NCBI GenBank assembly: GCA_039930765.1
Contig: JBDTTF010000106.1
Location: 30,373 to 94,372, forward strand
DNA from: Gemmatimonadota bacterium
GTDB taxonomy: Bacteria; Gemmatimonadota; Gemmatimonadetes; Gemmatimonadales; GWC2-71-9
DNA length: 64,000 bases
Direction: 5' to 3'
How positions within the stretch are numbered: position 1 is the stretch's first letter; every line of letters begins with the position of its first letter. Positions 1 through 64,000 of the stretch are shown here, piece after piece. A program made the position numbers and the translations under genes. Below the pieces are notes generated by a model. That model was given only the letters and a program-made list of their open reading frames with translations, had not been told where the DNA came from and ran no database searches.

Positions 1-678
1 CTCTCGATGCTGTTGACCTGGCTGCCGCGGTTGTCCAATCCGCGGCTCAAGACGCTGATGGAGCAGTCCGCCGACCAGCTGGCCAGCCAGAATGCGCGCG
101 AGATGCTGACCCTGCTGCGGGGGGCGGCGCCCGAGTCGCTGATCAGCGCCATCGAACTCTGCAAGCGGATCAAGCTCCAGCCCGCCGTGCCGGGGCTGTC
201 CGAGGCGCTGACCAATGCCGACCCGGCGGTGCGGCTGGCCGCCGTGCAGGCACTGTGTACCATCGCGACGCCCGGCGCGCTCCAGCATGTCGAAAAGGCG
301 GTGGAGGACGCGGACCGCGATGTCCGGCTGGCCGCGGTGCGTGAGCTCGGCAGCCGCGGGTACAAGGGGCTGCTGCGGCGGATCGAGCCGCTGCTCACCA
401 GCAAGTCATCTCGCGAGATGGACCTGACCGAGCGAGTGGCGGTGTTCGAGGCCTACGCGGCGGTGGCCGGCGAAAGCGGCCTGCCCACACTGCAGGGACT
501 GCTGAGCGCCGGCGGGCTGTTCAAGTCCAAGGCGCCGCCGGAAACCAGGGCGGCGGCAGCCCGAGCCATCGGCAAGATCAAGTCGGCCGCCGCCCGTGAG
601 TTGCTGGAGAGCTTCCAGAACGACAAGGATCTCCAGGTCCGGACCTCGGTCAGCCGCTCGCTGCGGGAGGGCGCGTGA
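1..678 (+). CDS. HEAT-repeat protein, 5' end runs off window
   Basis: Frame is open from base 1 (ORF track 7..678). Repeated HEAT/PBS-lyase-like units DPAVRLAAVQAL, DRDVRLAAVREL, DLQVRTSVSRSL. Stop overlaps the next start (GTGA 675-678). Confidence 0.6.
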   Translation, partial: LSMLLTWLPRLSNPRLKTLMEQSADQLASQNAREMLTLLRGAAPESLISAIELCKRIKLQPAVPGLSEALTNADPAVRLAAVQALCTIATPGALQHVEKAVEDADRDVRLAAVRELGSRGYKGLLRRIEPLLTSKSSREMDLTERVAVFEAYAAVAGESGLPTLQGLLSAGGLFKSKAPPETRAAAARAIGKIKSAAARELLESFQNDKDLQVRTSVSRSLREGA

Positions 679-2129
679 TCGACCAGGCCGCCCCTCCCGG
701 CACTGACGACGGCTTCTTCCGGCAATCCGGCCGGAGCCTGCTGCTGGCCATGTACGCCGCGTTGCGGAGTCTCAAGCTCTACCCGGTCGAGAACGCCACT
801 GCCCAGAAGTCGCTGGATGAACTCCACGCCGCCGCCCTGGCGCTGCTGGGCCGCGCCAGCGAGGTCGAGGTCCGGCTGTCTGGCGAGTTCATCTTCATCA
901 ATGGCACCCGGCTTCGGCTGGAGCTCGACAACTTCGCCTCGTTCAGCCATCTGCATACGGTGCTCAAGGCCTGCGAGATCGGGGTGCTGCTGCTGCAGCA
1001 GGGAGTCGAGCGCAAGGACTGGCAGATCTTCCTCGGGGTGCTGCTCGCCGTGTCGGGCCGCACCGATGGGCCGGACCGGTACGCCGAAGTCCGGGACCGG
1101 CTCGACCGCGGCGGAGTGACCCGGATCCTGGTCGAGCCACCACTCGAGACCGAGGAGCTCAGGGCCGAAGCGGAGCAGGCCAAGGAAGTGGCCAAGCGGA
1201 CCTACTCACATGGCGTGGCGGTCACCAAGGAAGTGATCAACAGCGTGCGGCTGGGCCGGACCACCAGTGTGGCCCGGGTCAAGCGCGCGGTGCAGGCCAT
1301 CGTCGACCAGGTGCTGAACAACGAGACCTCGCTGATCGGCCTCACCGCCATCCGCGACTACGACGAATACACCTTCACCCATTCGGTGAATGTCTGCATT
1401 CTGTCGGTGGCGCTGGGCAAGAAGCTCGGCCTGACCCGCCTGCAGCTCTACGATCTCGGCCTGGCCGGGCTGATGCATGATGTCGGCAAGGCCCGGATTC
1501 CGATCGACGTGCTCAACAAGACTACCGGCCTCGACGAGAGCGAGTGGCGGCTGATGCAGACCCACCCGTGGTGCGGGGTGCTCACCCTGTTCGCGATGCG
1601 GGGCCACAGCGATGTGCCGTACCGCGCGGTGATCGTGGCGCATGAGCACCACATGAAGACCGACCTCACCGGCTATCCCAAGGCCATTCGGCCCCGGACC
1701 CTGGGGATCTATTCCCGGATCTGTGCGGTGGCCGACGGCTACGACGCCGCCACCTCGCGGCGGACCTACCAGACAGTGCCGATCCAGCCTGATGCCGTCC
1801 TCCGCGAAATGTGGGAGAATCCCCGACGCGGATACGATGCGGTGCTGGTCAAGGCGCTCATCAACCTGATCGGGATCTATCCGGTCGGCACCTGTGTCAT
1901 CCTCGATACCTTCGAGGTGGCCATCGTCTCGGCCGCCAGCCAGGACCAGAACCAGCTCAACCGCCCCAAGGTCCGGATCTGCATCGATGTCAACGGTGGC
2001 ATGCTGCCCTCGCCGGGGCAGGAGGAAGACCTGACCGAGGCCGGGGCTGATGGCCAGTTTCTCCGCTCAATCGTCAAGGTCACCAATGCCGATCGCTATG
2101 GACTCACCGCTGGCCACTACCTTGTCTGA
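675..2129 (+). CDS. HD-GYP domain phosphohydrolase (putative cyclic-di-GMP phosphodiesterase)
   Basis: HD motif LMHDVGK, HEHHMKTDLTGYPK (GYP) and ADGYDAATSRRTYQ. About 190 aa of non-catalytic N-terminal region. Confidence 0.8.
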   Translation: MIDQAAPPGTDDGFFRQSGRSLLLAMYAALRSLKLYPVENATAQKSLDELHAAALALLGRASEVEVRLSGEFIFINGTRLRLELDNFASFSHLHTVLKACEIGVLLLQQGVERKDWQIFLGVLLAVSGRTDGPDRYAEVRDRLDRGGVTRILVEPPLETEELRAEAEQAKEVAKRTYSHGVAVTKEVINSVRLGRTTSVARVKRAVQAIVDQVLNNETSLIGLTAIRDYDEYTFTHSVNVCILSVALGKKLGLTRLQLYDLGLAGLMHDVGKARIPIDVLNKTTGLDESEWRLMQTHPWCGVLTLFAMRGHSDVPYRAVIVAHEHHMKTDLTGYPKAIRPRTLGIYSRICAVADGYDAATSRRTYQTVPIQPDAVLREMWENPRRGYDAVLVKALINLIGIYPVGTCVILDTFEVAIVSAASQDQNQLNRPKVRICIDVNGGMLPSPGQEEDLTEAGADGQFLRSIVKVTNADRYGLTAGHYLV

Positions 2130-2916
2130 ATCCCGGCTCGACCAGACCTGGGCGGCGCTCCGTCACGAGGGGCGCGCCGCGCTGATTCCCTACCTGACCG
2201 CGGGGCATCCCGATCCTGCCGCCAGTGAAGCCATCCTCCGCGCGGCCGACGATATGGCCGACATCCTCGAAATCGGTGTTCCCTTTTCCGACCCGCTGGC
2301 CGACGGTCCCGTCATCCAGCGCAGCAGCTTCCGGGCGCTGGAGCAGGGAATGACGCTGGCCCGCACCCTCGATCTGGTTGACCGGGTGTCTCCCAGGCGT
2401 GCGGTGGTGATTTTCAGCTACCTCAATCCGATCCTGCAGTACGGAATCGAGCGCTTCCTGGCCGACGCCGGGCAGCTCGGGATCGCGGGACTACTGCTGA
2501 CCGATCTGCCGGCCGGCGGTGACGCGGCGGTGGAGCAGGCGGTGCGCGACAGCCCGCTCGATCTGATCCGGCTGCTGGCCCCGACGACGACCGATGCGCG
2601 GCTGGCCCAAGTGGTCGATGGCGCCGAAGGGTTTCTGTATCTCGTGGCCCGGCTGGGCGTCACCGGGGCCAGCCGACAGCTCTCGACCGGTCTGGCCCAG
2701 CAGGTCAACCGGGTTCGGGCCGCCTCGACGCTGCCGGTCGCGGTCGGATTCGGAATTTCGACGCCTGAGCAGGCCTGCGCGGTTGCCGGGATGGCAGATG
2801 GGGTGGTGGTCGGCAGTGCCCTGGTCGACACTCTTGATCGTGAGGGTCCGCTGGCCGCGGCCGCGCTGCTGACCCGGCTCCGGCAGGCGCTGGACCCGAG
2901 CATGGTGCCGCGATGA
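2098..2916 (+). CDS. trpA: tryptophan synthase alpha subunit
   Basis: [11 protein letters not shown] and [17 protein letters not shown] core plus the C-terminal GFGIS motif. The ORF opens at 2050; ATG 2098 (MDSPL) is preferred to limit overlap, and 2050 or 2083 remain possible. Confidence 0.85.
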
Positions 2917-4994
2917 TCGAGGTCCGCACTCTGCTCGACCGGTATTCCCGGATTCTATCGATCGGCGGCGGCCTGCTCTGGGTTGCGGTGCTGGCCCTCG
3001 ATCAGGACTGGCTGCTGCAGCCACTCCCGGTCATGGCGCTGACCGTGGCGGTGGTGGCACTCCGCGCCGGCCAGATTCCCCTCTCGAAGTATTCCTACCT
3101 GACCCAGATCGGCGTGCCGGTCCTCGCCGGCGCGGTGGCCCTCGGGGCCAGCCCTGTGGTCTTCGCACTCGGGATCGGGGTGCTGGCCGCCGATGTCGTG
3201 CTGCTGCGCAAGCCGGTGACGGTCGGGATGATCAACGCGGGCCGGGAAGTCATCGCCTTTGTGGCCGCCTTTGGCGTCTACGCGGTCATGCGCTGGAAGA
3301 CCGCGCCCAGTGGCTTCGGGGTGGAATTCCTCCCGTCGGCCATGGCGCTGGCGGGGATGTACTTCTTCACCGCACGGTCGCTGTTCTACTTCACCCTGCT
3401 GGTCCGGGACAAGCTGGAGCACGACGAGCGGCACATGCTGCTGCGCTACGAGATCCTGGCCTACCTGCTGACCTTGATCGCGGTGGTCATCCTGGTCGCG
3501 GCGGTCAACACCCTGGCACCCGCCGGGGTGGTGACGGTGCTGGTGGTGCTGGCCGTCCTGGGGCTGCTCACCAAGCAGATCCTCGAGGAGGCCATTTCCG
3601 CGGAGGAGCTCAACAAGATCCACCTCCGGGAACGCACCATCACCAGCAACGTCACGCTGGGTGACACCTTCCGTCAGCTCGAGGAGCTGGCCCACCGGGT
3701 CCTCGACTGGACCGATTTCCGGATTTGCCGGTTGCATCCCGATGGCACCATCCAGATGGTGTACCGTGGCCACATCGGGCGGGCCGGCCGCGGCGAGCCA
3801 CCGGTGGACAGCGCCTTGCTCCGGGCTGAGGCCATTCGCACCGGGCACGCCATCTCGATCCAGGACAGCCGGAGCGACAAGCGGATCGTCAGCCCCGAGC
3901 CCAATGCCGTGAGCATGCTGGTGGTGCCACTCCGGTTCGGTGAGGAGATGATCGGGGTGCTGGAGCTGGATCATCACAAGAACCGCGAATATGGCAACAA
4001 GGAAGTGGCGGCGGCCCAGACCTTTGCCGGTCAGCTGGCCACGGCCATGCACATCGCCGATCTGCGGGCCCCGCTGGTCGACACCGTGGCCCGCATCGGT
4101 GCCCAGATCCGGGCGCTGGCCACGACCACGGAGCTGCTCCGGGCCGGTGCCAGCTCGGCGGCCGCCACCTCACAGTCGATCAAGAGTGGCGCCGCGGAAC
4201 AGGAGCGATTCGTGGCCGGCGGACAGGAAGCCACACTGTCGCTGGCCAAGGCCGCGGCCGGGGTGGCGGTGGACGGCAAGGCCGTGGCCAGGGCAGCCCA
4301 GTCGGCAGCGGAAGTGGCCGGCAATAACCGTGACCTGATCCGCGACGCCATTGGCCGACTGGTTCAGCTCAAGAAATTCGTCTCGGAGCGGACCGCCGAA
4401 GTGCAGGAACTCGACCGGATCTCCAGCCGGCTGGTCGGGTTCATCGGCACTATCCGGGAAATCGCCGACCTCACCAACCTCATTTCGCTCAACGCGGCCA
4501 TCGAAGCCGCGCGGGCGGGACAGCAGGGCAAGGGTTTCGGGGTGGTGGCCGACGAAGTCAGGCAGCTGGCCAGCCAGAGCGCGATGGCCTCGCGAGAGGC
4601 CTCCGGACTGGTGTCCACCATTCAGGACCAGATCGGTGTCATCGCGGCTCAGATGACGCGAGGGGAAGCCGCCGTAGGCGGGGTCGAATCACTCAGCGAC
4701 GCCGCAGCCCGGGCACTCGACGACATCGTCCACTCATCGCATGGTGTGATGGAAAACGCCGGGCGGATCGCGGCTGCGGCCACGGTGCAGGAACTTGCGG
4801 TGGGCCGCCTGACCGGACAGATGGCCAGCATCGCCGAGGTCTCCGCCAAGGCGCTGGCCCAATCGGGCGGGATGGCTGAACGCGCGGCGGAAGCGGCCCG
4901 CGGCCACGCCGACCTCGAGCGGGCGATTTACGAATTGCAGGATGTAGCCGACCGGCTGCAGAACATTGCCCGCCACTTTGCGACGGAACTATGA
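2913..4994 (+). CDS. multi-pass membrane GAF-domain methyl-accepting chemotaxis-type transducer
   Basis: Several N-terminal hydrophobic helices, a central GAF-like region ([17 protein letters not shown]), and the C-terminal MCP signalling hairpin [40 protein letters not shown] overlaps at both gene ends. Confidence 0.8.
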
Positions 4995-5434
4995 GCGCTG
5001 ATCTGCATGAACGGGTGTTCATCGCCCTGGGCAGCAACCTGGGTGATCGCAAGCGCCATCTTGAGACGGCGGTCGAAGCCATCGGCAAGATTCCGCTCAC
5101 CAAACTCGTGGCCACCTCAACCATCGAGGAAACCGCACCACTCGGCGGGATGGATCAGCCCAAATATCTCAACCAGATGATCGTGGCCTCGACCGGCCTC
5201 GATCCCTCGCGGTTTCTCAAGGCACTGCACAAGATCGAAGAGGCGGCCGGTCGGATCCGCACCGAACGATGGGCGCCGAGGACCCTCGATCTCGATATCG
5301 TCCGGTTCGGAACCCGTCGTCTCGACGAGGCCGATCTGACGTTGCCGCACCCGGAGCTGCCCCATCGCGACTTCTGGCTGCGGGAGCTGGAGGAATTGAA
5401 CGCCACCCTGGCCAGGAAACCGGAGTCCGCCTGA
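4991..5434 (+). CDS. folK: 2-amino-4-hydroxy-6-hydroxymethyldihydropteridine pyrophosphokinase (HPPK)
   Basis: [23 protein letters not shown] and [13 protein letters not shown] motifs at the expected size (147 aa). Confidence 0.85.
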
Positions 5435-6255
5435 TGAGCCAGCCGCCGCTGACCGACGGCCGTGCCGTAACCTTCCTGGACCTCGCCGCCCGTAAGCGCG
5501 CGGCCCAGAAGATCGTGGTGTTGACCTGTTACGATGCGCTGTTCGCCCGGCTGCTCGATGATCTGGCCGATGTGCTGCTGGTCGGCGATTCGGTCAACCA
5601 GGTGCTGGCTGGACATGAGACGACGCTGAGTGCCACGCTCGACCAGATGATCTACCATGCCGCCTCGGTCCGCCGCGGCACCCGCCGGGCACTGGTGGTG
5701 GTCGACATGCCGTTCTTGACCTACCAAATCTCGGCGGCCGAGGCGGTGCGCAACGCCGGGCGGATCCTGCAGGAATCCAACGCTCATGGCGTGAAAGTCG
5801 AGGGCGGCCGCTATCTGGGGCCAACCATCGAGGCCATCGTCAAGGCAGGTATCCCGGTCATGGGGCATCTCGGCCTGACTCCGCAGTCGGTCAATACGCT
5901 GGGGGGCTACCGGGTGCAGGGCAGGGAGGAAGCCGTAGCCAAGGGGTTGATCGAGGATGCCCGTGCGGTCGAGGCCGCCGGCGCCCAGGCCATCGTGCTC
6001 GAACTGGTGCCGACCGCGCTGGCACAGCGGATCACCGCCGCACTCACGATCCCGACCATCGGGATTGGCGCGGGGCCCGAGTGCGATGGCCAGGTCCTGG
6101 TGCTGCACGATATGCTGGGACTGAACGAGGGGTTCGCGCCCAAATTCCTGAAGCACTACGCCAGGCTGGCCGACACCGTGCGTGATGCCGCCCGGCAATT
6201 CGGTGCTGAAGTTCGGGACGGCAGCTACCCCGGCAAGGACCACAGCTTCGAATGA
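5434..6255 (+). CDS. panB: 3-methyl-2-oxobutanoate hydroxymethyltransferase
   Basis: ATG 5434 shares one base with the folK stop (TGATG). LTCYDALFARLLD, VGDSV and GHLGLTPQS motifs. The earlier part of ORF 5269.. lies inside folK. Confidence 0.9.
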   Translation: MSQPPLTDGRAVTFLDLAARKRAAQKIVVLTCYDALFARLLDDLADVLLVGDSVNQVLAGHETTLSATLDQMIYHAASVRRGTRRALVVVDMPFLTYQISAAEAVRNAGRILQESNAHGVKVEGGRYLGPTIEAIVKAGIPVMGHLGLTPQSVNTLGGYRVQGREEAVAKGLIEDARAVEAAGAQAIVLELVPTALAQRITAALTIPTIGIGAGPECDGQVLVLHDMLGLNEGFAPKFLKHYARLADTVRDAARQFGAEVRDGSYPGKDHSFE

Positions 6256-7106
6256 TCCGGCTGTCCACCATCGCGGAGTTGCGGAGCTGGACGGCCGCCG
6301 CCCGCCGTGCCGAGCAGCGGATTGCACTGGTGCCGACGATGGGTGCGCTGCACGCCGGCCATCTGGCGCTGGTGGCCGAGGCCCGGCGCAGGGCGCCGCT
6401 GGTGGTGATGAGCCTGTTCGTCAATCCGCTGCAGTTCGGGCCCAGCGAGGATTTCGCGCGCTATCCTCGGCCCCTCGAGCGTGATGCCGGCCTGGCCAGC
6501 GCCAGCGGGGTCGACGCGCTGTATACGCCGACCGTTGAAATGATGTATCCGCCGGGCTCCGAGACCAGGGTCGTGCCAGGCCGTTCGGCCGAGCGCTGGG
6601 AAGGGGAAATCAGGCCAGGCCATTTTACCGGGGTGCTCACCGTGGTGGCCAAGTTCTTCAATCAGGTGCAGCCCGACGTCGCCATTTTTGGCCAGAAGGA
6701 CGTCCAGCAGCTGACCCTGATCCGGCGGATGGTGGCCGATCTGGACTGGCCGATCGAGATCGTGATGGTGCCGACGGTGCGCGAATCCGACGGTCTGGCG
6801 TTGAGCAGCCGCAACGCTTATCTGGAATCAGGGGCCCGGGTTCGGGCCACTGCCATCAGCCGGGCGCTGTTGGCCGCTTCCGAGGCCTGGGGCAGGGGAG
6901 AACAGAACCCGGAACGGCTCCGGCAATTGGTGCTCGACGGGCTGAGCGGTGCCGAGGGGCTGGAAACCCAGTATCTCGCCATTCTGGACCCCGAAACGTT
7001 GCAACCGGTTGAAATCGCCAGAGTTGGCACGATCATCGCTCTTGCCGTGCGGTCAGGAACAACCCGGTTACTTGATAATGTTATTCTGGGGTCGACTTCG
7101 GAGTGA
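6252..7106 (+). CDS. panC: pantoate--beta-alanine ligase
   Basis: LVPTMGALHAGHLALV, FVNPLQFGPSEDF and GHFTGV motifs. ATGA overlap with panB. Confidence 0.9.
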   Translation: MIRLSTIAELRSWTAAARRAEQRIALVPTMGALHAGHLALVAEARRRAPLVVMSLFVNPLQFGPSEDFARYPRPLERDAGLASASGVDALYTPTVEMMYPPGSETRVVPGRSAERWEGEIRPGHFTGVLTVVAKFFNQVQPDVAIFGQKDVQQLTLIRRMVADLDWPIEIVMVPTVRESDGLALSSRNAYLESGARVRATAISRALLAASEAWGRGEQNPERLRQLVLDGLSGAEGLETQYLAILDPETLQPVEIARVGTIIALAVRSGTTRLLDNVILGSTSE

Positions 7107-7137
7107 ACATCATATCTACCCACTACCCGGTGCGCTC

Positions 7138-7734
7138 ATGACGGCACCACGTCCTCCTCGGCATTCGTCGCCAGGATTGAGGCCTACCTTGCCGGCCTGG
7201 GCCGTCGTCAGTGACGAGCGGCTCAAGCATGTGGAGCGGGTCGCTGCCCTGGTGGCCCGATGGGCCGAGGAAATGGGCGTTCCGGATTCCGAGCGCAATC
7301 GCTGGCTCAGGGCGGTCTGGCTGCATGACGCGGTCCGTGATGCCTCGGACGACGACTTGAAACGCTGGGCTCCCTCGGCAGTCGGTCCCCTGGAGCTGCG
7401 TCACGGTGCGGCCAGCGCCGCGCTGGCCAAGACCGGGGGCGAGAGCGATCGCGGGGTGCTCGACGCTGTCCGCTATCACAGCATGGGGCTGGCCGAGTGG
7501 GACATGGTGGGCCGGGTGCTGTACTGCGCCGACTACCTGGAACCTGGTCGGGTTCACGATCGCGAGATCCGGGCAGAGCTGGCCGAGCGCTTCTCACGTG
7601 ATTCGAGCGGGGTGCTCCGCGAAGTGGCCAAGGCCCGCATGGCTCGGCTGGTCCAGTCCGGCTTTCCGATTCCCGAGCCCACCATTCGCTTCTGGAACAG
7701 CCTGTTCACCCGCCCCGCCACCGAATCGGCCTGA
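7138..7734 (+). CDS. HD-domain phosphohydrolase, YqeK-like
   Basis: HVERVAALV..WLHDAVRD..HGAASAALA..AVRYHSMG..LYCADYLEPGR matches the YqeK/HD layout. ATG 7138 is the first start downstream of panC. Confidence 0.6.
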   Translation: MTAPRPPRHSSPGLRPTLPAWAVVSDERLKHVERVAALVARWAEEMGVPDSERNRWLRAVWLHDAVRDASDDDLKRWAPSAVGPLELRHGAASAALAKTGGESDRGVLDAVRYHSMGLAEWDMVGRVLYCADYLEPGRVHDREIRAELAERFSRDSSGVLREVAKARMARLVQSGFPIPEPTIRFWNSLFTRPATESA

Positions 7735-7850
7735 CCGCAGTCGGTCGGCCGCTTTCCGGTCTACTGCTGGTTCTGGCCTGCCGATCTCCGGATCGGGGGC
7801 CAGCGCACGCCTATCCGGTCCCGTCCGCTGAAGACCGGGTCACTGTCGAA

Positions 7851-8129
7851 GTGCTCAATGGCGCCGGCATCCCGGGTTTGGCCAGGCTCGGTGCCCGGGT
7901 GCTTCGGCAGAACGGTTTCGACGTCGTGCTATTCGGCAACGGAGACACCGCCGGCGGGGCCGTCACCCGGGTTATCGCCCGACGGCCGGACAGCCGGAGC
8001 TCCGCCGATCGGGCTCGTTCGGCACTGGGAGTCGGCACGGTGGCACAGACGCTGGATACCCTGAGGCGAGTGGACGTCACCGTGATCCTCGGACGGGATT
8101 TTCATCCGGCGTTGCCGTTGCATCCGTAG
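7851..8129 (+). CDS. LytR_C (LytR/CpsA/Psr C-terminal-like) domain protein, N-terminus unresolved
   Basis: VTVEVLNGAGIPGLARLGARVLRQNGFDVV...VTVILGRDF is a typical LytR_C core. The frame stays open upstream through a hydrophobic LSGLLLVLAC stretch but has no ATG/GTG there. Confidence 0.5.
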   Translation: MLNGAGIPGLARLGARVLRQNGFDVVLFGNGDTAGGAVTRVIARRPDSRSSADRARSALGVGTVAQTLDTLRRVDVTVILGRDFHPALPLHP

Positions 8130-8135
8130 GGCGTC

Positions 8136-8149
8136 GAGCGACGAGCGAC
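8136..8149 (+). repeat. perfect tandem heptamer (GAGCGAC)x2, 7 nt after the stop at 8127-8129
   Basis: Read directly: gagcgac gagcgac. Confidence 0.9.
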
Positions 8150-8237
8150 TAGAAGCGGGGCACGAGGCTGGAGGGACGAGAAGCGGGATGGCGGACCGGG
8201 TCCTCGCCAGCCAACGAGATCGGTCATAAATTCGCTC

Positions 8238-8269
8238 GTCGTTCCGTCGTTCCGTCGTTCCGTCGTTCC
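8238..8269 (+). repeat. perfect tandem octamer (GTCGTTCC)x4
   Basis: Read directly. The repeat lies 33 nt upstream of the 8302 start codon. Confidence 0.95.
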
Positions 8270-8301
8270 AACGGCCAACCACTCGACCCGCCCGAGCGCC
8301 C

Positions 8302-8904
8302 ATGCCGAAAAAAGACCCCCGCATCGACGCCTATATCGCCAAGTCCGCGCCATTCGCCCAGCCGATTCTTCGCCATCTTCGGAGCGTCGTGCACCAGGCC
8401 TGTCCCGACGTGGAAGAGACGGTCAAATGGGGAATGCCGTCCTTCACTTACCACGGGATACTGTGCGGCATGGCGGCGTTCAAGCAGCACGCGACGTTCG
8501 GCTTCTGGAAAGCGAGCCTGATTCTCGATAAGGATGGCAACAAGGCGGAGGAGGCGCATGGGCAGTTCGGCCGGCTCACCGCGGTCAAGGATCTGCCGTC
8601 AAAGGCGGTGCTCATGGGCTACGTCAAGCAGGCGATGAAGCTGAATGACGAGGGCACCGCGATGGCCAAGCCGAGGAAAGGGCCCAAGCCGCCGGCCAGG
8701 ATTCCGGCCGACCTGGCCGCGGCGCTCAAACACAACGCCAAGGCGAACGCCGTGTTCAGGGAGTTCAGTGCCAGCGGGCAGCGGGAATACATCGAGTGGA
8801 TCGAGGAGGCCAGGACCGACGCCACCCGCCAGCGGCGGCTGGTCACGACGATTGAATGGGTGGCCGAGGGAAAACAGCGGAACTGGAAATATCAGAACTG
8901 CTGA
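8302..8904 (+). CDS. DUF1801 / YdeI-type protein
   Basis: The N-terminal PRIDAYIAKSAPFAQPILRHLR...VKWGMPSFTYHG (DUF1801/YdhG-like) and the C-terminal REYIEWIEEARTDATRQRRL (YdeI-like) both match from memory. Confidence 0.6.
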   Translation: MPKKDPRIDAYIAKSAPFAQPILRHLRSVVHQACPDVEETVKWGMPSFTYHGILCGMAAFKQHATFGFWKASLILDKDGNKAEEAHGQFGRLTAVKDLPSKAVLMGYVKQAMKLNDEGTAMAKPRKGPKPPARIPADLAAALKHNAKANAVFREFSASGQREYIEWIEEARTDATRQRRLVTTIEWVAEGKQRNWKYQNC

Positions 8905-8908
8905 GTGG

Positions 8909-10336
8909 TCAGGCGGGCTGGCTCAATCCGATCACGATATCCATCACGTTGGTGCCGGTCGGGCGGGCGGGGATGAGGGCGCCTGCGGCCTGAAGCGCTG
9001 GAAAGGCATTGTGGCCCGCGAGCTCGCGGGCCGGGTCGAGGCCGGCCGCCAGGATGGCGGTCCAGGTTGAACTGTCAACGATGGCGCCTGCCGCATCGGT
9101 GGGGCCGTCTCGTCCATCGGTACCGGCTGACAGGAAGGAAAGGCCGGTCCGGCCCGATCCCGCCAGCACTTCAGCGGCCGCCAGCGCCAGCTCCTGATTC
9201 CGGCCGCCCAGCCCCGCCAAGGGGCCCAGGGTCACCGTCGTTTCCCCACCCCATATAAGGCAGAATGTATCTTTATGCATTTCCCCCCTTCCGGGCGCAG
9301 GGGATTCTGCATAGTTTACGAGCAGGTCGGCCAGACGCCTGCCGGCTGGCGCCGCTTCTCCAGCGAGGGCGGTGTCGAGGATCCGGGCCCTGAGGCCAAG
9401 CTGGCCGGCGTGGTGGGCCGCGGCCTCAAGGGCCAGCCGGTTGCTGACCACCACCTGCACTTCAAGATGCGTGAAGGCGGGGTCGCCCGGTTTCGGAGTT
9501 TCCGGCGCCCGGCCTTCGAGTACCGCCTCCAGGGCATCCCGCACCGATGCGGGGATCAGGTCCCAGAGGTTCGCGCCAGCCAGGGCGCGGCGCACGTCGC
9601 TGGCAATCGACTCATCCGGAATGCAGGGGCCCGAACCAATGGCCGCCAGGTCGTCACCGATGACGTCGGAGATTGTGAAATTTTTCACACGCGCGGGCAT
9701 CAGCACGGTCGCCAGGCGGCCGGCGCCCCAGCGGGAAAATCGCTTGCGGATCTGGTTCATGGCGGCGATATCCAGCCCTGAGCCCAGCAGCTGATCGTAA
9801 AGCTGAATCAGGTCGTCGGCCGGGATGCCATCGATCGGCGCCGCGATCAGGCTGGTGGTGCCACCGGAGAGCAGGACCCAGACTTCGTCGTCGCCGTGGA
9901 TGCTGCGGGCCAGCTGACCGATGGCGTCCGCCGCGGCAAACGAACCGGCTCCGGGATGCGGATGGTCGCCGGCCATCGAGATCAGGGAAGGATGCGGGGG
10001 CGGATCGGCAACCGGGCTGACGACCAGGCCACCGGCTGGCGTCAGGCCCCAGCTGTGCAGCCGCTCCACCGCTTCGGCGGCCATCGGAGTGGCGGCCTTG
10101 CCGAGTGCCAGCAGGAAGACTCGACGGGTGGACTCTGGTCGGCGGACGGCCAGGGCACGTCCCAGGGCCGGGCCGGGTGCGGCCGCGGTGACGGCGGCAC
10201 GATACAGCGCTTCCAGCAGCGTCCGCCGCGAGGCGGCCGTTGGGGTTTGTGCCACGAAACGCCAGCTCCAGAGGTGAGTGCGGCCGGTAAGATGGCCGTC
10301 CACCGTGCTTCGCGCGAGAGCCCGGAGCTTTCGCAC
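8909..10336 (-). CDS. gckA: glycerate 2-kinase (MOFRL / TtuD family)
   Basis: LLALGKAATPMA, WGGETTVTL..GLGGRNQELALAAA and LSAGTDGRDGPTDAAGAIVD (MOFRL) motifs. GTG 10336 has GGAG upstream. An alternative GTG at 10255 would give a more typical N-terminus and a 110-nt divergent spacer. Confidence 0.8.
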   Translation of the reverse strand: MRKLRALARSTVDGHLTGRTHLWSWRFVAQTPTAASRRTLLEALYRAAVTAAAPGPALGRALAVRRPESTRRVFLLALGKAATPMAAEAVERLHSWGLTPAGGLVVSPVADPPPHPSLISMAGDHPHPGAGSFAAADAIGQLARSIHGDDEVWVLLSGGTTSLIAAPIDGIPADDLIQLYDQLLGSGLDIAAMNQIRKRFSRWGAGRLATVLMPARVKNFTISDVIGDDLAAIGSGPCIPDESIASDVRRALAGANLWDLIPASVRDALEAVLEGRAPETPKPGDPAFTHLEVQVVVSNRLALEAAAHHAGQLGLRARILDTALAGEAAPAGRRLADLLVNYAESPAPGRGEMHKDTFCLIWGGETTVTLGPLAGLGGRNQELALAAAEVLAGSGRTGLSFLSAGTDGRDGPTDAAGAIVDSSTWTAILAAGLDPARELAGHNAFPALQAAGALIPARPTGTNVMDIVIGLSQPA

Positions 10337-10365
10337 CCATTACTCCAGCACAAAGGACTCATCGC

Positions 10366-11619
10366 ATGCCCGGCCGCAACCATCTCTTCGTTCCCGGACC
10401 GACCAACATTCCCGACCGGATCCTGCGGGCGATGCACGTCCCGTCCGAAGATCACCGTTCGTCGAAGTTTCCCGAACTGCCGTTGCAGGTCTTCCGGGAT
10501 CTCAAGAAGATCTTCCGGACCGAGAGCGGCCAGCCGTTCGTCTTTCCCGCCACTGGCACCGGCGGCTGGGAAGCGGCGCTGGCCAACACCTGTTCCCCCG
10601 GCGACAAGCTGCTGGCCTGCCGGTACGGGCAGTTCAGTCTGCTCTGGATCGACCTGGCCCAGCGGATCGGACTTGAGGTCGAGGTGATCGACGCCGAGTG
10701 GGGCGAAGGCGCACCCATGGACAAGATCCAGGCCCGGCTGGCCGCGGACACCGGTCACACGATCAAGGGCGTGATGATCGTGCACAACGAAACGGCCACC
10801 GGTGTCACTAGCGACATCGGTGCGGTCCGCAAGGCGATGAATGCGGCCAAGCATCCGGCGCTGCTGTATGTCGACAGCGTCAGCGGGCTGGGCAGCATCG
10901 ATTTCCGGTTTGACGAGTGGGGCGTGGACCTGGCCGTGACGGGCTCACAGAAGGGGCTGCAGCTGCCGGCCGGACTGGGCATCGTCTGCGCCAGCCCCAA
11001 GGCGCTGGCCAGGCGCGAAACCGCCAGGTGCGCCAGGGTCTTCTTCGATTTCGGCGATATGATCAAGGCCAATGGCACCGGTTACTTCCCCTATACGCCG
11101 TCGATCCCGATGTTATATGGCCTGCGCGAGTCGCTGACCATCCTGCTCGAGGAGGGACTCGACAATGTCTACGCCCGGCACAACCGGCTGGCTGAAGGCA
11201 CCCGCCGTGCGGTCAGGGCGTGGGGCCTGGAGCTCTGTGCCCGTGATCCCAGGTGGCATTCTGATACCGTGAGTGCCGTCATGGTTCCGGCCGGGTTCAA
11301 CGGCGCTGACGTGATCGATGTCGCCTACCGGCGATACAACCTTGCCCTCGGCGCCGGACTCAACAAGCTGGCCGGCAAGCTGTTCCGCATCGGGCACATG
11401 GGAGACCTCAACGACCTCATGCTGGTGAGCGGCCTTGCGGGCGCCGAGATGGCCATGCGGGATGTCGGAATTCCGATCGTGCCCGGCAGCGGGGTCGCGG
11501 CCGCGACCGAGTACTGGCGCACCAGCGCCGCGGCAATTCCCGGGCGGCCGGTGGTCGCGCTGCCCGACGCCGCCGTCAGGGCGCCCGAAGGCCGGGCCGC
11601 CGCGGCTGCCGCCCGATGA
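10366..11619 (+). CDS. sga: serine--glyoxylate aminotransferase (class V aminotransferase)
   Basis: The N-terminus MPGRNHLFVPGPTNIPDRILRAMHV closely recalls methylotroph Sga. A PLP-fold class V body follows. AAAGGA lies upstream of the ATG. Confidence 0.85.
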   Translation: MPGRNHLFVPGPTNIPDRILRAMHVPSEDHRSSKFPELPLQVFRDLKKIFRTESGQPFVFPATGTGGWEAALANTCSPGDKLLACRYGQFSLLWIDLAQRIGLEVEVIDAEWGEGAPMDKIQARLAADTGHTIKGVMIVHNETATGVTSDIGAVRKAMNAAKHPALLYVDSVSGLGSIDFRFDEWGVDLAVTGSQKGLQLPAGLGIVCASPKALARRETARCARVFFDFGDMIKANGTGYFPYTPSIPMLYGLRESLTILLEEGLDNVYARHNRLAEGTRRAVRAWGLELCARDPRWHSDTVSAVMVPAGFNGADVIDVAYRRYNLALGAGLNKLAGKLFRIGHMGDLNDLMLVSGLAGAEMAMRDVGIPIVPGSGVAAATEYWRTSAAAIPGRPVVALPDAAVRAPEGRAAAAAAR

Positions 11620-12563
11620 GTCACGCCCGCTACGAACCGGCGCGGGTCCGGCTGCAGCGCAGTGAGCTTGCGGTGCCCGGCACCAATCCCGGGATGTTTG
11701 TCAAGGCGCTGGAGGGGCCCGCCGACTACGTGTTCCTCGATCTGGAGGACGCGGTGGCGCCGGCCGACAAGGAGCAGGCCCGGATCAACGTGATCAAGGG
11801 GCTGCTCGAGCATGACTGGCAGGCCAGCGGCAAGACGATCTGCGTTCGGGTCAACGGGATCGATACGCACTACTTCTATCGCGACATGGTCGACGTCATC
11901 GAACAGGCCGGCCACCGGCTCGATGTCGTCCTGGTGCCGAAGGTCGGCACCCCGTCCGATGTCTATCTCACCGACGCGCTGCTGACCCAGATCGAAGCCG
12001 CCAAGGGCATCACCAATCGGATCGGCATCGATGTCCTGATCGAGACGGCCCTCGGGATGGCCAACGTGGAAGCCATTGCCCAGTCGAGCCGGCGCCTCGA
12101 GGCCATGCATTTCGGCGTGGCTGACTACGCCGCCAGCCTCCGGGCCCGCACCGTCAATATCGGGGGGCTCAATCCGGATTATCCTGGCGACCAGTGGCAC
12201 GCCGGACTGTGTCGAATGATCGTGGCGTGTCGGGCCTATGGCCTGCGGCCGATCGACGGACCATTTGGCGATTTCAAGGATCCGGATGGCTACCGGGCGG
12301 CCGCCCGGCGCGGGGCCGCCCTCGGTATTGAAGGGAAGTGGGCCATTCACCCGACCCAGATCGAACTGGCCAATGAAGTGTTCACGCCGCCGCCAGTCGA
12401 GGTGGACAAGGCACGGCGCATTCTGATCGCGCTGGAAGAAGCGGCCAAGGCCGGCAAGGGCGCCGCCCAGCTCGATGGCCGGATGATCGACGCGGCCTCG
12501 GCGCGGATGGCGGAGAATGTGGTGAATTTGGCGCGGGTGATTGCGGAGAAGTCGCGAGTCTAG
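11616..12563 (+). CDS. mcl: L-malyl-CoA / beta-methylmalyl-CoA lyase (HpcH/CitE fold)
   Basis: [60 protein letters not shown] and [10 protein letters not shown] are near-collinear with M. extorquens MclA as I recall it. ATGA overlap with sga. Confidence 0.85.
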
Positions 12564-12583
12564 AGTCGGGAGTCGGGAGTCCA
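12556..12583 (+). repeat. tandem heptamer (GAGTCNN)x4 spanning the mcl stop codon, including perfect (AGTCGGG)x2
   Basis: Read directly: gagtcta gagtcgg gagtcgg gagtcca. The TAG stop is at 12561-12563. Confidence 0.85.
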
Positions 12584-12645
12584 TTCCGGGCGGACCCTCG
12601 ACTGTGGACTCTCGACCGTCTCGAAGCCCAAAGGAGTTGCGGACT

Positions 12646-13818
12646 GTGGACATCCACGAATACCAGGCCAAGGAAATGCTCAGCGGGTTCGGCGTCGCGG
12701 TACCGCGCGGCGGGGTGGCGTACAGCCCCGAGCAGGCGGTCTACCGCGCGGCCGAGATCGGCGGCAGCAAGTGGGCGGTCAAGGCGCAGATTCACTCCGG
12801 CGCCCGCGGCAAGGCGGGTGGGATCAAGATCTGCGGTTCCGAGGATGAAGTCCGCAACGCCGCCAAGGAACTGCTGGGCAAGCGGCTGGTGACTCACCAG
12901 ACCGGCCCCGAAGGCCGGGTGGTCCATCGGCTGTATATCGAGGGCGCAGTCCAAATTGAGCGAGAGCTCTACCTCGGCTTTGTCCTCGACCGGAAGAGCC
13001 AGCGGATCATGGTGGTGGCGGCTCGTGAGGGCGGCATGGAAATCGAGGAGATCGCCCGCGAAAAGCCCCAGAGCATTCTGCGCGAGGTGATCGAACCGGC
13101 GGTCGGGATGCAGGCGTTCCAGGCCCGCGAGCTGGCGTTTGGCCTGGGGCTGACCGCCAAGCAGATCAGTGGTGCCGTCTCCACCATGCTGGGTGCCTAT
13201 CGCGCCTTTCGCGAGCTCGATGCCACCATGGTCGAGATCAATCCGCTGGTGCTGACCGGGGATGGACGGGTGCTGGCACTCGACGCCAAGATGACCTTCG
13301 ATGACAACGCGATGTTCCGCCGGCCCAATGTGGCCGAACTGCGCGACTACGCCGAAGAGGACCCCCGTGAGGCCCAGGCCGCCGAGCATGGGCTCAACTA
13401 CGTCGCACTGGACGGCCAGATCGGCTGCATCATCAACGGCGCCGGTCTGGCAATGGCCACGATGGACATGATCAAGCATGCCGGTGGCGAGCCGGCCAAT
13501 TTCCTCGATGTCGGTGGTGGCGCGTCCCCGGAGCGGGTGGCCGCGGCCTTCCGGCTGGTGCTCAGCGACAAGAATGTCGGCGCCATCCTGGTCAACATCT
13601 TTGCCGGAATCAACCGCTGCGACTGGGTGGCCACCGGCGTGGTGCAGGCCGTCAAGGAAGTCGGGCTCAAGGTGCCGCTGGTGGTGCGGCTGGCCGGCAC
13701 CAACGAGGCCGAGGGCCAGCAGATCATCGCCGACAGCGGGCTGCCGATCATCGGCGCCGACTCGCTGGCGGAAGCGGCGGACAAGGTAGTGGCGGCGTAC
13801 AAGAGTGCCAAGAATTGA
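12646..13818 (+). CDS. mtkA: malate--CoA ligase (malate thiokinase) beta subunit
   Basis: GTG 12646 lies 9 nt after [16 protein letters not shown].. ATP-grasp N-terminus at about 390 aa. [17 protein letters not shown] matches the MtkA-type loop rather than the SucC-type NIFGGIVRCD. Sits between mcl and hprA. Confidence 0.8.
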
Positions 13819-13824
13819 CGGATC

Positions 13825-13840
13825 GCCGGATTGCCGGATT
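13825..13840 (+). repeat. perfect tandem octamer (GCCGGATT)x2, 7 nt after the mtkA stop
   Basis: Read directly. The second copy can pair with CCAATCC at 13874-13880. Confidence 0.9.
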
Positions 13841-13920
13841 GGGTGGCGCGATCAGCCTTCGCTCGCAAACCAGCCAATCCATCAATCTATCCATGCGTCC
13901 ATCCAACTCCTGAGGTTCGC

Positions 13921-14832
13921 ATGAGCGTGCTGATCGACGAAACGACCAAGGTCATCGTCCAGGGCTTCACCGGCGACAAGGCGACTTTCCACGCCAGGGA
14001 GATGATCGCCTACGGCACCCAGGTGGTCGGCGGGGTCACGCCGGGCAAGGGCGGCACTCGGCATCTGGATCTGCCGGTGTTCAACACCGTCAAGGAAGCG
14101 GTACGAGACACCGGGGCTGAAGCGAGCATCGTCTTCGTCCCGGCACCGTTCTGTGCCGATGCCATCATGGAGGCGGCGGACGCCGGTCTCCGGCTGGTCT
14201 GCTGCATCACCGACGGGATGCCGGCCCAGGACATGATGATGGTGAAGCGCTACCTGCTCCGGTATCCGAAGGACAAGCGGACCACGCTGGTGGGTCCCAA
14301 CTGCGCCGGAATCATCAGCGCCGGCAAAGCCATGCTGGGGATCATGCCCGGGCACATCTACTCGAGGGGCACCGTCGGGGTCGTCACCCGGTCGGGGACG
14401 CTGGGCTATGAAGCCGCCGCCCAGATGAACGCGCTCGGCATCGGTCAGACCACCAGCGTCGGCATCGGTGGAGACCCGGTGAACGGCTGTTCGTTCATGG
14501 ACACGCTGGCCCTGTTCGAGGCTGATCCGGAAACCGAGGCGGTGATGCTGATCGGCGAAATCGGCGGACCGCAGGAAGCCGAGGCCGCGATGTTCGTCAA
14601 GGAACACATGAAGAAGCCGGTGGTCGGCTACGTCGCCGGGCTGACGGCGCCCAAAGGCCGCCGGATGGGACACGCGGGGGCCATCATCTCCGCGTTCGGC
14701 GACAGCGCAGCCGAAAAGGCCGAGATCATGCGCTCCGCCGGATTGACCGTGGCCGTCAGCCCTGCCGAGCTGGGCAGGGCCATTGCGCAGGCGCTGGCGT
14801 CCGGTTCCAAGCGGGTCATGGTGGCCCAGTGA
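13921..14832 (+). CDS. mtkB: malate--CoA ligase alpha subunit
   Basis: ATG 13921 after GAGG. CoA-binding N-terminus [35 protein letters not shown] and phosphohistidine loop MGHAGAII. Called Mtk rather than SucD from context. Confidence 0.75.
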
Positions 14833-15803
14833 GCAGCCGACCCCGGGTCGTCGTCACCCGCACGCTGCCGGCCGCGGTCGAGGCCGAGTTACAGAAGGAT
14901 TTTGACGCAGTCCTGAATGTCGATGACAAGCCGTTCGATGCCGATGGACTGAAAGCGGCGCTGCAGGACGCCGATGGGCTGCTGCCCACCGTGACCGACA
15001 AGCTGACGGCCGACGTATTGGGCGTGGCCGGACGCCAGGCGCGGATCGTGGCCAACTTCGGCGTGGGTTTCAATCACATCGACACCGCTGCGGCCAAGGC
15101 GGCCGGCCTGACGGTCAGCAACACCCCTGATGTCCTCACCGATGACACCGCGGACATCGCGATGACGCTGCTGCTGATGGTGGCGCGCCGGGCCGGCGAG
15201 GGGGAGCGCTACGTCCGCAGTGGACAGTGGACCGGCTGGCGGCCGACCCAGATGCTGGGCACCAAGGTCAGCGGCAAGACCCTGGGGTTGATCGGCATGG
15301 GTCGGATTGCCAGGGCGGTGGCCCGGCGGGCCCACCATGGTTTCGGCATGCGGGTCATCTTCCAGGATCCGTATCCTCCCAAGCCGGAGGAGGCCCGCGC
15401 CCTGGGCGCCGAGCCGAGAGACACGATCGATCAGGTCCTGGCCGAGGCGGATTTCGTCTCGCTGCACTGTCCGGCTACTCCCGAGACCCGGCATCTCATG
15501 AATGCCGCCCGGCTGGGCCGGATGCGGCGCACCGCATTCCTGATCAATACCGCCCGGGGAGATGTGGTGGATGAGGCGGCGCTGGCTGCCGCGCTGCAGG
15601 CCGGCACGATTGCCGGGGCGGGACTCGACGTGTTCGAGAAGGAGCCCGCGGTGACGCCGGCGCTGCTCACGATGGACCAGGTTGTCCTGTTTCCCCACCT
15701 CGGCAGCGCCACCACTGACACCCGGATCGCGATGGGGATGCGGGCGCTCGAGAATCTCTGCCTGTTCTTTGCCGGCAAGCCGGTGCGTGACCGGGTAGTG
15801 TGA
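14829..15803 (+). CDS. hprA: hydroxypyruvate/glyoxylate reductase (D-2-hydroxyacid dehydrogenase)
   Basis: NAD-binding GLIGMGRIARAVARRA and the catalytic region NTARGDVVDE...FPHLGSAT. GTGA overlaps at both ends. Confidence 0.75.
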   Translation: MSSRPRVVVTRTLPAAVEAELQKDFDAVLNVDDKPFDADGLKAALQDADGLLPTVTDKLTADVLGVAGRQARIVANFGVGFNHIDTAAAKAAGLTVSNTPDVLTDDTADIAMTLLLMVARRAGEGERYVRSGQWTGWRPTQMLGTKVSGKTLGLIGMGRIARAVARRAHHGFGMRVIFQDPYPPKPEEARALGAEPRDTIDQVLAEADFVSLHCPATPETRHLMNAARLGRMRRTAFLINTARGDVVDEAALAAALQAGTIAGAGLDVFEKEPAVTPALLTMDQVVLFPHLGSATTDTRIAMGMRALENLCLFFAGKPVRDRVV

Positions 15804-18544
15804 CGCCGGACGCCCAGCACCCGTTCGCCGCCGAACAGCTTCCCGCCTCCACCGACCCGCTGGCCGCGAGTGCCGCGGCCTACGCCTCGGAAGTCGCCGA
15901 GCTGCTGTTCAACATCCTGCTCGACGTGGTGCGGGCCAGCGAGCCTGCCATTGTCCCGATCCTGGCTGGCCAGCCACTCCCTCCGAACACACCTACCGGT
16001 ACGCTTGAAGCCCTGCTGAGGGCCCAGGGCATCTGGTTCCAGCTGCTCTCGATTGCCGAGCAGAATGCGGCGATGCGCCGGCGGCGCCAGGTCGAGAGTG
16101 TCCGCGGCCTGGAAACGGTTCGCGGCACCTTTGCCCAGGTCTTTCACGACGCGGTGCGTGACGGGATTCCACTCAGTGAAGTGCGCGCACTACTGGGCCG
16201 CCTGCAGGTCAGGCCCACCCTCACCGCCCACCCCACCGAAGCCAAGCGGGTCACGGTGCTCGAGCGCCACCGACGGATCTACCGCCGGCTGGTGGACCTC
16301 GAGTCGCCGCGCTGGACGCCCCGCGAACGGGCCGGCCTGAATGATCAGCTGCACAACGAAATCGAACTGCTCTGGCTGACCGGCGAGCTGCGGCTCGAGC
16401 GCCCCACCGTGCCGCAGGAGGTCTACTGGGGCATTCACTTCTTCAATGAGACGCTGTTCGAGGCGGTGCCCGAACTGCTCGAAAAGGCCGAGCGGGCGCT
16501 GCAGCAGGCGTGGCCCGGCGAGTCGTTCACGCTGAGCCCGTTCTTCCAGTTCGGTTCATGGATCGGTGGCGACCGGGACGGCAATCCATTCGTGACCACC
16601 GAAGTCACCCGCCTGACCCTGCTCGAGAACCGCCGGGCCAGCCTGGAACGGTACCGCAGCCGGCTGACCGACCTGACCCGGTCGCTGAGCATCACCGATC
16701 GGGCCTCGCGCACCAGCGATGAGTTCCGCCTGGCCCTGACCGCGGCGCTGACCGCCACCGGCGAAGGGGAACAGATCGCGGCCCGCAATCCGGGCGAGAT
16801 CTATCGGCAATTCCTGGCTTGCATGCTCCGGCGGCTTGAACTCACCCTGCAGCCGTCGGCGGGCGGCTACAGCCGCCCCGAGGATCTGATCGGCGACCTG
16901 TCGCTGATGGAACGGGCTCTCGAGTCTGGCGGGGCCGAGCGGATTGCCCATTCGCTGGTGCGGCCGGTGCGTCGCGAGGTCGAGAGCTTCCGGTTCAGCA
17001 CGGTGCGGCTCGACGTCCGGCAGAACAGCGACTGGCTCAACAGCGCGCTCGGGGTGCTCTGGCGGCTGCGAAAAAACAGCGAGCCACCGGCCGCTGACAG
17101 CGATGCCTGGCGCGAGTGGCTGCTGGCCGAACTGGCCCGGCCCTGGGCCGGTGAATTTCCGCGCAGCGCGCTCGGCCCCGAGCTCGGGGAAGCCCGCGAC
17201 CTGTTCGATTTGATCCGCGAAACCCGCGATCGGGCTGACCGCGACGCCTTTGGCTGCTTCATCCTCAGTATGACCCGCCGGGCCAGCGACCTGCTCGGCG
17301 TCTACCTGCTGGCCAAGCAGGCCGGACTGTTTGCCGATGGGGAGCGGGTCGAGGTCTGCACCCTGCCGGTGGTACCCCTGCTCGAAACCATCGACGACCT
17401 GCAGCGCGCGCCGGCGATACTTCGTGAACTGCTCGGCGTGCCGCTGGTCCGCCGGAGCGTGCGGGACCAGGGCGGTGTGCTCGAGGTCATGATCGGCTAC
17501 TCCGATTCCAACAAGGACGGCGGGTTCCTGACCTCGAACTGGGAACTCTCCAAGGCGCAGACCCGGCTCACCAGGCTTGGGCAGGAGCTGGGGATTCCGA
17601 TTTCCTTTTTCCATGGCCGGGGTGGTTCGGTCAGCCGTGGCGGAGCGCCGACCGGGCGGGCCATTGCGGCGCAACCGGCCGGGTCGATCAACGGCAGATT
17701 GCGACTCACGGAGCAGGGTGAGGTTGTTTCCTACAAGTACGCCAACCGCGGCACGGCCGCGTACCAGACCGAACTGCTGGCGGCCAGCGTGGTGGAGCAC
17801 GCGCTCCGTTCTGAACGGGAAGAGGCGCTGACCCCGCGCGGTGAATACGACGAAGCGCTGGAGGCGTTGAGCGGCGCGGCCCAGGCCGCGTATCGCCAGC
17901 TCATCGAGCACCCTCGGCTGGTCGAATACTTCCAGGAGTCGAGCCCGCTCGAGGAGCTGGCCCTGCTCAATATCGGCAGCCGCCCGGCTCGGCGCACCGG
18001 GCTCAAGGCGCTGTCGGACCTCCGGGCCATTCCCTGGGTCTTTGCCTGGTCCCAGAACCGGCATTTCATCACCGGCTGGTATGGCGTCGGCAGCGGGCTG
18101 GAGGCATTCCTGCAGATCAGGGGCGAGCGCGGCGAGAAACTGCTGAAGCGGATGTTTGCCGATTCCAGGCTGTTCAAGCTGGTGATCGACGAAACCGAGA
18201 AGACGATGACCTACGTTGATCTCAAGGTGGCCAGGGAGTTTGCCGGGCTGGTCTCCGATCACGCGGCGCGAGACGATATCTACGGGATGATCGAGTCCGA
18301 GTACCGGCGCACCATGGCCATGACGCTGCGGATTTCTGGCGATTCGGAAATTGCAGGACGGTTTCCCAGATTCCGCCGCCGGCTGGCCCGGCGGCTGCCG
18401 GCACTCAATCAAGTCAGCCTGCAGCAGGTTGAACTGCTGCGCCGGTTCCGCGCCGCCCAGAGCGATGAGGCGCGGCAGGAAGGGTTGTCAGCGCTGCTGC
18501 TGTCGATCAATTGTATTGCCAGTGGATTTGGAAGTACGGGATAA
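15800..18544 (+). CDS. ppc: phosphoenolpyruvate carboxylase
   Basis: TAHPTE, MIGYSDSNKDGGFLTSNWE and FHGRGGSVSRGGAP motifs, ending in the typical ...GSTG tail. 914 aa. Confidence 0.95.
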   Translation: MTPDAQHPFAAEQLPASTDPLAASAAAYASEVAELLFNILLDVVRASEPAIVPILAGQPLPPNTPTGTLEALLRAQGIWFQLLSIAEQNAAMRRRRQVESVRGLETVRGTFAQVFHDAVRDGIPLSEVRALLGRLQVRPTLTAHPTEAKRVTVLERHRRIYRRLVDLESPRWTPRERAGLNDQLHNEIELLWLTGELRLERPTVPQEVYWGIHFFNETLFEAVPELLEKAERALQQAWPGESFTLSPFFQFGSWIGGDRDGNPFVTTEVTRLTLLENRRASLERYRSRLTDLTRSLSITDRASRTSDEFRLALTAALTATGEGEQIAARNPGEIYRQFLACMLRRLELTLQPSAGGYSRPEDLIGDLSLMERALESGGAERIAHSLVRPVRREVESFRFSTVRLDVRQNSDWLNSALGVLWRLRKNSEPPAADSDAWREWLLAELARPWAGEFPRSALGPELGEARDLFDLIRETRDRADRDAFGCFILSMTRRASDLLGVYLLAKQAGLFADGERVEVCTLPVVPLLETIDDLQRAPAILRELLGVPLVRRSVRDQGGVLEVMIGYSDSNKDGGFLTSNWELSKAQTRLTRLGQELGIPISFFHGRGGSVSRGGAPTGRAIAAQPAGSINGRLRLTEQGEVVSYKYANRGTAAYQTELLAASVVEHALRSEREEALTPRGEYDEALEALSGAAQAAYRQLIEHPRLVEYFQESSPLEELALLNIGSRPARRTGLKALSDLRAIPWVFAWSQNRHFITGWYGVGSGLEAFLQIRGERGEKLLKRMFADSRLFKLVIDETEKTMTYVDLKVAREFAGLVSDHAARDDIYGMIESEYRRTMAMTLRISGDSEIAGRFPRFRRRLARRLPALNQVSLQQVELLRRFRAAQSDEARQEGLSALLLSINCIASGFGSTG

Positions 18545-18547
18545 AAC

Positions 18548-18583
18548 GCGAAAGGCGAAAAGCGGAAGGCGAACGGGAAGGCG
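18548..18583 (+). repeat. T-free purine-rich tandem heptamers (GCGRAAR)n, 4 nt after the ppc stop
   Basis: Read directly: gcgaaag gcgaaaa gcggaag gcgaacgggaag gcg. Confidence 0.8.
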
Positions 18584-18588
18584 TATCC

Positions 18589-18602
18589 CGCTCACCGCTC
18601 AC
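18589..18602 (+). repeat. perfect tandem heptamer (CGCTCAC)x2
   Basis: Read directly in the ppc/rlmN convergent spacer. Confidence 0.9.
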
Positions 18603-18607
18603 CCCGA

Positions 18608-19672
18608 TCAGGTCTTGGAGAGTGAATCAGTCTCCGTCCTGAGTTGTCCGCATGCCGCACTGATATCCAGGCCCCGGCTCCGCCGGACTACCGCCTCGAC
18701 TCCCTGATTCTGCAACCGCGCGGCGAATTTCCGGATCCGATCGGGCGCGGTCGGCGTCAGCCCGGGCGCGCCGCCGGGATGGAGCGGCAGCAGGTTGACC
18801 AGTGCACCTGAACGATGGGCCAGCTTGGCCAGTGCATCGGCGTCCTGGTCGCTGTCGTTCTTGCCGGCGATCAGCACGTATTCGAAGGTGATCCGCTTGG
18901 CGAACGCCGTGGAGGCCTTCAGCACCTCATCCAATCCATACTTTTTCTGTATTGGCATGATCGACTGGCGCCGAGCCGGTGTGGCGGCGTGCAGTGAGAT
19001 GGCCAGCCGGAACTGTTCGGGGCGCTTGGCCAGCTGCTCCATGCCGGGCAGGATTCCCACCGTGGAGACCGTAATGTGCCGGGCGCCGATGCCGAGGGCG
19101 TCCGGGTGGTTGAGCAGCGTCAAGGCGCCATCGACACCGGGCCAGTTGAGCAGCGGCTCGCCCATGCCCATGAACACCACGTTGGTCGGCGCCAGGTCCG
19201 GATACCGCAGCACGATTTCCCGGGCCTGCCCGGCAATCTCGAACACGGAGAGATTGCGCCGGTAACCCATCCGCCCGGTGGCGCAGAAGACGCAACCCAG
19301 GGCGCAGCCGGCCTGCGACGAAATGCAAAGGGTCCGGCGTCCGCCACTCGGGATCAGGACCGACTCGATCAACTCGCCGTCGGCCAGCCGCCACAGAAAT
19401 TTCCGGGTACCGTCGCTCGAGAGTTGCTCCGTGGCGAGTTCGAGGCGCGGCAGCGGCAGCTCCCGGTCGAGGGTGGCTCGGAGTGCGGCCGGCAGGTCGG
19501 TGGCGTCCGCCCAGCGTGCGACCGGTCGCCCCCAAAGTCTGGGGAAGAGCTGCCGGGCCCGATAAGCGGGGAGGCCAGCCGATTCGACCAGCGCGGCCAG
19601 GCGTTGGCGGGCCGCATCGGGTACCAGGTCGAGGATGGTGGCCGGACTGTCGGCCGGGGAGCGCTGACTCAT
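18608..19672 (-). CDS. rlmN: 23S rRNA/tRNA (adenine-C2)-methyltransferase, radical SAM
   Basis: CISSQAGCALGCVFCATG radical-SAM cluster motif, GMGEPLLN and a C-terminal catalytic Cys region. Confidence 0.9.
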   Translation of the reverse strand: MSQRSPADSPATILDLVPDAARQRLAALVESAGLPAYRARQLFPRLWGRPVARWADATDLPAALRATLDRELPLPRLELATEQLSSDGTRKFLWRLADGELIESVLIPSGGRRTLCISSQAGCALGCVFCATGRMGYRRNLSVFEIAGQAREIVLRYPDLAPTNVVFMGMGEPLLNWPGVDGALTLLNHPDALGIGARHITVSTVGILPGMEQLAKRPEQFRLAISLHAATPARRQSIMPIQKKYGLDEVLKASTAFAKRITFEYVLIAGKNDSDQDADALAKLAHRSGALVNLLPLHPGGAPGLTPTAPDRIRKFAARLQNQGVEAVVRRSRGLDISAACGQLRTETDSLSKT

Positions 19673-19783
19673 GGTGCCAAGATAACGCAGCTTGCAGAAA
19701 ACGACCTAACCCTGTGCGGCATCGTTGCTTGCTGCGCTGGTGGCCCGCCGTTAGTTTATCTCCATCCTGACCCCTCATCCCAA

Positions 19784-20236
19784 GTGCTGCTGACTGAACT
19801 CCTGCCGGCCGACCGGATCCGACTCCCGCTTCAGGCCACCGACAAAACTGGCGTGCTCAAGGAACTGGTCGATTTTCTGGCCGAGCGTTCCGGCGGCAAC
19901 GCGACTGAAATCCTGGCCGCGGTCCGTGAGCGCGAAGCGGTGCTGAGTACCGGTATCGGTTTCGGCATTGCCATCCCCCACGCCAAAGCCCCTTCGGTGG
20001 CCACCCTGGGCCTGGTCGCGGGAGTCTCGAAACTTCCGATTTCGTTCGACGCCATCGATGGTGAACCAGTCCGGCTGTTCTTCCTGCTGGTTGGCCCCGA
20101 GGCCGCCGCGGGGCTGCACGTCAAGGCACTGAGCCGGATAGCCCGCGTCGTCCGGCGCGAGCAGGTCCGCGAGGCGCTGCTGGCTGCTGCCACGGCCGAG
20201 GCGTTCGTCAAGATTATTGCCACGGCCGAAGACTGA
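19784..20236 (+). CDS. ptsN: PTS EIIA (type 2, nitrogen-regulatory PtsN-like)
   Basis: LSTGIGFGIAIPHAK active-site His region with the VRLFFLLVGPE layout. GTG 19784 is the first start outside rlmN. The rest of ORF 19076.. is antisense to rlmN. Confidence 0.7.
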   Translation: MLLTELLPADRIRLPLQATDKTGVLKELVDFLAERSGGNATEILAAVREREAVLSTGIGFGIAIPHAKAPSVATLGLVAGVSKLPISFDAIDGEPVRLFFLLVGPEAAAGLHVKALSRIARVVRREQVREALLAAATAEAFVKIIATAED

Positions 20237-20243
20237 GCCGCCG

Positions 20244-22022
20244 ATGACCGCCACCGCACTCCGGACTCATCGCTGCGGCAGCCTGTCGCGCGCCGAGGTG
20301 GGCCAGACCGTACGGCTCGGCGGCTGGGTGCACCGGACCCGTGACCTTGGCGGTGTCGTCTTCATCGACCTGCGCGATCTGGATGGCCTGGTGCAGCTCT
20401 CGCTCAATCCACGCTGGACTCCACCGGAGGTGCTGGCACTCGGCGCGTCGGTCGGGCTGGAGTCGGTGGTCCTGGTGACCGGGCAGGTCGCCATGCGCCC
20501 CGAATCGGCCCGGGAGAGTTCGCTGGCCACCCGCGAGATCGAAGTGCAGGTGACGGGACTCGAGGTGGTCGGTCCCGCCGTCACCCCGGCGATTCCGGTC
20601 GGACGGAAAGAAGGGGAAGAGCTGCCGGCCGAAGAGCTCCGGCTCAAGCACCGGGTGCTCGATCTCCGCCGGCCTGAGCTGCAGCGCAACCTGATCCTCC
20701 GGCACCGGCTGATGCAGCGGGCCAGGCGGACCCTCACCGAGCTCGATTTCCTCGAGATCGAAACCCCGATTCTCACCAAGCCAACACCCGAAGGTGCCCG
20801 CGATTACCTGGTGCCGAGCCGGGTACATCCGGGTGAGTTCTACGCCTTGCCGCAATCGCCGCAGATCTACAAGCAGCTGCTGATGGTGGCGGGCTTCGAT
20901 CGGTATTTCCAGATTGCCCGCTGCTTCCGGGACGAGGACCTGCGGGCCGACCGCCAGCCCGAGTTTACCCAGATCGACGTCGAGGCCTCGTTCATTTCGG
21001 CCGACGATGTGATGGCGGTGATCGAGCGGGTGTTGATCGATCTCTGGACCCAGGAAGGACACCTGGTGCCGTCGCCCTTTCCACGATTGTCATGGCGCGA
21101 GGCCATGGAGCGGTTCGGCATCGACAAGCCCGATCTCCGCTATGGCCTCGAAATCCAGGACCTGACCATGCTGGCAGGCCCCGACGCGGCGCCATTCGTC
21201 CACGAAGCCATTTCAGCTGGCGGCCGGCTGCGCGGAATTGTGATGGAGGGCGGAGCCGCGCTGTCACGCAAGGAGCTTGACAGTCTCGCCGCCCTGGCCA
21301 GGAGTGCCAAAGCCGGCGGCCTGATCTGGGCCAAGCGCACCTCGACAGGATGGGAAGGGCAGGGCGTCAAGGCGGCGGGCCAGACCATGCTTGACCAGAT
21401 CACCGCCCGGGAAGGCACGCTGCTGCTTGCCGTCGTCGGTGCGGACGCGGTCACTTCATCGGCGCTCCACTCCATTCGCTCGACCCTGATCCGACGGCCG
21501 GGAATCACACCGTTCTCCGATCACGCCTTCTGCTGGGTGGTGGACTTTCCGCTGTTCGAGCAGGACGCCGCAACAGGTCAGTTCGTCCCGGCCCACCATC
21601 CGTTCACTGCTCCGCACCCGGCGGACGCGGGCCGGCTCGACAGCCATCCCGGCGAATGCCGAGCCCAGCATTACGATGCAGTGTACAACGGCAACGAGCT
21701 GGGTAGCGGCTCGATCCGGATCACCACGCCAGAGCTCCAGCGCAAGATTTTCGACCTGCTCGGCATTCCGGACGCGGAAATCCGCCGCCGATTCGGATTC
21801 CTGCTCGACGGGCTGGCCGCGGGGGCGCCGCCCCATGGTGGTTTTGCACTCGGAGTCGACCGGATCGCGATGCTGCTGGCCGGTGCCACCAGTTTGCGCG
21901 ACGTGATCGCCTTTCCCAAGACCACCACGGCGCGAGCGCTGTTCGAGGGCGCGCCGACGGAGGTAAAGGAGGCGGACTTGCGCGCGTTGCACCTTGCCGT
22001 GACCCGTGATGCGGGATCCTGA
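20244..22022 (+). CDS. aspS: aspartate--tRNA ligase
   Basis: OB-fold N-terminus GWVHRTRDLGGVVFIDLRD. Class II motifs FRDEDLRADRQPEFTQID and GGFALGVDRIAMLL. Confidence 0.95.
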   Translation: MTATALRTHRCGSLSRAEVGQTVRLGGWVHRTRDLGGVVFIDLRDLDGLVQLSLNPRWTPPEVLALGASVGLESVVLVTGQVAMRPESARESSLATREIEVQVTGLEVVGPAVTPAIPVGRKEGEELPAEELRLKHRVLDLRRPELQRNLILRHRLMQRARRTLTELDFLEIETPILTKPTPEGARDYLVPSRVHPGEFYALPQSPQIYKQLLMVAGFDRYFQIARCFRDEDLRADRQPEFTQIDVEASFISADDVMAVIERVLIDLWTQEGHLVPSPFPRLSWREAMERFGIDKPDLRYGLEIQDLTMLAGPDAAPFVHEAISAGGRLRGIVMEGGAALSRKELDSLAALARSAKAGGLIWAKRTSTGWEGQGVKAAGQTMLDQITAREGTLLLAVVGADAVTSSALHSIRSTLIRRPGITPFSDHAFCWVVDFPLFEQDAATGQFVPAHHPFTAPHPADAGRLDSHPGECRAQHYDAVYNGNELGSGSIRITTPELQRKIFDLLGIPDAEIRRRFGFLLDGLAAGAPPHGGFALGVDRIAMLLAGATSLRDVIAFPKTTTARALFEGAPTEVKEADLRALHLAVTRDAGS

Positions 22023-22080
22023 CGAAGGGCGCTGCACCGGTGCGGTCCCTGGTCGCCCGGAACCCGCCTTAGGAGGTTGA

Positions 22081-23031
22081 ATGCCTGACGAAATCACCTC
22101 ACGTCTGTCGACCGAAGGCGCCGATCCACTGCTGCTCGGCGGGGTCAATGACGCCAACCTGATTGAACTCGAGCGACTGCTCGGGATCCGCGCGACGCTG
22201 CGGGGAGATACCCTGTCGCTGACCGGTACCACCGAGCGGGTCGAGCGGGCGATCGGGGTGGTGCAGGGACTGGTTGAACTGGCCCGCATGGGCGAGGCCG
22301 TGGCGCTGAGTGATGTGAATCGTCTGGCCAGCGAGGGGCCAACCGCCGAAGCGCCGGATGAGCAGTCGCAGAAGATCGTGCTGCCCGGGCTGCGCCGAGT
22401 CATCTCGGCGCGGACACCGGGGCAGGGGGCCTACCTGCAGACCATCGCGACCAATGATATCGTCATTGGCATTGGACCCGCGGGCACCGGTAAGACCTAT
22501 CTGGCGGTAGCCAAGGCGGTGGAGGCGCTGGCCCGCAAGCGGGTCCGCCGGATCATCCTTGCCCGGCCGGCCGTCGAAGCCGGCGAATCGCTCGGCTTCC
22601 TCCCCGGCGATATCCAGGCCAAGGTCGATCCCTACCTCCGCCCGCTGTACGACGCGCTCGAAGACATGATGCCCGCGGACCGGGTGCAAAAGGCGCTGGA
22701 AAGCCGGATCATCGAGATCGCCCCGCTCGCCTACATGCGGGGCCGGACCCTGTCGGATGCCTTCATCATTCTCGACGAAGCGCAGAACGCCACGGCGGCC
22801 CAGATGAAAATGTTCCTGACCCGGCTCGGGGTGAACAGCAAGACCGTCATCACCGGTGACAAGACCCAGGTCGATCTGCCCCGGCGCGAAGACAGTGGCC
22901 TGATCCAGGTCGAGCGGATCCTGCCCGGGATTGACGGCATCGCGTTCTGCTACCTCAACGAGTCCGATGTGGTACGCCACCGGCTGGTACGGCAGATCAT
23001 CCGGGCCTACGCGGAGGACCAGGGCGGCTGA
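22081..23031 (+). CDS. phoH: PhoH-like ATPase
   Basis: Walker A GPAGTGKTYLAVA, DEAQN and VITGDKTQVDLP motifs. Confidence 0.9.
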   Translation: MPDEITSRLSTEGADPLLLGGVNDANLIELERLLGIRATLRGDTLSLTGTTERVERAIGVVQGLVELARMGEAVALSDVNRLASEGPTAEAPDEQSQKIVLPGLRRVISARTPGQGAYLQTIATNDIVIGIGPAGTGKTYLAVAKAVEALARKRVRRIILARPAVEAGESLGFLPGDIQAKVDPYLRPLYDALEDMMPADRVQKALESRIIEIAPLAYMRGRTLSDAFIILDEAQNATAAQMKMFLTRLGVNSKTVITGDKTQVDLPRREDSGLIQVERILPGIDGIAFCYLNESDVVRHRLVRQIIRAYAEDQGG

Positions 23032-24482
23032 TGCGCAAGGCTGGACTCGCGCCGCTTCGGGAGGCCGCGGCCGCCCGCACGACGGCGGAGCGGGTCCGCT
23101 ACCATGGCGCACGCTGGGGACTGCTGCTGATCGTGGCCGCCGTGGTGCGGCTGTGCTTTCCGCCACCCGCCGTTGATCTCGAACTGGCCGGCCTTTCCCC
23201 GTGGCTGCTCGGGCCGCTGCTGTACGACTCGATCCTGCTCAGCATCTTCTGGTTCCTCCTGATCTATTATCGCCGGGAAACCTGGGACCAGTTCCGCGAG
23301 ATGATCTTCTTCTCCGGCCTGTTCATCCTCGTCATCGCGCTGTCCGGGCTGCTGCAGCACCTGTTTCCGCTCCGCCCTGAACTGATTCCGCTGCCGTTTG
23401 CGACGGTACTCATCACCGTACTGTATAACGGCCGTCTCTCGGTCTTTGCCGCGGTGACGCTGGCGCTGGTCATCGGGCTGCAATGGGAACTTCGTGACGG
23501 CTCCGCCTTGCTGTTCGCACTGGCCGGAGGGCTGGCCGGGGCACTCGGCGTTCGGGCGGTACGCCACCGGCGGCAGGTGTTTACCACCATCCTGACGGTG
23601 GCGGTTGCCATGGCGCTGGCCAGCCTGGCGCTGGGGCTGCGACTGGGCTGGAGCGGGGACAGCATTGGCTTGAGCGCGATCGCCGGATCGGTACTGGCGC
23701 TGGGGTCGGTGTCGGTCGCCCTGGCCCTGCTGCCAGTGGCCGAATCAATCACTGGCCGGACGACCGACCTGACCCTCCTGGAACTGTCCGACCCGGGCCA
23801 GCCACTGCTCCGCCGCCTGGCGGCTGAGGCGCCGGGCACCTGGGCCCACAGCCAGGCCGTGGCCAGTCTGTCGGAGGCGGCCGCCGACGCGATCGGCGCT
23901 GACGGCTTGCTGGCCAGGGTTGGTTGCTACTATCACGACATCGGGAAATTGCTGCACCCGGAATGGTTCGTCGAGAATCAGGCGGGCGGCGTCAATCCGC
24001 ATGAACGGCTGGCGCCGGAAGAGTCGGTCAGGATGATACGAGAGCACGTCGATGCCGGGTTACGGCTGGCCAGGGACACTCACCTGCCGCTGGCACTACA
24101 GACCTTCATTGCCGAGCATCACGGCACCAGCCGGCTGGAACATTTCTACCAGGCCAGAGCCAACGGTGCCACCGGCGACCAGCAGTTCCGCTATGGCGGT
24201 CCGAGGCCCAGCACCGCGGAAACGGCGGTGGTGATGCTGGCCGACGCGGCCGAGGCGGCTACTCGGGCGCTGGAAACGCCCGACCCGGGCAAGCTGCGCG
24301 AGGCCATCGACCGGGTCATCAGCCAGCGAGTGAACAACGGTGAGCTGCGCGATGCCCCATTGACCCTCAGGGACCTCGATCAGATCGGCGCTACCTTTGC
24401 GCGGCTGCTGGCCGGGATGCACCATGGACGGCTGCGGTACCCCGAGCCGGCCAATTCGCTGACGGGAGCCGTGGGTGGCTGA
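23031..24482 (+). CDS. 7TM-HD membrane phosphohydrolase (PgpH/YqfF-like HDIG protein)
   Basis: Seven hydrophobic helices followed by HSQAVASL..CYYHDIGK..FIAEHHG (HDIG). Shorter than PgpH because the long ectodomain is missing. Confidence 0.75.
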   Translation: MRKAGLAPLREAAAARTTAERVRYHGARWGLLLIVAAVVRLCFPPPAVDLELAGLSPWLLGPLLYDSILLSIFWFLLIYYRRETWDQFREMIFFSGLFILVIALSGLLQHLFPLRPELIPLPFATVLITVLYNGRLSVFAAVTLALVIGLQWELRDGSALLFALAGGLAGALGVRAVRHRRQVFTTILTVAVAMALASLALGLRLGWSGDSIGLSAIAGSVLALGSVSVALALLPVAESITGRTTDLTLLELSDPGQPLLRRLAAEAPGTWAHSQAVASLSEAAADAIGADGLLARVGCYYHDIGKLLHPEWFVENQAGGVNPHERLAPEESVRMIREHVDAGLRLARDTHLPLALQTFIAEHHGTSRLEHFYQARANGATGDQQFRYGGPRPSTAETAVVMLADAAEAATRALETPDPGKLREAIDRVISQRVNNGELRDAPLTLRDLDQIGATFARLLAGMHHGRLRYPEPANSLTGAVGG

Positions 24483-24906
24483 GTCGCGGCTGATCGCGCT
24501 GGCGGTCGGGGGCAGCGTAGCCGGACTGCCGGCGGCGCGAGTCCGGCGGCTGGTCGAGGGAGTTCTGGCCGGCGAACGCAAGCGGGCCGCCGTCTCGGTG
24601 ACCTTTCTGGGCGCCCGCGCGATGCGTACGCTCAACCGGCGCTGGAAGCGGCACGACCGGCCGACCGACGTGATCGCGTTCGGCATGGTCGGGGTTGAGG
24701 GTGGGTTGACGGGCGACATCTATATCTGTCCGGATGTGGCCCGGTCGGAAGCCCGCCGGCGCGGTCTCCCGCCCGCCGACGAGATGAGCCGCCTGGTGAT
24801 TCACGGAGTGTTGCACCTGGCCGGGTGGGACCACCCGGCGGGTTTGACTCGCGAGCGCTCGCCAATGTGGCGGCGACAGGAAAAGTATCTGGAGCGGCTG
24901 GGATGA
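24475..24906 (+). CDS. ybeY: rRNA maturation endoribonuclease YbeY
   Basis: HGVLHLAGWDH zinc motif at 143 aa, in the conserved position after phoH. Confidence 0.9.
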   Translation: MAESRLIALAVGGSVAGLPAARVRRLVEGVLAGERKRAAVSVTFLGARAMRTLNRRWKRHDRPTDVIAFGMVGVEGGLTGDIYICPDVARSEARRRGLPPADEMSRLVIHGVLHLAGWDHPAGLTRERSPMWRRQEKYLERLG

Positions 24907-26111
24907 TCGTCGAACTGCTGCACCACTATCTGACTCCCGGATTGGCCGCCTGCTTCAGTCTGTGGGCGGCCTGGCTGGCGCTTGCGGCCGAGGCCGAGGC
25001 CGACCTGCCCCGGGTGCTGGCGGACCAGATCCCGCTGGAGAAGGGTGCCCTCTCCTCGTCCCGCGGCCTGTATGTAGCCCATCTCGCACTGCTGGTCTTT
25101 GCCAGCGCCTCCAGCGCGACGGCGGTCAGCTGGTGGCTCTGGTCGCCGGTCGGTGCCCTGGGCCGTCTGGTGGTGGCCACTGGCCTGGTCTGGGTAGTGG
25201 CGTGCTCGATGCCGAGGCTGCTCTCGGCACTGAACCCGGAGCTCCCGGAAGCGGTCCGTCCCGCGGCCATTCGCACCCTGTTCTTCTTCCGGCCGCTGCT
25301 CAGCCTGGTTGCCGGGGCCGATGCCAGGGTTAAGGTCAAAGGCGCCCAGCGGACTCCGGCATCCGAACGGAGCGGCGCCGACCAGCGGGATATGCTGTTC
25401 GGCCTGTTCTCGCTGACGGATACCACGGTCGCCGAGGTGATGACCCCCCGGCTCGACATCATGGCGGTCGATGCCTCGGCATCGTCCGATGAAGTCGTGG
25501 CGGTGTTCCGGAATTCCGAGCACTCGCGCCTGCTGGTGTACGATGGCCAGTCCGATGCCGTGGCGGGCGTGCTGTATGCCAAGGACATGCTGGCCAGTGT
25601 CTCCCGGGAGGATTCGGACAACTGGGCGGCCTTGATCCGACCGGCCGCGTACGTTCCCGAGGGCAAGACACTCGACCGGCAGCTGCGGGATTTCCAGCGG
25701 GGACCGGCTCACCTGGCCGTGGTGGTCGACGAATTCGGCGGCACCGCCGGCATCGTAACGCTCGAAGACATCCTGGAGCAGATCGTTGGCGAGATCCGCG
25801 ATGAACGGGACACCGATGAGGTAGCTCCCATCCAGCCGCTGCCCGATGGCAGCTACGAAGTGGACGGTGGCGTGGCCCTCTCCGAGCTCGAAGGGATCCT
25901 GGGTCACAACTTCGAGCGCCAGGACGTGAGCACCGTTGGCGGATTGATTCTCGCCGAACTCGGCCACGTGCCCAAGACCGGAGAAGAGGTGGTCCTCGGC
26001 GGTTACCGATTCCGGGTGGACCTGGTGTCGCGACGCCGGATCCGCCGAGTGCAGGTGGCACCGCCGCTGGCGGAGCAGCCCGAAGTACCGCAGGAGGCGG
26101 CTGCCTCATGA
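24903..26111 (+). CDS. HlyC/CorC-family transporter-associated protein (DUF21-CBS-CorC_HlyC)
   Basis: ATG 24903 (ATGA with ybeY). TM N-domain, CBS pair (VMTPRLDI...AVVVDEFGGTAGIVTLEDILEQIVGEI) and a CorC_HlyC tail. Confidence 0.8.
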   Translation: MIVELLHHYLTPGLAACFSLWAAWLALAAEAEADLPRVLADQIPLEKGALSSSRGLYVAHLALLVFASASSATAVSWWLWSPVGALGRLVVATGLVWVVACSMPRLLSALNPELPEAVRPAAIRTLFFFRPLLSLVAGADARVKVKGAQRTPASERSGADQRDMLFGLFSLTDTTVAEVMTPRLDIMAVDASASSDEVVAVFRNSEHSRLLVYDGQSDAVAGVLYAKDMLASVSREDSDNWAALIRPAAYVPEGKTLDRQLRDFQRGPAHLAVVVDEFGGTAGIVTLEDILEQIVGEIRDERDTDEVAPIQPLPDGSYEVDGGVALSELEGILGHNFERQDVSTVGGLILAELGHVPKTGEEVVLGGYRFRVDLVSRRRIRRVQVAPPLAEQPEVPQEAAAS

Positions 26112-27310
26112 TCTGGCTGGTGTTCTGGGTCGGATTGATCCTGGCGCTGTTCGGTGCCATGGCGGGAGCGGCGCTGGTGACAGCCAGCCGGGAAGAACTG
26201 GCCCGTTCAGCCACCCGCCGGCTGCGTGGCGCACCGGGGTCGCTGACCTGGATTGCGGAGGTCGAGCGGGACCTTGCGGTCGCGTCCGCCACCACCGCCC
26301 TCGGCGTCATCGTGCTCGGCGCCGTTGCCCCGGCCTACCTGGCTGGCGCCAGGTTGCTCGACCTGGCGCTCTTCGTGGTGCTGATCGCGGCACCACTGGC
26401 GGTGTTCAGCGGGTATCTCGTGCCGCGCTGGCTGACCCGGCCGTACGCCGCACGGGTGCGCAACGCGCTCAGCCCGATTCTTCGTCCCTGGGGACGACTG
26501 CTTGGGCTGCTGCTGCCGGCCCGGCCCTCGCGCCCACAGGCGGAACTGCAGGCCTTCTGGCGCGATGCGGCGGCCGGCGCGGCGACCGATGAAGAATTGA
26601 TCATGGTCGGCGGCGTCATGACCTTCTCGGCCCGCACCGCACGCGAGGTGATGACGCCCCGAACCGAGATCGTTGCCTCACCGGAGAATGCGTCGATCGA
26701 GGAGATCCGGCTGGTCTTTGCCCAGAGCGGCTACAGCCGGATTCCGGTCTACCGCGGCACCCTGGATGAAATTATCGGGATGCTGCACGCCTTTGACCTG
26801 TTCCGGCTCCGCGAGGGCGATCCGCTGCCGATCCGGCCGGTGGCGCTGGCCCCCGCCAGCCGCTCCTGCGGTGACCTGCTGCTCGATATGCAGCGCGAGC
26901 GCCGCCACCTGGCAGTGGTCCTCGATGAGTTCGGTGGCACCCTCGGCATCCTGACCTTCGAGGATCTGCTGGAGGAGCTGGTCGGCGAAATCTTTGACGA
27001 ACATGACGAGGGGGTCGTGCCGGCACAGGTCGCTGCCACCGGCATTCTCGAAGCCGACGGCTCAACGTCACTGGCCGCCATCGAAGAGCGATTTGGCGTC
27101 AAGCTGCCCGGCACCAGCACCACGATCGGCGGGCTGCTCCTCGAGCTGGCCGGGCGGATTCCGGTCGCCGGAGAGCGGTTCCTGATCGGCGAGCTCGAAC
27201 TCGATGTGCTGCAAGCCACCCCCGCGCGGGTCGATCGCCTGTTGATCCGCCCCGGGCCGGTATTGCGAACGACCCTGGTGCCTTCGCTGCTGTCCTTGTC
27301 CCCCGGATGA
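26108..27310 (+). CDS. second HlyC/CorC-family protein (DUF21-CBS-CorC_HlyC)
   Basis: Same architecture as the preceding gene (VMTPRTEI...AVVLDEFGGTLGILTFEDLLEELVGEI). ATGA overlap. Confidence 0.8.
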   Translation: MIWLVFWVGLILALFGAMAGAALVTASREELARSATRRLRGAPGSLTWIAEVERDLAVASATTALGVIVLGAVAPAYLAGARLLDLALFVVLIAAPLAVFSGYLVPRWLTRPYAARVRNALSPILRPWGRLLGLLLPARPSRPQAELQAFWRDAAAGAATDEELIMVGGVMTFSARTAREVMTPRTEIVASPENASIEEIRLVFAQSGYSRIPVYRGTLDEIIGMLHAFDLFRLREGDPLPIRPVALAPASRSCGDLLLDMQRERRHLAVVLDEFGGTLGILTFEDLLEELVGEIFDEHDEGVVPAQVAATGILEADGSTSLAAIEERFGVKLPGTSTTIGGLLLELAGRIPVAGERFLIGELELDVLQATPARVDRLLIRPGPVLRTTLVPSLLSLSPG

Positions 27311-28644
27311 GCGTCCGCCCCCTCGTCCAGTCGCTACTGGATCTGTTCCGCTCCGGCAACATCAAGGGCTTCCTGGCCAGGGCCCGGCTGGCGGAGCCGG
27401 CTGATCTCGGCGATGTCATGGCCTCGCTCGACGAGAGTGAACGGGTCGAGGTGGCCCGGGCGCTGCCCAGGCGGCTGTCAGGCCAGGCACTCATCGCGAT
27501 GTCCGATGAGGAGGATGCCGAGGAGACGCTGGTGGCCCTCGGCCCGGAGGACGCGGCCGAAGTCGTCGATGAAATGCCGGACGACGACGCGGCCGACATC
27601 CTCGGCGGGCTGACAACCGAGGACCAGGAACGGATCCTGACCCAGGTCGAGGACCGGACCGACGTCGATGCGCTGCTCAAGTACGGCGAGGAGACCGCCG
27701 GCGGACTGATGACCACCCAGATGGTCGTGGTCCAGTCGACCGCGACCGCGGTCGAGGCCATCGAGGCCATTCGCAGCCAGTCCGAGGAGGACGAGGAGTT
27801 CATCGACGTCTTCGTCACCGATGATCACGGCCACCTGGTCGGGATCCTGCCGATCAAGCGGCTGCTGACCAGCCAGCCGGGGCGCACCGTCGGCCAGTTC
27901 ATGGAAGAGGCCGCCATCCGGGTGGAGCCGGATGTTGACCAGGAGGAGGTGGCGCGCCAGATGACGCGCTACAATCTCTCCAACCTTCCGGTGGTGGACT
28001 CCTCCGGCCGGCTGCTCGGACGGGTGACACTCGATGACGTCATTCACGTCGTCGAGGAAGAGAACACCGAGGATATGCTCAAGTTCGGCGGCGTCTCCGC
28101 CGACGAAGAGCTGACCGCCTCCTGGGGGGATGCGGTAAAGAGCCGGCTGCCGTGGCTCTACCTCAACCTGGCCACGGCATTCCTGGCCGGAGCGGTCGTC
28201 TATGTGTATCAGGCCACGATAGCGCGCAATGTGGCTCTGGCCGTCTGGATGCCGATCATCGCCGGGATGGGTGGCAACGCCGGCACCCAGGCGCTGGCCG
28301 TGACGGTACGCCGTCTGGCCATCGGCAACATCCCCGCAGGCCGCTCGGCCGAAGTGGTCGGCAAGGAGATGCTGGTCGGACTGATCAACGGCCTGGCCAA
28401 TGGGCTGGCGGTCGCGATCGTGGCCGTCCTGCTCGGCGAGGGCGCGATTCTCGGGCTGGTGGTCTTCCTGGCCATGGTCGGCAATCTGTTCGTGGCGGGA
28501 TTTGCCGGTGCCCTGATTCCAATCGTGCTGGAGCGCCTCGATATTGACCCGGCCGTGGCGTCATCGATCTTCGTGACGACCTTCACCGATGTGTGCGGCT
28601 TCCTGTTGCTGCTGGGGCTGGCGGGGCGGCTGTTGATCCACTGA
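27307..28644 (+). CDS. mgtE: magnesium transporter MgtE
   Basis: Acidic MgtE_N domain, a CBS pair, and a C-terminal 5-TM domain with GNAGTQALAV and the FAGALIPIVLERLDIDPAVASS motif. Confidence 0.9.
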   Translation: MSVRPLVQSLLDLFRSGNIKGFLARARLAEPADLGDVMASLDESERVEVARALPRRLSGQALIAMSDEEDAEETLVALGPEDAAEVVDEMPDDDAADILGGLTTEDQERILTQVEDRTDVDALLKYGEETAGGLMTTQMVVVQSTATAVEAIEAIRSQSEEDEEFIDVFVTDDHGHLVGILPIKRLLTSQPGRTVGQFMEEAAIRVEPDVDQEEVARQMTRYNLSNLPVVDSSGRLLGRVTLDDVIHVVEEENTEDMLKFGGVSADEELTASWGDAVKSRLPWLYLNLATAFLAGAVVYVYQATIARNVALAVWMPIIAGMGGNAGTQALAVTVRRLAIGNIPAGRSAEVVGKEMLVGLINGLANGLAVAIVAVLLGEGAILGLVVFLAMVGNLFVAGFAGALIPIVLERLDIDPAVASSIFVTTFTDVCGFLLLLGLAGRLLIH

Positions 28645-28650
28645 GATGGG

Positions 28651-28664
28651 AGACGAGAGACGAG
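28651..28664 (+). repeat. perfect tandem heptamer (AGACGAG)x2, 7 nt after the mgtE stop
   Basis: Read directly. Confidence 0.9.
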
Positions 28665-28691
28665 ATGTCCCTCAACTGTCACGTGCTCACG

Positions 28692-28727
28692 AAAACAACC
28701 CCCCGGTGTCTACCGGGGGGTTGTTTT
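28692..28727. terminator. bidirectional Rho-independent terminator between mgtE and the TonB receptor
   Basis: Perfect 16-bp stem aaaacaaccccccggt / accggggggttgtttt with a 4-nt loop. T-runs on both strands. Confidence 0.8.
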
Positions 28728-28788
28728 GTCCTGGAATGCCGGGCCTCGATCCTACCGTCGTTTCAACGGTCCACCGGTACATCGTCCC

Positions 28789-31575
28789 TCACCACCCAAG
28801 CACAATCTCCGCCCGGGTATACAGGAACCGGCCATTGTACCCGAACGGCGACGCTGCGGCCCACGGGAAGGTGTTGTCGTTGTTGTTGTACTCCTTGTGG
28901 GCCTGGTCGGGATAGACGTCGAACAGGTTTCGGGCACCGATTGAAAGATTTACCGAGTTGAATCGGTATCCAATCTCGGCATCGGTCAGGAACTTCCCGC
29001 CGTAGTGCTCCTCGTCGGTGAAACTCGGCTGCGCCGAGTCGAAGGAGCCGTAGTAGGAGCCACGCAGCAAGGCATGGAAGCGGCCGTAGTTGTACTGCGG
29101 CGTGACCGTCGCGCGCCAGTTGGGCCGCTCCTTCTCGATGCCGACCTGGGTGACCAGATCGAGAATGCTGGTGTAGGTCGTGGCGGTGCCCTGCAGCACG
29201 GCCGGAACCGGGTCGATTCGGGTGATCTTGTTGCGGGTATAGTTGCCGCTGGCCGTCACTTGGAACGTTCCCTTGCCGGCTGCCGTGCGCCAATCGGCGG
29301 TCACATCGATCCCGTCCGTCTTGGTGTCCAGGCCATTGGTGAAGAACTGCAGGCCTGAGACGCCGGTGATGCCCGAATCAGCCAGCACCCGGGCGACCAC
29401 GCTGTCGCCATTTGCACCGGTGGGGTCACCGAGGAAGGTAGCGCCCAACAGGATCCGGTCGTTGATCTTGACATGGAACACGTCGACCGTGAACGTCAGA
29501 TTGTCGGTTGGCGTCAGTGCAAAGCCACCACTCAGGTTGACCGACTTCTCTTCCTTGAGCGGTTTGGCGCCGAGGACCTGGGCCGCCCGGTTGTTGACCG
29601 GGAAATTGCCGACCTCGACCAGGCTGCCACCGATGAAGTTGGTGGTCACGTGGCTGAAGTAACTCTGGGCCAAGCCAGGCGCCCGGAAGCCATTGCTCAG
29701 CGCGCCGCGGAGCACCAGGCGTCTGGTCGGCTGGTAGCGCAGCGCCAGTTTCCCAGAGATGTTGGAGCCGAAATCGCTGTAGTGCTCGAACCGGCCGGCC
29801 ACATTGACCAGGAACTGGGGAGCCAGATTGGTTTCGAGATCCACATAGCCAGCGAAGTTGTTCCGGCTGTGGTTGCTGGCATCCTCCGGCCGGAACCCGC
29901 CGAAGCCCGAGGAGCCTGCCGGGGCCAGCCCGCTGCTATCCTGCGCCTCATGGCCGCCGTTGACGTACGAGGCGAGTTCCCCTTCACCGATCTTGTAGCG
30001 TTCGCTGCGGTAGGCAACCCCGAACGCCAGGCTGAGCGGGCCCGGCAGGCCAACCCTGATCGACTTGGCGGCGTTGGCGCCGAGCAGGTACTCGCTCCGG
30101 TCCAGGCGGCCGGCAAAGAACGAGGTCTGGTTCGGAATTCCCGGGTCGTCCGCGTTGCCCGGGATGCCGTCGGCGCCTGGCGCGCAGGCCACATCGAGGC
30201 AGGGGCCGAGTGACGGATTGAGAGTGTTGTGCATGTCGTAATCGAACGTGTTCCTTCCGTACGATCCGCCAAAATCGAGCGACCACCCGGCCGCCGAGGT
30301 TCGAATCCCCGCCACCCCGGAGTAGTCCTGCACCGTGGGGTGGAATTCGGGTAGGAAGCCCTGCGGGTAGATCGATTGCCAATTTCGGTTGCTGTCGAAA
30401 TACCGGTAAAAGGCATTGCCGGTGCCGATCTTGTGGCTGTAGCCGCCGAAGGCGTACATCTCGGTACTCCCGGAGGCGTTGAGCGGCATCCGGAAATTCG
30501 CGAAACCCATCCCGTCCTTTTCGAGGCCGTCGCCCCAGTGCAGGTCGGGCTGCTTGAGCGAGTTGTTCTTTTTGATGATAGTGCCGGTCAGGGTGTCGAT
30601 GACGTCACCGATCCCGTTGGCGTCGACCAGGAACTTGTCGGGCCACGCCCGGTTGGTGGGGTCGCGGTGCTGGAATTCGCCGGTCAGCGCCAGTGAGCCC
30701 CTCCCCAGCTTGATCCCGACGCCACCGTTGAGGTCGACGGTGGTGCCATCGCCGGGATAATCGGCGGTGAAGTAGCGGCCGGCGTCGACATTGAGGAACG
30801 GGGTGAACTGGCCGTCTTTCATCACGATGTTGACCACGCCGGCGATGGCATCGGAGCCGTATTCGGCCGAGGCACCGTCGCGAAGCACTTCGATCCGTTC
30901 GATGGCGCCGCCGGGAATCGCGTTGAGGTCGACACCGCTGGAGCCGGCGCCGCTGCCGTACGGAAAGGTGTTGACCAGCGCCGTCTGATGCCGGCGCCAG
31001 CCGTTGACCAGGACCAGGGTATGGTCGGGGCTCAGGCCGCGGAGCGTGAACGGACGCACGATGTCGTTGCCGTCAGTCACACTCTGGTGCGGCACGTTGA
31101 CCGAAGGAGAGAGCGCCGCCAGGATCTGCCCGGTTTCGGACGTGCCCTGCGAGTGCACATCCTCGGCCGTGTAGACGTCGACCGGGACTGCCAGTTCATC
31201 CGCGGCGGCGTGGTGGGCCCGGGAACCGATCACGACTTCGGTCGGCGCCAGCTCAATCGGGTTCCGGGCCAGCACGAAATCGAGGGTGATGATGTCGCTG
31301 CGGCTCAGGGTTGTGGTCAGGGTGGTGGGGAGATAGCCGATGGCCTTGGCCCGGAGCACCAGCGTTCCGGCCGGCACTCCTTGCAACTCGTAGGTACCGC
31401 GGGAACTGGCGGTGGTTCGGAGTACCGTTCCCTCAACCGTGATCGTTGCGCCGGCAATCCGCCCCCCGGCGCTGTCACTGACTTGCCCCTTGATCGTGCC
31501 CGATTGGGCCCGCAGACTCCCGGTAGTGACCGAAACCAGCCCGACCACCAGCATCAGACGAAGCAATTGACGCAC
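28789..31575 (-). CDS. TonB-dependent receptor with CarboxypepD_reg-like N-terminal domain
   Basis: GTG 31575 preceded by GGGAGG. Signal peptide LMLVVGLVSVTTGSLRAQS, then a GTIKGQVSD..GATITVEG domain, a plug, and a long barrel ending ...YTRAEIVLGW. Confidence 0.85.
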   Translation of the reverse strand: MRQLLRLMLVVGLVSVTTGSLRAQSGTIKGQVSDSAGGRIAGATITVEGTVLRTTASSRGTYELQGVPAGTLVLRAKAIGYLPTTLTTTLSRSDIITLDFVLARNPIELAPTEVVIGSRAHHAAADELAVPVDVYTAEDVHSQGTSETGQILAALSPSVNVPHQSVTDGNDIVRPFTLRGLSPDHTLVLVNGWRRHQTALVNTFPYGSGAGSSGVDLNAIPGGAIERIEVLRDGASAEYGSDAIAGVVNIVMKDGQFTPFLNVDAGRYFTADYPGDGTTVDLNGGVGIKLGRGSLALTGEFQHRDPTNRAWPDKFLVDANGIGDVIDTLTGTIIKKNNSLKQPDLHWGDGLEKDGMGFANFRMPLNASGSTEMYAFGGYSHKIGTGNAFYRYFDSNRNWQSIYPQGFLPEFHPTVQDYSGVAGIRTSAAGWSLDFGGSYGRNTFDYDMHNTLNPSLGPCLDVACAPGADGIPGNADDPGIPNQTSFFAGRLDRSEYLLGANAAKSIRVGLPGPLSLAFGVAYRSERYKIGEGELASYVNGGHEAQDSSGLAPAGSSGFGGFRPEDASNHSRNNFAGYVDLETNLAPQFLVNVAGRFEHYSDFGSNISGKLALRYQPTRRLVLRGALSNGFRAPGLAQSYFSHVTTNFIGGSLVEVGNFPVNNRAAQVLGAKPLKEEKSVNLSGGFALTPTDNLTFTVDVFHVKINDRILLGATFLGDPTGANGDSVVARVLADSGITGVSGLQFFTNGLDTKTDGIDVTADWRTAAGKGTFQVTASGNYTRNKITRIDPVPAVLQGTATTYTSILDLVTQVGIEKERPNWRATVTPQYNYGRFHALLRGSYYGSFDSAQPSFTDEEHYGGKFLTDAEIGYRFNSVNLSIGARNLFDVYPDQAHKEYNNNDNTFPWAAASPFGYNGRFLYTRAEIVLGW

Positions 31576-31677
31576 GGGACCTCCCAAAGTGGCAGTGATT
31601 CGAATGGAGCCGCATCCGCTTCGGTGGGAGCGGAGGGACGATGGACTCAATTGTGTCGGTGGATTGATATCGGACAG

Positions 31678-31704
31678 ATTATAGGCCGCCGGGGACGGCG
31701 TCAA
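31678..31704 (-). promoter_or_regulatory. candidate sigma70-type promoter TTGACG-15-TATAAT for the TonB receptor
   Basis: Minus-strand hexamers read directly (plus strand cgtcaa 31699-31704, attata 31678-31683). The 15-nt spacer is short. Confidence 0.35.
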
Positions 31705-31715
31705 GCGGCCGGGCG

Positions 31716-32213
31716 CTACGGCTCCCGCTTCCAGGCCAGTGCGGCTCCGCTGTCGGCCAGGCTGGTCGCGAGGCGCTTCACCCTCTCCGGCACCCCCTCA
31801 CTTCCCCCGGTCCAGTCGACGCGGTGCACCGAATCGCTCACCGTCACCCGGATTTCCCAGCCCGGCAAATCGGTGATGCGAAGGGGGAATTCGGCGGGAG
31901 ATTCGAAGAACCCGGCGGCCACGACCTGGTTCGCCATCCGTGCAAAGGCCGCCGAGTCGAACGGGGCCACCCGCTTGCCGGTGTCGGTGGCGAAGCGGCC
32001 CCCTTCGTAGTGCGCCATCCCGCCGCGGGAAAACTCATAACTGAAGGTGGGGCAGCTGCCGAAGCAGGGGGTACGGCGGACGGCGATCGACCGGATATCC
32101 AGTCTCTGCCCAACTGCGGCTGGCGCCGGGGCGCTTTCGGCGGCGGGTCGGGCCGACTTGGCGGGACCGCAGGCCAGCACCAACAGCGCGACGGCGGCGG
32201 CGGATGATCGCAT
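31716..32213 (-). CDS. lipoprotein with CFGSCP motif (DUF6438-like)
   Basis: MRSSAAAVALLVLACG lipobox. The RRTPCFGSCPTFSYEF motif resembles DUF6438 proteins from memory. ATG 32213 follows AGGGA; an alternative ATG is at 32231. The longer ORF to 32600 is low-complexity. Confidence 0.55.
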   Translation of the reverse strand: MRSSAAAVALLVLACGPAKSARPAAESAPAPAAVGQRLDIRSIAVRRTPCFGSCPTFSYEFSRGGMAHYEGGRFATDTGKRVAPFDSAAFARMANQVVAAGFFESPAEFPLRITDLPGWEIRVTVSDSVHRVDWTGGSEGVPERVKRLATSLADSGAALAWKREP

Positions 32214-32375
32214 CTGGATCCCTACTTGCATGGGCCACTCAGTAGAGAGCGCGTTAGCGTGATGTCCCTGCGCTTGAGTGTAGCACTCCGCCCCGGTCGG
32301 AGCGATGCCTTTCTCTCGGCAGCTTCCGCCGGCGGCCAAGTTGGCAATCCCACAGCGACCCCGCCAACTTCCGGC

Positions 32376-33392
32376 ATGGCCGACGAGCAGCTGCTGACTC
32401 AACTTCGGGCCCGGCATCCTGCGGCGGTCGCTCGGGCCATTTCTATCGTTGAAAATGGGCGTCCCGGGTTCGAAACCCTTCTCGCTGCTATCTTTCCGTC
32501 CATCGGGCGCGCGGCGCGGATCGGCCTCACCGGGCCCCCAGGAGCTGGAAAATCGACCCTGGCGGAACGCCTGGCCCAGAGTTGGCGATCGAACGGGCAT
32601 TTGGTGGCGGTGGTCGCGGTCGATCCCACCAGCCCGTTCACCGGTGGAGCGCTGCTGGGCGACCGGATCCGGATGGAATCGCTGGCCCTCGACGAGGGTG
32701 TCTTCATCCGTTCAATGGCCACCCGGGGCTCACTCGGCGGACTGGCCACCACCACCCGCGAAGTCTGCGATGTACTGGATGCCGCGGGCTTCGATCGCAT
32801 CATCATCGAAACCGTGGGGGTTGGACAATCCGAGCTTGATGTGGCCCGGAGCGCGGACAGCACGATCCTGGTCCTGGTTCCCGAGTCGGGAGACGGCATC
32901 CAGACCCTCAAGTCCGGGGTGATGGAAATCGCCGACCTGTTCGTGGTGAACAAGGCCGATCGGCCCGGCGCCGACCGGATGCGCCACGAGATCGAAGTCT
33001 CACTCGGCATTCGGGCCGGCAACGCCTTCCGCAACGTGCCGGCACATCATGGGATCAAGGGCGCCGCCCGGGGTGTTGCCCCGGTCAGGACGGCGCCGGT
33101 CCTGGCCACGGTCGCCTCGAAGGGCGAAGGGATCGCCGAGCTGGTCAACATGATCGAATCTCACCACGCCTCGATCGTCGCCTCCGGAGAGCTGGCCGCT
33201 CGCCGCCGCCGTCGGGTGGCCGAGCGGACTCGTGAGGTGGTTGACCGGGCCGCACGGCGCTGGGTGTGGCGCGAGACACGGGCCGATCAACGGATCGAGG
33301 AGCGTCTCGACCAGCTGGCCAGCGGACAGACCAGTCCGTACGCGGTGGCACAGGAAATCCTCGAGGAATTGAAGGAAGGAAGCCGGACATGA
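32376..33392 (+). CDS. meaB: B12-mutase accessory GTPase (MeaB/ArgK family)
   Basis: ISIVENG, P-loop [29 protein letters not shown] and NKADR motifs. ATGA overlap with the mutase gene. Confidence 0.85.
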
Positions 33393-35089
33393 GCGGCTCT
33401 GAGACCCCCAGCTCGACCCTTCGCACCGCCGCGATGGAGGAGGAACTGACCCGCCTGCGTGCCGAAGTGCGGGCCTGGCGGGACCTGGTCGCCGCGCTGC
33501 CGGTCCGGGAGGGGGTCGAGTTCAGCAACAGCTCCGGAACCCCGATCGAGCCGATGTACACCGCGCTGGATGTCCAGCGGGATCCGACCGCCGATGGTCT
33601 GCCGGGCAGCTTTCCGTATACCCGCGGCATTCATCCCACGATGTACCGTGGCCGGCTCTGGACCATGCGGCAGTTTGCCGGCTTTGGCACCGCCAGGGAT
33701 ACCAACGCCCGGTACAAGTTCCTGCTGGCGCGGGGGCAGACCGGGTTGTCGGTCGCTTTCGACTTTCCCACCCTGATGGGCTACGATGCCGACCACCCGC
33801 GGTCCGAGGGAGAAGTCGGCAAGTGCGGCGTGGCCATCTCGAGCCTGGCGGACATGGAAGACCTGTTCAGCGGCATTCCGCTCGATCAGGTTTCGACCTC
33901 GATGACCATCAACGGCCCGGCGGCGATCATTTTCTGTTTCTATGTCGCCGCCGCCGAAAAGCAGGGTGTGCCGATCGGGAAACTGCAGGGCACTATCCAG
34001 AACGACATTCTCAAGGAATACATGGCCCAGCACGCCTGGGTCTTTCCGCCCGAGCCCGCCCTCAAGATCATCGTCGACCTGTTTGCCTGGGCGGCGGAGC
34101 ACACCCCGAAGTGGAATACCATCTCGATCTCCGGCTACCACATTCGTGAGGCCGGCTCTACCGCGGTCCAGGAACTGGCCTTTACCCTGGCCAATGGATT
34201 CAGCTACGTCGAGCATGGCCTGGCCCGCGGTCTCGATATCGATGCCTTCGTCCCTCGGCTGTCGTTCTTCTGGGACATCCACAACGATTTCTTCGAGGAA
34301 ATCGCCAAGCTGCGGGCGGCGCGGCGGATCTGGGCCCGGCACCTGCGCGAACGCTACGGCGCCCGCAATCCGCGCAGCTGGCAGATGCGGTTCCACTGCC
34401 AGACCGCCGGGGTGACGTTGACCGCCCAGCAGCCGCACAACAACATCGTGCGGGTGGCCTACCAGGCCCTGGCCGCGGTGCTCGGTGGCACCCAGTCACT
34501 GCACACCAACGCGCTCGATGAAACCCTGGCGCTGCCGACCGAGCATGCCGTTCGCGTGGCGCTCCGGACCCAGCAGATTCTGGCGGCGGAGACCGGGGTG
34601 CCCAATGTGGCCGACCCGCTGGGTGGCTCGTACTACGTCGAAGCGCTGACCGACCGGCTGGAAAAGGAAGCCGAGGAGATCTTCGCCGAGATCGAGTCAC
34701 ACGGGGGAGTGGTCGCCGCCATCGAAACCGGCTGGTTCCAGCGCCAGATTGCCCAGTCGGCCTCGCGATTCCAGACTGAGGTCGAGCAGAATCGCCGGAT
34801 CATCGTCGGGCTCAATGATTTCGTGGAGGCCGACGAGCATCCGGTCGACATCCTCAAGATCGACGATTCGGCCGAACGGGAGCAGCGGGTCCGGATGGCC
34901 GAGCTCCGGGCCCGGCGCGACGATGCGATGGTCAAGGTCCGGCTGGCGGCGCTGCACGCCGCGGCCGCGGCCGAGGTCAACATCATTCCGGCAATGCTCG
35001 ATTGCGCCAGGGCGTACTGTACCCTGTATGAAATCCGTGCCGTGCTCGAGGGCGTCTACGGCGCCTATCGCGAGCCGGTGTTCTTCTAA
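33389..35089 (+). CDS. coenzyme-B12 acyl-CoA mutase large (substrate-binding) subunit, isobutyryl-CoA-mutase-like (methylmalonyl-CoA mutase family)
   Basis: [63 protein letters not shown] and [12 protein letters not shown] motifs. No C-terminal B12 domain, which is encoded separately at 36936. Confidence 0.85.
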
Positions 35090-35101
35090 CCCCTCCAGGT
35101 C

Positions 35102-36253
35102 ATGCCTCCGCTCGATCCAGCCAAGATTCTCAACCGCCTGGCCCGCATGAAGCCGGGCCGTGATCCCATCGTGTCCTGCTATCTCAAGCTCGAGCCGCGC
35201 GACCGGTCGCGGAACCGCTACCTGGTCAAGTTCAAGAACCGCCAGCGGGAAATCGAGCAGTCGCTTGAGGCGCGTTATCCCGACAAGCACGATCGGGACG
35301 CCATCCGCCGGGACCTGGGGTTGATTCGCGAGTATCTCTCGACCCCGACCCACCTGCCGGCCACCCAGGGCGTTGCCATCTTTGCATCGAGCGGACAGGG
35401 GCTGTTCGAAGTGCTGCCGCTGCCACGGGTCCATCGGTCACGGCTGGCGGTAGACCGGACTCCTCTGGTTCGGGAACTGGCCGCGCTGGAGGACGAAGTC
35501 GGCCGGCTCCTCACCGTGGTGGTCGACCGCAACGGCGCCCGGCTTTTCGAGGTCTCGGCCTTTGACGCCAGGGAAGTGGCCGAGGTCAAGGCTGACTCGA
35601 CCCATCGCGGCCGATTCCATGGCACCAGGGCGGAACCAGGCAAGGGCGAGCACGCCTTTCATCAGCGACTCAAGCAGGAGCGCCAGCGGCATCTCGACGT
35701 GGTGGCCCGGGCCATCTTCGAGCGCCACCAGCGCAATCCGGTGCACGGCTTGGTCATCGCCGGGCCTGGGCCGGAAGCGGCGGCCCTCGAGCCGTTCCTG
35801 CATCCGTATCTCACTGAACGTCTGCTGGGCGCCGCTCAGCTCAATCCGCGTGAGGCCACCCCGGGGCTGGTCCACGCCGCCACGGTGGCGGTGCGGGAGG
35901 CGTATCGCGAGGCCGCCGAGCATGACCTGATTCATGACCTGGCGGAGGCTGAGGGGGCGGGGTGGGGGACCAGGAGCACCACCGAAGCCCTGCGGGCACT
36001 CTCACGTGGGCAGGTCCGGACCCTGCTTGTTTCCGAAGAAACGTCGCTGCCGGGGTTCCGATTCGCCGGCAGCGGCCGGCTGTCGCTCAGCGATGAGGAT
36101 GGGCGCGGCGAAGGCGAGGCCGTGCCGGTGATCGATGTGCTCGACGACGCGATCGAAGAGGCGTTGCGCCAGCGGGTCACCGTCGAAGTGCTGACCGATG
36201 ACAAGTCGCGCGCCAAGGTCGGCGGACTCGCCGCGCTCTACCGCTTCAAGTGA
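35102..36253 (+). CDS. eRF1/Pelota-like protein (bacterial baeRF-type), function unknown
   Basis: Three-part layout: N-terminus VSCYLKLEP.., centre VVVDRNGARLFEV...HRGRFHG, and C-terminus [20 protein letters not shown], which resembles the eRF1 domain-3 ending GGIGAILRY. Recognised from memory of Rv2629-like/baeRF families, not computed. Confidence 0.5.
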   Translation: MPPLDPAKILNRLARMKPGRDPIVSCYLKLEPRDRSRNRYLVKFKNRQREIEQSLEARYPDKHDRDAIRRDLGLIREYLSTPTHLPATQGVAIFASSGQGLFEVLPLPRVHRSRLAVDRTPLVRELAALEDEVGRLLTVVVDRNGARLFEVSAFDAREVAEVKADSTHRGRFHGTRAEPGKGEHAFHQRLKQERQRHLDVVARAIFERHQRNPVHGLVIAGPGPEAAALEPFLHPYLTERLLGAAQLNPREATPGLVHAATVAVREAYREAAEHDLIHDLAEAEGAGWGTRSTTEALRALSRGQVRTLLVSEETSLPGFRFAGSGRLSLSDEDGRGEGEAVPVIDVLDDAIEEALRQRVTVEVLTDDKSRAKVGGLAALYRFK

Positions 36254-36936
36254 GCCTGCGGGTCATCCTGTTCGATGCCGGGAACACCCTGCTGTTCCTG
36301 GATTACGATCGCCTGGCCCGCGCGGTGGGGCAGGGCACCGGGTTGCCACTGACCGGTGCCATGCTGTCCGTCCAGGCCAAACCAGCCGCACTGGCCCTCG
36401 AGCGGGCCGATACCACCGACCGGGCCCGCGCCACCGTCTACCTCGAGACCTTGTTCGTGCTGGCCGGTGTGCCGCTCGCCAGGCTACCGGAGGTCAGGGA
36501 CACTCTCCTGCGGCTCCACGGGGAGATGCATCTCTGGAGCGCTCACGACAGCCGCACCCACGGCGCCCTGGCCCGGCTGCGTGAGGCCGGATTTCGGCTC
36601 GGCGTGGTTTCCAACAGCGACGGCCGAGCCGACGAGGCGCTGGTGGCGGCCGGACTCCGTGACAACTTCGAACTCGTGGTAGATTCACAGCTGGTCGGAT
36701 ACGAAAAACCCGATCCCCGAATCTTTCTGCTGGCGCTCGACCAGATGGGTGTGCGGCCGGATGAGGCGCTCTACGTCGGGGATATCTATGAAGTCGATGT
36801 GGTCGGCGCCCGCCGGGCCGGCATGGACGTGGTGCTGCTCGATCCGCTGGGCAATCACGAGGGCCGGGACGTGACCACGGTCCGGTCCATCGCCGAGCTG
36901 GCCGATCGTCTTCTGGCACAACCAAGAGGCTCCTGA
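36250..36936 (+). CDS. HAD-superfamily hydrolase (subfamily IA-like)
   Basis: Motif [11 protein letters not shown], motif II VVSNSDG, motif [23 protein letters not shown] and TGATG junctions with the neighbouring genes. Confidence 0.75.
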
Positions 36937-37355
36937 TGAGTGATGCCGTGCCCCGTCCGATTCGCGTGCTGGTCGCCAAGCCGGGGCTGGACGGCCATGA
37001 TCGCGGTGCCAAGGTCGTGGCGGCGGCGCTGCGCGATGCCGGGATGGAAGTGATCTACACCGGCCTGCACCAGACGCCGGAGATGATCGCGGCGGCGGCG
37101 GTGCAGGAGGACGTGGATGTGGTCGGCCTGTCGGTGCTGTCGGGGGCCCACATGACGCTGTTTCCAAGAGTTCGAAAGCTGCTGGTCGACCAGGGCCGGC
37201 CTGATATCCTGCTGACCGGTGGCGGAATCATTCCGGAGGAGGACCGGGGCCAGCTCGAGGCCGTCGGGGTTGGCAAGCTGTTCGGGCCTGGCACTCCCAC
37301 CACCGATCTCATCGCCTACATCGAGCAGTGGGCCAGCTCCCACCTCGAACGCTGA
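36936..37355 (+). CDS. acyl-CoA mutase small subunit (cobalamin-binding domain)
   Basis: [21 protein letters not shown] (DxHxxG B12 motif) and [11 protein letters not shown]. 139 aa. Confidence 0.9.
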
Positions 37356-37362
37356 GCCATCC

Positions 37363-39009
37363 GTGAGCCAAGGCTCCAAGGCGCCCCCGGCGGGGCGGCT
37401 CCGCGCCCTGACCACCGAATACCTGGCCCTGGCTGAGAAGCTGCGGCAGGGAGGTGGTCCTGCGCGAGTCAAGAAGATGCACGAGAAGGGTCAGCTCGCA
37501 CCCCGTGAACGGGTGGCGCGGCTGCTCGATCCTGGCTCACCGTGGCTCGAGCTGGGGCTGCTGGCCGCTTACGATCAGTACGAGGGGCAGGCGCCGGCGG
37601 CTGGGGTAATCACCGGACTGGGCGTCGTCGAGGGCCGGGATGTGGTGGTGGTGGCCAACGACGCGACGGTCAAGGCGGGCAGCTGGTGGCCCGAGACCAT
37701 TCGCAAGATCCTGCGGGCGCAGGAAGTGGCCATGCGCCAGCGGATTCCCATCATCTATCTGGTCGACAGCGCCGGGGTCAATCTGCCCTATCAGGGTGGA
37801 GTGTTCCCTGGCCAGTATGGCGCGGCGCGGATCTTCTATTACAACTCGATCATGCGGCGGTACCTCCGGGTGCCGCAGATCAGCGCCGTGATGGGCAGCT
37901 GCATCGCCGGCGGTGCATACCTCCCGGCGTTATCCGATGTGATCTTCATGGTCGAGGGCACCAGCTTCATGGGGCTCGGCGGGCCGAACCTGGTCAAGGG
38001 CGCCACCGGCCAGACCGTCGAAGCCGAGACGCTGGGTGGTGCCGCGATGCACACCAGCGTGAGTGCGGTGGCCCACTACCGCGCCGCGACCGATGCCGAC
38101 TGCCTGGTCCGGATCCGGGAGTACGTCGCCCGGTTGCCGGAAAACCAGCCGGTGGCCCATCGGGTAGTCCCTGCAGTTCCCCCCAGCCGGCCAGCCAGCG
38201 ATCTCTATTCGCTGCTCCCGGCCGATCACCGGATGTCCTACGACGCGCATGCGGTCCTGGCCTGCCTGCTGGATGGCGGCACGCTCGATGAATTCCAGCC
38301 TGATCACGCCAGGGAAATGATCTGTGGCCATGGACGGATCGAAGGTCGGCCCGTCGCGGTGCTCGCCAATGCGCGAGGGTTGATCAAGGCACCGGAGGGC
38401 GAGCGACCTCGTTTCGGTGGCATCATCTACACCGAGAGCGCGGAAAAAGCGGCGTTTTTCATCGAGACCGCCGCCCGGGAGCGCCTGCCACTCCTGTTTG
38501 TGCAGGACGTCAGCGGCTTCATGGTCGGGCCGGAGGCCGAGCAGTCGGGCATCATCCGGGCTGGAGCGCATTTCGTGGAGGCCATGGCCACCGCCCCCGT
38601 TCCCAAGATCGTGCTGACCATCAATCATGCGTCCGGCGCCGGCTATTACGCCATGGCAGGCCAGGGTTTCGATCCCGATTTCATCGTGAGCTGGCCGACT
38701 GGACGGATGGGAGTGATGGAAGGTGAGGCCGCGGTTGAGGCGGTGCACGGCGCGGAGCTGGCCAAGGCTCGCAAGGCGGGGGGCAAGCCGCCCGAAGCGG
38801 TGCAGGACTCGATCGGCGCCATGAGGACCGACTACGACCACCAGCTCGATGCCCGTTACGCGGCGGCCCGTGGCTTCGTCGATGCCCTCGTCACCCCCGA
38901 GGAAACCAGGGCCCAGCTGGCGTTCCTGCTGCGGGTCAGCAGCAACTGGGGCGGACCTCACCTCGGTCCGTTTGTCATTCCGCCGCTCGATGCGGCCCAA
39001 TCCCGCTGA
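37363..39009 (+). CDS. acyl-CoA carboxylase carboxyltransferase (beta) subunit, methylcrotonyl-CoA-carboxylase-beta-like
   Basis: GTG 37363 is the first start after the 37355 stop. GQLAPRERVARLLDPGS, VVANDATVKAGSWWP, IIYLVDSAGVNLP and AVMGSCIAGGAYLPALSD motifs. Confidence 0.8.
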   Translation: MSQGSKAPPAGRLRALTTEYLALAEKLRQGGGPARVKKMHEKGQLAPRERVARLLDPGSPWLELGLLAAYDQYEGQAPAAGVITGLGVVEGRDVVVVANDATVKAGSWWPETIRKILRAQEVAMRQRIPIIYLVDSAGVNLPYQGGVFPGQYGAARIFYYNSIMRRYLRVPQISAVMGSCIAGGAYLPALSDVIFMVEGTSFMGLGGPNLVKGATGQTVEAETLGGAAMHTSVSAVAHYRAATDADCLVRIREYVARLPENQPVAHRVVPAVPPSRPASDLYSLLPADHRMSYDAHAVLACLLDGGTLDEFQPDHAREMICGHGRIEGRPVAVLANARGLIKAPEGERPRFGGIIYTESAEKAAFFIETAARERLPLLFVQDVSGFMVGPEAEQSGIIRAGAHFVEAMATAPVPKIVLTINHASGAGYYAMAGQGFDPDFIVSWPTGRMGVMEGEAAVEAVHGAELAKARKAGGKPPEAVQDSIGAMRTDYDHQLDARYAAARGFVDALVTPEETRAQLAFLLRVSSNWGGPHLGPFVIPPLDAAQSR

Positions 39010-39013
39010 ACTG

Positions 39014-41866
39014 ATGTCACGCATTACGTGGTACCGGATGGTGCTGTGCGCCGTGCTGGCCGGCTGCGCCGGCCACCAGAAGAATCCGGACGTGGCGCCA
39101 GCCTCAGCCGCCGCCCCGAAAGACTCACCGCCGGCCGCGGTTGCCCGGCCCGATTCCTCTGCCGGCGCACTGGCCACCCCCAGCGGCCCATTGCCGATTC
39201 TGCCACCGGCCGACGCGTTCAGCCGGGGCTGGATGCCGCTCAAGAGCACTGGCGTTCCGGATTTTCTCAAGACCCACCCCACCTACGATGGCCGAGGCGT
39301 GTTGATTGCCGTGCTGGATGGCGGGATCGATGCCGGAATTCCGGGTCTGGGCCTTACCACCAGTGGCGATCGCAAGATTCTCGACCTGCGCGATTTTTCC
39401 GCCGAGGGCTCGGTGACGCTCGCCAGGGTGGAGCCGGCGGGTGACTCGATCAAGGTTGGGGGCCGATGGCTCACTGGCGCCAGGCGGATTGCCGGGCTCA
39501 ACGTCGGCGGGTCGATCTTCGCCGGAGTGGTTCGCGAATCAGCGTGGGGAGTCGCTCCCGCCGCTGACATCAACGGGAACGGGGAAGCTGATGACACCCT
39601 GCCGGTCGTGGTCTGCCGGGCCAGCGATGGCTGGGTGCTGTTTGCCGATACCGATGGCGATGGTTCGCTGGCCGACGAGAAGCCGGTCCACGACTATCTG
39701 GTCGGACGTGAGACCTTCGGCTGGCACGGGAAGGGTCGTCCATCACCGCTGACCCTGGCCGCCAATTTTCGGGGCGAGAAGAACGCCCCCGAGCTCGACC
39801 TGTTCTTCGATGGCGACGCCCACGGCTCCCACGTCACCGGGATTGCGGCGGGTCACAACCTCTACGCCGTGAAAGGTTTTGATGGCGTGGCGCCCGGGGC
39901 CCAGATCCTGGGTCTCAAGATCGCGCGGAATGCCGAGGGCGGCATCAGCACCACCGGCAGCATGGTGAGTGCGCTGCGCTACGCGGTCGGATTTGCCACG
40001 GCGCGCCACCTCGCGCTGGTGGTCAACATGAGTTACGGCGTCGGCAATGAAGCCGAGGGCACTGCCCGGATTGACCGGATGATCGATTCGGTGCTGGCGG
40101 CCAATCCTTCAGTCGTCTTTACCATCTCGGCCGGCAATGATGGGCCGGCGCTTTCCACCCTCGGCTTTCCCGGCTCAGCCACACTCCCCATCACGGTCGG
40201 CGCTACCTATCCTGCCTCATTCCTGCCCGCCCCGCTTCCCAATCACGCGATTGAACCACTGGCCGATTTCAGCTCGCGCGGCGGTGAATTGTCCAAGCCG
40301 GATCTTGTGGCCCCTGGAATCGCGTTTTCGACGGTGCCACGCTGGAGTACCGGGGAGGAGCAGAAGGGCGGCACCAGCATGGCCAGCCCGCACGTGGCCG
40401 GACTGGCCGCGCTGCTGGTGAGCGGCCTGGTCCAGGAAAAGCGCATCGTCGAAGCCCGCATCATCAAGCAGGGGTTGATGGTCACCGCCGCACCGATCCC
40501 GGGCCAGAGCTATCTCGACGAGGGCACCGGACTGGTCAACGTGAACCGGGCCTGGGCCTGGCTGATGGCGGGACACCAGCCTCCGGAGATCAAGGTGGCT
40601 GCCGACGGAAACGGATATACCGCGGCGCTGCGATGGGGTGGCCTGGCCTCGTCCTCCGACACGCTGCAGCGCTTTACGCTCAGCGCACCCGCGCTGACGG
40701 ACGGCAAGAGCTTTACGCTTCGCTCGGACGCCACCTGGCTGTCCGCGCCGGCTCAGGTGCTGGTCGGTGCCCGGCCGGTGAGCCTCACCCTGGGTTACCG
40801 TGCGGCCTCGCTCAAGAATCCGGGCGTGTATATCGGGACGGTCACCGGCTGGGGCGCCGATTCACTGGCCGGTCCCGTGTTCAGGCTAGTCAATACCGTG
40901 GTGGTGCCGACCCCTGCCGACCTCTTTCCCGCGGCCCCATCACTGATTGCGGCCGGTGGCCAGGCCCGGGTGATTTTTCGGGCCGACTCTGCCCGGCCAT
41001 TTGCCTTGCTGATCCGGGACCCCCCCGGCGGCGGCCAGCCGATCACGGCCTACCTGCACGAGCCGGGTGGCCAGCCCTTTCGCGACGGCGATGCCAATCA
41101 GACCGGTCCGGGTGATGACGGCGCGGTCTTCGTGGTCGATGCCGCGGACGTGGTTCCCGGCTTCTATCAGGCAACCGCTGTCGGATCGCCCTACGGCACC
41201 AGCCAGGCCGTCTTTTCCCTGACCCGGAGTCCGGTGGCCATCCACGCCATGCGGAACCTTGCCGGCGTGGCGGTCTCCCTCGACAATCTCACCCCCAACG
41301 CCGTCAGCGTCCGCACGGCGCTGGTCTCGATCGGCGCCCAGCGCAACGTCCCGACCGTCGGTCATGCCAGGACCGAGCGGATTCCATTCATCGCGCCGGC
41401 CTGGGCCAATCACATCGGGATCGATGTCAGAATGGATCCGGCGCAGTGGCCGCGGTTTACCGACTTCGGGATGACGCTGATGGATTCGGCGGGTCACCGG
41501 CTCGCCACCCAGCCGGTCAACTACTCGCTGGGGCGCATTACCCTCGACCGGCCCGACGGCGCGCCGGCCCAGCCGATGGTGCTGATGCTGTCGCCCGGTT
41601 TCGCCGATTCGGCGGCAGATACCCGCTGGACGGCCCAGGTCTCGATCCGGCTCTACGCCGATTCCAATCATACGTCGGTGAAGAACGGTCCCGATGCTGC
41701 ACTCACGGGCGGCGGCTCCGCCCACCTGCTGCTCGACCTACCCGAGGCACCCGCCGCGCTCGGCGATGGGTTTTCGCCGCTTGGGCTGATCGTCATCCAG
41801 GAGGGCCAGCACGCCTGGACTCGTGAGGTCTACTTGCCCAAGCCGGGCGGAGCGCTGGCGCCCTGA
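39014..41866 (+). CDS. S8 (subtilisin-family) serine peptidase, lipoprotein
   Basis: Lipobox VLAGCAG. Catalytic triad contexts VLDGGID, HGSHVTGIAAG and GTSMASPHVAGLAALL. About 450 aa of C-terminal region with no motif I recognise. Confidence 0.85.
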   Translation: MSRITWYRMVLCAVLAGCAGHQKNPDVAPASAAAPKDSPPAAVARPDSSAGALATPSGPLPILPPADAFSRGWMPLKSTGVPDFLKTHPTYDGRGVLIAVLDGGIDAGIPGLGLTTSGDRKILDLRDFSAEGSVTLARVEPAGDSIKVGGRWLTGARRIAGLNVGGSIFAGVVRESAWGVAPAADINGNGEADDTLPVVVCRASDGWVLFADTDGDGSLADEKPVHDYLVGRETFGWHGKGRPSPLTLAANFRGEKNAPELDLFFDGDAHGSHVTGIAAGHNLYAVKGFDGVAPGAQILGLKIARNAEGGISTTGSMVSALRYAVGFATARHLALVVNMSYGVGNEAEGTARIDRMIDSVLAANPSVVFTISAGNDGPALSTLGFPGSATLPITVGATYPASFLPAPLPNHAIEPLADFSSRGGELSKPDLVAPGIAFSTVPRWSTGEEQKGGTSMASPHVAGLAALLVSGLVQEKRIVEARIIKQGLMVTAAPIPGQSYLDEGTGLVNVNRAWAWLMAGHQPPEIKVAADGNGYTAALRWGGLASSSDTLQRFTLSAPALTDGKSFTLRSDATWLSAPAQVLVGARPVSLTLGYRAASLKNPGVYIGTVTGWGADSLAGPVFRLVNTVVVPTPADLFPAAPSLIAAGGQARVIFRADSARPFALLIRDPPGGGQPITAYLHEPGGQPFRDGDANQTGPGDDGAVFVVDAADVVPGFYQATAVGSPYGTSQAVFSLTRSPVAIHAMRNLAGVAVSLDNLTPNAVSVRTALVSIGAQRNVPTVGHARTERIPFIAPAWANHIGIDVRMDPAQWPRFTDFGMTLMDSAGHRLATQPVNYSLGRITLDRPDGAPAQPMVLMLSPGFADSAADTRWTAQVSIRLYADSNHTSVKNGPDAALTGGGSAHLLLDLPEAPAALGDGFSPLGLIVIQEGQHAWTREVYLPKPGGALAP

Positions 41867-41895
41867 GTGAGCCATCTCGTGCACCGGGAGGGTCG

Positions 41896-42666
41896 ATGAC
41901 GCTGACGACAGAGATGCCACTGCGGTCGGATCGGCACGCCGGTGTGCTGACCTTGACGCTCGATCGTCCGTCAAAGCGCAACGCGCTCAGTAGCGGATTG
42001 ATTGCCGCACTGGATGCCGGGCTGGCCCAGGCCGAGTTGGATGCCGAGGTGCGAGTGGTGGCCATCGCGGGGGCGGGGAAGGATTTCTGCGCCGGCGCCG
42101 ATCTGGCCGAACTGCTGGCCTCAGCCGATCAGCCTCCAGCCGACAATGAGGCCGCGGCGCTCAAGCTGGGCGAGCTGTTCTTGAGGATCCGCAAGTTGCC
42201 GAAGCCCGTTGTGGCGCTGGTGCATGGCCGGGCACTCGCGGGCGGAGCGGGCCTGGCGACCGCCTGTGACCTGGTGCTGGCTACGGCCAGCAGCCAGCTC
42301 GGTTATCCCGAGATTCAACGAGGCTTTGTGCCCGCCATGGTCATGACCATGCTGCGGCGACATGTCGGCGAGAAAGTTGCCTTTGACCTGGTCGCAACCG
42401 GGAGGCTGCTCAGCAGTCATGAGGCGCTTGATGCCGGGCTGATTTCCCGGGTGGTGCCCGACGCTGAGTTCGAGGCAGCTTCGCACGCCCTGCTGGGCCA
42501 GCTGACCGCCGCCAGCGCCTCGGCCATGGCGCTCACCAAGCGGCAACTTTACCAGCTCGATGGGCTGTCATTCGAAGAAGGGATCCGGCTGGGTGCCCGG
42601 GTCAATGCCCTGGCTCGGGCCCACCCCGATTTCCGCACTGCCATCTCCGCATTCCTCACCCCGTGA
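41896..42666 (+). CDS. enoyl-CoA hydratase/isomerase (crotonase fold)
   Basis: LTLDRPSKRNAL, GAGKDFCAGADL and ALVHGRALAGGAGLATACD motifs. Confidence 0.85.
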   Translation: MTLTTEMPLRSDRHAGVLTLTLDRPSKRNALSSGLIAALDAGLAQAELDAEVRVVAIAGAGKDFCAGADLAELLASADQPPADNEAAALKLGELFLRIRKLPKPVVALVHGRALAGGAGLATACDLVLATASSQLGYPEIQRGFVPAMVMTMLRRHVGEKVAFDLVATGRLLSSHEALDAGLISRVVPDAEFEAASHALLGQLTAASASAMALTKRQLYQLDGLSFEEGIRLGARVNALARAHPDFRTAISAFLTP

Positions 42667-42812
42667 GATTCCTCAAGATCGCGCTGGCATTGACCGGCCT
42701 TGGCCTGGCCGTGGTTGGCGAAACGCTCGACAACCGGATGCTCGTCTACGTGGCCATGGGCTGTCTGGTCGCGGCGTTCATCCTCCGGCTCGTCACGCGT
42801 CGCCAGGGTTAG
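42663..42812 (+). CDS. candidate 49-aa two-helix membrane peptide (below ORF-track size cut-off)
   Basis: GTG 42663 overlaps the hydratase stop (GTGA). Hand translation: VRFLKIALALTGLGLAVVGETLDNRMLVYVAMGCLVAAFILRLVTRRQG*. Third-position G/C is high, like neighbouring genes. Confidence 0.35.
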   Translation: MRFLKIALALTGLGLAVVGETLDNRMLVYVAMGCLVAAFILRLVTRRQG

Positions 42813-42864
42813 TCCGCTCACAATTTGGTGACGATCCACCGGGCATCGGTCATAGCTTGGCCGG

Positions 42865-44289
42865 ATGCCCGAACACCCGTCCATTCTCTACAGTCGCGCC
42901 CGCGAGTTGCTGCTGCGCCACTACGGCTATCCGGACTTCAGGCCGGCGCAGCAGCCGGTGGTCCGCTCGATACTCGAAGGCCGGGATGTGCTCGCCGTGC
43001 TGCCGACCGGGGCGGGCAAGTCGATCTGCTTTCAGCTGCCAGCGCTGGCACTCGGTGGCGTGACCCTTGTCATCTCACCACTGGTCGCCTTGATGCAGGA
43101 CCAGGTCGAGGGGCTGCGCCGCCGCGGGATCGGGGCGGGTGCCATCAATAGTGGAGTCAGCGCTGCAGACCGGAAGCTGCTCTGGGACCAGGTCGCCGCT
43201 GGCCGGGTTCAGCTGCTGTACTGCTCTCCGGAAGGCGCGCCAGCCGTGGCTGAGGCGCTGGCAAGCCGGCAGCAGCGGGTCGCGTTGCTGGCGGTGGATG
43301 AGGCCCACTGCATCGTGGAATGGGGCCACGACTTCCGCCCCGCCTACCGCACCCTTGGCGACCTGCGCGCCATGCTGGGCCAGCCTCCGACGGTTGGGTT
43401 GACCGGCAGCGCCACACCCGCGGTGCGGGCGGATATCCAGCTGCAGCTCCGGCTCAAGCGCCCGGTGGTCCATGTCGGCTCATTCGACCGGCCCAATCTG
43501 CATTTCTCGGTGCGCCCCGCCCGGGATCTTCATCGCCGGCTCGACCTGCTCGCCACTCTGCTCCAGCACCGCGATGGCCTGACCCTGGTGTACGCCCCGA
43601 CCCGCGCCCTGACCGAGGCGGTGGCCCGGGTGGCGGCGGACCGGGGCCACGTGGCCATGCCCTATCATGCCGGGCTCGATCAGGACTCCAGGCGGCGGAT
43701 CCTGCAGCGTTTCCTCAATGGCGAGCTCGAAGTGCTGGCTGCCACCAGCGCGTTCGGCATGGGGATCGACAAGCCGGATGTCCGGCTGGTGGTCCATTGG
43801 ACCATGCCGCCATCACCGGAGTCGTACTACCAGGAAGCCGGCCGGGCGGGACGGGACGGCAACGCGGCCCGCTGCATCCTGCTGCACACCCCGGGAGATG
43901 CGGAGCTGCACCGCCGCCAGATGGAGGTCACCTTCCCGCCGGAACGCCAGCTTGAGCGAATCTGGCAGGATTCATCCGCCCGGGCAGGGGTCCCCGACAA
44001 CGTCCTCGCCTCGGCCGATCGGCTCCGGGCGGAACTGGCGCCGGGTCGTGCCCCGGTCGACTGGCGGCGAGTCAGGGCCCGGCGGCGCTCGGCGCTGGAG
44101 CGGATCGAAATCATGGAGCGCTACGCCCTCGATATGCGCTGCCGCCGGGCCGCACTGGTGGGATATTTCGGCGAGGAACTGGGGAGTTGTAGCGGGTGTG
44201 ACTGGTGTGATGGAGGCCGGAAACCCGAAAGCGGGGTGCGCCGCTGGATCAATGCCGTGCGGCAGCTCCACCGGCGCCCGCGGAAATGA
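42865..44289 (+). CDS. recQ: RecQ-family ATP-dependent DNA helicase (short form, no HRDC)
   Basis: FRPAQQPVV, PTGAGKS, VDEAHCIVEWGHDFRPAY, ATSAFGMGIDKPDVR, and a C-terminal Cys cluster CSGCDWC. Confidence 0.85.
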   Translation: MPEHPSILYSRARELLLRHYGYPDFRPAQQPVVRSILEGRDVLAVLPTGAGKSICFQLPALALGGVTLVISPLVALMQDQVEGLRRRGIGAGAINSGVSAADRKLLWDQVAAGRVQLLYCSPEGAPAVAEALASRQQRVALLAVDEAHCIVEWGHDFRPAYRTLGDLRAMLGQPPTVGLTGSATPAVRADIQLQLRLKRPVVHVGSFDRPNLHFSVRPARDLHRRLDLLATLLQHRDGLTLVYAPTRALTEAVARVAADRGHVAMPYHAGLDQDSRRRILQRFLNGELEVLAATSAFGMGIDKPDVRLVVHWTMPPSPESYYQEAGRAGRDGNAARCILLHTPGDAELHRRQMEVTFPPERQLERIWQDSSARAGVPDNVLASADRLRAELAPGRAPVDWRRVRARRRSALERIEIMERYALDMRCRRAALVGYFGEELGSCSGCDWCDGGRKPESGVRRWINAVRQLHRRPRK

Positions 44290-45493
44290 CATCGTCGTGA
44301 TCCACGATCCGGTAGATCCGGCCCGCCGCCGTGACCACGTAGACCTCACCGCCAGCATCCTGGCCGAAGGAGACGACGTTGTCGGTGGCCCCCCCGAGCC
44401 TGGGAAGCTCGATCTCCGGCAATTCCTCTTCCGGATAGCCATCGATCATGTGCAGGCTGCGGATCCAGCCACCGCAGTAGTCGCCGTAGAAATAGGTGCC
44501 GGCCAGGGCAGGGGATTTTGCGCCGCGGTAGACATATCCCCCGGTCACCGCACATGATCGTCCGTGGGAGTACACCAGCGCCGGCGGGATCAGGCCCAGC
44601 ATGAAGCATCCAAGGGCCGGCTGGTAGCAGTTGAAACCCTCGGTCGTCGGCCAGCCGAAGTTGTTGCCGCCCGCGATCGGGGCGGGGAGGTAGTTGATTT
44701 CCTCCCACTCGGCCTCGCCGACATCACCCAGGTACAAGTCGCCGGTGCCGCGGTCAAAGCTCCAGCGCCAGGGGTTTCTGAATCCCAGCTGCCAGATCTC
44801 ACCCCGCCATCCCGGCCGGTTGACATACGGATTGTCAGCCGGAATACCATACGGTGTGCCCGCATCGACATCGACCCGCAGCAGCTTGCCGAGCAACGAC
44901 GTGCTGTCCTGGGACCGGCTCAGCGGATCGCCGCCGGTCTGCCCGTCACCCAGGCCGAGGTAGAGTTTGCCGTCGGGGCCGAACGTGACGAGACCGCCAT
45001 ACAGTACCGCGCTGGGTGCTTCGGCCTGGGTCAGCAGGACCTGCTGGCTGGCGGCACTGGCATGGTTGCCCGAGGAGTCAGCCGTGAACTCGGCCAGCAC
45101 TGCATTGCCATCGAGGCCGGCGTAGTAGACGAACAGCCGGTGGTTACTGGCGTACTGCGGATGAAACGCCAGGCTGTACACCCCATACTCGCCGGTCGAG
45201 GGATTGGTGAGTGCGGTCAGGTTGAGGAAGGCGGAGTCCTGCCGGACCCCGTTGTGCCGCAGGAGAATACGGCCGCCGCGCTGCACCACCACGAGCCGGG
45301 AGCTGTCCCCGGGCGGGGCGGTGACGAAAACGGAAAAGTCGTAACCGCTGTCCACCGGCACGAGCCGGAGTCCGGTGGCCGGCGGGGCCGGGGCGGTGCT
45401 ATCGCCGCTGCACCCGATGGCAAGGCAGGCGCCCACCAGCAGGATGACTCTCCCTCGGATTGACAGCGTCCCGTCCGGCAGGAACATTCGCAT
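44249..45493 (-). CDS. PQQ-dependent sugar (glucose/sorbosone) dehydrogenase-like beta-propeller lipoprotein
   Basis: Lipobox LAIGCSG. Propeller motifs LAFHPQY, GFRNPWRWSFD and LYLGDVGE. The 3' end overlaps the recQ 3' end by 41 nt. Confidence 0.75.
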   Translation of the reverse strand: MRMFLPDGTLSIRGRVILLVGACLAIGCSGDSTAPAPPATGLRLVPVDSGYDFSVFVTAPPGDSSRLVVVQRGGRILLRHNGVRQDSAFLNLTALTNPSTGEYGVYSLAFHPQYASNHRLFVYYAGLDGNAVLAEFTADSSGNHASAASQQVLLTQAEAPSAVLYGGLVTFGPDGKLYLGLGDGQTGGDPLSRSQDSTSLLGKLLRVDVDAGTPYGIPADNPYVNRPGWRGEIWQLGFRNPWRWSFDRGTGDLYLGDVGEAEWEEINYLPAPIAGGNNFGWPTTEGFNCYQPALGCFMLGLIPPALVYSHGRSCAVTGGYVYRGAKSPALAGTYFYGDYCGGWIRSLHMIDGYPEEELPEIELPRLGGATDNVVSFGQDAGGEVYVVTAAGRIYRIVDHDDVISAGAGGAAARH

Positions 45494-45596
45494 TCCGGAA
45501 CATAGTCAGCTGTGGTGGCGCGTGCCGTTATATTCGTTCGCGGCGTAGTGGTATCCGGACTCTCGTCCCTCTCTCCAGTCTCCCGACCCAGGCCCC

Positions 45597-46814
45597 ATGG
45601 ATCACGCACTCTACTTCTCCGAGCAGCACCACCAGGTCCGCGAGATGGTCCGCGAGTTCTCCCGCCAGGAAATTGCCCCGGTGGCCAGGGAGCTCGACCG
45701 GACTTCCGAATTTCCCTGGGAAAACATCCGCAAGATGGGAGCGCTCGGCCTGCTGGGGGTGCCGTGGAGCGAGGAGCTGGGCGGTGCGGGGATGGACCAG
45801 CTGTCCTATTACATCACCATCCATGAAATGGCCAAGGTCGATGCCAGTCACGCCCTGACCATCTCGGCCCATACCAATCTGGGTACTTCACCGATCGTCG
45901 AGTTCGGCACTCCGGAGCAGAAAAAGCGCTATGTGCCGCTGCTGGCCAGCGGCAAGATCCTGGGCGGCTTCGGGTTGACCGAGCCGGGGGCCGGCAGCGA
46001 CGCGGGCGGCACCGCCACGACCGCCGTCGACCAGGGCGATCACTATCTCCTCAATGGCTCCAAGATCTTCATTACCCATGCCGGGGTGGGCGAGAATTTC
46101 GTGGTCACCGCCCGCACCACGCCAGGCGCCGGCAACAAGGGGATCACCAGCTTCATCGTCACCAAGGACAGCGTCGATCTCAGCCGCTGTCAGGCGGTGG
46201 GGGTGGGGCATGACTCCTCGCTGATCCGCACCAAGGGCGTCCGGGCCGGCAAGAAGGAAGACAAGATGGGCTGGCGGGCCAGCGATACCCGCGAGTTGAT
46301 CTTTGAGGATGCCATCGTCCCCAAGGAAAATGTCCTGGGCCAGGTCGGCATGGGGTTCGTCAACTTCCTGAAGACACTGGATGGTGGCCGGATCGGCATT
46401 GCTGCCCTGTCACTCGGCATCGCCGAGGGAGCGTACGACGAAGCGCTCAAATATGCCGGGGTTCGCAAGCAGTTCGGGCAGGCCATCGGGTCGTTCCAGG
46501 GCGTGCATTTCCAGCTGGCCGACATGGCGATGGAAATCGAGGCCGGCACCCATCTGCTCTATCACGCCGCCTGGCTCAAGCAGAATGGCAAGCCGTTCAA
46601 GAAGGAGGCGGCCATGGCCAAGCTGTACTGCTCAGAACTGGCCATGCGCAACACCACCAAGGCGGTCCAGATCTTCGGCGGATATGGCTACACCACCGAG
46701 TATCCCGTCGAGCGCATGATGCGGGATGCCAAGGTCTGTGAAATCGGTGAAGGTACCAGCGAGATCCAGCGAATCGTGATCGCCCGCCACATCCTCGGCA
46801 GCATCGTCAGGTAG
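45597..46814 (+). CDS. acyl-CoA dehydrogenase (short/branched-chain type)
   Basis: GFGLTEPGAGSD, ERMMRDAKVCEIGEGTSEIQR and the typical ACAD length, plus a ~25-aa insert (DSVDLSRCQAVGVGHDSSLIRTKG). Confidence 0.85.
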   Translation: MDHALYFSEQHHQVREMVREFSRQEIAPVARELDRTSEFPWENIRKMGALGLLGVPWSEELGGAGMDQLSYYITIHEMAKVDASHALTISAHTNLGTSPIVEFGTPEQKKRYVPLLASGKILGGFGLTEPGAGSDAGGTATTAVDQGDHYLLNGSKIFITHAGVGENFVVTARTTPGAGNKGITSFIVTKDSVDLSRCQAVGVGHDSSLIRTKGVRAGKKEDKMGWRASDTRELIFEDAIVPKENVLGQVGMGFVNFLKTLDGGRIGIAALSLGIAEGAYDEALKYAGVRKQFGQAIGSFQGVHFQLADMAMEIEAGTHLLYHAAWLKQNGKPFKKEAAMAKLYCSELAMRNTTKAVQIFGGYGYTTEYPVERMMRDAKVCEIGEGTSEIQRIVIARHILGSIVR

Positions 46815-46968
46815 CACGAGTGCCCCCGGAAGAGCTGCCGCGGAGGAACGCGGCCCAACCAGTAGTGCCCGCAACGACGGAGGAAGTACTTCGGTCCTTG
46901 CGGCGGGCCATCAGGCCCCGCGGCCGGCACGCCCTTGGGTCGCTTCTCCCGTCTTTCGTCGCCCGACC

Positions 46969-47613
46969 GTGATCGTCCTCGGCGCCACCGTCGTCGGGCT
47001 CCAGGCCGGCACGTCGAGGCAGCTTCAGGTCGGTGACAAATCGATCCGGACTGCGATCGCCAAATCGGCCATCAGCGGGTCGGCCCGCATCGGGCTGGAC
47101 GGGATCGAGGGAGATGCGCAGGCCGATCGGCGCACCCACGGCGGGAAGGAGCGGGCCCTCGGCGCCTATCCCGCCGTTCATCTGCTCTGGTGGGGTGACC
47201 GGATGCGGCGCCACCTCGATCCCGGCGCCTTCGGCGAGAACCTGACGATCATGGGGCTGGACGAGCGCCGGGCCCATATCGGCGATCGGTTCCGGTTCGG
47301 CAGCGCCCTCCTCGAAATCTCCCAGCCTCGCGAGCCGGCGCCCGATCTTGCGGCATGGCTGGGCACTCCGGACCTCACCAGCCAGATCAGGGAAAACGGC
47401 CGCACCGGCTGGTATTTCAGAGTAATCGAACCCGGCATTGCGGCGGCCGGCCTCCCCCTGGTCCAGGAAGTGGCGGATTCCCGGAAAATCTCTGTGGTGG
47501 AAGCCTATCGGATCAGACTGGACACCCGGGGTCCCCGAGACCAGGTCAGGCGGCTGCTTGAGGTCCCGGCCCTCTCCTCGGGCTGGCGGATCAGTCTGCA
47601 ACGTCGGCTCTGA
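46969..47613 (+). CDS. MOSC-domain protein (YiiM-like)
   Basis: GIEGDAQADRRTHGG, FGENLTIMGLDE and LLEISQPREP (the Cys of the usual QPRxPC is absent here). Confidence 0.7.
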   Translation: MIVLGATVVGLQAGTSRQLQVGDKSIRTAIAKSAISGSARIGLDGIEGDAQADRRTHGGKERALGAYPAVHLLWWGDRMRRHLDPGAFGENLTIMGLDERRAHIGDRFRFGSALLEISQPREPAPDLAAWLGTPDLTSQIRENGRTGWYFRVIEPGIAAAGLPLVQEVADSRKISVVEAYRIRLDTRGPRDQVRRLLEVPALSSGWRISLQRRL

Positions 47614-47627
47614 CGCTCCTGGGGCGG

Positions 47628-47656
47628 TTGCCGAGTTACCGGGCAGCGCCTAAGTT
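47628..47656 (+). promoter_or_regulatory. candidate promoter TTGCCG-17-TAAGTT for the RNase G/E gene
   Basis: Hexamers read directly in a locally AT-richer patch. It would give a leader of about 375 nt. Confidence 0.25.
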
Positions 47657-48039
47657 GTTGTATATGACGGCAGTACTCCCTATCCAGAGACTCCCCAGGA
47701 GCACCGGCGCCCCCTCCCTCGCCGGTGCCCCTGGTCACATCTGCCGTCACCTTATCCAGCTGCTTTTCCATCTGGGCGCGTGGCTGCTCACTCGAGCCGC
47801 TGGCGCCATGCGGGACCGCTCGCTCGCCATCTGGCGAGGGGCTCTGACAGTCGGCCGGCAGCCTGCCGGCAATCGTCGTAGGGCCGGACACCTGGTACGG
47901 GTGCCGGTCATCCAACTGACGCTGGGGGCGTTCACCGGGATCACCGGCGGCGCCCCCACTTCCATTTCCAGGACCTGGAGGACCGGTGGGCGCGCCAGCA
48001 GGTGCTGCGCCGCCGGTCAGCTCTGGGCCGAGGTCTCGC

Positions 48040-49743
48040 ATGTTGAAGCGCGAAATCCTGATCAACGGCACCCCGCGGGAGACGCGGGTGGCCATCCTCG
48101 AGGACGACCGGCTCGCCGAACTGATGATCGACCGGCCCGACCACCGTCGGTCGGTTGGGGACATCTATCTCGGACGGGTTGAAGCAGTCCTTCCCGGTAT
48201 TCAGGCCGCCTTCATCGACATTGGGCTCGAAAAGAGCGCCTTCCTCCACGCCTCCGACCTCCTCGAACCCGATGAGGACGATGACGAGGACGAGGAAGAG
48301 GTCGATCATCCCGATGATCCTGCCGCGGCCGAGGCGGCCGCCGCCGCCCCCGAGACAGAATCGGAAGAACCGCGGCCGGCTGGTGGTCGCAATGACCGGG
48401 GAGGTCGCACTGGTGGCCGCAACGGGCGGGGCGGCCGCAACGGTGTCGCGGCTCCCGAGCCTGAATCCCGCCAGCGTGAAGTCTCCTCCCGCGGTGCCAT
48501 TCCGAACATCCAGGACCTGATCAAGAAGGGCGAGACGAAGCTGGTCCAGGTCACCAAGGAGCCCATCAGCACCAAGGGCCCCAGGGTCACGGCGCAGATC
48601 AGTCTGCCGGGCCGGTTCCTGGTCTACATGCCCTATGCCTCGAAGGTCGGCGTCAGCCGGAAAATTGAGAGTCGGGAGCAGCGCCAGAAGCTGCGTGAAA
48701 TGGTGACCAACCTGTTGCCCAAGGATTCCGGCGGCGTCATCGTCCGGACGGTGGCGGAGGGAATTACCGAAGAGCTGGTCAGCCGGGAGATCGAATCGCT
48801 CCTGGCGCTTTGGAAGAAGATCAATCGCAAGAAGACCTTCGTGCGGGCACCCTCGCTGGTCCAGCGTGAAACCAGCCTGACCCGCGGCATTATTCGCGAC
48901 CTGTTCAGTGCCAAGGTCGACGCGTTGCACGTCGATTCCAAGGAGCTGTTCAACGAAGTCGAGTCGTACCTGAACCAGGTCGACCCCGAACTGCTCACCC
49001 GGGTGCACCTGACCCAGGATCCGACCCCGCTGTTCGAGAAGTTCGACATCGAGAACGAGATCCGCGATCTGTTCAAGTCGCGCTGTGAGCTGTCCACCGG
49101 CGGCTCGATCATCATCCAGCCCACCGAGGCGCTGGTCTCGATTGACGTGAACACCGGCCGCTACACCGGCAAGAAGGATCCCGAGAAGACCATTCTCCGG
49201 ACCAACATCGAGGCCGCCCGGGAAATTGCCCGCCAGATCCGGCTCCGTGATATCGGCGGCATTATCGTCTGCGATTTCATCGACATGGAAACCCGGGCCA
49301 ACCGGGATCGGGTGCTGCAGGAACTTCGTGGCCACCTCGGTCGAGACCGGGCCCGCACCAAGGCCTACGCGGTCTCCGAACTCGGCCTGATCGAAATGAC
49401 CCGCCAGCGGGTCCGCCCCTCGCTCTGGCATTCGATGACCACCGACTGTCCCACCTGCTCGGCCAGTGGCCGGGTGTTCACCCCCGAGGTCGTCACTCGC
49501 AGGCTGGAGCGTTCGCTCAAGCGGGCGGGCCGGGAAAAGAAGGAGCGGCAACTGGCCGTCCGATTGCACCCGGAAGTGGCGCTGTACCTGCTCGAGGAAG
49601 AGCCCAAACTGGTCCACACGCTGACCCGGATGACCGGCCTCGATATCGAGCTCCGGGACGACCCGATGATGCGGCTGGATGAGTTCCGACTGATGAGCCG
49701 GCCGGCAGGGCGGGATGTGACGGAACTCTACGCGGTAGCGTAG
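48040..49743 (+). CDS. rng: ribonuclease G/E family endoribonuclease
   Basis: MLKREILIN.., S1-domain region GDIYLGRVEAVLPGIQAAFIDIG, VQVTKEPISTKGPRVT, IDVNTGRY and IIVCDFIDM motifs. Contains a charged insert. Confidence 0.9.
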   Translation: MLKREILINGTPRETRVAILEDDRLAELMIDRPDHRRSVGDIYLGRVEAVLPGIQAAFIDIGLEKSAFLHASDLLEPDEDDDEDEEEVDHPDDPAAAEAAAAAPETESEEPRPAGGRNDRGGRTGGRNGRGGRNGVAAPEPESRQREVSSRGAIPNIQDLIKKGETKLVQVTKEPISTKGPRVTAQISLPGRFLVYMPYASKVGVSRKIESREQRQKLREMVTNLLPKDSGGVIVRTVAEGITEELVSREIESLLALWKKINRKKTFVRAPSLVQRETSLTRGIIRDLFSAKVDALHVDSKELFNEVESYLNQVDPELLTRVHLTQDPTPLFEKFDIENEIRDLFKSRCELSTGGSIIIQPTEALVSIDVNTGRYTGKKDPEKTILRTNIEAAREIARQIRLRDIGGIIVCDFIDMETRANRDRVLQELRGHLGRDRARTKAYAVSELGLIEMTRQRVRPSLWHSMTTDCPTCSASGRVFTPEVVTRRLERSLKRAGREKKERQLAVRLHPEVALYLLEEEPKLVHTLTRMTGLDIELRDDPMMRLDEFRLMSRPAGRDVTELYAVA

Positions 49744-49747
49744 AGGG

Positions 49748-49771
49748 CGGACTGTCGGACGGTCAGACAGT
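49748..49771 (+). repeat. tandem octamer (CGGACNGT)x3, 5 nt after the rng stop
   Basis: Read directly: cggactgt cggacggt cagacagt. Confidence 0.8.
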
Positions 49772-49833
49772 TAGAATGCGCGCGATCCAAGGCGGACACG
49801 CAGTGGCGCTCATCCGGTCAGCGCATAGCGTTT

Positions 49834-49896
49834 GCCCGTCCTGCCCGTCCTGCCCGTCCTGCCCGTCCTGCCCGTCCTGCCCGTCCTGCCCGTCCC
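49834..49896 (+). repeat. tandem nonamer (GCCCGTCCT): 6 perfect copies plus 1 variant
   Basis: Read directly. The array ends 4 nt before the candidate -35 of rplU. Confidence 0.95.
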
Positions 49897-49900
49897 CGCC

Positions 49901-49929
49901 TTGACCTAACTCCGCCCCCGGATTAAGAT
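49901..49929 (+). promoter_or_regulatory. candidate sigma70-type promoter TTGACC-17-TAAGAT for rplU-rpmA
   Basis: Hexamers and the 17-nt spacer read directly. The start codon lies about 40 nt downstream. Confidence 0.5.
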
Positions 49930-49970
49930 TGCGGGCTCTCAAATCACGTTCTTTTCGCTGCAAGGTCACT

Positions 49971-50285
49971 ATGTACGCGATTTTCCGGGCCCTGGGCAAG
50001 CAATTCCGGGCCGAAAAAGGCAAGCTGATCCAGCTACCGCTGATGAATGCGGAGCCGGGTACCTCGATCACTTTCGACGAGGTGCTGCTGTCGTCGGATG
50101 GCACCACGATCAAGGCGGGCAGTCCGCTGATCAAGGGCGCTTCGGTCACCGCCGAAGTCATCCGGACCGGCAAGGAAAAGAAGATCTTCGTCTGGAAGTT
50201 CAAGCGCCGGAAGAACATCCGGAAGAAGACCGGCCACCGCCAGAAGTTTACCGAGGTCAAGATCACCGACCTCTCGATCGGCTGA
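49971..50285 (+). CDS. rplU: 50S ribosomal protein L21
   Basis: [17 protein letters not shown]... and the [25 protein letters not shown] motif. Confidence 0.95.
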
Positions 50286-50292
50286 GGATACC

Positions 50293-50565
50293 ATGGCTCA
50301 CAAGAAGGGCGTCGGCTCCAGCCGCAACGGCCGCAACAGCAACCCCCAGTATCTGGGCGTGAAGCGGTATGGTGGTGAACAGGTCACGGCGGGCAGCATC
50401 ATCGTGCGCCAGCGTGGCACCAAGTTCCATCCCGGCAAGAACGTGCTCCGGGCCAGCGATGATTCGCTTTTTGCCACCGTGGATGGCGTGGTCAAATTCG
50501 AATTCAAGGACAAGGGCCGCCAGAAGATCTCGGTCTACCCCGGCGTGGCTACCGCGACCGCCTGA
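50293..50565 (+). CDS. rpmA: 50S ribosomal protein L27
   Basis: [31 protein letters not shown] is the canonical L27 N-terminus. Confidence 0.95.
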
Positions 50566-50589
50566 CCGGAATCTGCTTCCAGTACGACC

Positions 50590-50622
50590 AGGCGCCGGGG
50601 ATTTCCCCGGCGCCTTCATTTT
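50590..50622 (+). terminator. Rho-independent terminator after rpmA
   Basis: 11-bp stem aggcgccgggg / ccccggcgcct with loop attt, followed by tcatttt. Confidence 0.75.
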
Positions 50623-50678
50623 GAAACATAGGCCGCCGTCGGTACGTTCTGGGGGCACCTTCAGCAGGAGTAAGCAGC

Positions 50679-51017
50679 ATGGCTTCGCTCTTCGAGCGCC
50701 TCAACACTGAAGTCGAGCAGTTCGGCCGCAAGGCACAAGCGGCCATCGACGAAGGCAAGCTCCGCCTGGAGTTCTTTCGCCTCCGGCGTGACCAGGACGA
50801 CACCAATCGTGAACTCGGACGGCTGTTCCACTGCCGTGAGCGCGGCCAGGAAGTGGATGCGGCCCATATGGACGGGCTGCTGCTCAAGCTCGACCAGATC
50901 GGCGCCGAGCTGACCCGGATCGAGCGGGCCATTGCGAGCACCGGTGGTGAGGTGGTGAGCATGTCCACCGAAGTGCCCCCTACCGATGATACGCCGCCGG
51001 AGCCGCACGCCACCTGA
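50679..51017 (+). CDS. hypothetical coiled-coil protein
   Basis: ATG preceded by AGGAG. Charged heptad-like sequence with high third-position GC. No family recognised. Confidence 0.5.
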   Translation: MASLFERLNTEVEQFGRKAQAAIDEGKLRLEFFRLRRDQDDTNRELGRLFHCRERGQEVDAAHMDGLLLKLDQIGAELTRIERAIASTGGEVVSMSTEVPPTDDTPPEPHAT

Positions 51018-51022
51018 GTTCA

Positions 51023-51036
51023 GTGCCGATTGCCGA
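51023..51036 (+). repeat. tandem heptamer (KTGCCGA)x2, 6 nt after the stop at 51015-51017
   Basis: Read directly: gtgccga ttgccga. Confidence 0.8.
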
Positions 51037-51040
51037 AAAG

Positions 51041-51078
51041 CAAAGGGCCCCATCCTGAGCAGAGGATGGGGCCCTTTG
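51041..51078. terminator. bidirectional Rho-independent terminator
   Basis: Perfect 15-bp stem caaagggccccatcc / ggatggggccctttg with an 8-nt loop, flanked by A-run and T-run, between convergent genes. Confidence 0.8.
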
Positions 51079-51092
51079 TTGCTCGAGGCTGG

Positions 51093-52343
51093 CTACTTCG
51101 ACTCGTAATCTGGCGGCAGATGCTTGTAGCGCTCGAATAGCTCCGACTGACGGCTGACCAATGGCTGCTCCACACCACGAATCAGGATCACCTCGGCTCG
51201 GCTCGCGTAGTCGAGCGGATCACCGGACCAGACGACGACGTTGGCCACCTTGCCTGCCTCCAGGGAGCCATAGCTCTTGTCGATGCCGAATGCCCTGGCC
51301 GGGGCCAGGGTAATCGACGCCAGCGCATCATCCCAGGTCATGCCAAACCGGACACCATGGCCGGCGGCCCAGCGGAGATTGCGCGGCCCGCCACTCTCAC
51401 CCTCGACGACCAGCACCGGAACGCCGGCGGCCCGGAGCAGCGCGGCATTGTCGAACCGGGCACCCAGTCCATCGAAGCTCGGAATGTTGTTGATCGTGTT
51501 GACCGCGACCGGCACGCCGGCCTTGGCCAGTTCGTCGGCCAGCTGCCAGGCCTCGATGCCGCCAGAAACGATCAATCGAAGGTGGAATTCCCTGGCCAGT
51601 CTCAGGGCGCTGAGAATGTCGCTCCGCCGATTGGCTACCACCACGACAGGCTCCTCGCCCTTGAGCGCGGGCCGCAGCGCCTCGAGCTCGGCGGCGGGTG
51701 CCGCCAGCGACTGGATCTGGTTCTTCTGGAAGTCCGCCTTTCGACGGTCATACTCCAGCGCGTCGTTGAACAGGTGGCGCAGCGTCTCGAGCACGCCAGC
51801 CCGGCTGCCGCCGCCGGCGCTCTTGCTGCCCTCGTTGAGGTTGATCACCAGTGCCGCCGGCGACTTCACGACCATCGATTCGATTCGGTCGCCCGCCAGG
51901 TCGATGATCACGGCCTGTCCAGGGATCAATCCGCCTGACGGGGCGCTCACCGCCGTGGTCACACCACCCAAGCGGGCAATCGGGATCAGCACGTTGGAAG
52001 GATCAATTCCCTCAGCCACATTGAAGGCGGCGTTGATGTCGCCGGTGTGAGTCCCTTCGTTGGTTCCGTCCACCGAACCGACCTGGCTGAGGCCGATCGA
52101 CGAGCCGGCATGAATCAGCCCGGGCGTGACCCACTTGCCCTTGGCGTCGATAACCCTGGCTCCGCTGGGAACCGGGATGCCGGCGCCGACGGCCACGATC
52201 TTCCCGTCCTGGATCAAGACCGTGCCCATCTCGATTTTCGGACCCGATACCGGATACACCGTGCCGCCCGAGATCGCGATCGTCTGGGCCTGGCCAACGC
52301 TCGCGCCTGCGCAAAGCGCAATCAACGTTGCCGCGCCGACCAT
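51093..52343 (-). CDS. secreted amidohydrolase-family metallohydrolase
   Basis: Signal-like MVGAATLIALCAGASVGQAQT with an amidohydrolase fold (VTPGLIHAGSSIG.., C-terminal GSLEAGKVANVVVWSGDPL). The ORF extends to 52430 (ATGA with the upstream stop), but that extension is encoded by a tandem-repeat array. Confidence 0.75.
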   Translation of the reverse strand: MVGAATLIALCAGASVGQAQTIAISGGTVYPVSGPKIEMGTVLIQDGKIVAVGAGIPVPSGARVIDAKGKWVTPGLIHAGSSIGLSQVGSVDGTNEGTHTGDINAAFNVAEGIDPSNVLIPIARLGGVTTAVSAPSGGLIPGQAVIIDLAGDRIESMVVKSPAALVINLNEGSKSAGGGSRAGVLETLRHLFNDALEYDRRKADFQKNQIQSLAAPAAELEALRPALKGEEPVVVVANRRSDILSALRLAREFHLRLIVSGGIEAWQLADELAKAGVPVAVNTINNIPSFDGLGARFDNAALLRAAGVPVLVVEGESGGPRNLRWAAGHGVRFGMTWDDALASITLAPARAFGIDKSYGSLEAGKVANVVVWSGDPLDYASRAEVILIRGVEQPLVSRQSELFERYKHLPPDYESK

Positions 52344-52365
52344 CGTTGCAACTGCCTGCTTCCGA

Positions 52366-52427
52366 CGGTCCGTCGTTCCGTCGGCCCGTCGACAAGCCCC
52401 CTCGTCCGCCCGTCCGCCTGTCCGCCT
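52366..52427 (-). repeat. degenerate 8-nt periodic array; minus strand reads (CGGACRRG)x3 starting 2 nt after the stop of the upstream amidohydrolase
   Basis: Plus strand ctcgtccg cccgtccg cctgtccg at 52401-52424, plus ccgtcgtt ccgtcggc ccgtcgac at 52370-52393. Confidence 0.8.
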
Positions 52428-53836
52428 CATTGTCCGACTCCCGGGTCAGTAATCCCGACGTTGAAATCGGTCCTGGGCTGGTGCTTCGGATCATGCCGGT
52501 CATATACCAGCCAGCCGTCGTTATAGACCTGCTCGGCCTTGCTGTACACCGAGAAGGGATCACCGGACCAGAGTACCACGTCCGCGGCCTTGCCGGATTC
52601 GAGTGTTCCGGTGAGCGAGTCGATGCCGAGTGCCCAGGCGGGATTGGCCGTGATCCAGCGGATAGCCTGTTCCCGCGTGATCGGCACCCCGGACTGGTTG
52701 CCCGCGGCCATGGCCTTGCCGGCCTCTTCGTTCAGCCGCTGGATCCCGATCGCGTCATCGGAGTGAATGATGGTCCGGGCGCCCGCCTGCTGAACCAGCG
52801 CCGCATTCTGGGGAACGGCGTCGAACGCCTCCATCTTGAAACAGCACCAATCGGCCCACATCGCGGCCGCCACCCCTTCGCGCGCCAGCACGTCGGCGAT
52901 CTTGTAGGCCTCGACCGCGTGATGAAAGGTGCGAATGTGGAACCCGAACTCCTTGCTCAGGTCGATCATCTGCTGCATTTCGTCGGCCCGGTAGCAATGG
53001 TTGTGCACCAGAATCTTGCCGCGTAGCACATCGGCCAGGGTCTCGAGCTTGAGATCACGAGTCGGCGGATCCCCCTTCTTGTCCTTGAGCCAGCGATCCC
53101 AGTCGCGCCGGTACCGCTCGGCGTCGATAAACGCGGCACGATATCCCGCCATGTTCCCCATTCGGGTGGAGGGTCCGCTGTTCTGGTAGACCCGCTTGGG
53201 GTTCTCGCCGCAAGCCATCTTGAGGCCGTAAGGAGCGCCGGGATATTTCATTTCCTGCACGCTACGTGAAGGCACCAGCCTCAGCACCGCCGAGCGGCCT
53301 CCGATCAGGTTGGCCGAGCCGGGCAGGGCCTGAATGACCGTGACACCCCCGGCGATGGCCAGCGGGATCTGCGGGTCCTGCGGCCAGAAGGAGTGCTCGG
53401 CCCAGACCTGGGCGGTGACGGGGCTGGTGGCCTCGTTGCCATCGCTCTCGGCAAAGGTTCCCGGCGCGGAATACACCCCGATGTGACTGTGCACATCGAT
53501 GATACCGGGCGTCACGTACTTGCCGGTGCCGTCGACGGTCACCGCGTCCTCGGGGGCCGCAATGTTGTTGCCCACCGCCACAACCTTGCCGTCCTTGAAC
53601 AGGATCGACGCGCCGGGCTGCTCGGGGCCGGCCGCCGTCAGGATCGTGGCATTCCTGATCAGGACGGGGGGATTGTCCTTACGGTGGTAGGTCGAGGCAT
53701 ACTGCGACCGGAGGGCGCTGATCGAGTCGGAGGGATTGGCCACCGGAGTGGCGCCGGTATTTGGCCTGGCGCCGCCGGCGCATCCCGCCAGCTGGATGGC
53801 CACGATTCCGAACAGCAGCGAACGTGACTGCGGCAA
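52427..53836 (-). CDS. amidohydrolase-family metallohydrolase, lipoprotein
   Basis: Lipobox IQLAGCAG. VTPGIIDVHSHIG metal-binding motif and C-terminal GTLESGKAADVVLWSGDPF. Confidence 0.8.
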   Translation of the reverse strand: MPQSRSLLFGIVAIQLAGCAGGARPNTGATPVANPSDSISALRSQYASTYHRKDNPPVLIRNATILTAAGPEQPGASILFKDGKVVAVGNNIAAPEDAVTVDGTGKYVTPGIIDVHSHIGVYSAPGTFAESDGNEATSPVTAQVWAEHSFWPQDPQIPLAIAGGVTVIQALPGSANLIGGRSAVLRLVPSRSVQEMKYPGAPYGLKMACGENPKRVYQNSGPSTRMGNMAGYRAAFIDAERYRRDWDRWLKDKKGDPPTRDLKLETLADVLRGKILVHNHCYRADEMQQMIDLSKEFGFHIRTFHHAVEAYKIADVLAREGVAAAMWADWCCFKMEAFDAVPQNAALVQQAGARTIIHSDDAIGIQRLNEEAGKAMAAGNQSGVPITREQAIRWITANPAWALGIDSLTGTLESGKAADVVLWSGDPFSVYSKAEQVYNDGWLVYDRHDPKHQPRTDFNVGITDPGVGQ

Positions 53837-53975
53837 CTGGACACTCCGGGTTGAGGCGGACTTCGATTCGCGAAATCGAACAGTTCATTGCGCGGCGACG
53901 ACGATGGTCTGGGCTTGGGGGTCTGGCCCGTACGGCCATTCCTGTCTGACGTTTCAACCGCTTGAAACTACGCCA

Positions 53976-54686
53976 TTACCGTGCGTATTCCAGCCGGACC
54001 TTCAACAGTCGATCGGGGAAATTACCGCAGAGACCATCAACCCCGATCCGGATCAGCCGGGCGGCTTCCGCGTCATCGTTCACCGTCCAGGCAATAACCG
54101 AGAGGCCTGAAAGGTGGAGGGTCTGGACCAGCAGTTCATCGATCAGATGGGATTCCTGCCAGACCGTGGCGGCTCCGGTTTTTTCCACCGCAGCCACCGT
54201 GTCGAGCAGATAGCTGGCCAGCAGCGCTCCCCGCTTGAGCGTCGGCCGTAATCGTCCGAGCCGGGTAATGATCCGGTGGTCGAACCCGTGGACTGCGTAG
54301 CGCTCGGGAGTCGGGCCGCTATCCAAGAGTTCCAGCAGCGCCGAGTCGGATGACGGCGGCAGCGTCTTGACTTCGACCCAGACCTCGAGGCCGGTGGCGG
54401 CGTTCAGGGCGGCAGAAAGGGTTGGCAGCGGTTCGCCGTTGGACAGACGGTATGGGGACAGGTCTGCGGCAGAGCAGAGTGGAATAGGTCCGATGCCAGG
54501 CACCACCGCATCGTGGTGCACCAGGAGCACCCCGTCCTGCGTGGCGTGGACATCCAGTTCGATTGCCTCGGCGCCGAGTGTCCTGGCGTGGTGGAACGCC
54601 GCGAGCGAGTTTTCCGGTCTCGATCCTGAGGCGCCGCGATGCGCGATGATCTGCGCTTTTGGTCCCCCTGAATCGTTTCGGGCCAT
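53976..54686 (-). CDS. glycerophosphodiester phosphodiesterase
   Basis: IIAHRGASGSRPENSLAAF...ELDVHATQDGVLLVHHD. ATG 54686 overlaps the thiolase stop (ATGA). Confidence 0.85.
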   Translation of the reverse strand: MARNDSGGPKAQIIAHRGASGSRPENSLAAFHHARTLGAEAIELDVHATQDGVLLVHHDAVVPGIGPIPLCSAADLSPYRLSNGEPLPTLSAALNAATGLEVWVEVKTLPPSSDSALLELLDSGPTPERYAVHGFDHRIITRLGRLRPTLKRGALLASYLLDTVAAVEKTGAATVWQESHLIDELLVQTLHLSGLSVIAWTVNDDAEAARLIRIGVDGLCGNFPDRLLKVRLEYAR

Positions 54687-55888
54687 CACCCCTCGACCCG
54701 CTCCACGACGACGGCAATACCCTGGCCGACTCCTATACACATCGACGCCACCCCGAACCGGCCTCCCGTGCGCCGCAGTCCGTGAACCAGGGTGGTCAGG
54801 ATCCGGGAGCCGCTGCTGCCGAGTGGATGTCCAAGGGCAATCGCTCCGCCGGACACATTGACCCGGGCTGGGTCGAGTTCCAGCTCGCGGATGCAGGCCA
54901 GCGCCTGCGATGCAAACGCCTCGTTGAGCTCGACCTGGTCGAGTTGACTGGCGCTGATTCCGGCTCGCGTCAGGGCCTTGGTCACGGCCGGGATCGGTCC
55001 CAGGCCCATCACCGACGGATCGACCCCGGCCACCGCGGTCGCCACGATCCGTGCGAGCGGAGTGGCGCCCTGCGCCTTGAGCGCGGCGGCGCTCAGGATC
55101 GAGAGCGCCGAAGCTCCATCATTGATTCCGCTGGAGGTGGCGGCGGTGACCGTGCCATCCTTCGTAAAGGCCGGCTTCATCCTGGCCAGCGCTTCCGTCG
55201 TCACGTCGGGGCGGGGAGGTTCATCCTGGTCAAGGCGCTTGGTGGTATTCCCCTTGTCTGGCACGTCGACCGGGACGATCTCGTCCTTGAAATGACCCGC
55301 CTTGATGGCCGCACCGGTCCGCCGCTGACTCTCGACCGCGAAGGCATCCTGCATTTCGCGAGTGATGCCGTACTGCCGGGCGACCTTTTCCGCCGTCTCT
55401 CCCAGCGAAATGGTCCACTCGGCAGGCATCTTCGGATTGGTGAACCGCCACCCGACGCTGGTGTCCGCCATGGCCGGTGGCGTCCGGTTCCAGGCCGAGC
55501 CCGACTTCAACATCACGTAGGGTGCCCGGGTCATGCTCTCCACGCCGCCCGCAATGAAGCGATCGCCTTCGCCGCTTCGGATGGCATGGGTGGCGGCGAT
55601 CACCGCCTGCAGTCCGGAGCCGCACAGCCGGTTCACGGTCTGTCCTGGCACGGTCACCGGCAGTCCAGCCAGCAGCAGGGCCATGCGGGCCACATTGCGG
55701 TTGTCTTCGCCGGCCTGGTTGGCGCAGCCGAAAATCACGTCGTCGATGCTGTCGCCGGCCAGGCCGCTCCGGTCCAGGACTCCGCGAATGACGACAGCGG
55801 CCAGGTCGTCGGGCCGGACTTCAGCCAGCATTCCACCAGCCCGGCCGGTCGGAGTCCTCACCGCGGCCGTGATGAACGCTTCAATCAT
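54686..55888 (-). CDS. acetyl-CoA C-acetyltransferase (thiolase II)
   Basis: [11 protein letters not shown] active-site Cys region, [21 protein letters not shown] and the C-terminal CIGVGQG. Confidence 0.9.
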
Positions 55889-56481
55889 GATGTCCTCTTG
55901 GGCAGCAGCCGACCATCGCCCCGGATGTAGCCGCCGAGGAACAGTTCCGTCAGCTGGTCCGCCAGCTGAGCAGGCGGGATGTTCCCGCCGGGCTGATACC
56001 AGGTATAGATCCAGTTGATCATGCCGAACAATGCATAGGCCGCTACCTTCGAATCTACGGTGGGCCGTTCGACCGCAGCCAGCAATCCGCTCAGCAAGGT
56101 GACGTATTCCTTCTTGCGCCGCCTGACCTGGGACCGCATGGCCCCGGCCAGCTGGGCCTCCTCGTGAGCCAGTACCTTCATTTCATCCATATGGCCGGTG
56201 AAATAAACCACATGATGGTGAATGAAGGCCCGCAATCGGCCCTCCGCGCCACTGGCGGCATCGACCGCTGCGTGGGCCCCGGCCGACACCTCGGCAAAAC
56301 AGCGGTCCTGGATCAGCCCCAGCAGCTCCTGCTTGCTGCGGACATAATGGTAGATCCCGGCCAGGCTCATTCCGCTGGCAGCCGAAAGGTCCCGCATCGA
56401 GGTCGCGTGGAATCCGCGCTCGGCGTAGGTTCGCGAAGCGGTGGACAGCAGCTGCTGGAGCCGTTGGTCAAAGGGGTTCAT
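55885..56481 (-). CDS. TetR/AcrR-family transcriptional regulator
   Basis: N-terminal HTH FHATSMRDLSAASGMSLAGIYHYVRSKQELL. Overlaps the thiolase start. Confidence 0.85.
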   Translation of the reverse strand: MNPFDQRLQQLLSTASRTYAERGFHATSMRDLSAASGMSLAGIYHYVRSKQELLGLIQDRCFAEVSAGAHAAVDAASGAEGRLRAFIHHHVVYFTGHMDEMKVLAHEEAQLAGAMRSQVRRRKKEYVTLLSGLLAAVERPTVDSKVAAYALFGMINWIYTWYQPGGNIPPAQLADQLTELFLGGYIRGDGRLLPKRTS

Positions 56482-56488
56482 GCCTCGT

Positions 56489-56504
56489 CCGAACGTTCGT
56501 TCGG
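56489..56504. promoter_or_regulatory. palindromic candidate TetR operator CCGAACGTTCGTTCGG
   Basis: It contains the perfect 10-bp palindrome CGAACGTTCG (56490-56499) and the inverted repeat CCGAACG-TT-CGTTCGG, 8 nt upstream of the tetR start. Confidence 0.45.
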
Positions 56505-56588
56505 GTCAAAGCTACGAGCGGACCGGCCCGCAGTCAACTCGGCAGGCTCCCTTAACAGGCGGGGCGGAATCGCGTCTCCAGGCTGGCG

Positions 56589-57137
56589 ATGACCCCCCTT
56601 CCAGGCCTGACCGATGAGACGGACGCCCGACTCGTTCAGGCTTATCGGACCGGGGATGAGCGGTCAGCGGCTGAACTGGTGCGGCGCCACGCACCGATGC
56701 TGGCGCGATTTCTGGCCGGGGCTGGGGCCTTTCCTTCCGAAGTCGAAGATCTCGTCCAGGAAGCACTGTTCCGGGCCTTTCGACGGATTGATTCGTGGCG
56801 CGGCGAAGCCTCTTTCCGGAGTTGGCTGCTCACCATCGGCGGCAACCTGCTCAAGGACGAGCACCGCAAGCGGAAGGGGCGGACCGTCATCTCGATCGAG
56901 GACCGGGAAATTCGGGATCCGGCCGATCCGGCGGGGCGGGTCGTCGCTGACGAGGTGGCTGACCGGATCCAGGCCGGCTTATTGAAGCTGCCGAGGCTGC
57001 AGCGGGAGGTCTTTCTCCTCCGGGCGCAGCAGGGTACCGAATACAAGGACATCGCGGCGGCGCTGGGCACCACTCCTGGCGCAGCTCGAGTCCACTTTCA
57101 CCACGCGGTCAAGGCACTGAAGGGATTGATCGAATGA
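56589..57137 (+). CDS. ECF-subfamily RNA polymerase sigma-70 factor
   Basis: Region 2 (LVQEALFRAFRRIDSWRGEASFRSWLLTI) and region 4 (LPRLQREVFLLRAQQGTEYKDIAAALG). Confidence 0.85.
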   Translation: MTPLPGLTDETDARLVQAYRTGDERSAAELVRRHAPMLARFLAGAGAFPSEVEDLVQEALFRAFRRIDSWRGEASFRSWLLTIGGNLLKDEHRKRKGRTVISIEDREIRDPADPAGRVVADEVADRIQAGLLKLPRLQREVFLLRAQQGTEYKDIAAALGTTPGAARVHFHHAVKALKGLIE

Positions 57138-57664
57138 ACCGCTGCGATGAGATGCTCGATCGGATGCCGGACCTGGCGCTTGGCCGGATGCCGATCCCGG
57201 CTGATTTCGAAGCCCACCTCGCCGGCTGCCAGAGCTGCCGGCTCAACTGGCAGGTCACCAGGGCCGGTTCGCTGCTTGGCGCCCCGGCCGCCGCGTCGAT
57301 CGATCCTGACCGGATAGCCGGGCAGGTCGTCGCCCGGCTGGCGGTGGCGCGGCAGGCCGACCGGCGGTGGCGCGGATGGGCATGGGGCACCGTCATGGCG
57401 GCGGCAGCGGCCCTGTCCCTGGTAGTCTACACCGGCCACGATTCAGGGACTTCGACGACGCTGCCTCCGGTGACCGCAGATAGATCCGTCGCCAGCTTCG
57501 AAGTTCCAGTGTCGGGGCTCGATGATCTCGACGCAACGGAGCTGCAGACGGTCTACGAACAGCTCGATGGCTCGCTGGAGGGGAGTGCCACCGTGGCCAC
57601 GCCCCACCTCGAGGAGCTGTCGCCCGATGAGATGCAGCAGGTCCTGAACTCCCTGGAGGGCTGA
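57134..57664 (+). CDS. anti-sigma factor (zf-HC2 type, single TM)
   Basis: The HLAGCQSCR zinc-finger motif is followed by the TM helix VMAAAAALSLVVY. ATGA overlap with the sigma gene. Confidence 0.7.
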   Translation: MNRCDEMLDRMPDLALGRMPIPADFEAHLAGCQSCRLNWQVTRAGSLLGAPAAASIDPDRIAGQVVARLAVARQADRRWRGWAWGTVMAAAAALSLVVYTGHDSGTSTTLPPVTADRSVASFEVPVSGLDDLDATELQTVYEQLDGSLEGSATVATPHLEELSPDEMQQVLNSLEG

Positions 57665-57666
57665 CG

Positions 57667-58164
57667 ATGCGGATTAGTGTGATACTCGGGCTGTTCCTGG
57701 CGCTGGCCGTGAACGCCGTACCGGCGCGTGCCCAGGATGACAGCGATCTGGCCGACCGCTCACAGCTGCTGCAGCGGATCCAGGACCGGTTCTCCGCCCA
57801 GGTCAAGGAGCAGCTTGGGCTGAACGATGTCCAGGCCGCAAAAATGAAGGAGACCACGGCCAACTGGTTCCTCAAGCGGCGGGATCTCGAAGGGCAGGAG
57901 CAGCGGTTGCGCCAGGCCATGGCCGCCCAGCTCCGGCCCGGGGTGGCCGCCAGCCGGGACAGCGTCAACCACCTGATCGACCGGCTGCTGACGATCAGGG
58001 TCAGCTATGCCGAGACATTCCGCGGCGAGGACAAGGAGCTTTCAGCGTATCTCGATCCGGTGCAGCGGGGCCAGTATTTCGTGCTCCGCGAGCGGCTGCT
58101 CGACCGGGTCCAGGAAGCCCGCCAGGCCAGGCAGCAGAACGGGCGCCGACGGCTGGTGCGCTAG
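57667..58164 (+). CDS. periplasmic LTXXQ-type (Spy/CpxP/ZraP-like) protein
   Basis: Signal peptide MRISVILGLFLALAVNAVPARAQD. Helical repeats LGLNDVQAAKMKE and LDPVQRGQYFVLRERL. Confidence 0.55.
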   Translation: MRISVILGLFLALAVNAVPARAQDDSDLADRSQLLQRIQDRFSAQVKEQLGLNDVQAAKMKETTANWFLKRRDLEGQEQRLRQAMAAQLRPGVAASRDSVNHLIDRLLTIRVSYAETFRGEDKELSAYLDPVQRGQYFVLRERLLDRVQEARQARQQNGRRRLVR

Positions 58165-58257
58165 CTGGCGGTCGTCCGGCCGAGGCCGCCAGCCTCTCGC
58201 TTTGCTCCCCGCCCGCCAGACCGGTAACTTCCCGGCTGCGCAATCCAGGGAGTTGTC

Positions 58258-58944
58258 GTGATCGATCCGCAATCCGGTTCCGTCCTGCTCCATATCCTGA
58301 CCAACCCTGTCGTGGCCACCATCCTCATATCGGCTGGCATCATCGGTGTTGTCACCGAGATCAAGGCCGGGGCGCATGGTCTTGGCCTGCTGGGCGGGAT
58401 GCTGGCGTTCGGGTTGTTCTTCGGTGCCAGCATCATGGTGGGCCTGGCCGGGTGGGGCACCATGCTGCTGCTGGGACTGGGTGTCCTTGCCATTGCCGTT
58501 GAGGTGTTTCTGCTCCCGGGGCACGGGGCTGCCGGTATCCTGGGTGCAGCGCTGGTCCTGGCCTCGATGGTCTCGGCGCTGATGGGAACCGCACCGACTC
58601 CCGCTGATGTCCTCCAGGCCATGGCCACGATCGCGGCCAGCGTGGCGCTGGTCGGCGCAGTGGCGTACGGCTGGATCCGGCACCTGCCATCGAGCGGGCG
58701 GTTCTCCGGGTTGCTGCACCTGACGTCGGCAGGCGCCTCAGCCGGCTACATCGCGGCACCGGCCCGGAATGACCTCATCGGCATTGTGGGGGTCGCGGTG
58801 ACCGACCTGCGGCCGGCCGGGACGATCGAGGTCAACGGAGAAAAGGTCGATGTGGTGACCGAGGGCGAGTACGTCCGGGCCGGCAGCAAGGTGACGGTGC
58901 TGCGGACCGAGTCGTACCGGCATATTGTGAAGGCAGTGATCTGA
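58258..58944 (+). CDS. NfeD-family membrane protein (short form, no ClpP-like protease domain)
   Basis: Hydrophobic helices followed by the C-terminal OB-fold GVAVTDLRPAGTIEVNGEKVDVVTEGEYVRAGSKVTVLR. GTG start. Confidence 0.75.
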   Translation: MIDPQSGSVLLHILTNPVVATILISAGIIGVVTEIKAGAHGLGLLGGMLAFGLFFGASIMVGLAGWGTMLLLGLGVLAIAVEVFLLPGHGAAGILGAALVLASMVSALMGTAPTPADVLQAMATIAASVALVGAVAYGWIRHLPSSGRFSGLLHLTSAGASAGYIAAPARNDLIGIVGVAVTDLRPAGTIEVNGEKVDVVTEGEYVRAGSKVTVLRTESYRHIVKAVI

Positions 58945-58990
58945 GTCGTGGGGTGGTTCAATTCCAAATCCTTTCTGACTGGAGTCAGCC

Positions 58991-59995
58991 GTGAACGACG
59001 TGAATGCGACGCTGCCGCTGCTGTTCGGGCTCGTGGTCGTCGGCATCATCTTCCTGGCCATCGTGTTCCGGTTCATCCCGCTCGGCCTCTGGCTTCAGGC
59101 CATGACCTCGGGAGTCCGGGTCTCGTTCATGACCCTGTTCGGGATGCGGTTCCGGCGGGTGAACCCCTCGGCCATCGTCCTGCCGCTCATCAATGCCCAC
59201 AAGGCCGGGATCGAACAGGTCGGGGTCAATGACCTCGAATCCCATTTCCTGTCCGGCGGCAACGTCGGACGGGTGGTGAATGCCCTGATCTCGGCGGACA
59301 AGGCCGGGATCCCGCTCAACTTCAAGCAAGCTGCCGCCATCGACCTCGCCGGGCGCGATGTGTTCGAGGCGGTGCAGGTCAGCGTGAATCCCAAGGTCAT
59401 CACCACGCCCAAGGTGGCGGCCATGGCCAAGAATGGCATTCAGCTGGTGGCCATTGCCCGGGTGACGGTGCGGGCCAACATCAACCGGCTGGTCGGCGGC
59501 GCCGGCGAGGAGACCATCCTGGCCCGGGTCGGCGAAGGCATTGTCTCGGCCATCGGGTCATGCGAGACCCACAAGCAGGTGCTGGAATCCCCCGATATCA
59601 TCTCGAAGACGGTGTTGGCCAAGGGGCTCGACGCGGGTACCGCATTCGAGATTCTCTCGATCGACATTGCCGACGTCGATGTGGGCAAGAACATCGGCGC
59701 GGCGCTCCAGACCGACCAGGCCGAAGCCGACAAGCGGATTGCCCAGGCCAAGGCGGAAGAGCGGCGGGCGCTGGCCGTGGCCATGGAACAGGAGTTCAAG
59801 GCCACCGCCCAGGAAATGAAGGCCAAGGTCATCGAGGCCGAGGCCCAGTTGCCGCTGGCCATGGCGGAGGCGTTCCGGAAGGGGTTGTTCGGGGTGATTG
59901 ATTACCAGAAGTACAAGAACCTCCAGGCCGACACCGCCATGCGGCAGGCCATCGCCGGCCAGACCGACCCGTCCGCCAGCGGCCAGGCCAGCTGA
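58991..59995 (+). CDS. floA: flotillin-like protein FloA (UPF0365/YqfA)
   Basis: Near-collinear with B. subtilis YqfA as I recall it: [71 protein letters not shown]. Confidence 0.9.
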
Positions 59996-59998
59996 TCG

Positions 59999-60565
59999 AT
60001 GGGCGGTACCATTGCGGTCCTGATCGTGGCCTTCGTGATCTACTCCAAGATCCGCGACGGGCTGAAGCGGGCGGGTATGCCGGGAGGGGGGCGGGGCGGC
60101 GATGACTCACGCCGCTCACCCAGCGCGGGCGGCACCAGCGGCGAGGTCTTCTCGCTGCAGCAGGTATTGGCCGAAATCCAGAAGGTCAAACAGCAGTCCC
60201 AGCAGGGGCAGTCAGCGGGGCGGAAACCCGCGACATTCAACCAGGCCCGAAGCAGTGTCCTGAACAGCCTGAAGCAGACGGGGCTGGCAGAGCGCGCCGC
60301 TGCCAGGCGCTACGCTATCGCACAGGTCCCTACGCGCGAATCGAGGCCCCTGGTTCGGGTTTCGGAACCCGTCACTGTCGTCACGGAGCCGGACGAGCCA
60401 CCGGTCGCGGTGAGCTCGACGGCCGCACCGCTGGAGTTGGTCGATGTGAACGCGGCTACGCCCGGAGTCGCGGCTCCAGCGCCGAGATTTACCGCGGCTC
60501 AGTTGCGTGATGCGGTGATCTGGCGGGAAATTCTCTCACCGCCAGTGTCGATGCGGGACGAGTAG
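59999..60565 (+). CDS. hypothetical single-TM protein downstream of floA
   Basis: N-terminal TM helix GTIAVLIVAFVIY followed by a low-complexity region. Starts 3 nt after floA. Conserved-looking tail LRDAVIWREILSPPVSMR. Confidence 0.5.
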   Translation: MGGTIAVLIVAFVIYSKIRDGLKRAGMPGGGRGGDDSRRSPSAGGTSGEVFSLQQVLAEIQKVKQQSQQGQSAGRKPATFNQARSSVLNSLKQTGLAERAAARRYAIAQVPTRESRPLVRVSEPVTVVTEPDEPPVAVSSTAAPLELVDVNAATPGVAAPAPRFTAAQLRDAVIWREILSPPVSMRDE

Positions 60566-60566
60566 A

Positions 60567-60595
60567 GGGGGGCAGGGGGCAGCAGGGCAGAGGGG
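60567..60595 (+). repeat. G-tract repeat (G6-CA-G5-CAGCA-G3-CAGA-G4), canonical G-quadruplex-forming pattern
   Basis: Read directly, immediately after the stop at 60563-60565. Confidence 0.6.
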
Positions 60596-60624
60596 CGCCG
60601 TGGTTACCGGCGCCCTTTCTTTTT
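60593..60624 (+). terminator. Rho-independent terminator for the floA operon
   Basis: 8-bp GC stem gggcgccg / cggcgccc with a 7-nt loop, followed by tttcttttt. The right arm lies in the ppa 3' coding end. Confidence 0.5.
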
Positions 60625-61227
60625 GGCAGCTGCGGTTTTTGCGGGCTTGGGGACCTTCGATTTACCGGCGCGCCCGGCCTTCTTGCCACTGTAGCTGTCC
60701 TGGTACCGTTCCATGGCCTCGAGAATGACAGCTTTGGCGGCATCGGCCTCCTCGAAGCCGCGGGTCCGGGTGGTCACCCCCTCAAGGTCCTTGTAGACCT
60801 GGAAGAAATGCTCCAGCTCCTTGAGGGCGTGGGGCGGTACATCGCCAAGCGAGCGGATGCCGGTCGAAAAGGGATCGCTGATCGGAACGGCCAGCACCTT
60901 TTCGTCTCCCCGTCCGCGGTCAATCAGGTGGAACAATCCGATCGGGCGGGCATCCAGCAGGCAGCCGGTGAATACGGGGACGGTGGTAAGGACCAGGATG
61001 TCGAGCGGGTCGTCGTCATCGCCCAGGGTCTGGGGAATGAAGCCGTAGTCGCCCGGGTAGTGGACCGCGCTGTACAGCACCCGGTCGAGCCGGAAGACAC
61101 CGAGGGTCTTGTCGAGCTCGTACTTGTTGCGGGTATTGGTGGGGATTTCGATCACGGCGGTCACGACGTCGGGTGGGGTCGGACCCACCGGGACGTCGTG
61201 CCAGTAATGAAAGTGTCCGTTCGTCAT
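60604..61227 (-). CDS. ppa: inorganic pyrophosphatase (family I) with basic C-terminal tail
   Basis: ATG 61227. VIEIPTNTRNKYELD, YPGDYGFIPQTLGDDDDPLDILVL and DEKVLAV motifs. The longer ORF to 61356 runs through the tRNA gene. Confidence 0.9.
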   Translation of the reverse strand: MTNGHFHYWHDVPVGPTPPDVVTAVIEIPTNTRNKYELDKTLGVFRLDRVLYSAVHYPGDYGFIPQTLGDDDDPLDILVLTTVPVFTGCLLDARPIGLFHLIDRGRGDEKVLAVPISDPFSTGIRSLGDVPPHALKELEHFFQVYKDLEGVTTRTRGFEEADAAKAVILEAMERYQDSYSGKKAGRAGKSKVPKPAKTAAAKKKGRR

Positions 61228-61304
61228 GGCTGAAAAGTAGTGGCCCGGGTGGTCCCGGCAACCGCGCTTGCCAGCGGGGCGGTGGCGGGGCAACTTTGGG
61301 CCCG

Positions 61305-61387
61305 GCCCGAGTGGCGGAATGGCAGACGCAGCGGACTCAAAATCCGCCGGGGGCAACCCCGTGCGAGTTCGACTCTCGCCTCGGGCA
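61305..61387 (+). tRNA. tRNA-Leu (anticodon CAA), type II with long variable arm, CCA not encoded
   Basis: Hand-folded. Acceptor GCCCGAG/CTCGGGC plus discriminator A. D stem GCG/CGC. Anticodon stem GCGGA/TCCGC with loop CTCAAAA. Variable arm GGGG..CCCC. T arm GCGAG-TTCGACT-CTCGC. Confidence 0.9.
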
Positions 61388-61411
61388 TTGCGAATCCTGC
61401 AGATGAAAGAT

Positions 61412-61438
61412 GCCGGTCAACGACCGGCGTGTTGGTTT
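61412..61438 (+). terminator. hairpin plus T-rich tract after tRNA-Leu
   Basis: Stem gccggtc / gaccggc (7 bp, 3-nt loop) followed by gtgttggtttc. Confidence 0.45.
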
Positions 61439-61458
61439 CGGCGTGACTGGCCCAGTCC

Positions 61459-61695
61459 TCAATCGCCGAGCTGCAGGACTCCCTGGATCGCGGCTGATCG
61501 CTGCCGACGAATGGCCGCCTCCAGCGCGACCAGGTCCATGGTCAAGGCCTCGATCATCTGTGCCTGGACCATGGTGGGGCTGGCCCGGTCCAGCGCCTTC
61601 AACTGGTCCTGCAGTTCCGCCAGTTCGTTCTCGAGTTGTTCGGGGTCCAGCACCGCCGGCTTGTACCGAAGTCGCGTACTCGCCCTTCGTGGCAT
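61459..61695 (-). CDS. hypothetical 78-aa coiled-coil protein
   Basis: ATG 61695 preceded by GAGGAGG. LDPEQLENELAELQDQLKALD heptads. The longer ORF to 61860 has no support. Confidence 0.45.
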   Translation of the reverse strand: MPRRASTRLRYKPAVLDPEQLENELAELQDQLKALDRASPTMVQAQMIEALTMDLVALEAAIRRQRSAAIQGVLQLGD

Positions 61696-61879
61696 CGCAT
61701 CCTCCTCAGGGGCAGGTCGGGGTGTCTGCTGCGAGGGATGATGTACGGCCTGGAGGCCGCTCGCGCCAGTCCTGGCCACTTCTGGCCGGCCCCGGCGGAC
61801 ATTAGGTTTTCGACTGACCGGTACCCGTACCATACTGACCAGCTCCGTTTCCCGATCCAATAACCACTCGAGGCCTCGC

Positions 61880-64000
61880 TTGGCCGATATTCCCTCCGCG
61901 CTGCAATTGGGGCTGGCCTCTGCCTACACGCTCGAGCGCGAGCTGGGGCAGGGTGGCATGGCAACGGTCTACCTGGCCACCGACCTCAAGCATCACCGCA
62001 AGGTTGCGGTCAAGGTGCTCCGTCCCGAACTGGCGGCGGTGCTCGGGGCCGATCGGTTCCTCCGCGAGATCGAAGTCACCGCCCAGCTGCAGCATCCCCA
62101 CATCATTCCGCTGTACGATTCCGGCTCGGTCAACGGCATCCTGTACTACGTGATGCCGCTGATCGAGGGAGAATCGCTGCGCGACAGGATTGCCCGTGAC
62201 AAGCGGATCCCGTTCGAAGAGGCGGTTCGGCTCACTGGAGAGGTGGCCAGCGCCCTGGGCTACGCGCATGAGCGCGGCCTGGTTCACCGGGATATCAAGC
62301 CGGAAAATATCCTGCTGTCGGGCGGCCATGCCGTCGTGGCCGATTTCGGCATTGCCCGCGCGCTGACGGCGGCCCAGCAGGGCGCCACGGCGGGGCTCAC
62401 CGGCGTCGGCTTCGCGATCGGCACGCCTGCCTACATGAGTCCCGAGCAGGCCACGGCCAGCGAGGTTGACGCTCGCAGCGATCAATATTCGCTGGCCGCC
62501 GTGTTCTACGAGATGGTGACGGGGGTGGCACCGTTCGCCGGTGAGACGGTGCAGGCGGTGCTCAGCCAGAGCCTGACTGCGCCGAGGCCGAAGCTGAGCA
62601 AGATCACCCGGGAAACACCGGCCGAGGCGGATGGACCGGTGGCCAAGGCGCTGGCCTCGGACCCCGCCGGGCGGTACGAGACCGTCAATGCGTTTGCGTC
62701 GGCGCTCGAACATGCCGCCGGCGGGGGCACCGGTGCGGTTGCCGAACGCCGGCGGCTCCGCCGCCTGGCGATCGGATTGCCGGCCGGCATTGCCGTCCTG
62801 GCCGGACTCTGGATCGCGTTCGGACCATCTCGCGCGGGTGCGGTGGTGGCAGGCGCGGAGAGCATTGCGGTGCTGCCGTTCAGCGCCTCGGGCGCTGGTG
62901 TCGAGACAATGAGCGAGGGGATGGTCGACCTCCTCTCAACCAATCTCAATACGGTCGGCGGAATCCACGTGACCGATCCGCGACTGGTGCTTACCACCTG
63001 GAAGAAGGCGGGCGGCACTGGTGGTGCGGACCTGACGACGGCGCTGACGGTGGCCCGAGGGGTGAAGGCCACGGCGGCGCTGGTGGGGAGCATCGTGGCC
63101 ACCGGGCCCCGGGTCCGGATCAGCGCCGATCTGTACGGCCAGGACCAGAAAGCGCTGGCCCATGCCCAGGTGGACGGGGCCAGCGACAGCATCCTGGCGC
63201 TGGTTGACGAGCTGAGCCTGTCACTGGTCCGCGAAATCTGGCGTTCCAAGGAGCCGGTCCCTTCGCTGCGAGTGGGCGGACTGACGACGAACTCGCTGGC
63301 CGCCATGCGTGAATACCTGGTCGGAGAGCAGCACTACCGCCGATCGGAGTGGGATTCCGCCTCCGCCGCATTCATCCGGGCCATCGAGCAGGACTCCACC
63401 TTTGCCCTGGCCCACTTCCGACTGGCCGCCACCATCGGCTGGTCAGGCGGACTCGGCGCCGAGCGCGGGTTGCAGGCCAGCGACGCGGCGCTGCGGTTTG
63501 CCGGCCGGCTGCCGGCACGCGAAAAGAGCCTGGTGACGGCGTACAACCTGTTCGAGCACCTCAAGCTCTCGGCCACCGACAGCATGCGGGCTTATGTATC
63601 CCGCTATCCTGACGACCTCGACGGGTGGTTCCTGCTCGGCGAGTCACAGTATCACACCCGGCAGCTGGTCGGGTATGACCCCGCCGTGCTCCGCGCGCCG
63701 TTCGACAGCGTGCTGGCCCGCGATTCGACGCTGACGCCAGCCGCGATTCACCCGCTCGAGATTTCGCTGGCCAGTGACGACCGGCCCCGGTATGACGCCT
63801 ATTACCGAATCCTGTCACAATCGGGGAATGAACTGGAGAACCTGGCCTACCACGGGGCGGGGGAGTTGGCGTTCGGCAGTGGCATCGTCGACAGCGCCAC
63901 CGCCAGGGCCATGGCCAGGTTCAGCGGCTCCGCGGCCTATATCTACAGCGGCTTCTCGGCGCCGAACGGCAATTCGGATTCGGTGATGCGGCGATTCGAT
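61880..64000 (+). CDS. Ser/Thr protein kinase with TM helix and periplasmic TolB-N-like/TPR region, 3' end off-window
   Basis: Absent from the ORF track because there is no stop in the window. I translated frame 2 by hand at the 5' end (61802-62150) and from 62702 to 64000 and saw no stop; 62150-62700 was read only in part. Motifs: G-loop GQGGMATVYLA, VAVKVL, HRDIKPENILL, DFGIA, SPEQA. TM helix LAIGLPAGIAVLAGLWIAF, then IAVLPFSA... and TPR-like repeats. TTG 61880 is the nearest start upstream of the G-loop. Confidence 0.85.
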   Translation, partial: MADIPSALQLGLASAYTLERELGQGGMATVYLATDLKHHRKVAVKVLRPELAAVLGADRFLREIEVTAQLQHPHIIPLYDSGSVNGILYYVMPLIEGESLRDRIARDKRIPFEEAVRLTGEVASALGYAHERGLVHRDIKPENILLSGGHAVVADFGIARALTAAQQGATAGLTGVGFAIGTPAYMSPEQATASEVDARSDQYSLAAVFYEMVTGVAPFAGETVQAVLSQSLTAPRPKLSKITRETPAEADGPVAKALASDPAGRYETVNAFASALEHAAGGGTGAVAERRRLRRLAIGLPAGIAVLAGLWIAFGPSRAGAVVAGAESIAVLPFSASGAGVETMSEGMVDLLSTNLNTVGGIHVTDPRLVLTTWKKAGGTGGADLTTALTVARGVKATAALVGSIVATGPRVRISADLYGQDQKALAHAQVDGASDSILALVDELSLSLVREIWRSKEPVPSLRVGGLTTNSLAAMREYLVGEQHYRRSEWDSASAAFIRAIEQDSTFALAHFRLAATIGWSGGLGAERGLQASDAALRFAGRLPAREKSLVTAYNLFEHLKLSATDSMRAYVSRYPDDLDGWFLLGESQYHTRQLVGYDPAVLRAPFDSVLARDSTLTPAAIHPLEISLASDDRPRYDAYYRILSQSGNELENLAYHGAGELAFGSGIVDSATARAMARFSGSAAYIYSGFSAPNGNSDSVMRRFD

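Follow-up and report, generated by a model that had tools for sequence, protein, structure and literature searches.

A serine-cycle operon, probably for C1 assimilation, on the chromosome of an uncultured soil Gemmatimonadales bacterium

Described clusters and layout of the locus

In Methylobacterium extorquens, only glyA, gck and ftfL lie outside the main serine-cycle cluster (PMC2680597). Clusters of this kind, with the order sga-hprA-mtdA-fch-mtkA-mtkB-ppc-mcl and regulation by QscR, are classified as 'type V' (PMC13199381), and in Methylorubrum (locus L027) this order was found within one 11-kb stretch. A different order, sga-mcl-mtkAB-hpr(-ppc), is catalogued as a cluster type of Alphaproteobacteria (PMC13199381) and was also found in Aminobacter. 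For the phylum Gemmatimonadota, Butterfield et al. (2016) describe soil Gemmatimonadetes MAGs, interpreted as methylotrophs, with XoxF, H4MPT, a route from H4F to serine and the canonical malate-intermediated serine pathway, XoxF being the protein of greatest abundance in the soil proteome of that study (PMC5103831). In weathered granite, the whole serine pathway was present in most XoxF-containing MAGs (PMC10875860). No cultured Gemmatimonadota methylotroph was found in the searched literature, and one proposed methanotroph MAG of the phylum is disputed (bioRxiv 10.64898/2026.02.02.703227).

The window (the whole stretch of DNA analysed, 64 kb) belongs to an uncultured soil bacterium of the Gemmatimonadales. 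Its serine-cycle genes and the stretches between them are as follows.

8909..10255, minus strand: gck, member of the glycerate 2-kinase family (DUF4147 + MOFRL), 448 aa; transcribed away from the operon
10256..10365, no strand assigned: gck-sga divergent intergenic region, 110 bp, read from sequence
10366..11619, plus strand: sga, serine-glyoxylate aminotransferase, class V, 417 aa
11616..12563, plus strand: mcl, malyl-CoA lyase, 315 aa; start overlaps sga stop (ATGA)
12564..12645, plus strand: mcl-mtkA spacer, 82 nt; long imperfect hairpin at the mcl stop; RBS AAAGGAG before mtkA
12646..13818, plus strand: mtkA, malate--CoA ligase (malate thiokinase) beta subunit, 390 aa; start is the GTG at 12646
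13819..13920, plus strand: mtkA-mtkB spacer, 102 nt, with hairpin
13921..14832, plus strand: mtkB, malate--CoA ligase alpha subunit, 303 aa
14829..15803, plus strand: hprA, D-2-hydroxyacid dehydrogenase (glyoxylate/hydroxypyruvate reductase type), 324 aa; start overlaps mtkB stop (GTGA)
15800..18544, plus strand: ppc, phosphoenolpyruvate carboxylase, 914 aa; start overlaps hprA stop (GTGA)

This layout, gck divergent from sga-mcl-mtkA-mtkB-hprA-ppc, had been given in a first-pass annotation; all seven ORFs lie on the strands given there and carry the expected domains, and the three 4-nt overlaps were read in the sequence at 11616-11619 (sga/mcl), 14829-14832 (mtkB/hprA) and 15800-15803 (hprA/ppc). 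Listing ORFs by their first start overextended three genes (gck to 10336, mtkA to 12541, mtkB to 13831). Their starts were reset using the domain starts, the RBS before GTG 12646 and the genes called on L081, an NCBI MAG contig of 99.8% identity; the gck start at 10255 is the one called on that contig. With the mtkA and mtkB starts moved downstream, the remaining two junctions are therefore spacers. The three overlapping junctions are probably translationally coupled, and the operon is presumably co-transcribed. A convergent rlmN lies 63 bp downstream of ppc.

Promoters for gck and for sga-ppc presumably lie within the 110-bp gck-sga region, where no sigma-70 consensus site and no match to an Rfam family was found. 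Folding of 12556-12650, around the mcl-mtkA spacer, gave -41.3 kcal/mol (z -1.55), and folding of 13812-13925, around the mtkA-mtkB spacer, gave -40.4 kcal/mol (z -2.42). The mcl-mtkA spacers of relatives are unrelated in sequence, yet a strong hairpin is often found at the same place.

Assignment of the enzymes

MtkA scored 701.9 bits against NCBIfam NF010647 (malate--CoA ligase subunit beta; cutoff 604), compared with 549.8 bits against the SucC model; the Methylorubrum MtkA control scored 771.7 bits on NF010647. It is 70.8% identical to Methylorubrum MtkA vs 50-53% to three solved SucC proteins, and in the tree 52 of 52 MtkA sequences were placed apart from the three SucC sequences (bootstrap 76). 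By cutoff, identities and tree, a comparison that had been proposed beforehand, the protein is MtkA and not SucC. MtkB is 72-76% identical to mtkB products of Methylobacterium and Methylorubrum clusters. The sole alpha-subunit model in NCBIfam, SucD (cutoff 336), gave 437 bits for the window protein and 435 for genuine Methylorubrum MtkB, so this model is unable to separate MtkB from SucD; the assignment of mtkB is based on identity and adjacency to mtkA.

The proposed comparisons of Mcl with CitE and of Sga with AGXT also upheld the annotated enzymes. The best solved structure for Mcl is 5UGR, a malyl-CoA/beta-methylmalyl-CoA lyase (405 bits), followed by the malyl-CoA lyase 4L9Y (308 bits), vs at most 123 bits for CitE-type proteins; identity to Methylorubrum Mcl is 62.9%. 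In NCBIfam it matched only the CitE and RipC models, both below cutoff. Sga matched best the solved serine-glyoxylate aminotransferase 6PK1 (507 bits), AGXT-type enzymes reaching at most 159 bits, and is 61.6% identical to Methylorubrum Sga over 393 aa. Its best NCBIfam model is BhcA (599 bits, cutoff 650), on which genuine Methylorubrum Sga scored 551; no bhcBCD genes were found near the operon.

HprA carries the Pfam domains 2-Hacid_dh and 2-Hacid_dh_C, and its best solved structures are glyoxylate reductases (244-248 bits), with the D-glycerate dehydrogenase 1GDH at 229.7 bits. With the gene that takes this place in gamma-type and Aminobacter clusters it shares 56-68% identity, with Methylobacterium hprA no more than 31-36%, and its NCBIfam best-hit profile is unlike that of Methylorubrum HprA. 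The gene identities of the first-pass annotation were supported overall, with the reservation that HprA lacks collinearity with its M. extorquens counterpart and belongs to another 2-hydroxyacid dehydrogenase subfamily. Gck matched Pfam DUF4147 (192.9 bits) and MOFRL (115.1 bits); against the NCBIfam glycerate 2-kinase models it scored 157-161 bits, far under their cutoffs of 550-670. Its positional counterparts in Gemmatimonadales loci are 52-60% identical to it, and the gck genes of proteobacterial serine-cycle clusters 34-39%. The substrate specificities of HprA and Gck are predicted from family membership. Ppc matched Pfam PEPcase over residues 70-914 (764 bits) and NCBIfam PRK00009 at 750 bits (cutoff 815), the serine-cycle Ppc of Methylorubrum likewise being under cutoff at 771; it is 59-60% identical to ppc products of Methylobacterium clusters.

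Gene content, conservation and comparison with other clusters

All sizeable window ORFs passing a codon-position GC filter were scanned against Pfam or NCBIfam. In agreement with the first-pass annotation, which had noted the lack of methanol or methylamine dehydrogenase, H4F/H4MPT C1-transfer genes and glyA, none of glyA, mtdA/fch/folD/ftfL, xoxF/mxaF or the H4MPT genes was found within the 64-kb window, nor was any gene diagnostic of glyoxylate regeneration (ccr, ecm or aceA, for example). A tblastn search with Methylorubrum MtdA and Fch gave nothing in the window, and the only pterin-related genes there are the housekeeping folK (4991-5434) and panB. No secR or LuxR-type regulator gene was found beside sga or elsewhere in the window. 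The claim that every serine-cycle-specific enzyme is encoded here went too far, since the mutational definition in M. extorquens includes the absent glyA (PMC2680597).

A Gemmatimonadota host had been guessed beforehand, and the MtkA matches, flank synteny and the near-identical MAG contig agree with it. The best MtkA matches (73-82%) are all from Gemmatimonadales MAGs of independent studies, one on a 1.45-Mb contig; synteny with Gemmatimonadales loci extends to the flanks trpA-MCP-panB-panC-HD and rlmN-aspS-phoH; and GC is uniform at 63-68% over the 64 kb. The six-gene order, scored in this group where the contig was long enough to show it, was found in 15 Gemmatimonadales species-representative MAG loci. 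It was also found in 12 gammaproteobacterial MAG loci (L012, L014, L021, L023, L042, L047, L050, L051, L055, L059, L066 and L070). Almost all Gemmatimonadales loci have the same three 4-nt overlaps. Because the order is shared by both sets of loci and the overlaps recur, the arrangement is more than chance. Twelve Gemmatimonadales cassettes formed one clade in a neighbour-joining tree of 1,363 concatenated columns (bootstrap 86), and the cassette occupies two chromosomal sites that differ between lineages. This single clade and the two sites by lineage are new here.

The locus and the M. extorquens cluster are both single chromosomal clusters, with Sga, MtkA, MtkB, Ppc and Mcl at 62%, 71%, 72-76%, 59-60% and 62-63% identity and with Ppc of the same divergent type. 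They differ in gene order and in HprA subfamily; in the window mtdA and fch are missing, gck adjoins the operon instead of being located elsewhere, and no LysR-type regulator was found near the operon. With the alphaproteobacterial type (PMC13199381) the locus shares the order and the HprA type (56-61% identity), gck being linked in some of those clusters. The window operon is in a different host phylum, is without the secR/LuxR-type regulator gene, has gck divergent and upstream rather than at the operon end, and is tighter at its junctions. The gammaproteobacterial clusters have the identical order, and their proteins are the nearest outside Gemmatimonadales (MtkA 68-77%, Mcl 65-75%, HprA 58-68%); however, their junctions are mostly spacers, mtdA directly follows ppc in 5 of 12, the concatenated tree puts them in separate clades, and GC is lower (51-55% for L012 and L014, the pair for which it was measured). 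The soil Gemmatimonadetes MAGs (PMC5103831, PMC10875860, PMC6784897) are of the same phylum and habitat type; as far as the available text of these papers goes, the serine pathway is reported together with XoxF, H4MPT and H4F modules, and its presence is given, but neither the order and overlaps of the operon nor its place on the chromosome.

Neither the arrangement of the genes nor the occurrence of the pathway in the phylum is thus novel, both having been described before; the operon itself is genuine and tightly packed. The first-pass annotation had contrasted one compact unit with scattered genes in M. extorquens, which is overstated, as the six genes cluster there with mtdA and fch (PMC2680597), and the compact order is known from Alphaproteobacteria (PMC13199381) and occurs in the gammaproteobacterial MAGs. 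It had also held the pathway to be not textbook in this phylum, where it has been published since 2016 (PMC5103831; PMC10875860).

Proposed function and alternative readings

A reading of the genes as generic paralogues that have unrelated roles (SucCD, a CitE-like lyase and an AGXT-like aminotransferase), with the serine cycle as an artefact of annotation, can be practically discounted. NCBIfam does call the alpha subunit SucD, prefers BhcA for the aminotransferase and places the lyase only in sub-cutoff CitE and RipC models, but the pattern is no different for genuine Methylorubrum MtkB, Sga and Mcl and so reflects gaps in the model library. MtkA exceeds the MtkA-specific cutoff, Mcl and Sga match their solved counterparts 3-4 times better than CitE and AGXT, and bhcBCD were not found nearby. 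Very improbable, too, is that the cassette is not native to the Gemmatimonadales but proteobacterial DNA, either acquired horizontally very recently or brought in by mis-assembly or mis-binning of the contig. The classical hosts of the pathway are Proteobacteria, and the gene order is shared with Gammaproteobacteria and Alphaproteobacteria at 65-77% protein identity; against this stand the uniform GC around the cassette, flanks syntenic with independent Gemmatimonadales MAGs, the single clade of twelve cassettes and the lineage-specific overlaps. An old inter-phylum transfer may have occurred.

Carriage of serine-cycle genes is not proof of methylotrophy, because Methylobacterium nonmethylotrophicum (L063), whose name records absence of growth on C1 compounds, has the full cluster. 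The operon could instead assimilate or interconvert C2 and C1 compounds in a cell that has no module for oxidising methanol or methylamine, for example glyoxylate/glycolate to glycerate (Sga, HprA, Gck), malate-derived glyoxylate to glycine, or formate via H4F. The lack of C1-oxidation and C1-transfer genes within 64 kb, the reductase type of HprA and the presence of the cluster in Mesorhizobium, Roseovarius and M. nonmethylotrophicum, which are not known methanol users, are in line with such a role. We consider it unlikely: Ppc, MtkAB and Mcl are all unneeded for glycolate/glyoxylate assimilation, the six genes are presumably coupled in translation and are kept as a block in at least 15 Gemmatimonadales species, related Gemmatimonadetes MAGs are described with XoxF, H4MPT and H4F modules (PMC5103831), and the equivalent Aminobacter operon responds to methylamines (PMC13199381).

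The region is most probably a serine-cycle operon for C1 assimilation. The reactions of these enzyme families are established. Sga would aminate glyoxylate to glycine with serine as the amino donor, which becomes hydroxypyruvate; HprA would reduce hydroxypyruvate to D-glycerate, and Gck would phosphorylate glycerate to 2-phosphoglycerate. Enolase, encoded outside the cluster, would yield PEP, which Ppc would carboxylate to oxaloacetate, and malate dehydrogenase, likewise encoded elsewhere, would yield malate. MtkAB would convert malate to malyl-CoA, and Mcl would cleave this to acetyl-CoA and glyoxylate, closing the cycle. With GlyA and methylene-H4F, neither of them window-encoded, one C1 unit and one CO2 would be fixed per turn. 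The link to C1 oxidation is the step that we infer above all: by analogy with the related soil Gemmatimonadetes, for which this was deduced and also observed in proteomes, the C1 source would most likely be methanol, oxidised by a lanthanide-dependent XoxF dehydrogenase.

Gene layout and enzyme identities

The serine-cycle operon in the window, from the genome of a soil member of the Gemmatimonadales, is genuine and well conserved. Seven genes were confirmed at the locus by ORF listing and by Pfam and NCBIfam scans.

Genes of the locus (window positions)
gck: 8909-10255, minus strand, glycerate 2-kinase family with DUF4147 and MOFRL domains (start corrected)
sga: stop overlapped by the mcl start at 11616, plus strand, class-V aminotransferase
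mcl: start 11616, plus strand, HpcH/CitE-fold lyase
mtkA: start 12646 (corrected), plus strand, beta subunit of an ADP-forming acyl-CoA ligase
mtkB: start 13921 (corrected), plus strand, alpha subunit of an ADP-forming acyl-CoA ligase
hprA: start 14829, plus strand, D-2-hydroxyacid dehydrogenase
ppc: start 15800, plus strand, PEP carboxylase

The three 4-nt overlaps described in the first-pass annotation (ATGA at 11616, GTGA at 14829 and GTGA at 15800) were verified by direct reading of the sequence. Starts of gck, mtkA and mtkB were corrected from the positions where domain matches begin and from gene calls made on a public contig of 99.8% identity; for mtkA, the GTG at 12646 is also preceded by an AAAGGAG ribosome-binding site. 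After correction, the divergent gck-sga intergenic region is 110 bp and the two intra-operon spacers are 82 and 102 nt. The six operon genes are probably co-transcribed, given their overlaps and conserved order and the absence of any terminator signal exceeding background.

Curated models, together with solved structures and 80 genomic loci, make it very likely that the enzymes are those named. Against the solved serine-glyoxylate aminotransferase 6PK1 Sga scored 507 bits, whereas alanine-glyoxylate aminotransferases (AGXT) gave no more than 159; it is 61.6% identical to Methylorubrum Sga, as expected of a serine-glyoxylate aminotransferase. The first-pass annotation had named the placement of MtkAB inside SucCD and of Mcl inside CitE-like lyases as evidence against its reading; the comparisons of MtkA and of Mcl both went in its favour. 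MtkA is distinct from SucC by curated cutoff, identity and grouping. It scored 701.9 bits on the malate--CoA ligase beta equivalog NF010647 (cutoff 604; Methylorubrum MtkA control 771.7) and 549.8 on the SucC model. In a 383-column alignment it is 70.8% identical to Methylorubrum MtkA vs 50-53% to three solved SucC. Across 52 MtkA sequences the minimum MtkA-MtkA identity (59.8%) exceeds the maximum MtkA-SucC identity (55.6%), and the 52 cluster apart from the three solved SucC with bootstrap 76. Mcl likewise lies nearer to the malyl-CoA lyases: two solved ones, 5UGR and 4L9Y, matched it with 405 and 308 bits, vs at most 123 for CitE proteins.

HprA is predicted to be a D-2-hydroxyacid dehydrogenase of the glyoxylate/hydroxypyruvate reductase type; its closest solved structures are glyoxylate reductases and the D-glycerate dehydrogenase 1GDH (229.7 bits). 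Gck has the DUF4147 + MOFRL architecture and is 34-39% identical to gck of proteobacterial serine-cycle clusters, an assignment at family level only. Ppc matched Pfam PEPcase at 764 bits and is 59-60% identical to ppc of the Methylobacterium cluster; it falls below the NCBIfam cutoff, as does the Methylorubrum Ppc control.

Two NCBIfam models were set aside as arbiters because genuine Methylorubrum controls showed them to be non-discriminating. The best NCBIfam model for Sga is BhcA (599 bits, below the cutoff of 650), on which Methylorubrum Sga scored 551. MtkB passed SucD, the sole model that NCBIfam has for this subunit, with 437 bits, and genuine Methylorubrum MtkB scored 435; both matches were thus regarded as gaps in the model library. 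MtkB is a probable malate thiokinase alpha subunit, supported by its 72-76% identity to Methylobacterium mtkB and its position adjoining mtkA. A beta-hydroxyaspartate cycle (BhcABCD) was rejected, given the sub-cutoff BhcA score and the nearby mcl and mtkAB; no dehydratase, aldolase or iminosuccinate reductase genes (bhcBCD) were found near sga.

Arrangement, junctions and spacers

The arrangement is not unusual. The order sga-mcl-mtkA-mtkB-hprA-ppc was found in every Gemmatimonadales locus of sufficient length and in 12 gammaproteobacterial MAG loci, so novelty of the arrangement was not upheld; shorter versions of the cluster occur in Aminobacter, Mesorhizobium, Chthonobacter, Hyphomicrobium and Roseovarius. 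The Gemmatimonadales version stands out for its tight packing: nearly all Gemmatimonadales loci share the overlaps at sga/mcl, mtkB/hprA and hprA/ppc, and in one (L015) all five junctions overlap, whereas the gammaproteobacterial versions mostly have spacers at the junctions. In five of the 12 gammaproteobacterial loci (L042, L050, L055, L059 and L070) a mtdA homologue, 47-50% identical to Methylorubrum MtdA, directly follows ppc, which connects this form of the cluster with H4F-linked C1 transfer.

Alphaproteobacterial serine-cycle clusters were sorted into five types in a 2026 study, in which the Aminobacter operon sga-mcl-mtkBA-hpr-gck is methylamine-induced via SecR (PMC13199381). The window operon has the order sga-mcl-mtk-hpr-ppc and no gene for SecR, an RcsB-like atypical response regulator, beside sga; upstream lie gck and the genes of three proteins (DUF1801/OmdA, LytR_C and HD). 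None of the window ORFs scanned encodes a LuxR/GerE-type or receiver-domain protein. HprA in the window is not the orthologue of the M. extorquens enzyme (31-36% identity to Methylobacterium HprA), and its best-model profile, like that of glyoxylate reductase and GhrB, differs from the Methylobacterium type. At the same position, clusters of the gamma and Aminobacter types have the same HprA type, with 56-68% identity across both and 56-61% to hpr of the Aminobacter-type operon.

The contrast drawn in the first-pass annotation between genes scattered in M. extorquens and compact here was overstated: in that organism six methylotrophy-specific genes are clustered with mtdA and fch, the exceptions located elsewhere being just glyA, gck and ftfL (PMC2680597), and Methylorubrum rhodesianum has a single 11-kb cluster, sga-hprA-mtdA-fch-mtkA-mtkB-ppc-mcl. 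The statement that every dedicated enzyme is present was too strong, because glyA is counted among the methylotrophy-specific genes (PMC2680597).

Both intra-operon spacers (12564-12645 and 13819-13920) carry long hairpins on folding. These two and the intergenic region at 18545-18607 consist of short stuttered repeats, e.g. GAGTCGGGAGTCGGGAGTC, CCGGATTGCCGGATTGG and GGCGAAAAGCGGAAGGCGAACGGGAAGGCG. At the corresponding positions relatives carry unrelated sequences, frequently hairpins or simple repeats as well (e.g. CGACTTTCGACTTTCGACC in L003). The mcl-mtkA spacer hairpin was rejected as a conserved regulatory element, since the relatives' spacers share no sequence and range from ~0 to 136 nt; the spacer hairpins were therefore treated as ordinary inter-cistron hairpins. 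Neither the gck-sga intergenic region nor the spacers matched a riboswitch or other known RNA family in Rfam. The only match at E<=1 in 8000-19000 was isrG, at chance level (16.7 bits vs a gathering score of 100), and the only gathering-level match in the window was a tRNA. An inorganic pyrophosphatase ORF at 60604-61356 (minus strand, as listed) overlaps a plus-strand tRNA at 61305-61387 (56.5 bits); its true start is probably further downstream, as the NCBIfam match begins at residue 53. Scans of 8000-20300 were uninformative, with 0 sigma-70 promoters and 7 terminator-like sites vs 6.8 expected from shuffles.

Host lineage and two chromosomal sites

Species-representative genomes were searched with MtkA, yielding 80 loci. 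The best 11 matches and four more were MAGs labelled Gemmatimonadales, Gemmatimonadaceae or Gemmatimonadota (73-82% identity). The Gemmatimonadales-type MAGs come from independent projects, and one match lies on a 1.45-Mb contig. Gemmatimonadales loci share trpA-MCP-panB-panC-HD upstream and rlmN(-)-aspS-phoH downstream, and GC of the window is even (63-68%). The exact Sga protein is encoded on contig JBDUDY010000190.1 (10,649 bp) of NCBI MAG GCA_040002715.1, which aligned to window 7064-17720 at 99.80% identity with 13 mismatches and one 8-bp gap; an exact-protein look-up of Mcl returned no match. The population of the window is thus already public, on this short contig. The MtkA matches, syntenic flanks, even GC and near-identical MAG contig bear out the Gemmatimonadota-like host proposed earlier, and on this sequence evidence the cassette is native to the Gemmatimonadales lineage, not mis-binned.

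A neighbour-joining tree of concatenated Sga+Mcl+MtkA+MtkB (1,363 columns, 52 loci) placed the 12 Gemmatimonadales cassettes in one clade with bootstrap 86; rooting was by midpoint only, leaving the root uncertain, and branching within the clade was poorly resolved. Such a clade fits one old presence of the cassette in this lineage better than it fits repeated recent imports.

Two chromosomal sites were found. At the type a site (window and most Gemmatimonadales loci) the cassette lies between gck(-) and rlmN(-). At the type b site (three loci) its neighbours are the genes of a RecQ-like helicase on one side and an acyl-CoA dehydrogenase on the other, and gck does not adjoin it, so the link to gck is not universal; in L015 the acyl-CoA dehydrogenase is followed by RNase E/G. 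Orthologues of the type b flanks are also present in the window, 27 kb downstream of the cassette, where a PQQ-type dehydrogenase gene occupies the recQ-acd gap that holds the cassette in type b.

Type b spans, and type b flank orthologues in the window with the gene between them
L010: 2645-3883
L011: 6472-16999
L015: 7828-20979
recQ: window 42865-44289, 51-53% identical to the type b flank gene
PQQ-type glucose/sorbosone dehydrogenase: window 44249-45493, minus strand, only gene between recQ and acd
acd: window 45597-46814, 67-73% identical to the type b flank gene
RNase E/G gene: window 47986-49743, 74% identical to the type b flank gene

The cassette occurs at both sites, so the six genes appear to have moved as a block within the order.

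Role of the pathway and C1 supply

By the established roles of these protein families, Sga would convert serine and glyoxylate to hydroxypyruvate and glycine, HprA hydroxypyruvate to glycerate, and Gck glycerate to 2-phosphoglycerate; Ppc would form oxaloacetate from PEP and CO2, MtkAB would convert malate to malyl-CoA, and Mcl would split malyl-CoA into acetyl-CoA and glyoxylate. It is likely that the operon runs a serine cycle that assimilates C1 carbon; the weak point of this reading is its link to C1 oxidation. The 64-kb window has no glyA and no H4F-linked supply (ftfL, mtdA/fch or folD), and none of the Gemmatimonadales loci carries these genes within its 10-kb flanks; glyA and ftfL lie outside the serine-cycle cluster in M. 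extorquens too (PMC2680597). Within the window there are likewise no xoxF/mxaF, mau/gma, H4MPT or GSH formaldehyde-handling genes, and none of the diagnostic glyoxylate-regeneration genes ccr, ecm and aceA was seen.

A non-methylotrophic C2 or formate role for the operon, for which these absences from the window speak, is considered unlikely. Methylobacterium nonmethylotrophicum is named for its lack of growth on C1 compounds, and strain 6HR-1 (L063) holds a full sga-hprA-mtdA-fch-mtkA-mtkB-ppc-mcl cluster, so serine-cycle genes alone are no proof of methylotrophy. A joint reading, in which the cassette works without a methanol or methylamine oxidation module and is an old lineage-specific block moved between two sites, is quite improbable; the cassette would then be a stand-alone route from formate- or glycine/glyoxylate-derived carbon and CO2 to acetyl-CoA.

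An ethylmalonyl-CoA pathway was also considered, the window having non-diagnostic genes for MeaB, a split methylmalonyl-CoA mutase, a carboxyltransferase, a crotonase, a thiolase and a 405-aa acyl-CoA dehydrogenase. It was rejected, as these are not diagnostic without ccr or ecm. The acyl-CoA dehydrogenase was kept as a generic family member because it reached no curated NCBIfam cutoff (best 434.6 bits vs 640). The split mutase locus (32226-39009) has the order MeaB, mutase N-terminal domain protein, baeRF family 10 protein, HAD hydrolase, separate B12-binding domain protein and carboxyltransferase; the baeRF (bacterial archaeo-eukaryotic release factor) and HAD genes between the mutase subunits are odd. 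The earlier remark that the window lacks H4F genes holds for C1 transfer and fails for folate/pterin biosynthesis generally, since folK, the only pterin-related gene in the window, is present. It encodes HPPK (folate/pterin biosynthesis) and lies directly upstream of panB-panC (4991-7106), ~5 kb from the operon, in a housekeeping arrangement.

Serine-cycle assimilation is not new to the phylum, the pathway having been published before in soil Gemmatimonadetes (PMC5103831; PMC10875860; PMC6784897). In Butterfield et al. (PMC5103831), no protein in the soil proteome was more abundant than XoxF, and C1 oxidation and formaldehyde-handling modules are reported for related soil Gemmatimonadetes MAGs; later studies repeat the pathway pattern (PMC10875860; PMC6784897). 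A Gemmatimonadales MAG was recovered from 13C-methanol-enriched soil (PMC10994693). A 2026 preprint argues that 'Ca. M. kingii', put forward as a methanotroph of the Gemmatimonadota, is probably no methanotroph, one reason being that its MAG lacks sga and hprA (bioRxiv 10.64898/2026.02.02.703227). No cultured, experimentally proven Gemmatimonadota methylotroph was found within the literature searched.

The observation of the first-pass annotation is confirmed and its interpretation partly supported. Pathway, gene order and presence in the phylum are all published, and this is no new kind of system; added here are the one Gemmatimonadales cassette clade and its two chromosomal sites. As an example of the assimilation operon in the phylum, the one in the window is clean, complete and well delimited, useful while the proposed methanotroph MAG is disputed, and of practical value as a marker operon and a gene source for complementation tests. 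Gemmatimonadota are abundant in soils, the release of methanol from plant polymers makes up a large carbon flux, and whether they truly assimilate C1 carbon affects models of soil carbon turnover. If both parts of the joint reading were true, the serine cycle would serve soil Gemmatimonadota as a mixotrophic pathway for carbon salvage and would not be a marker of methylotrophy.
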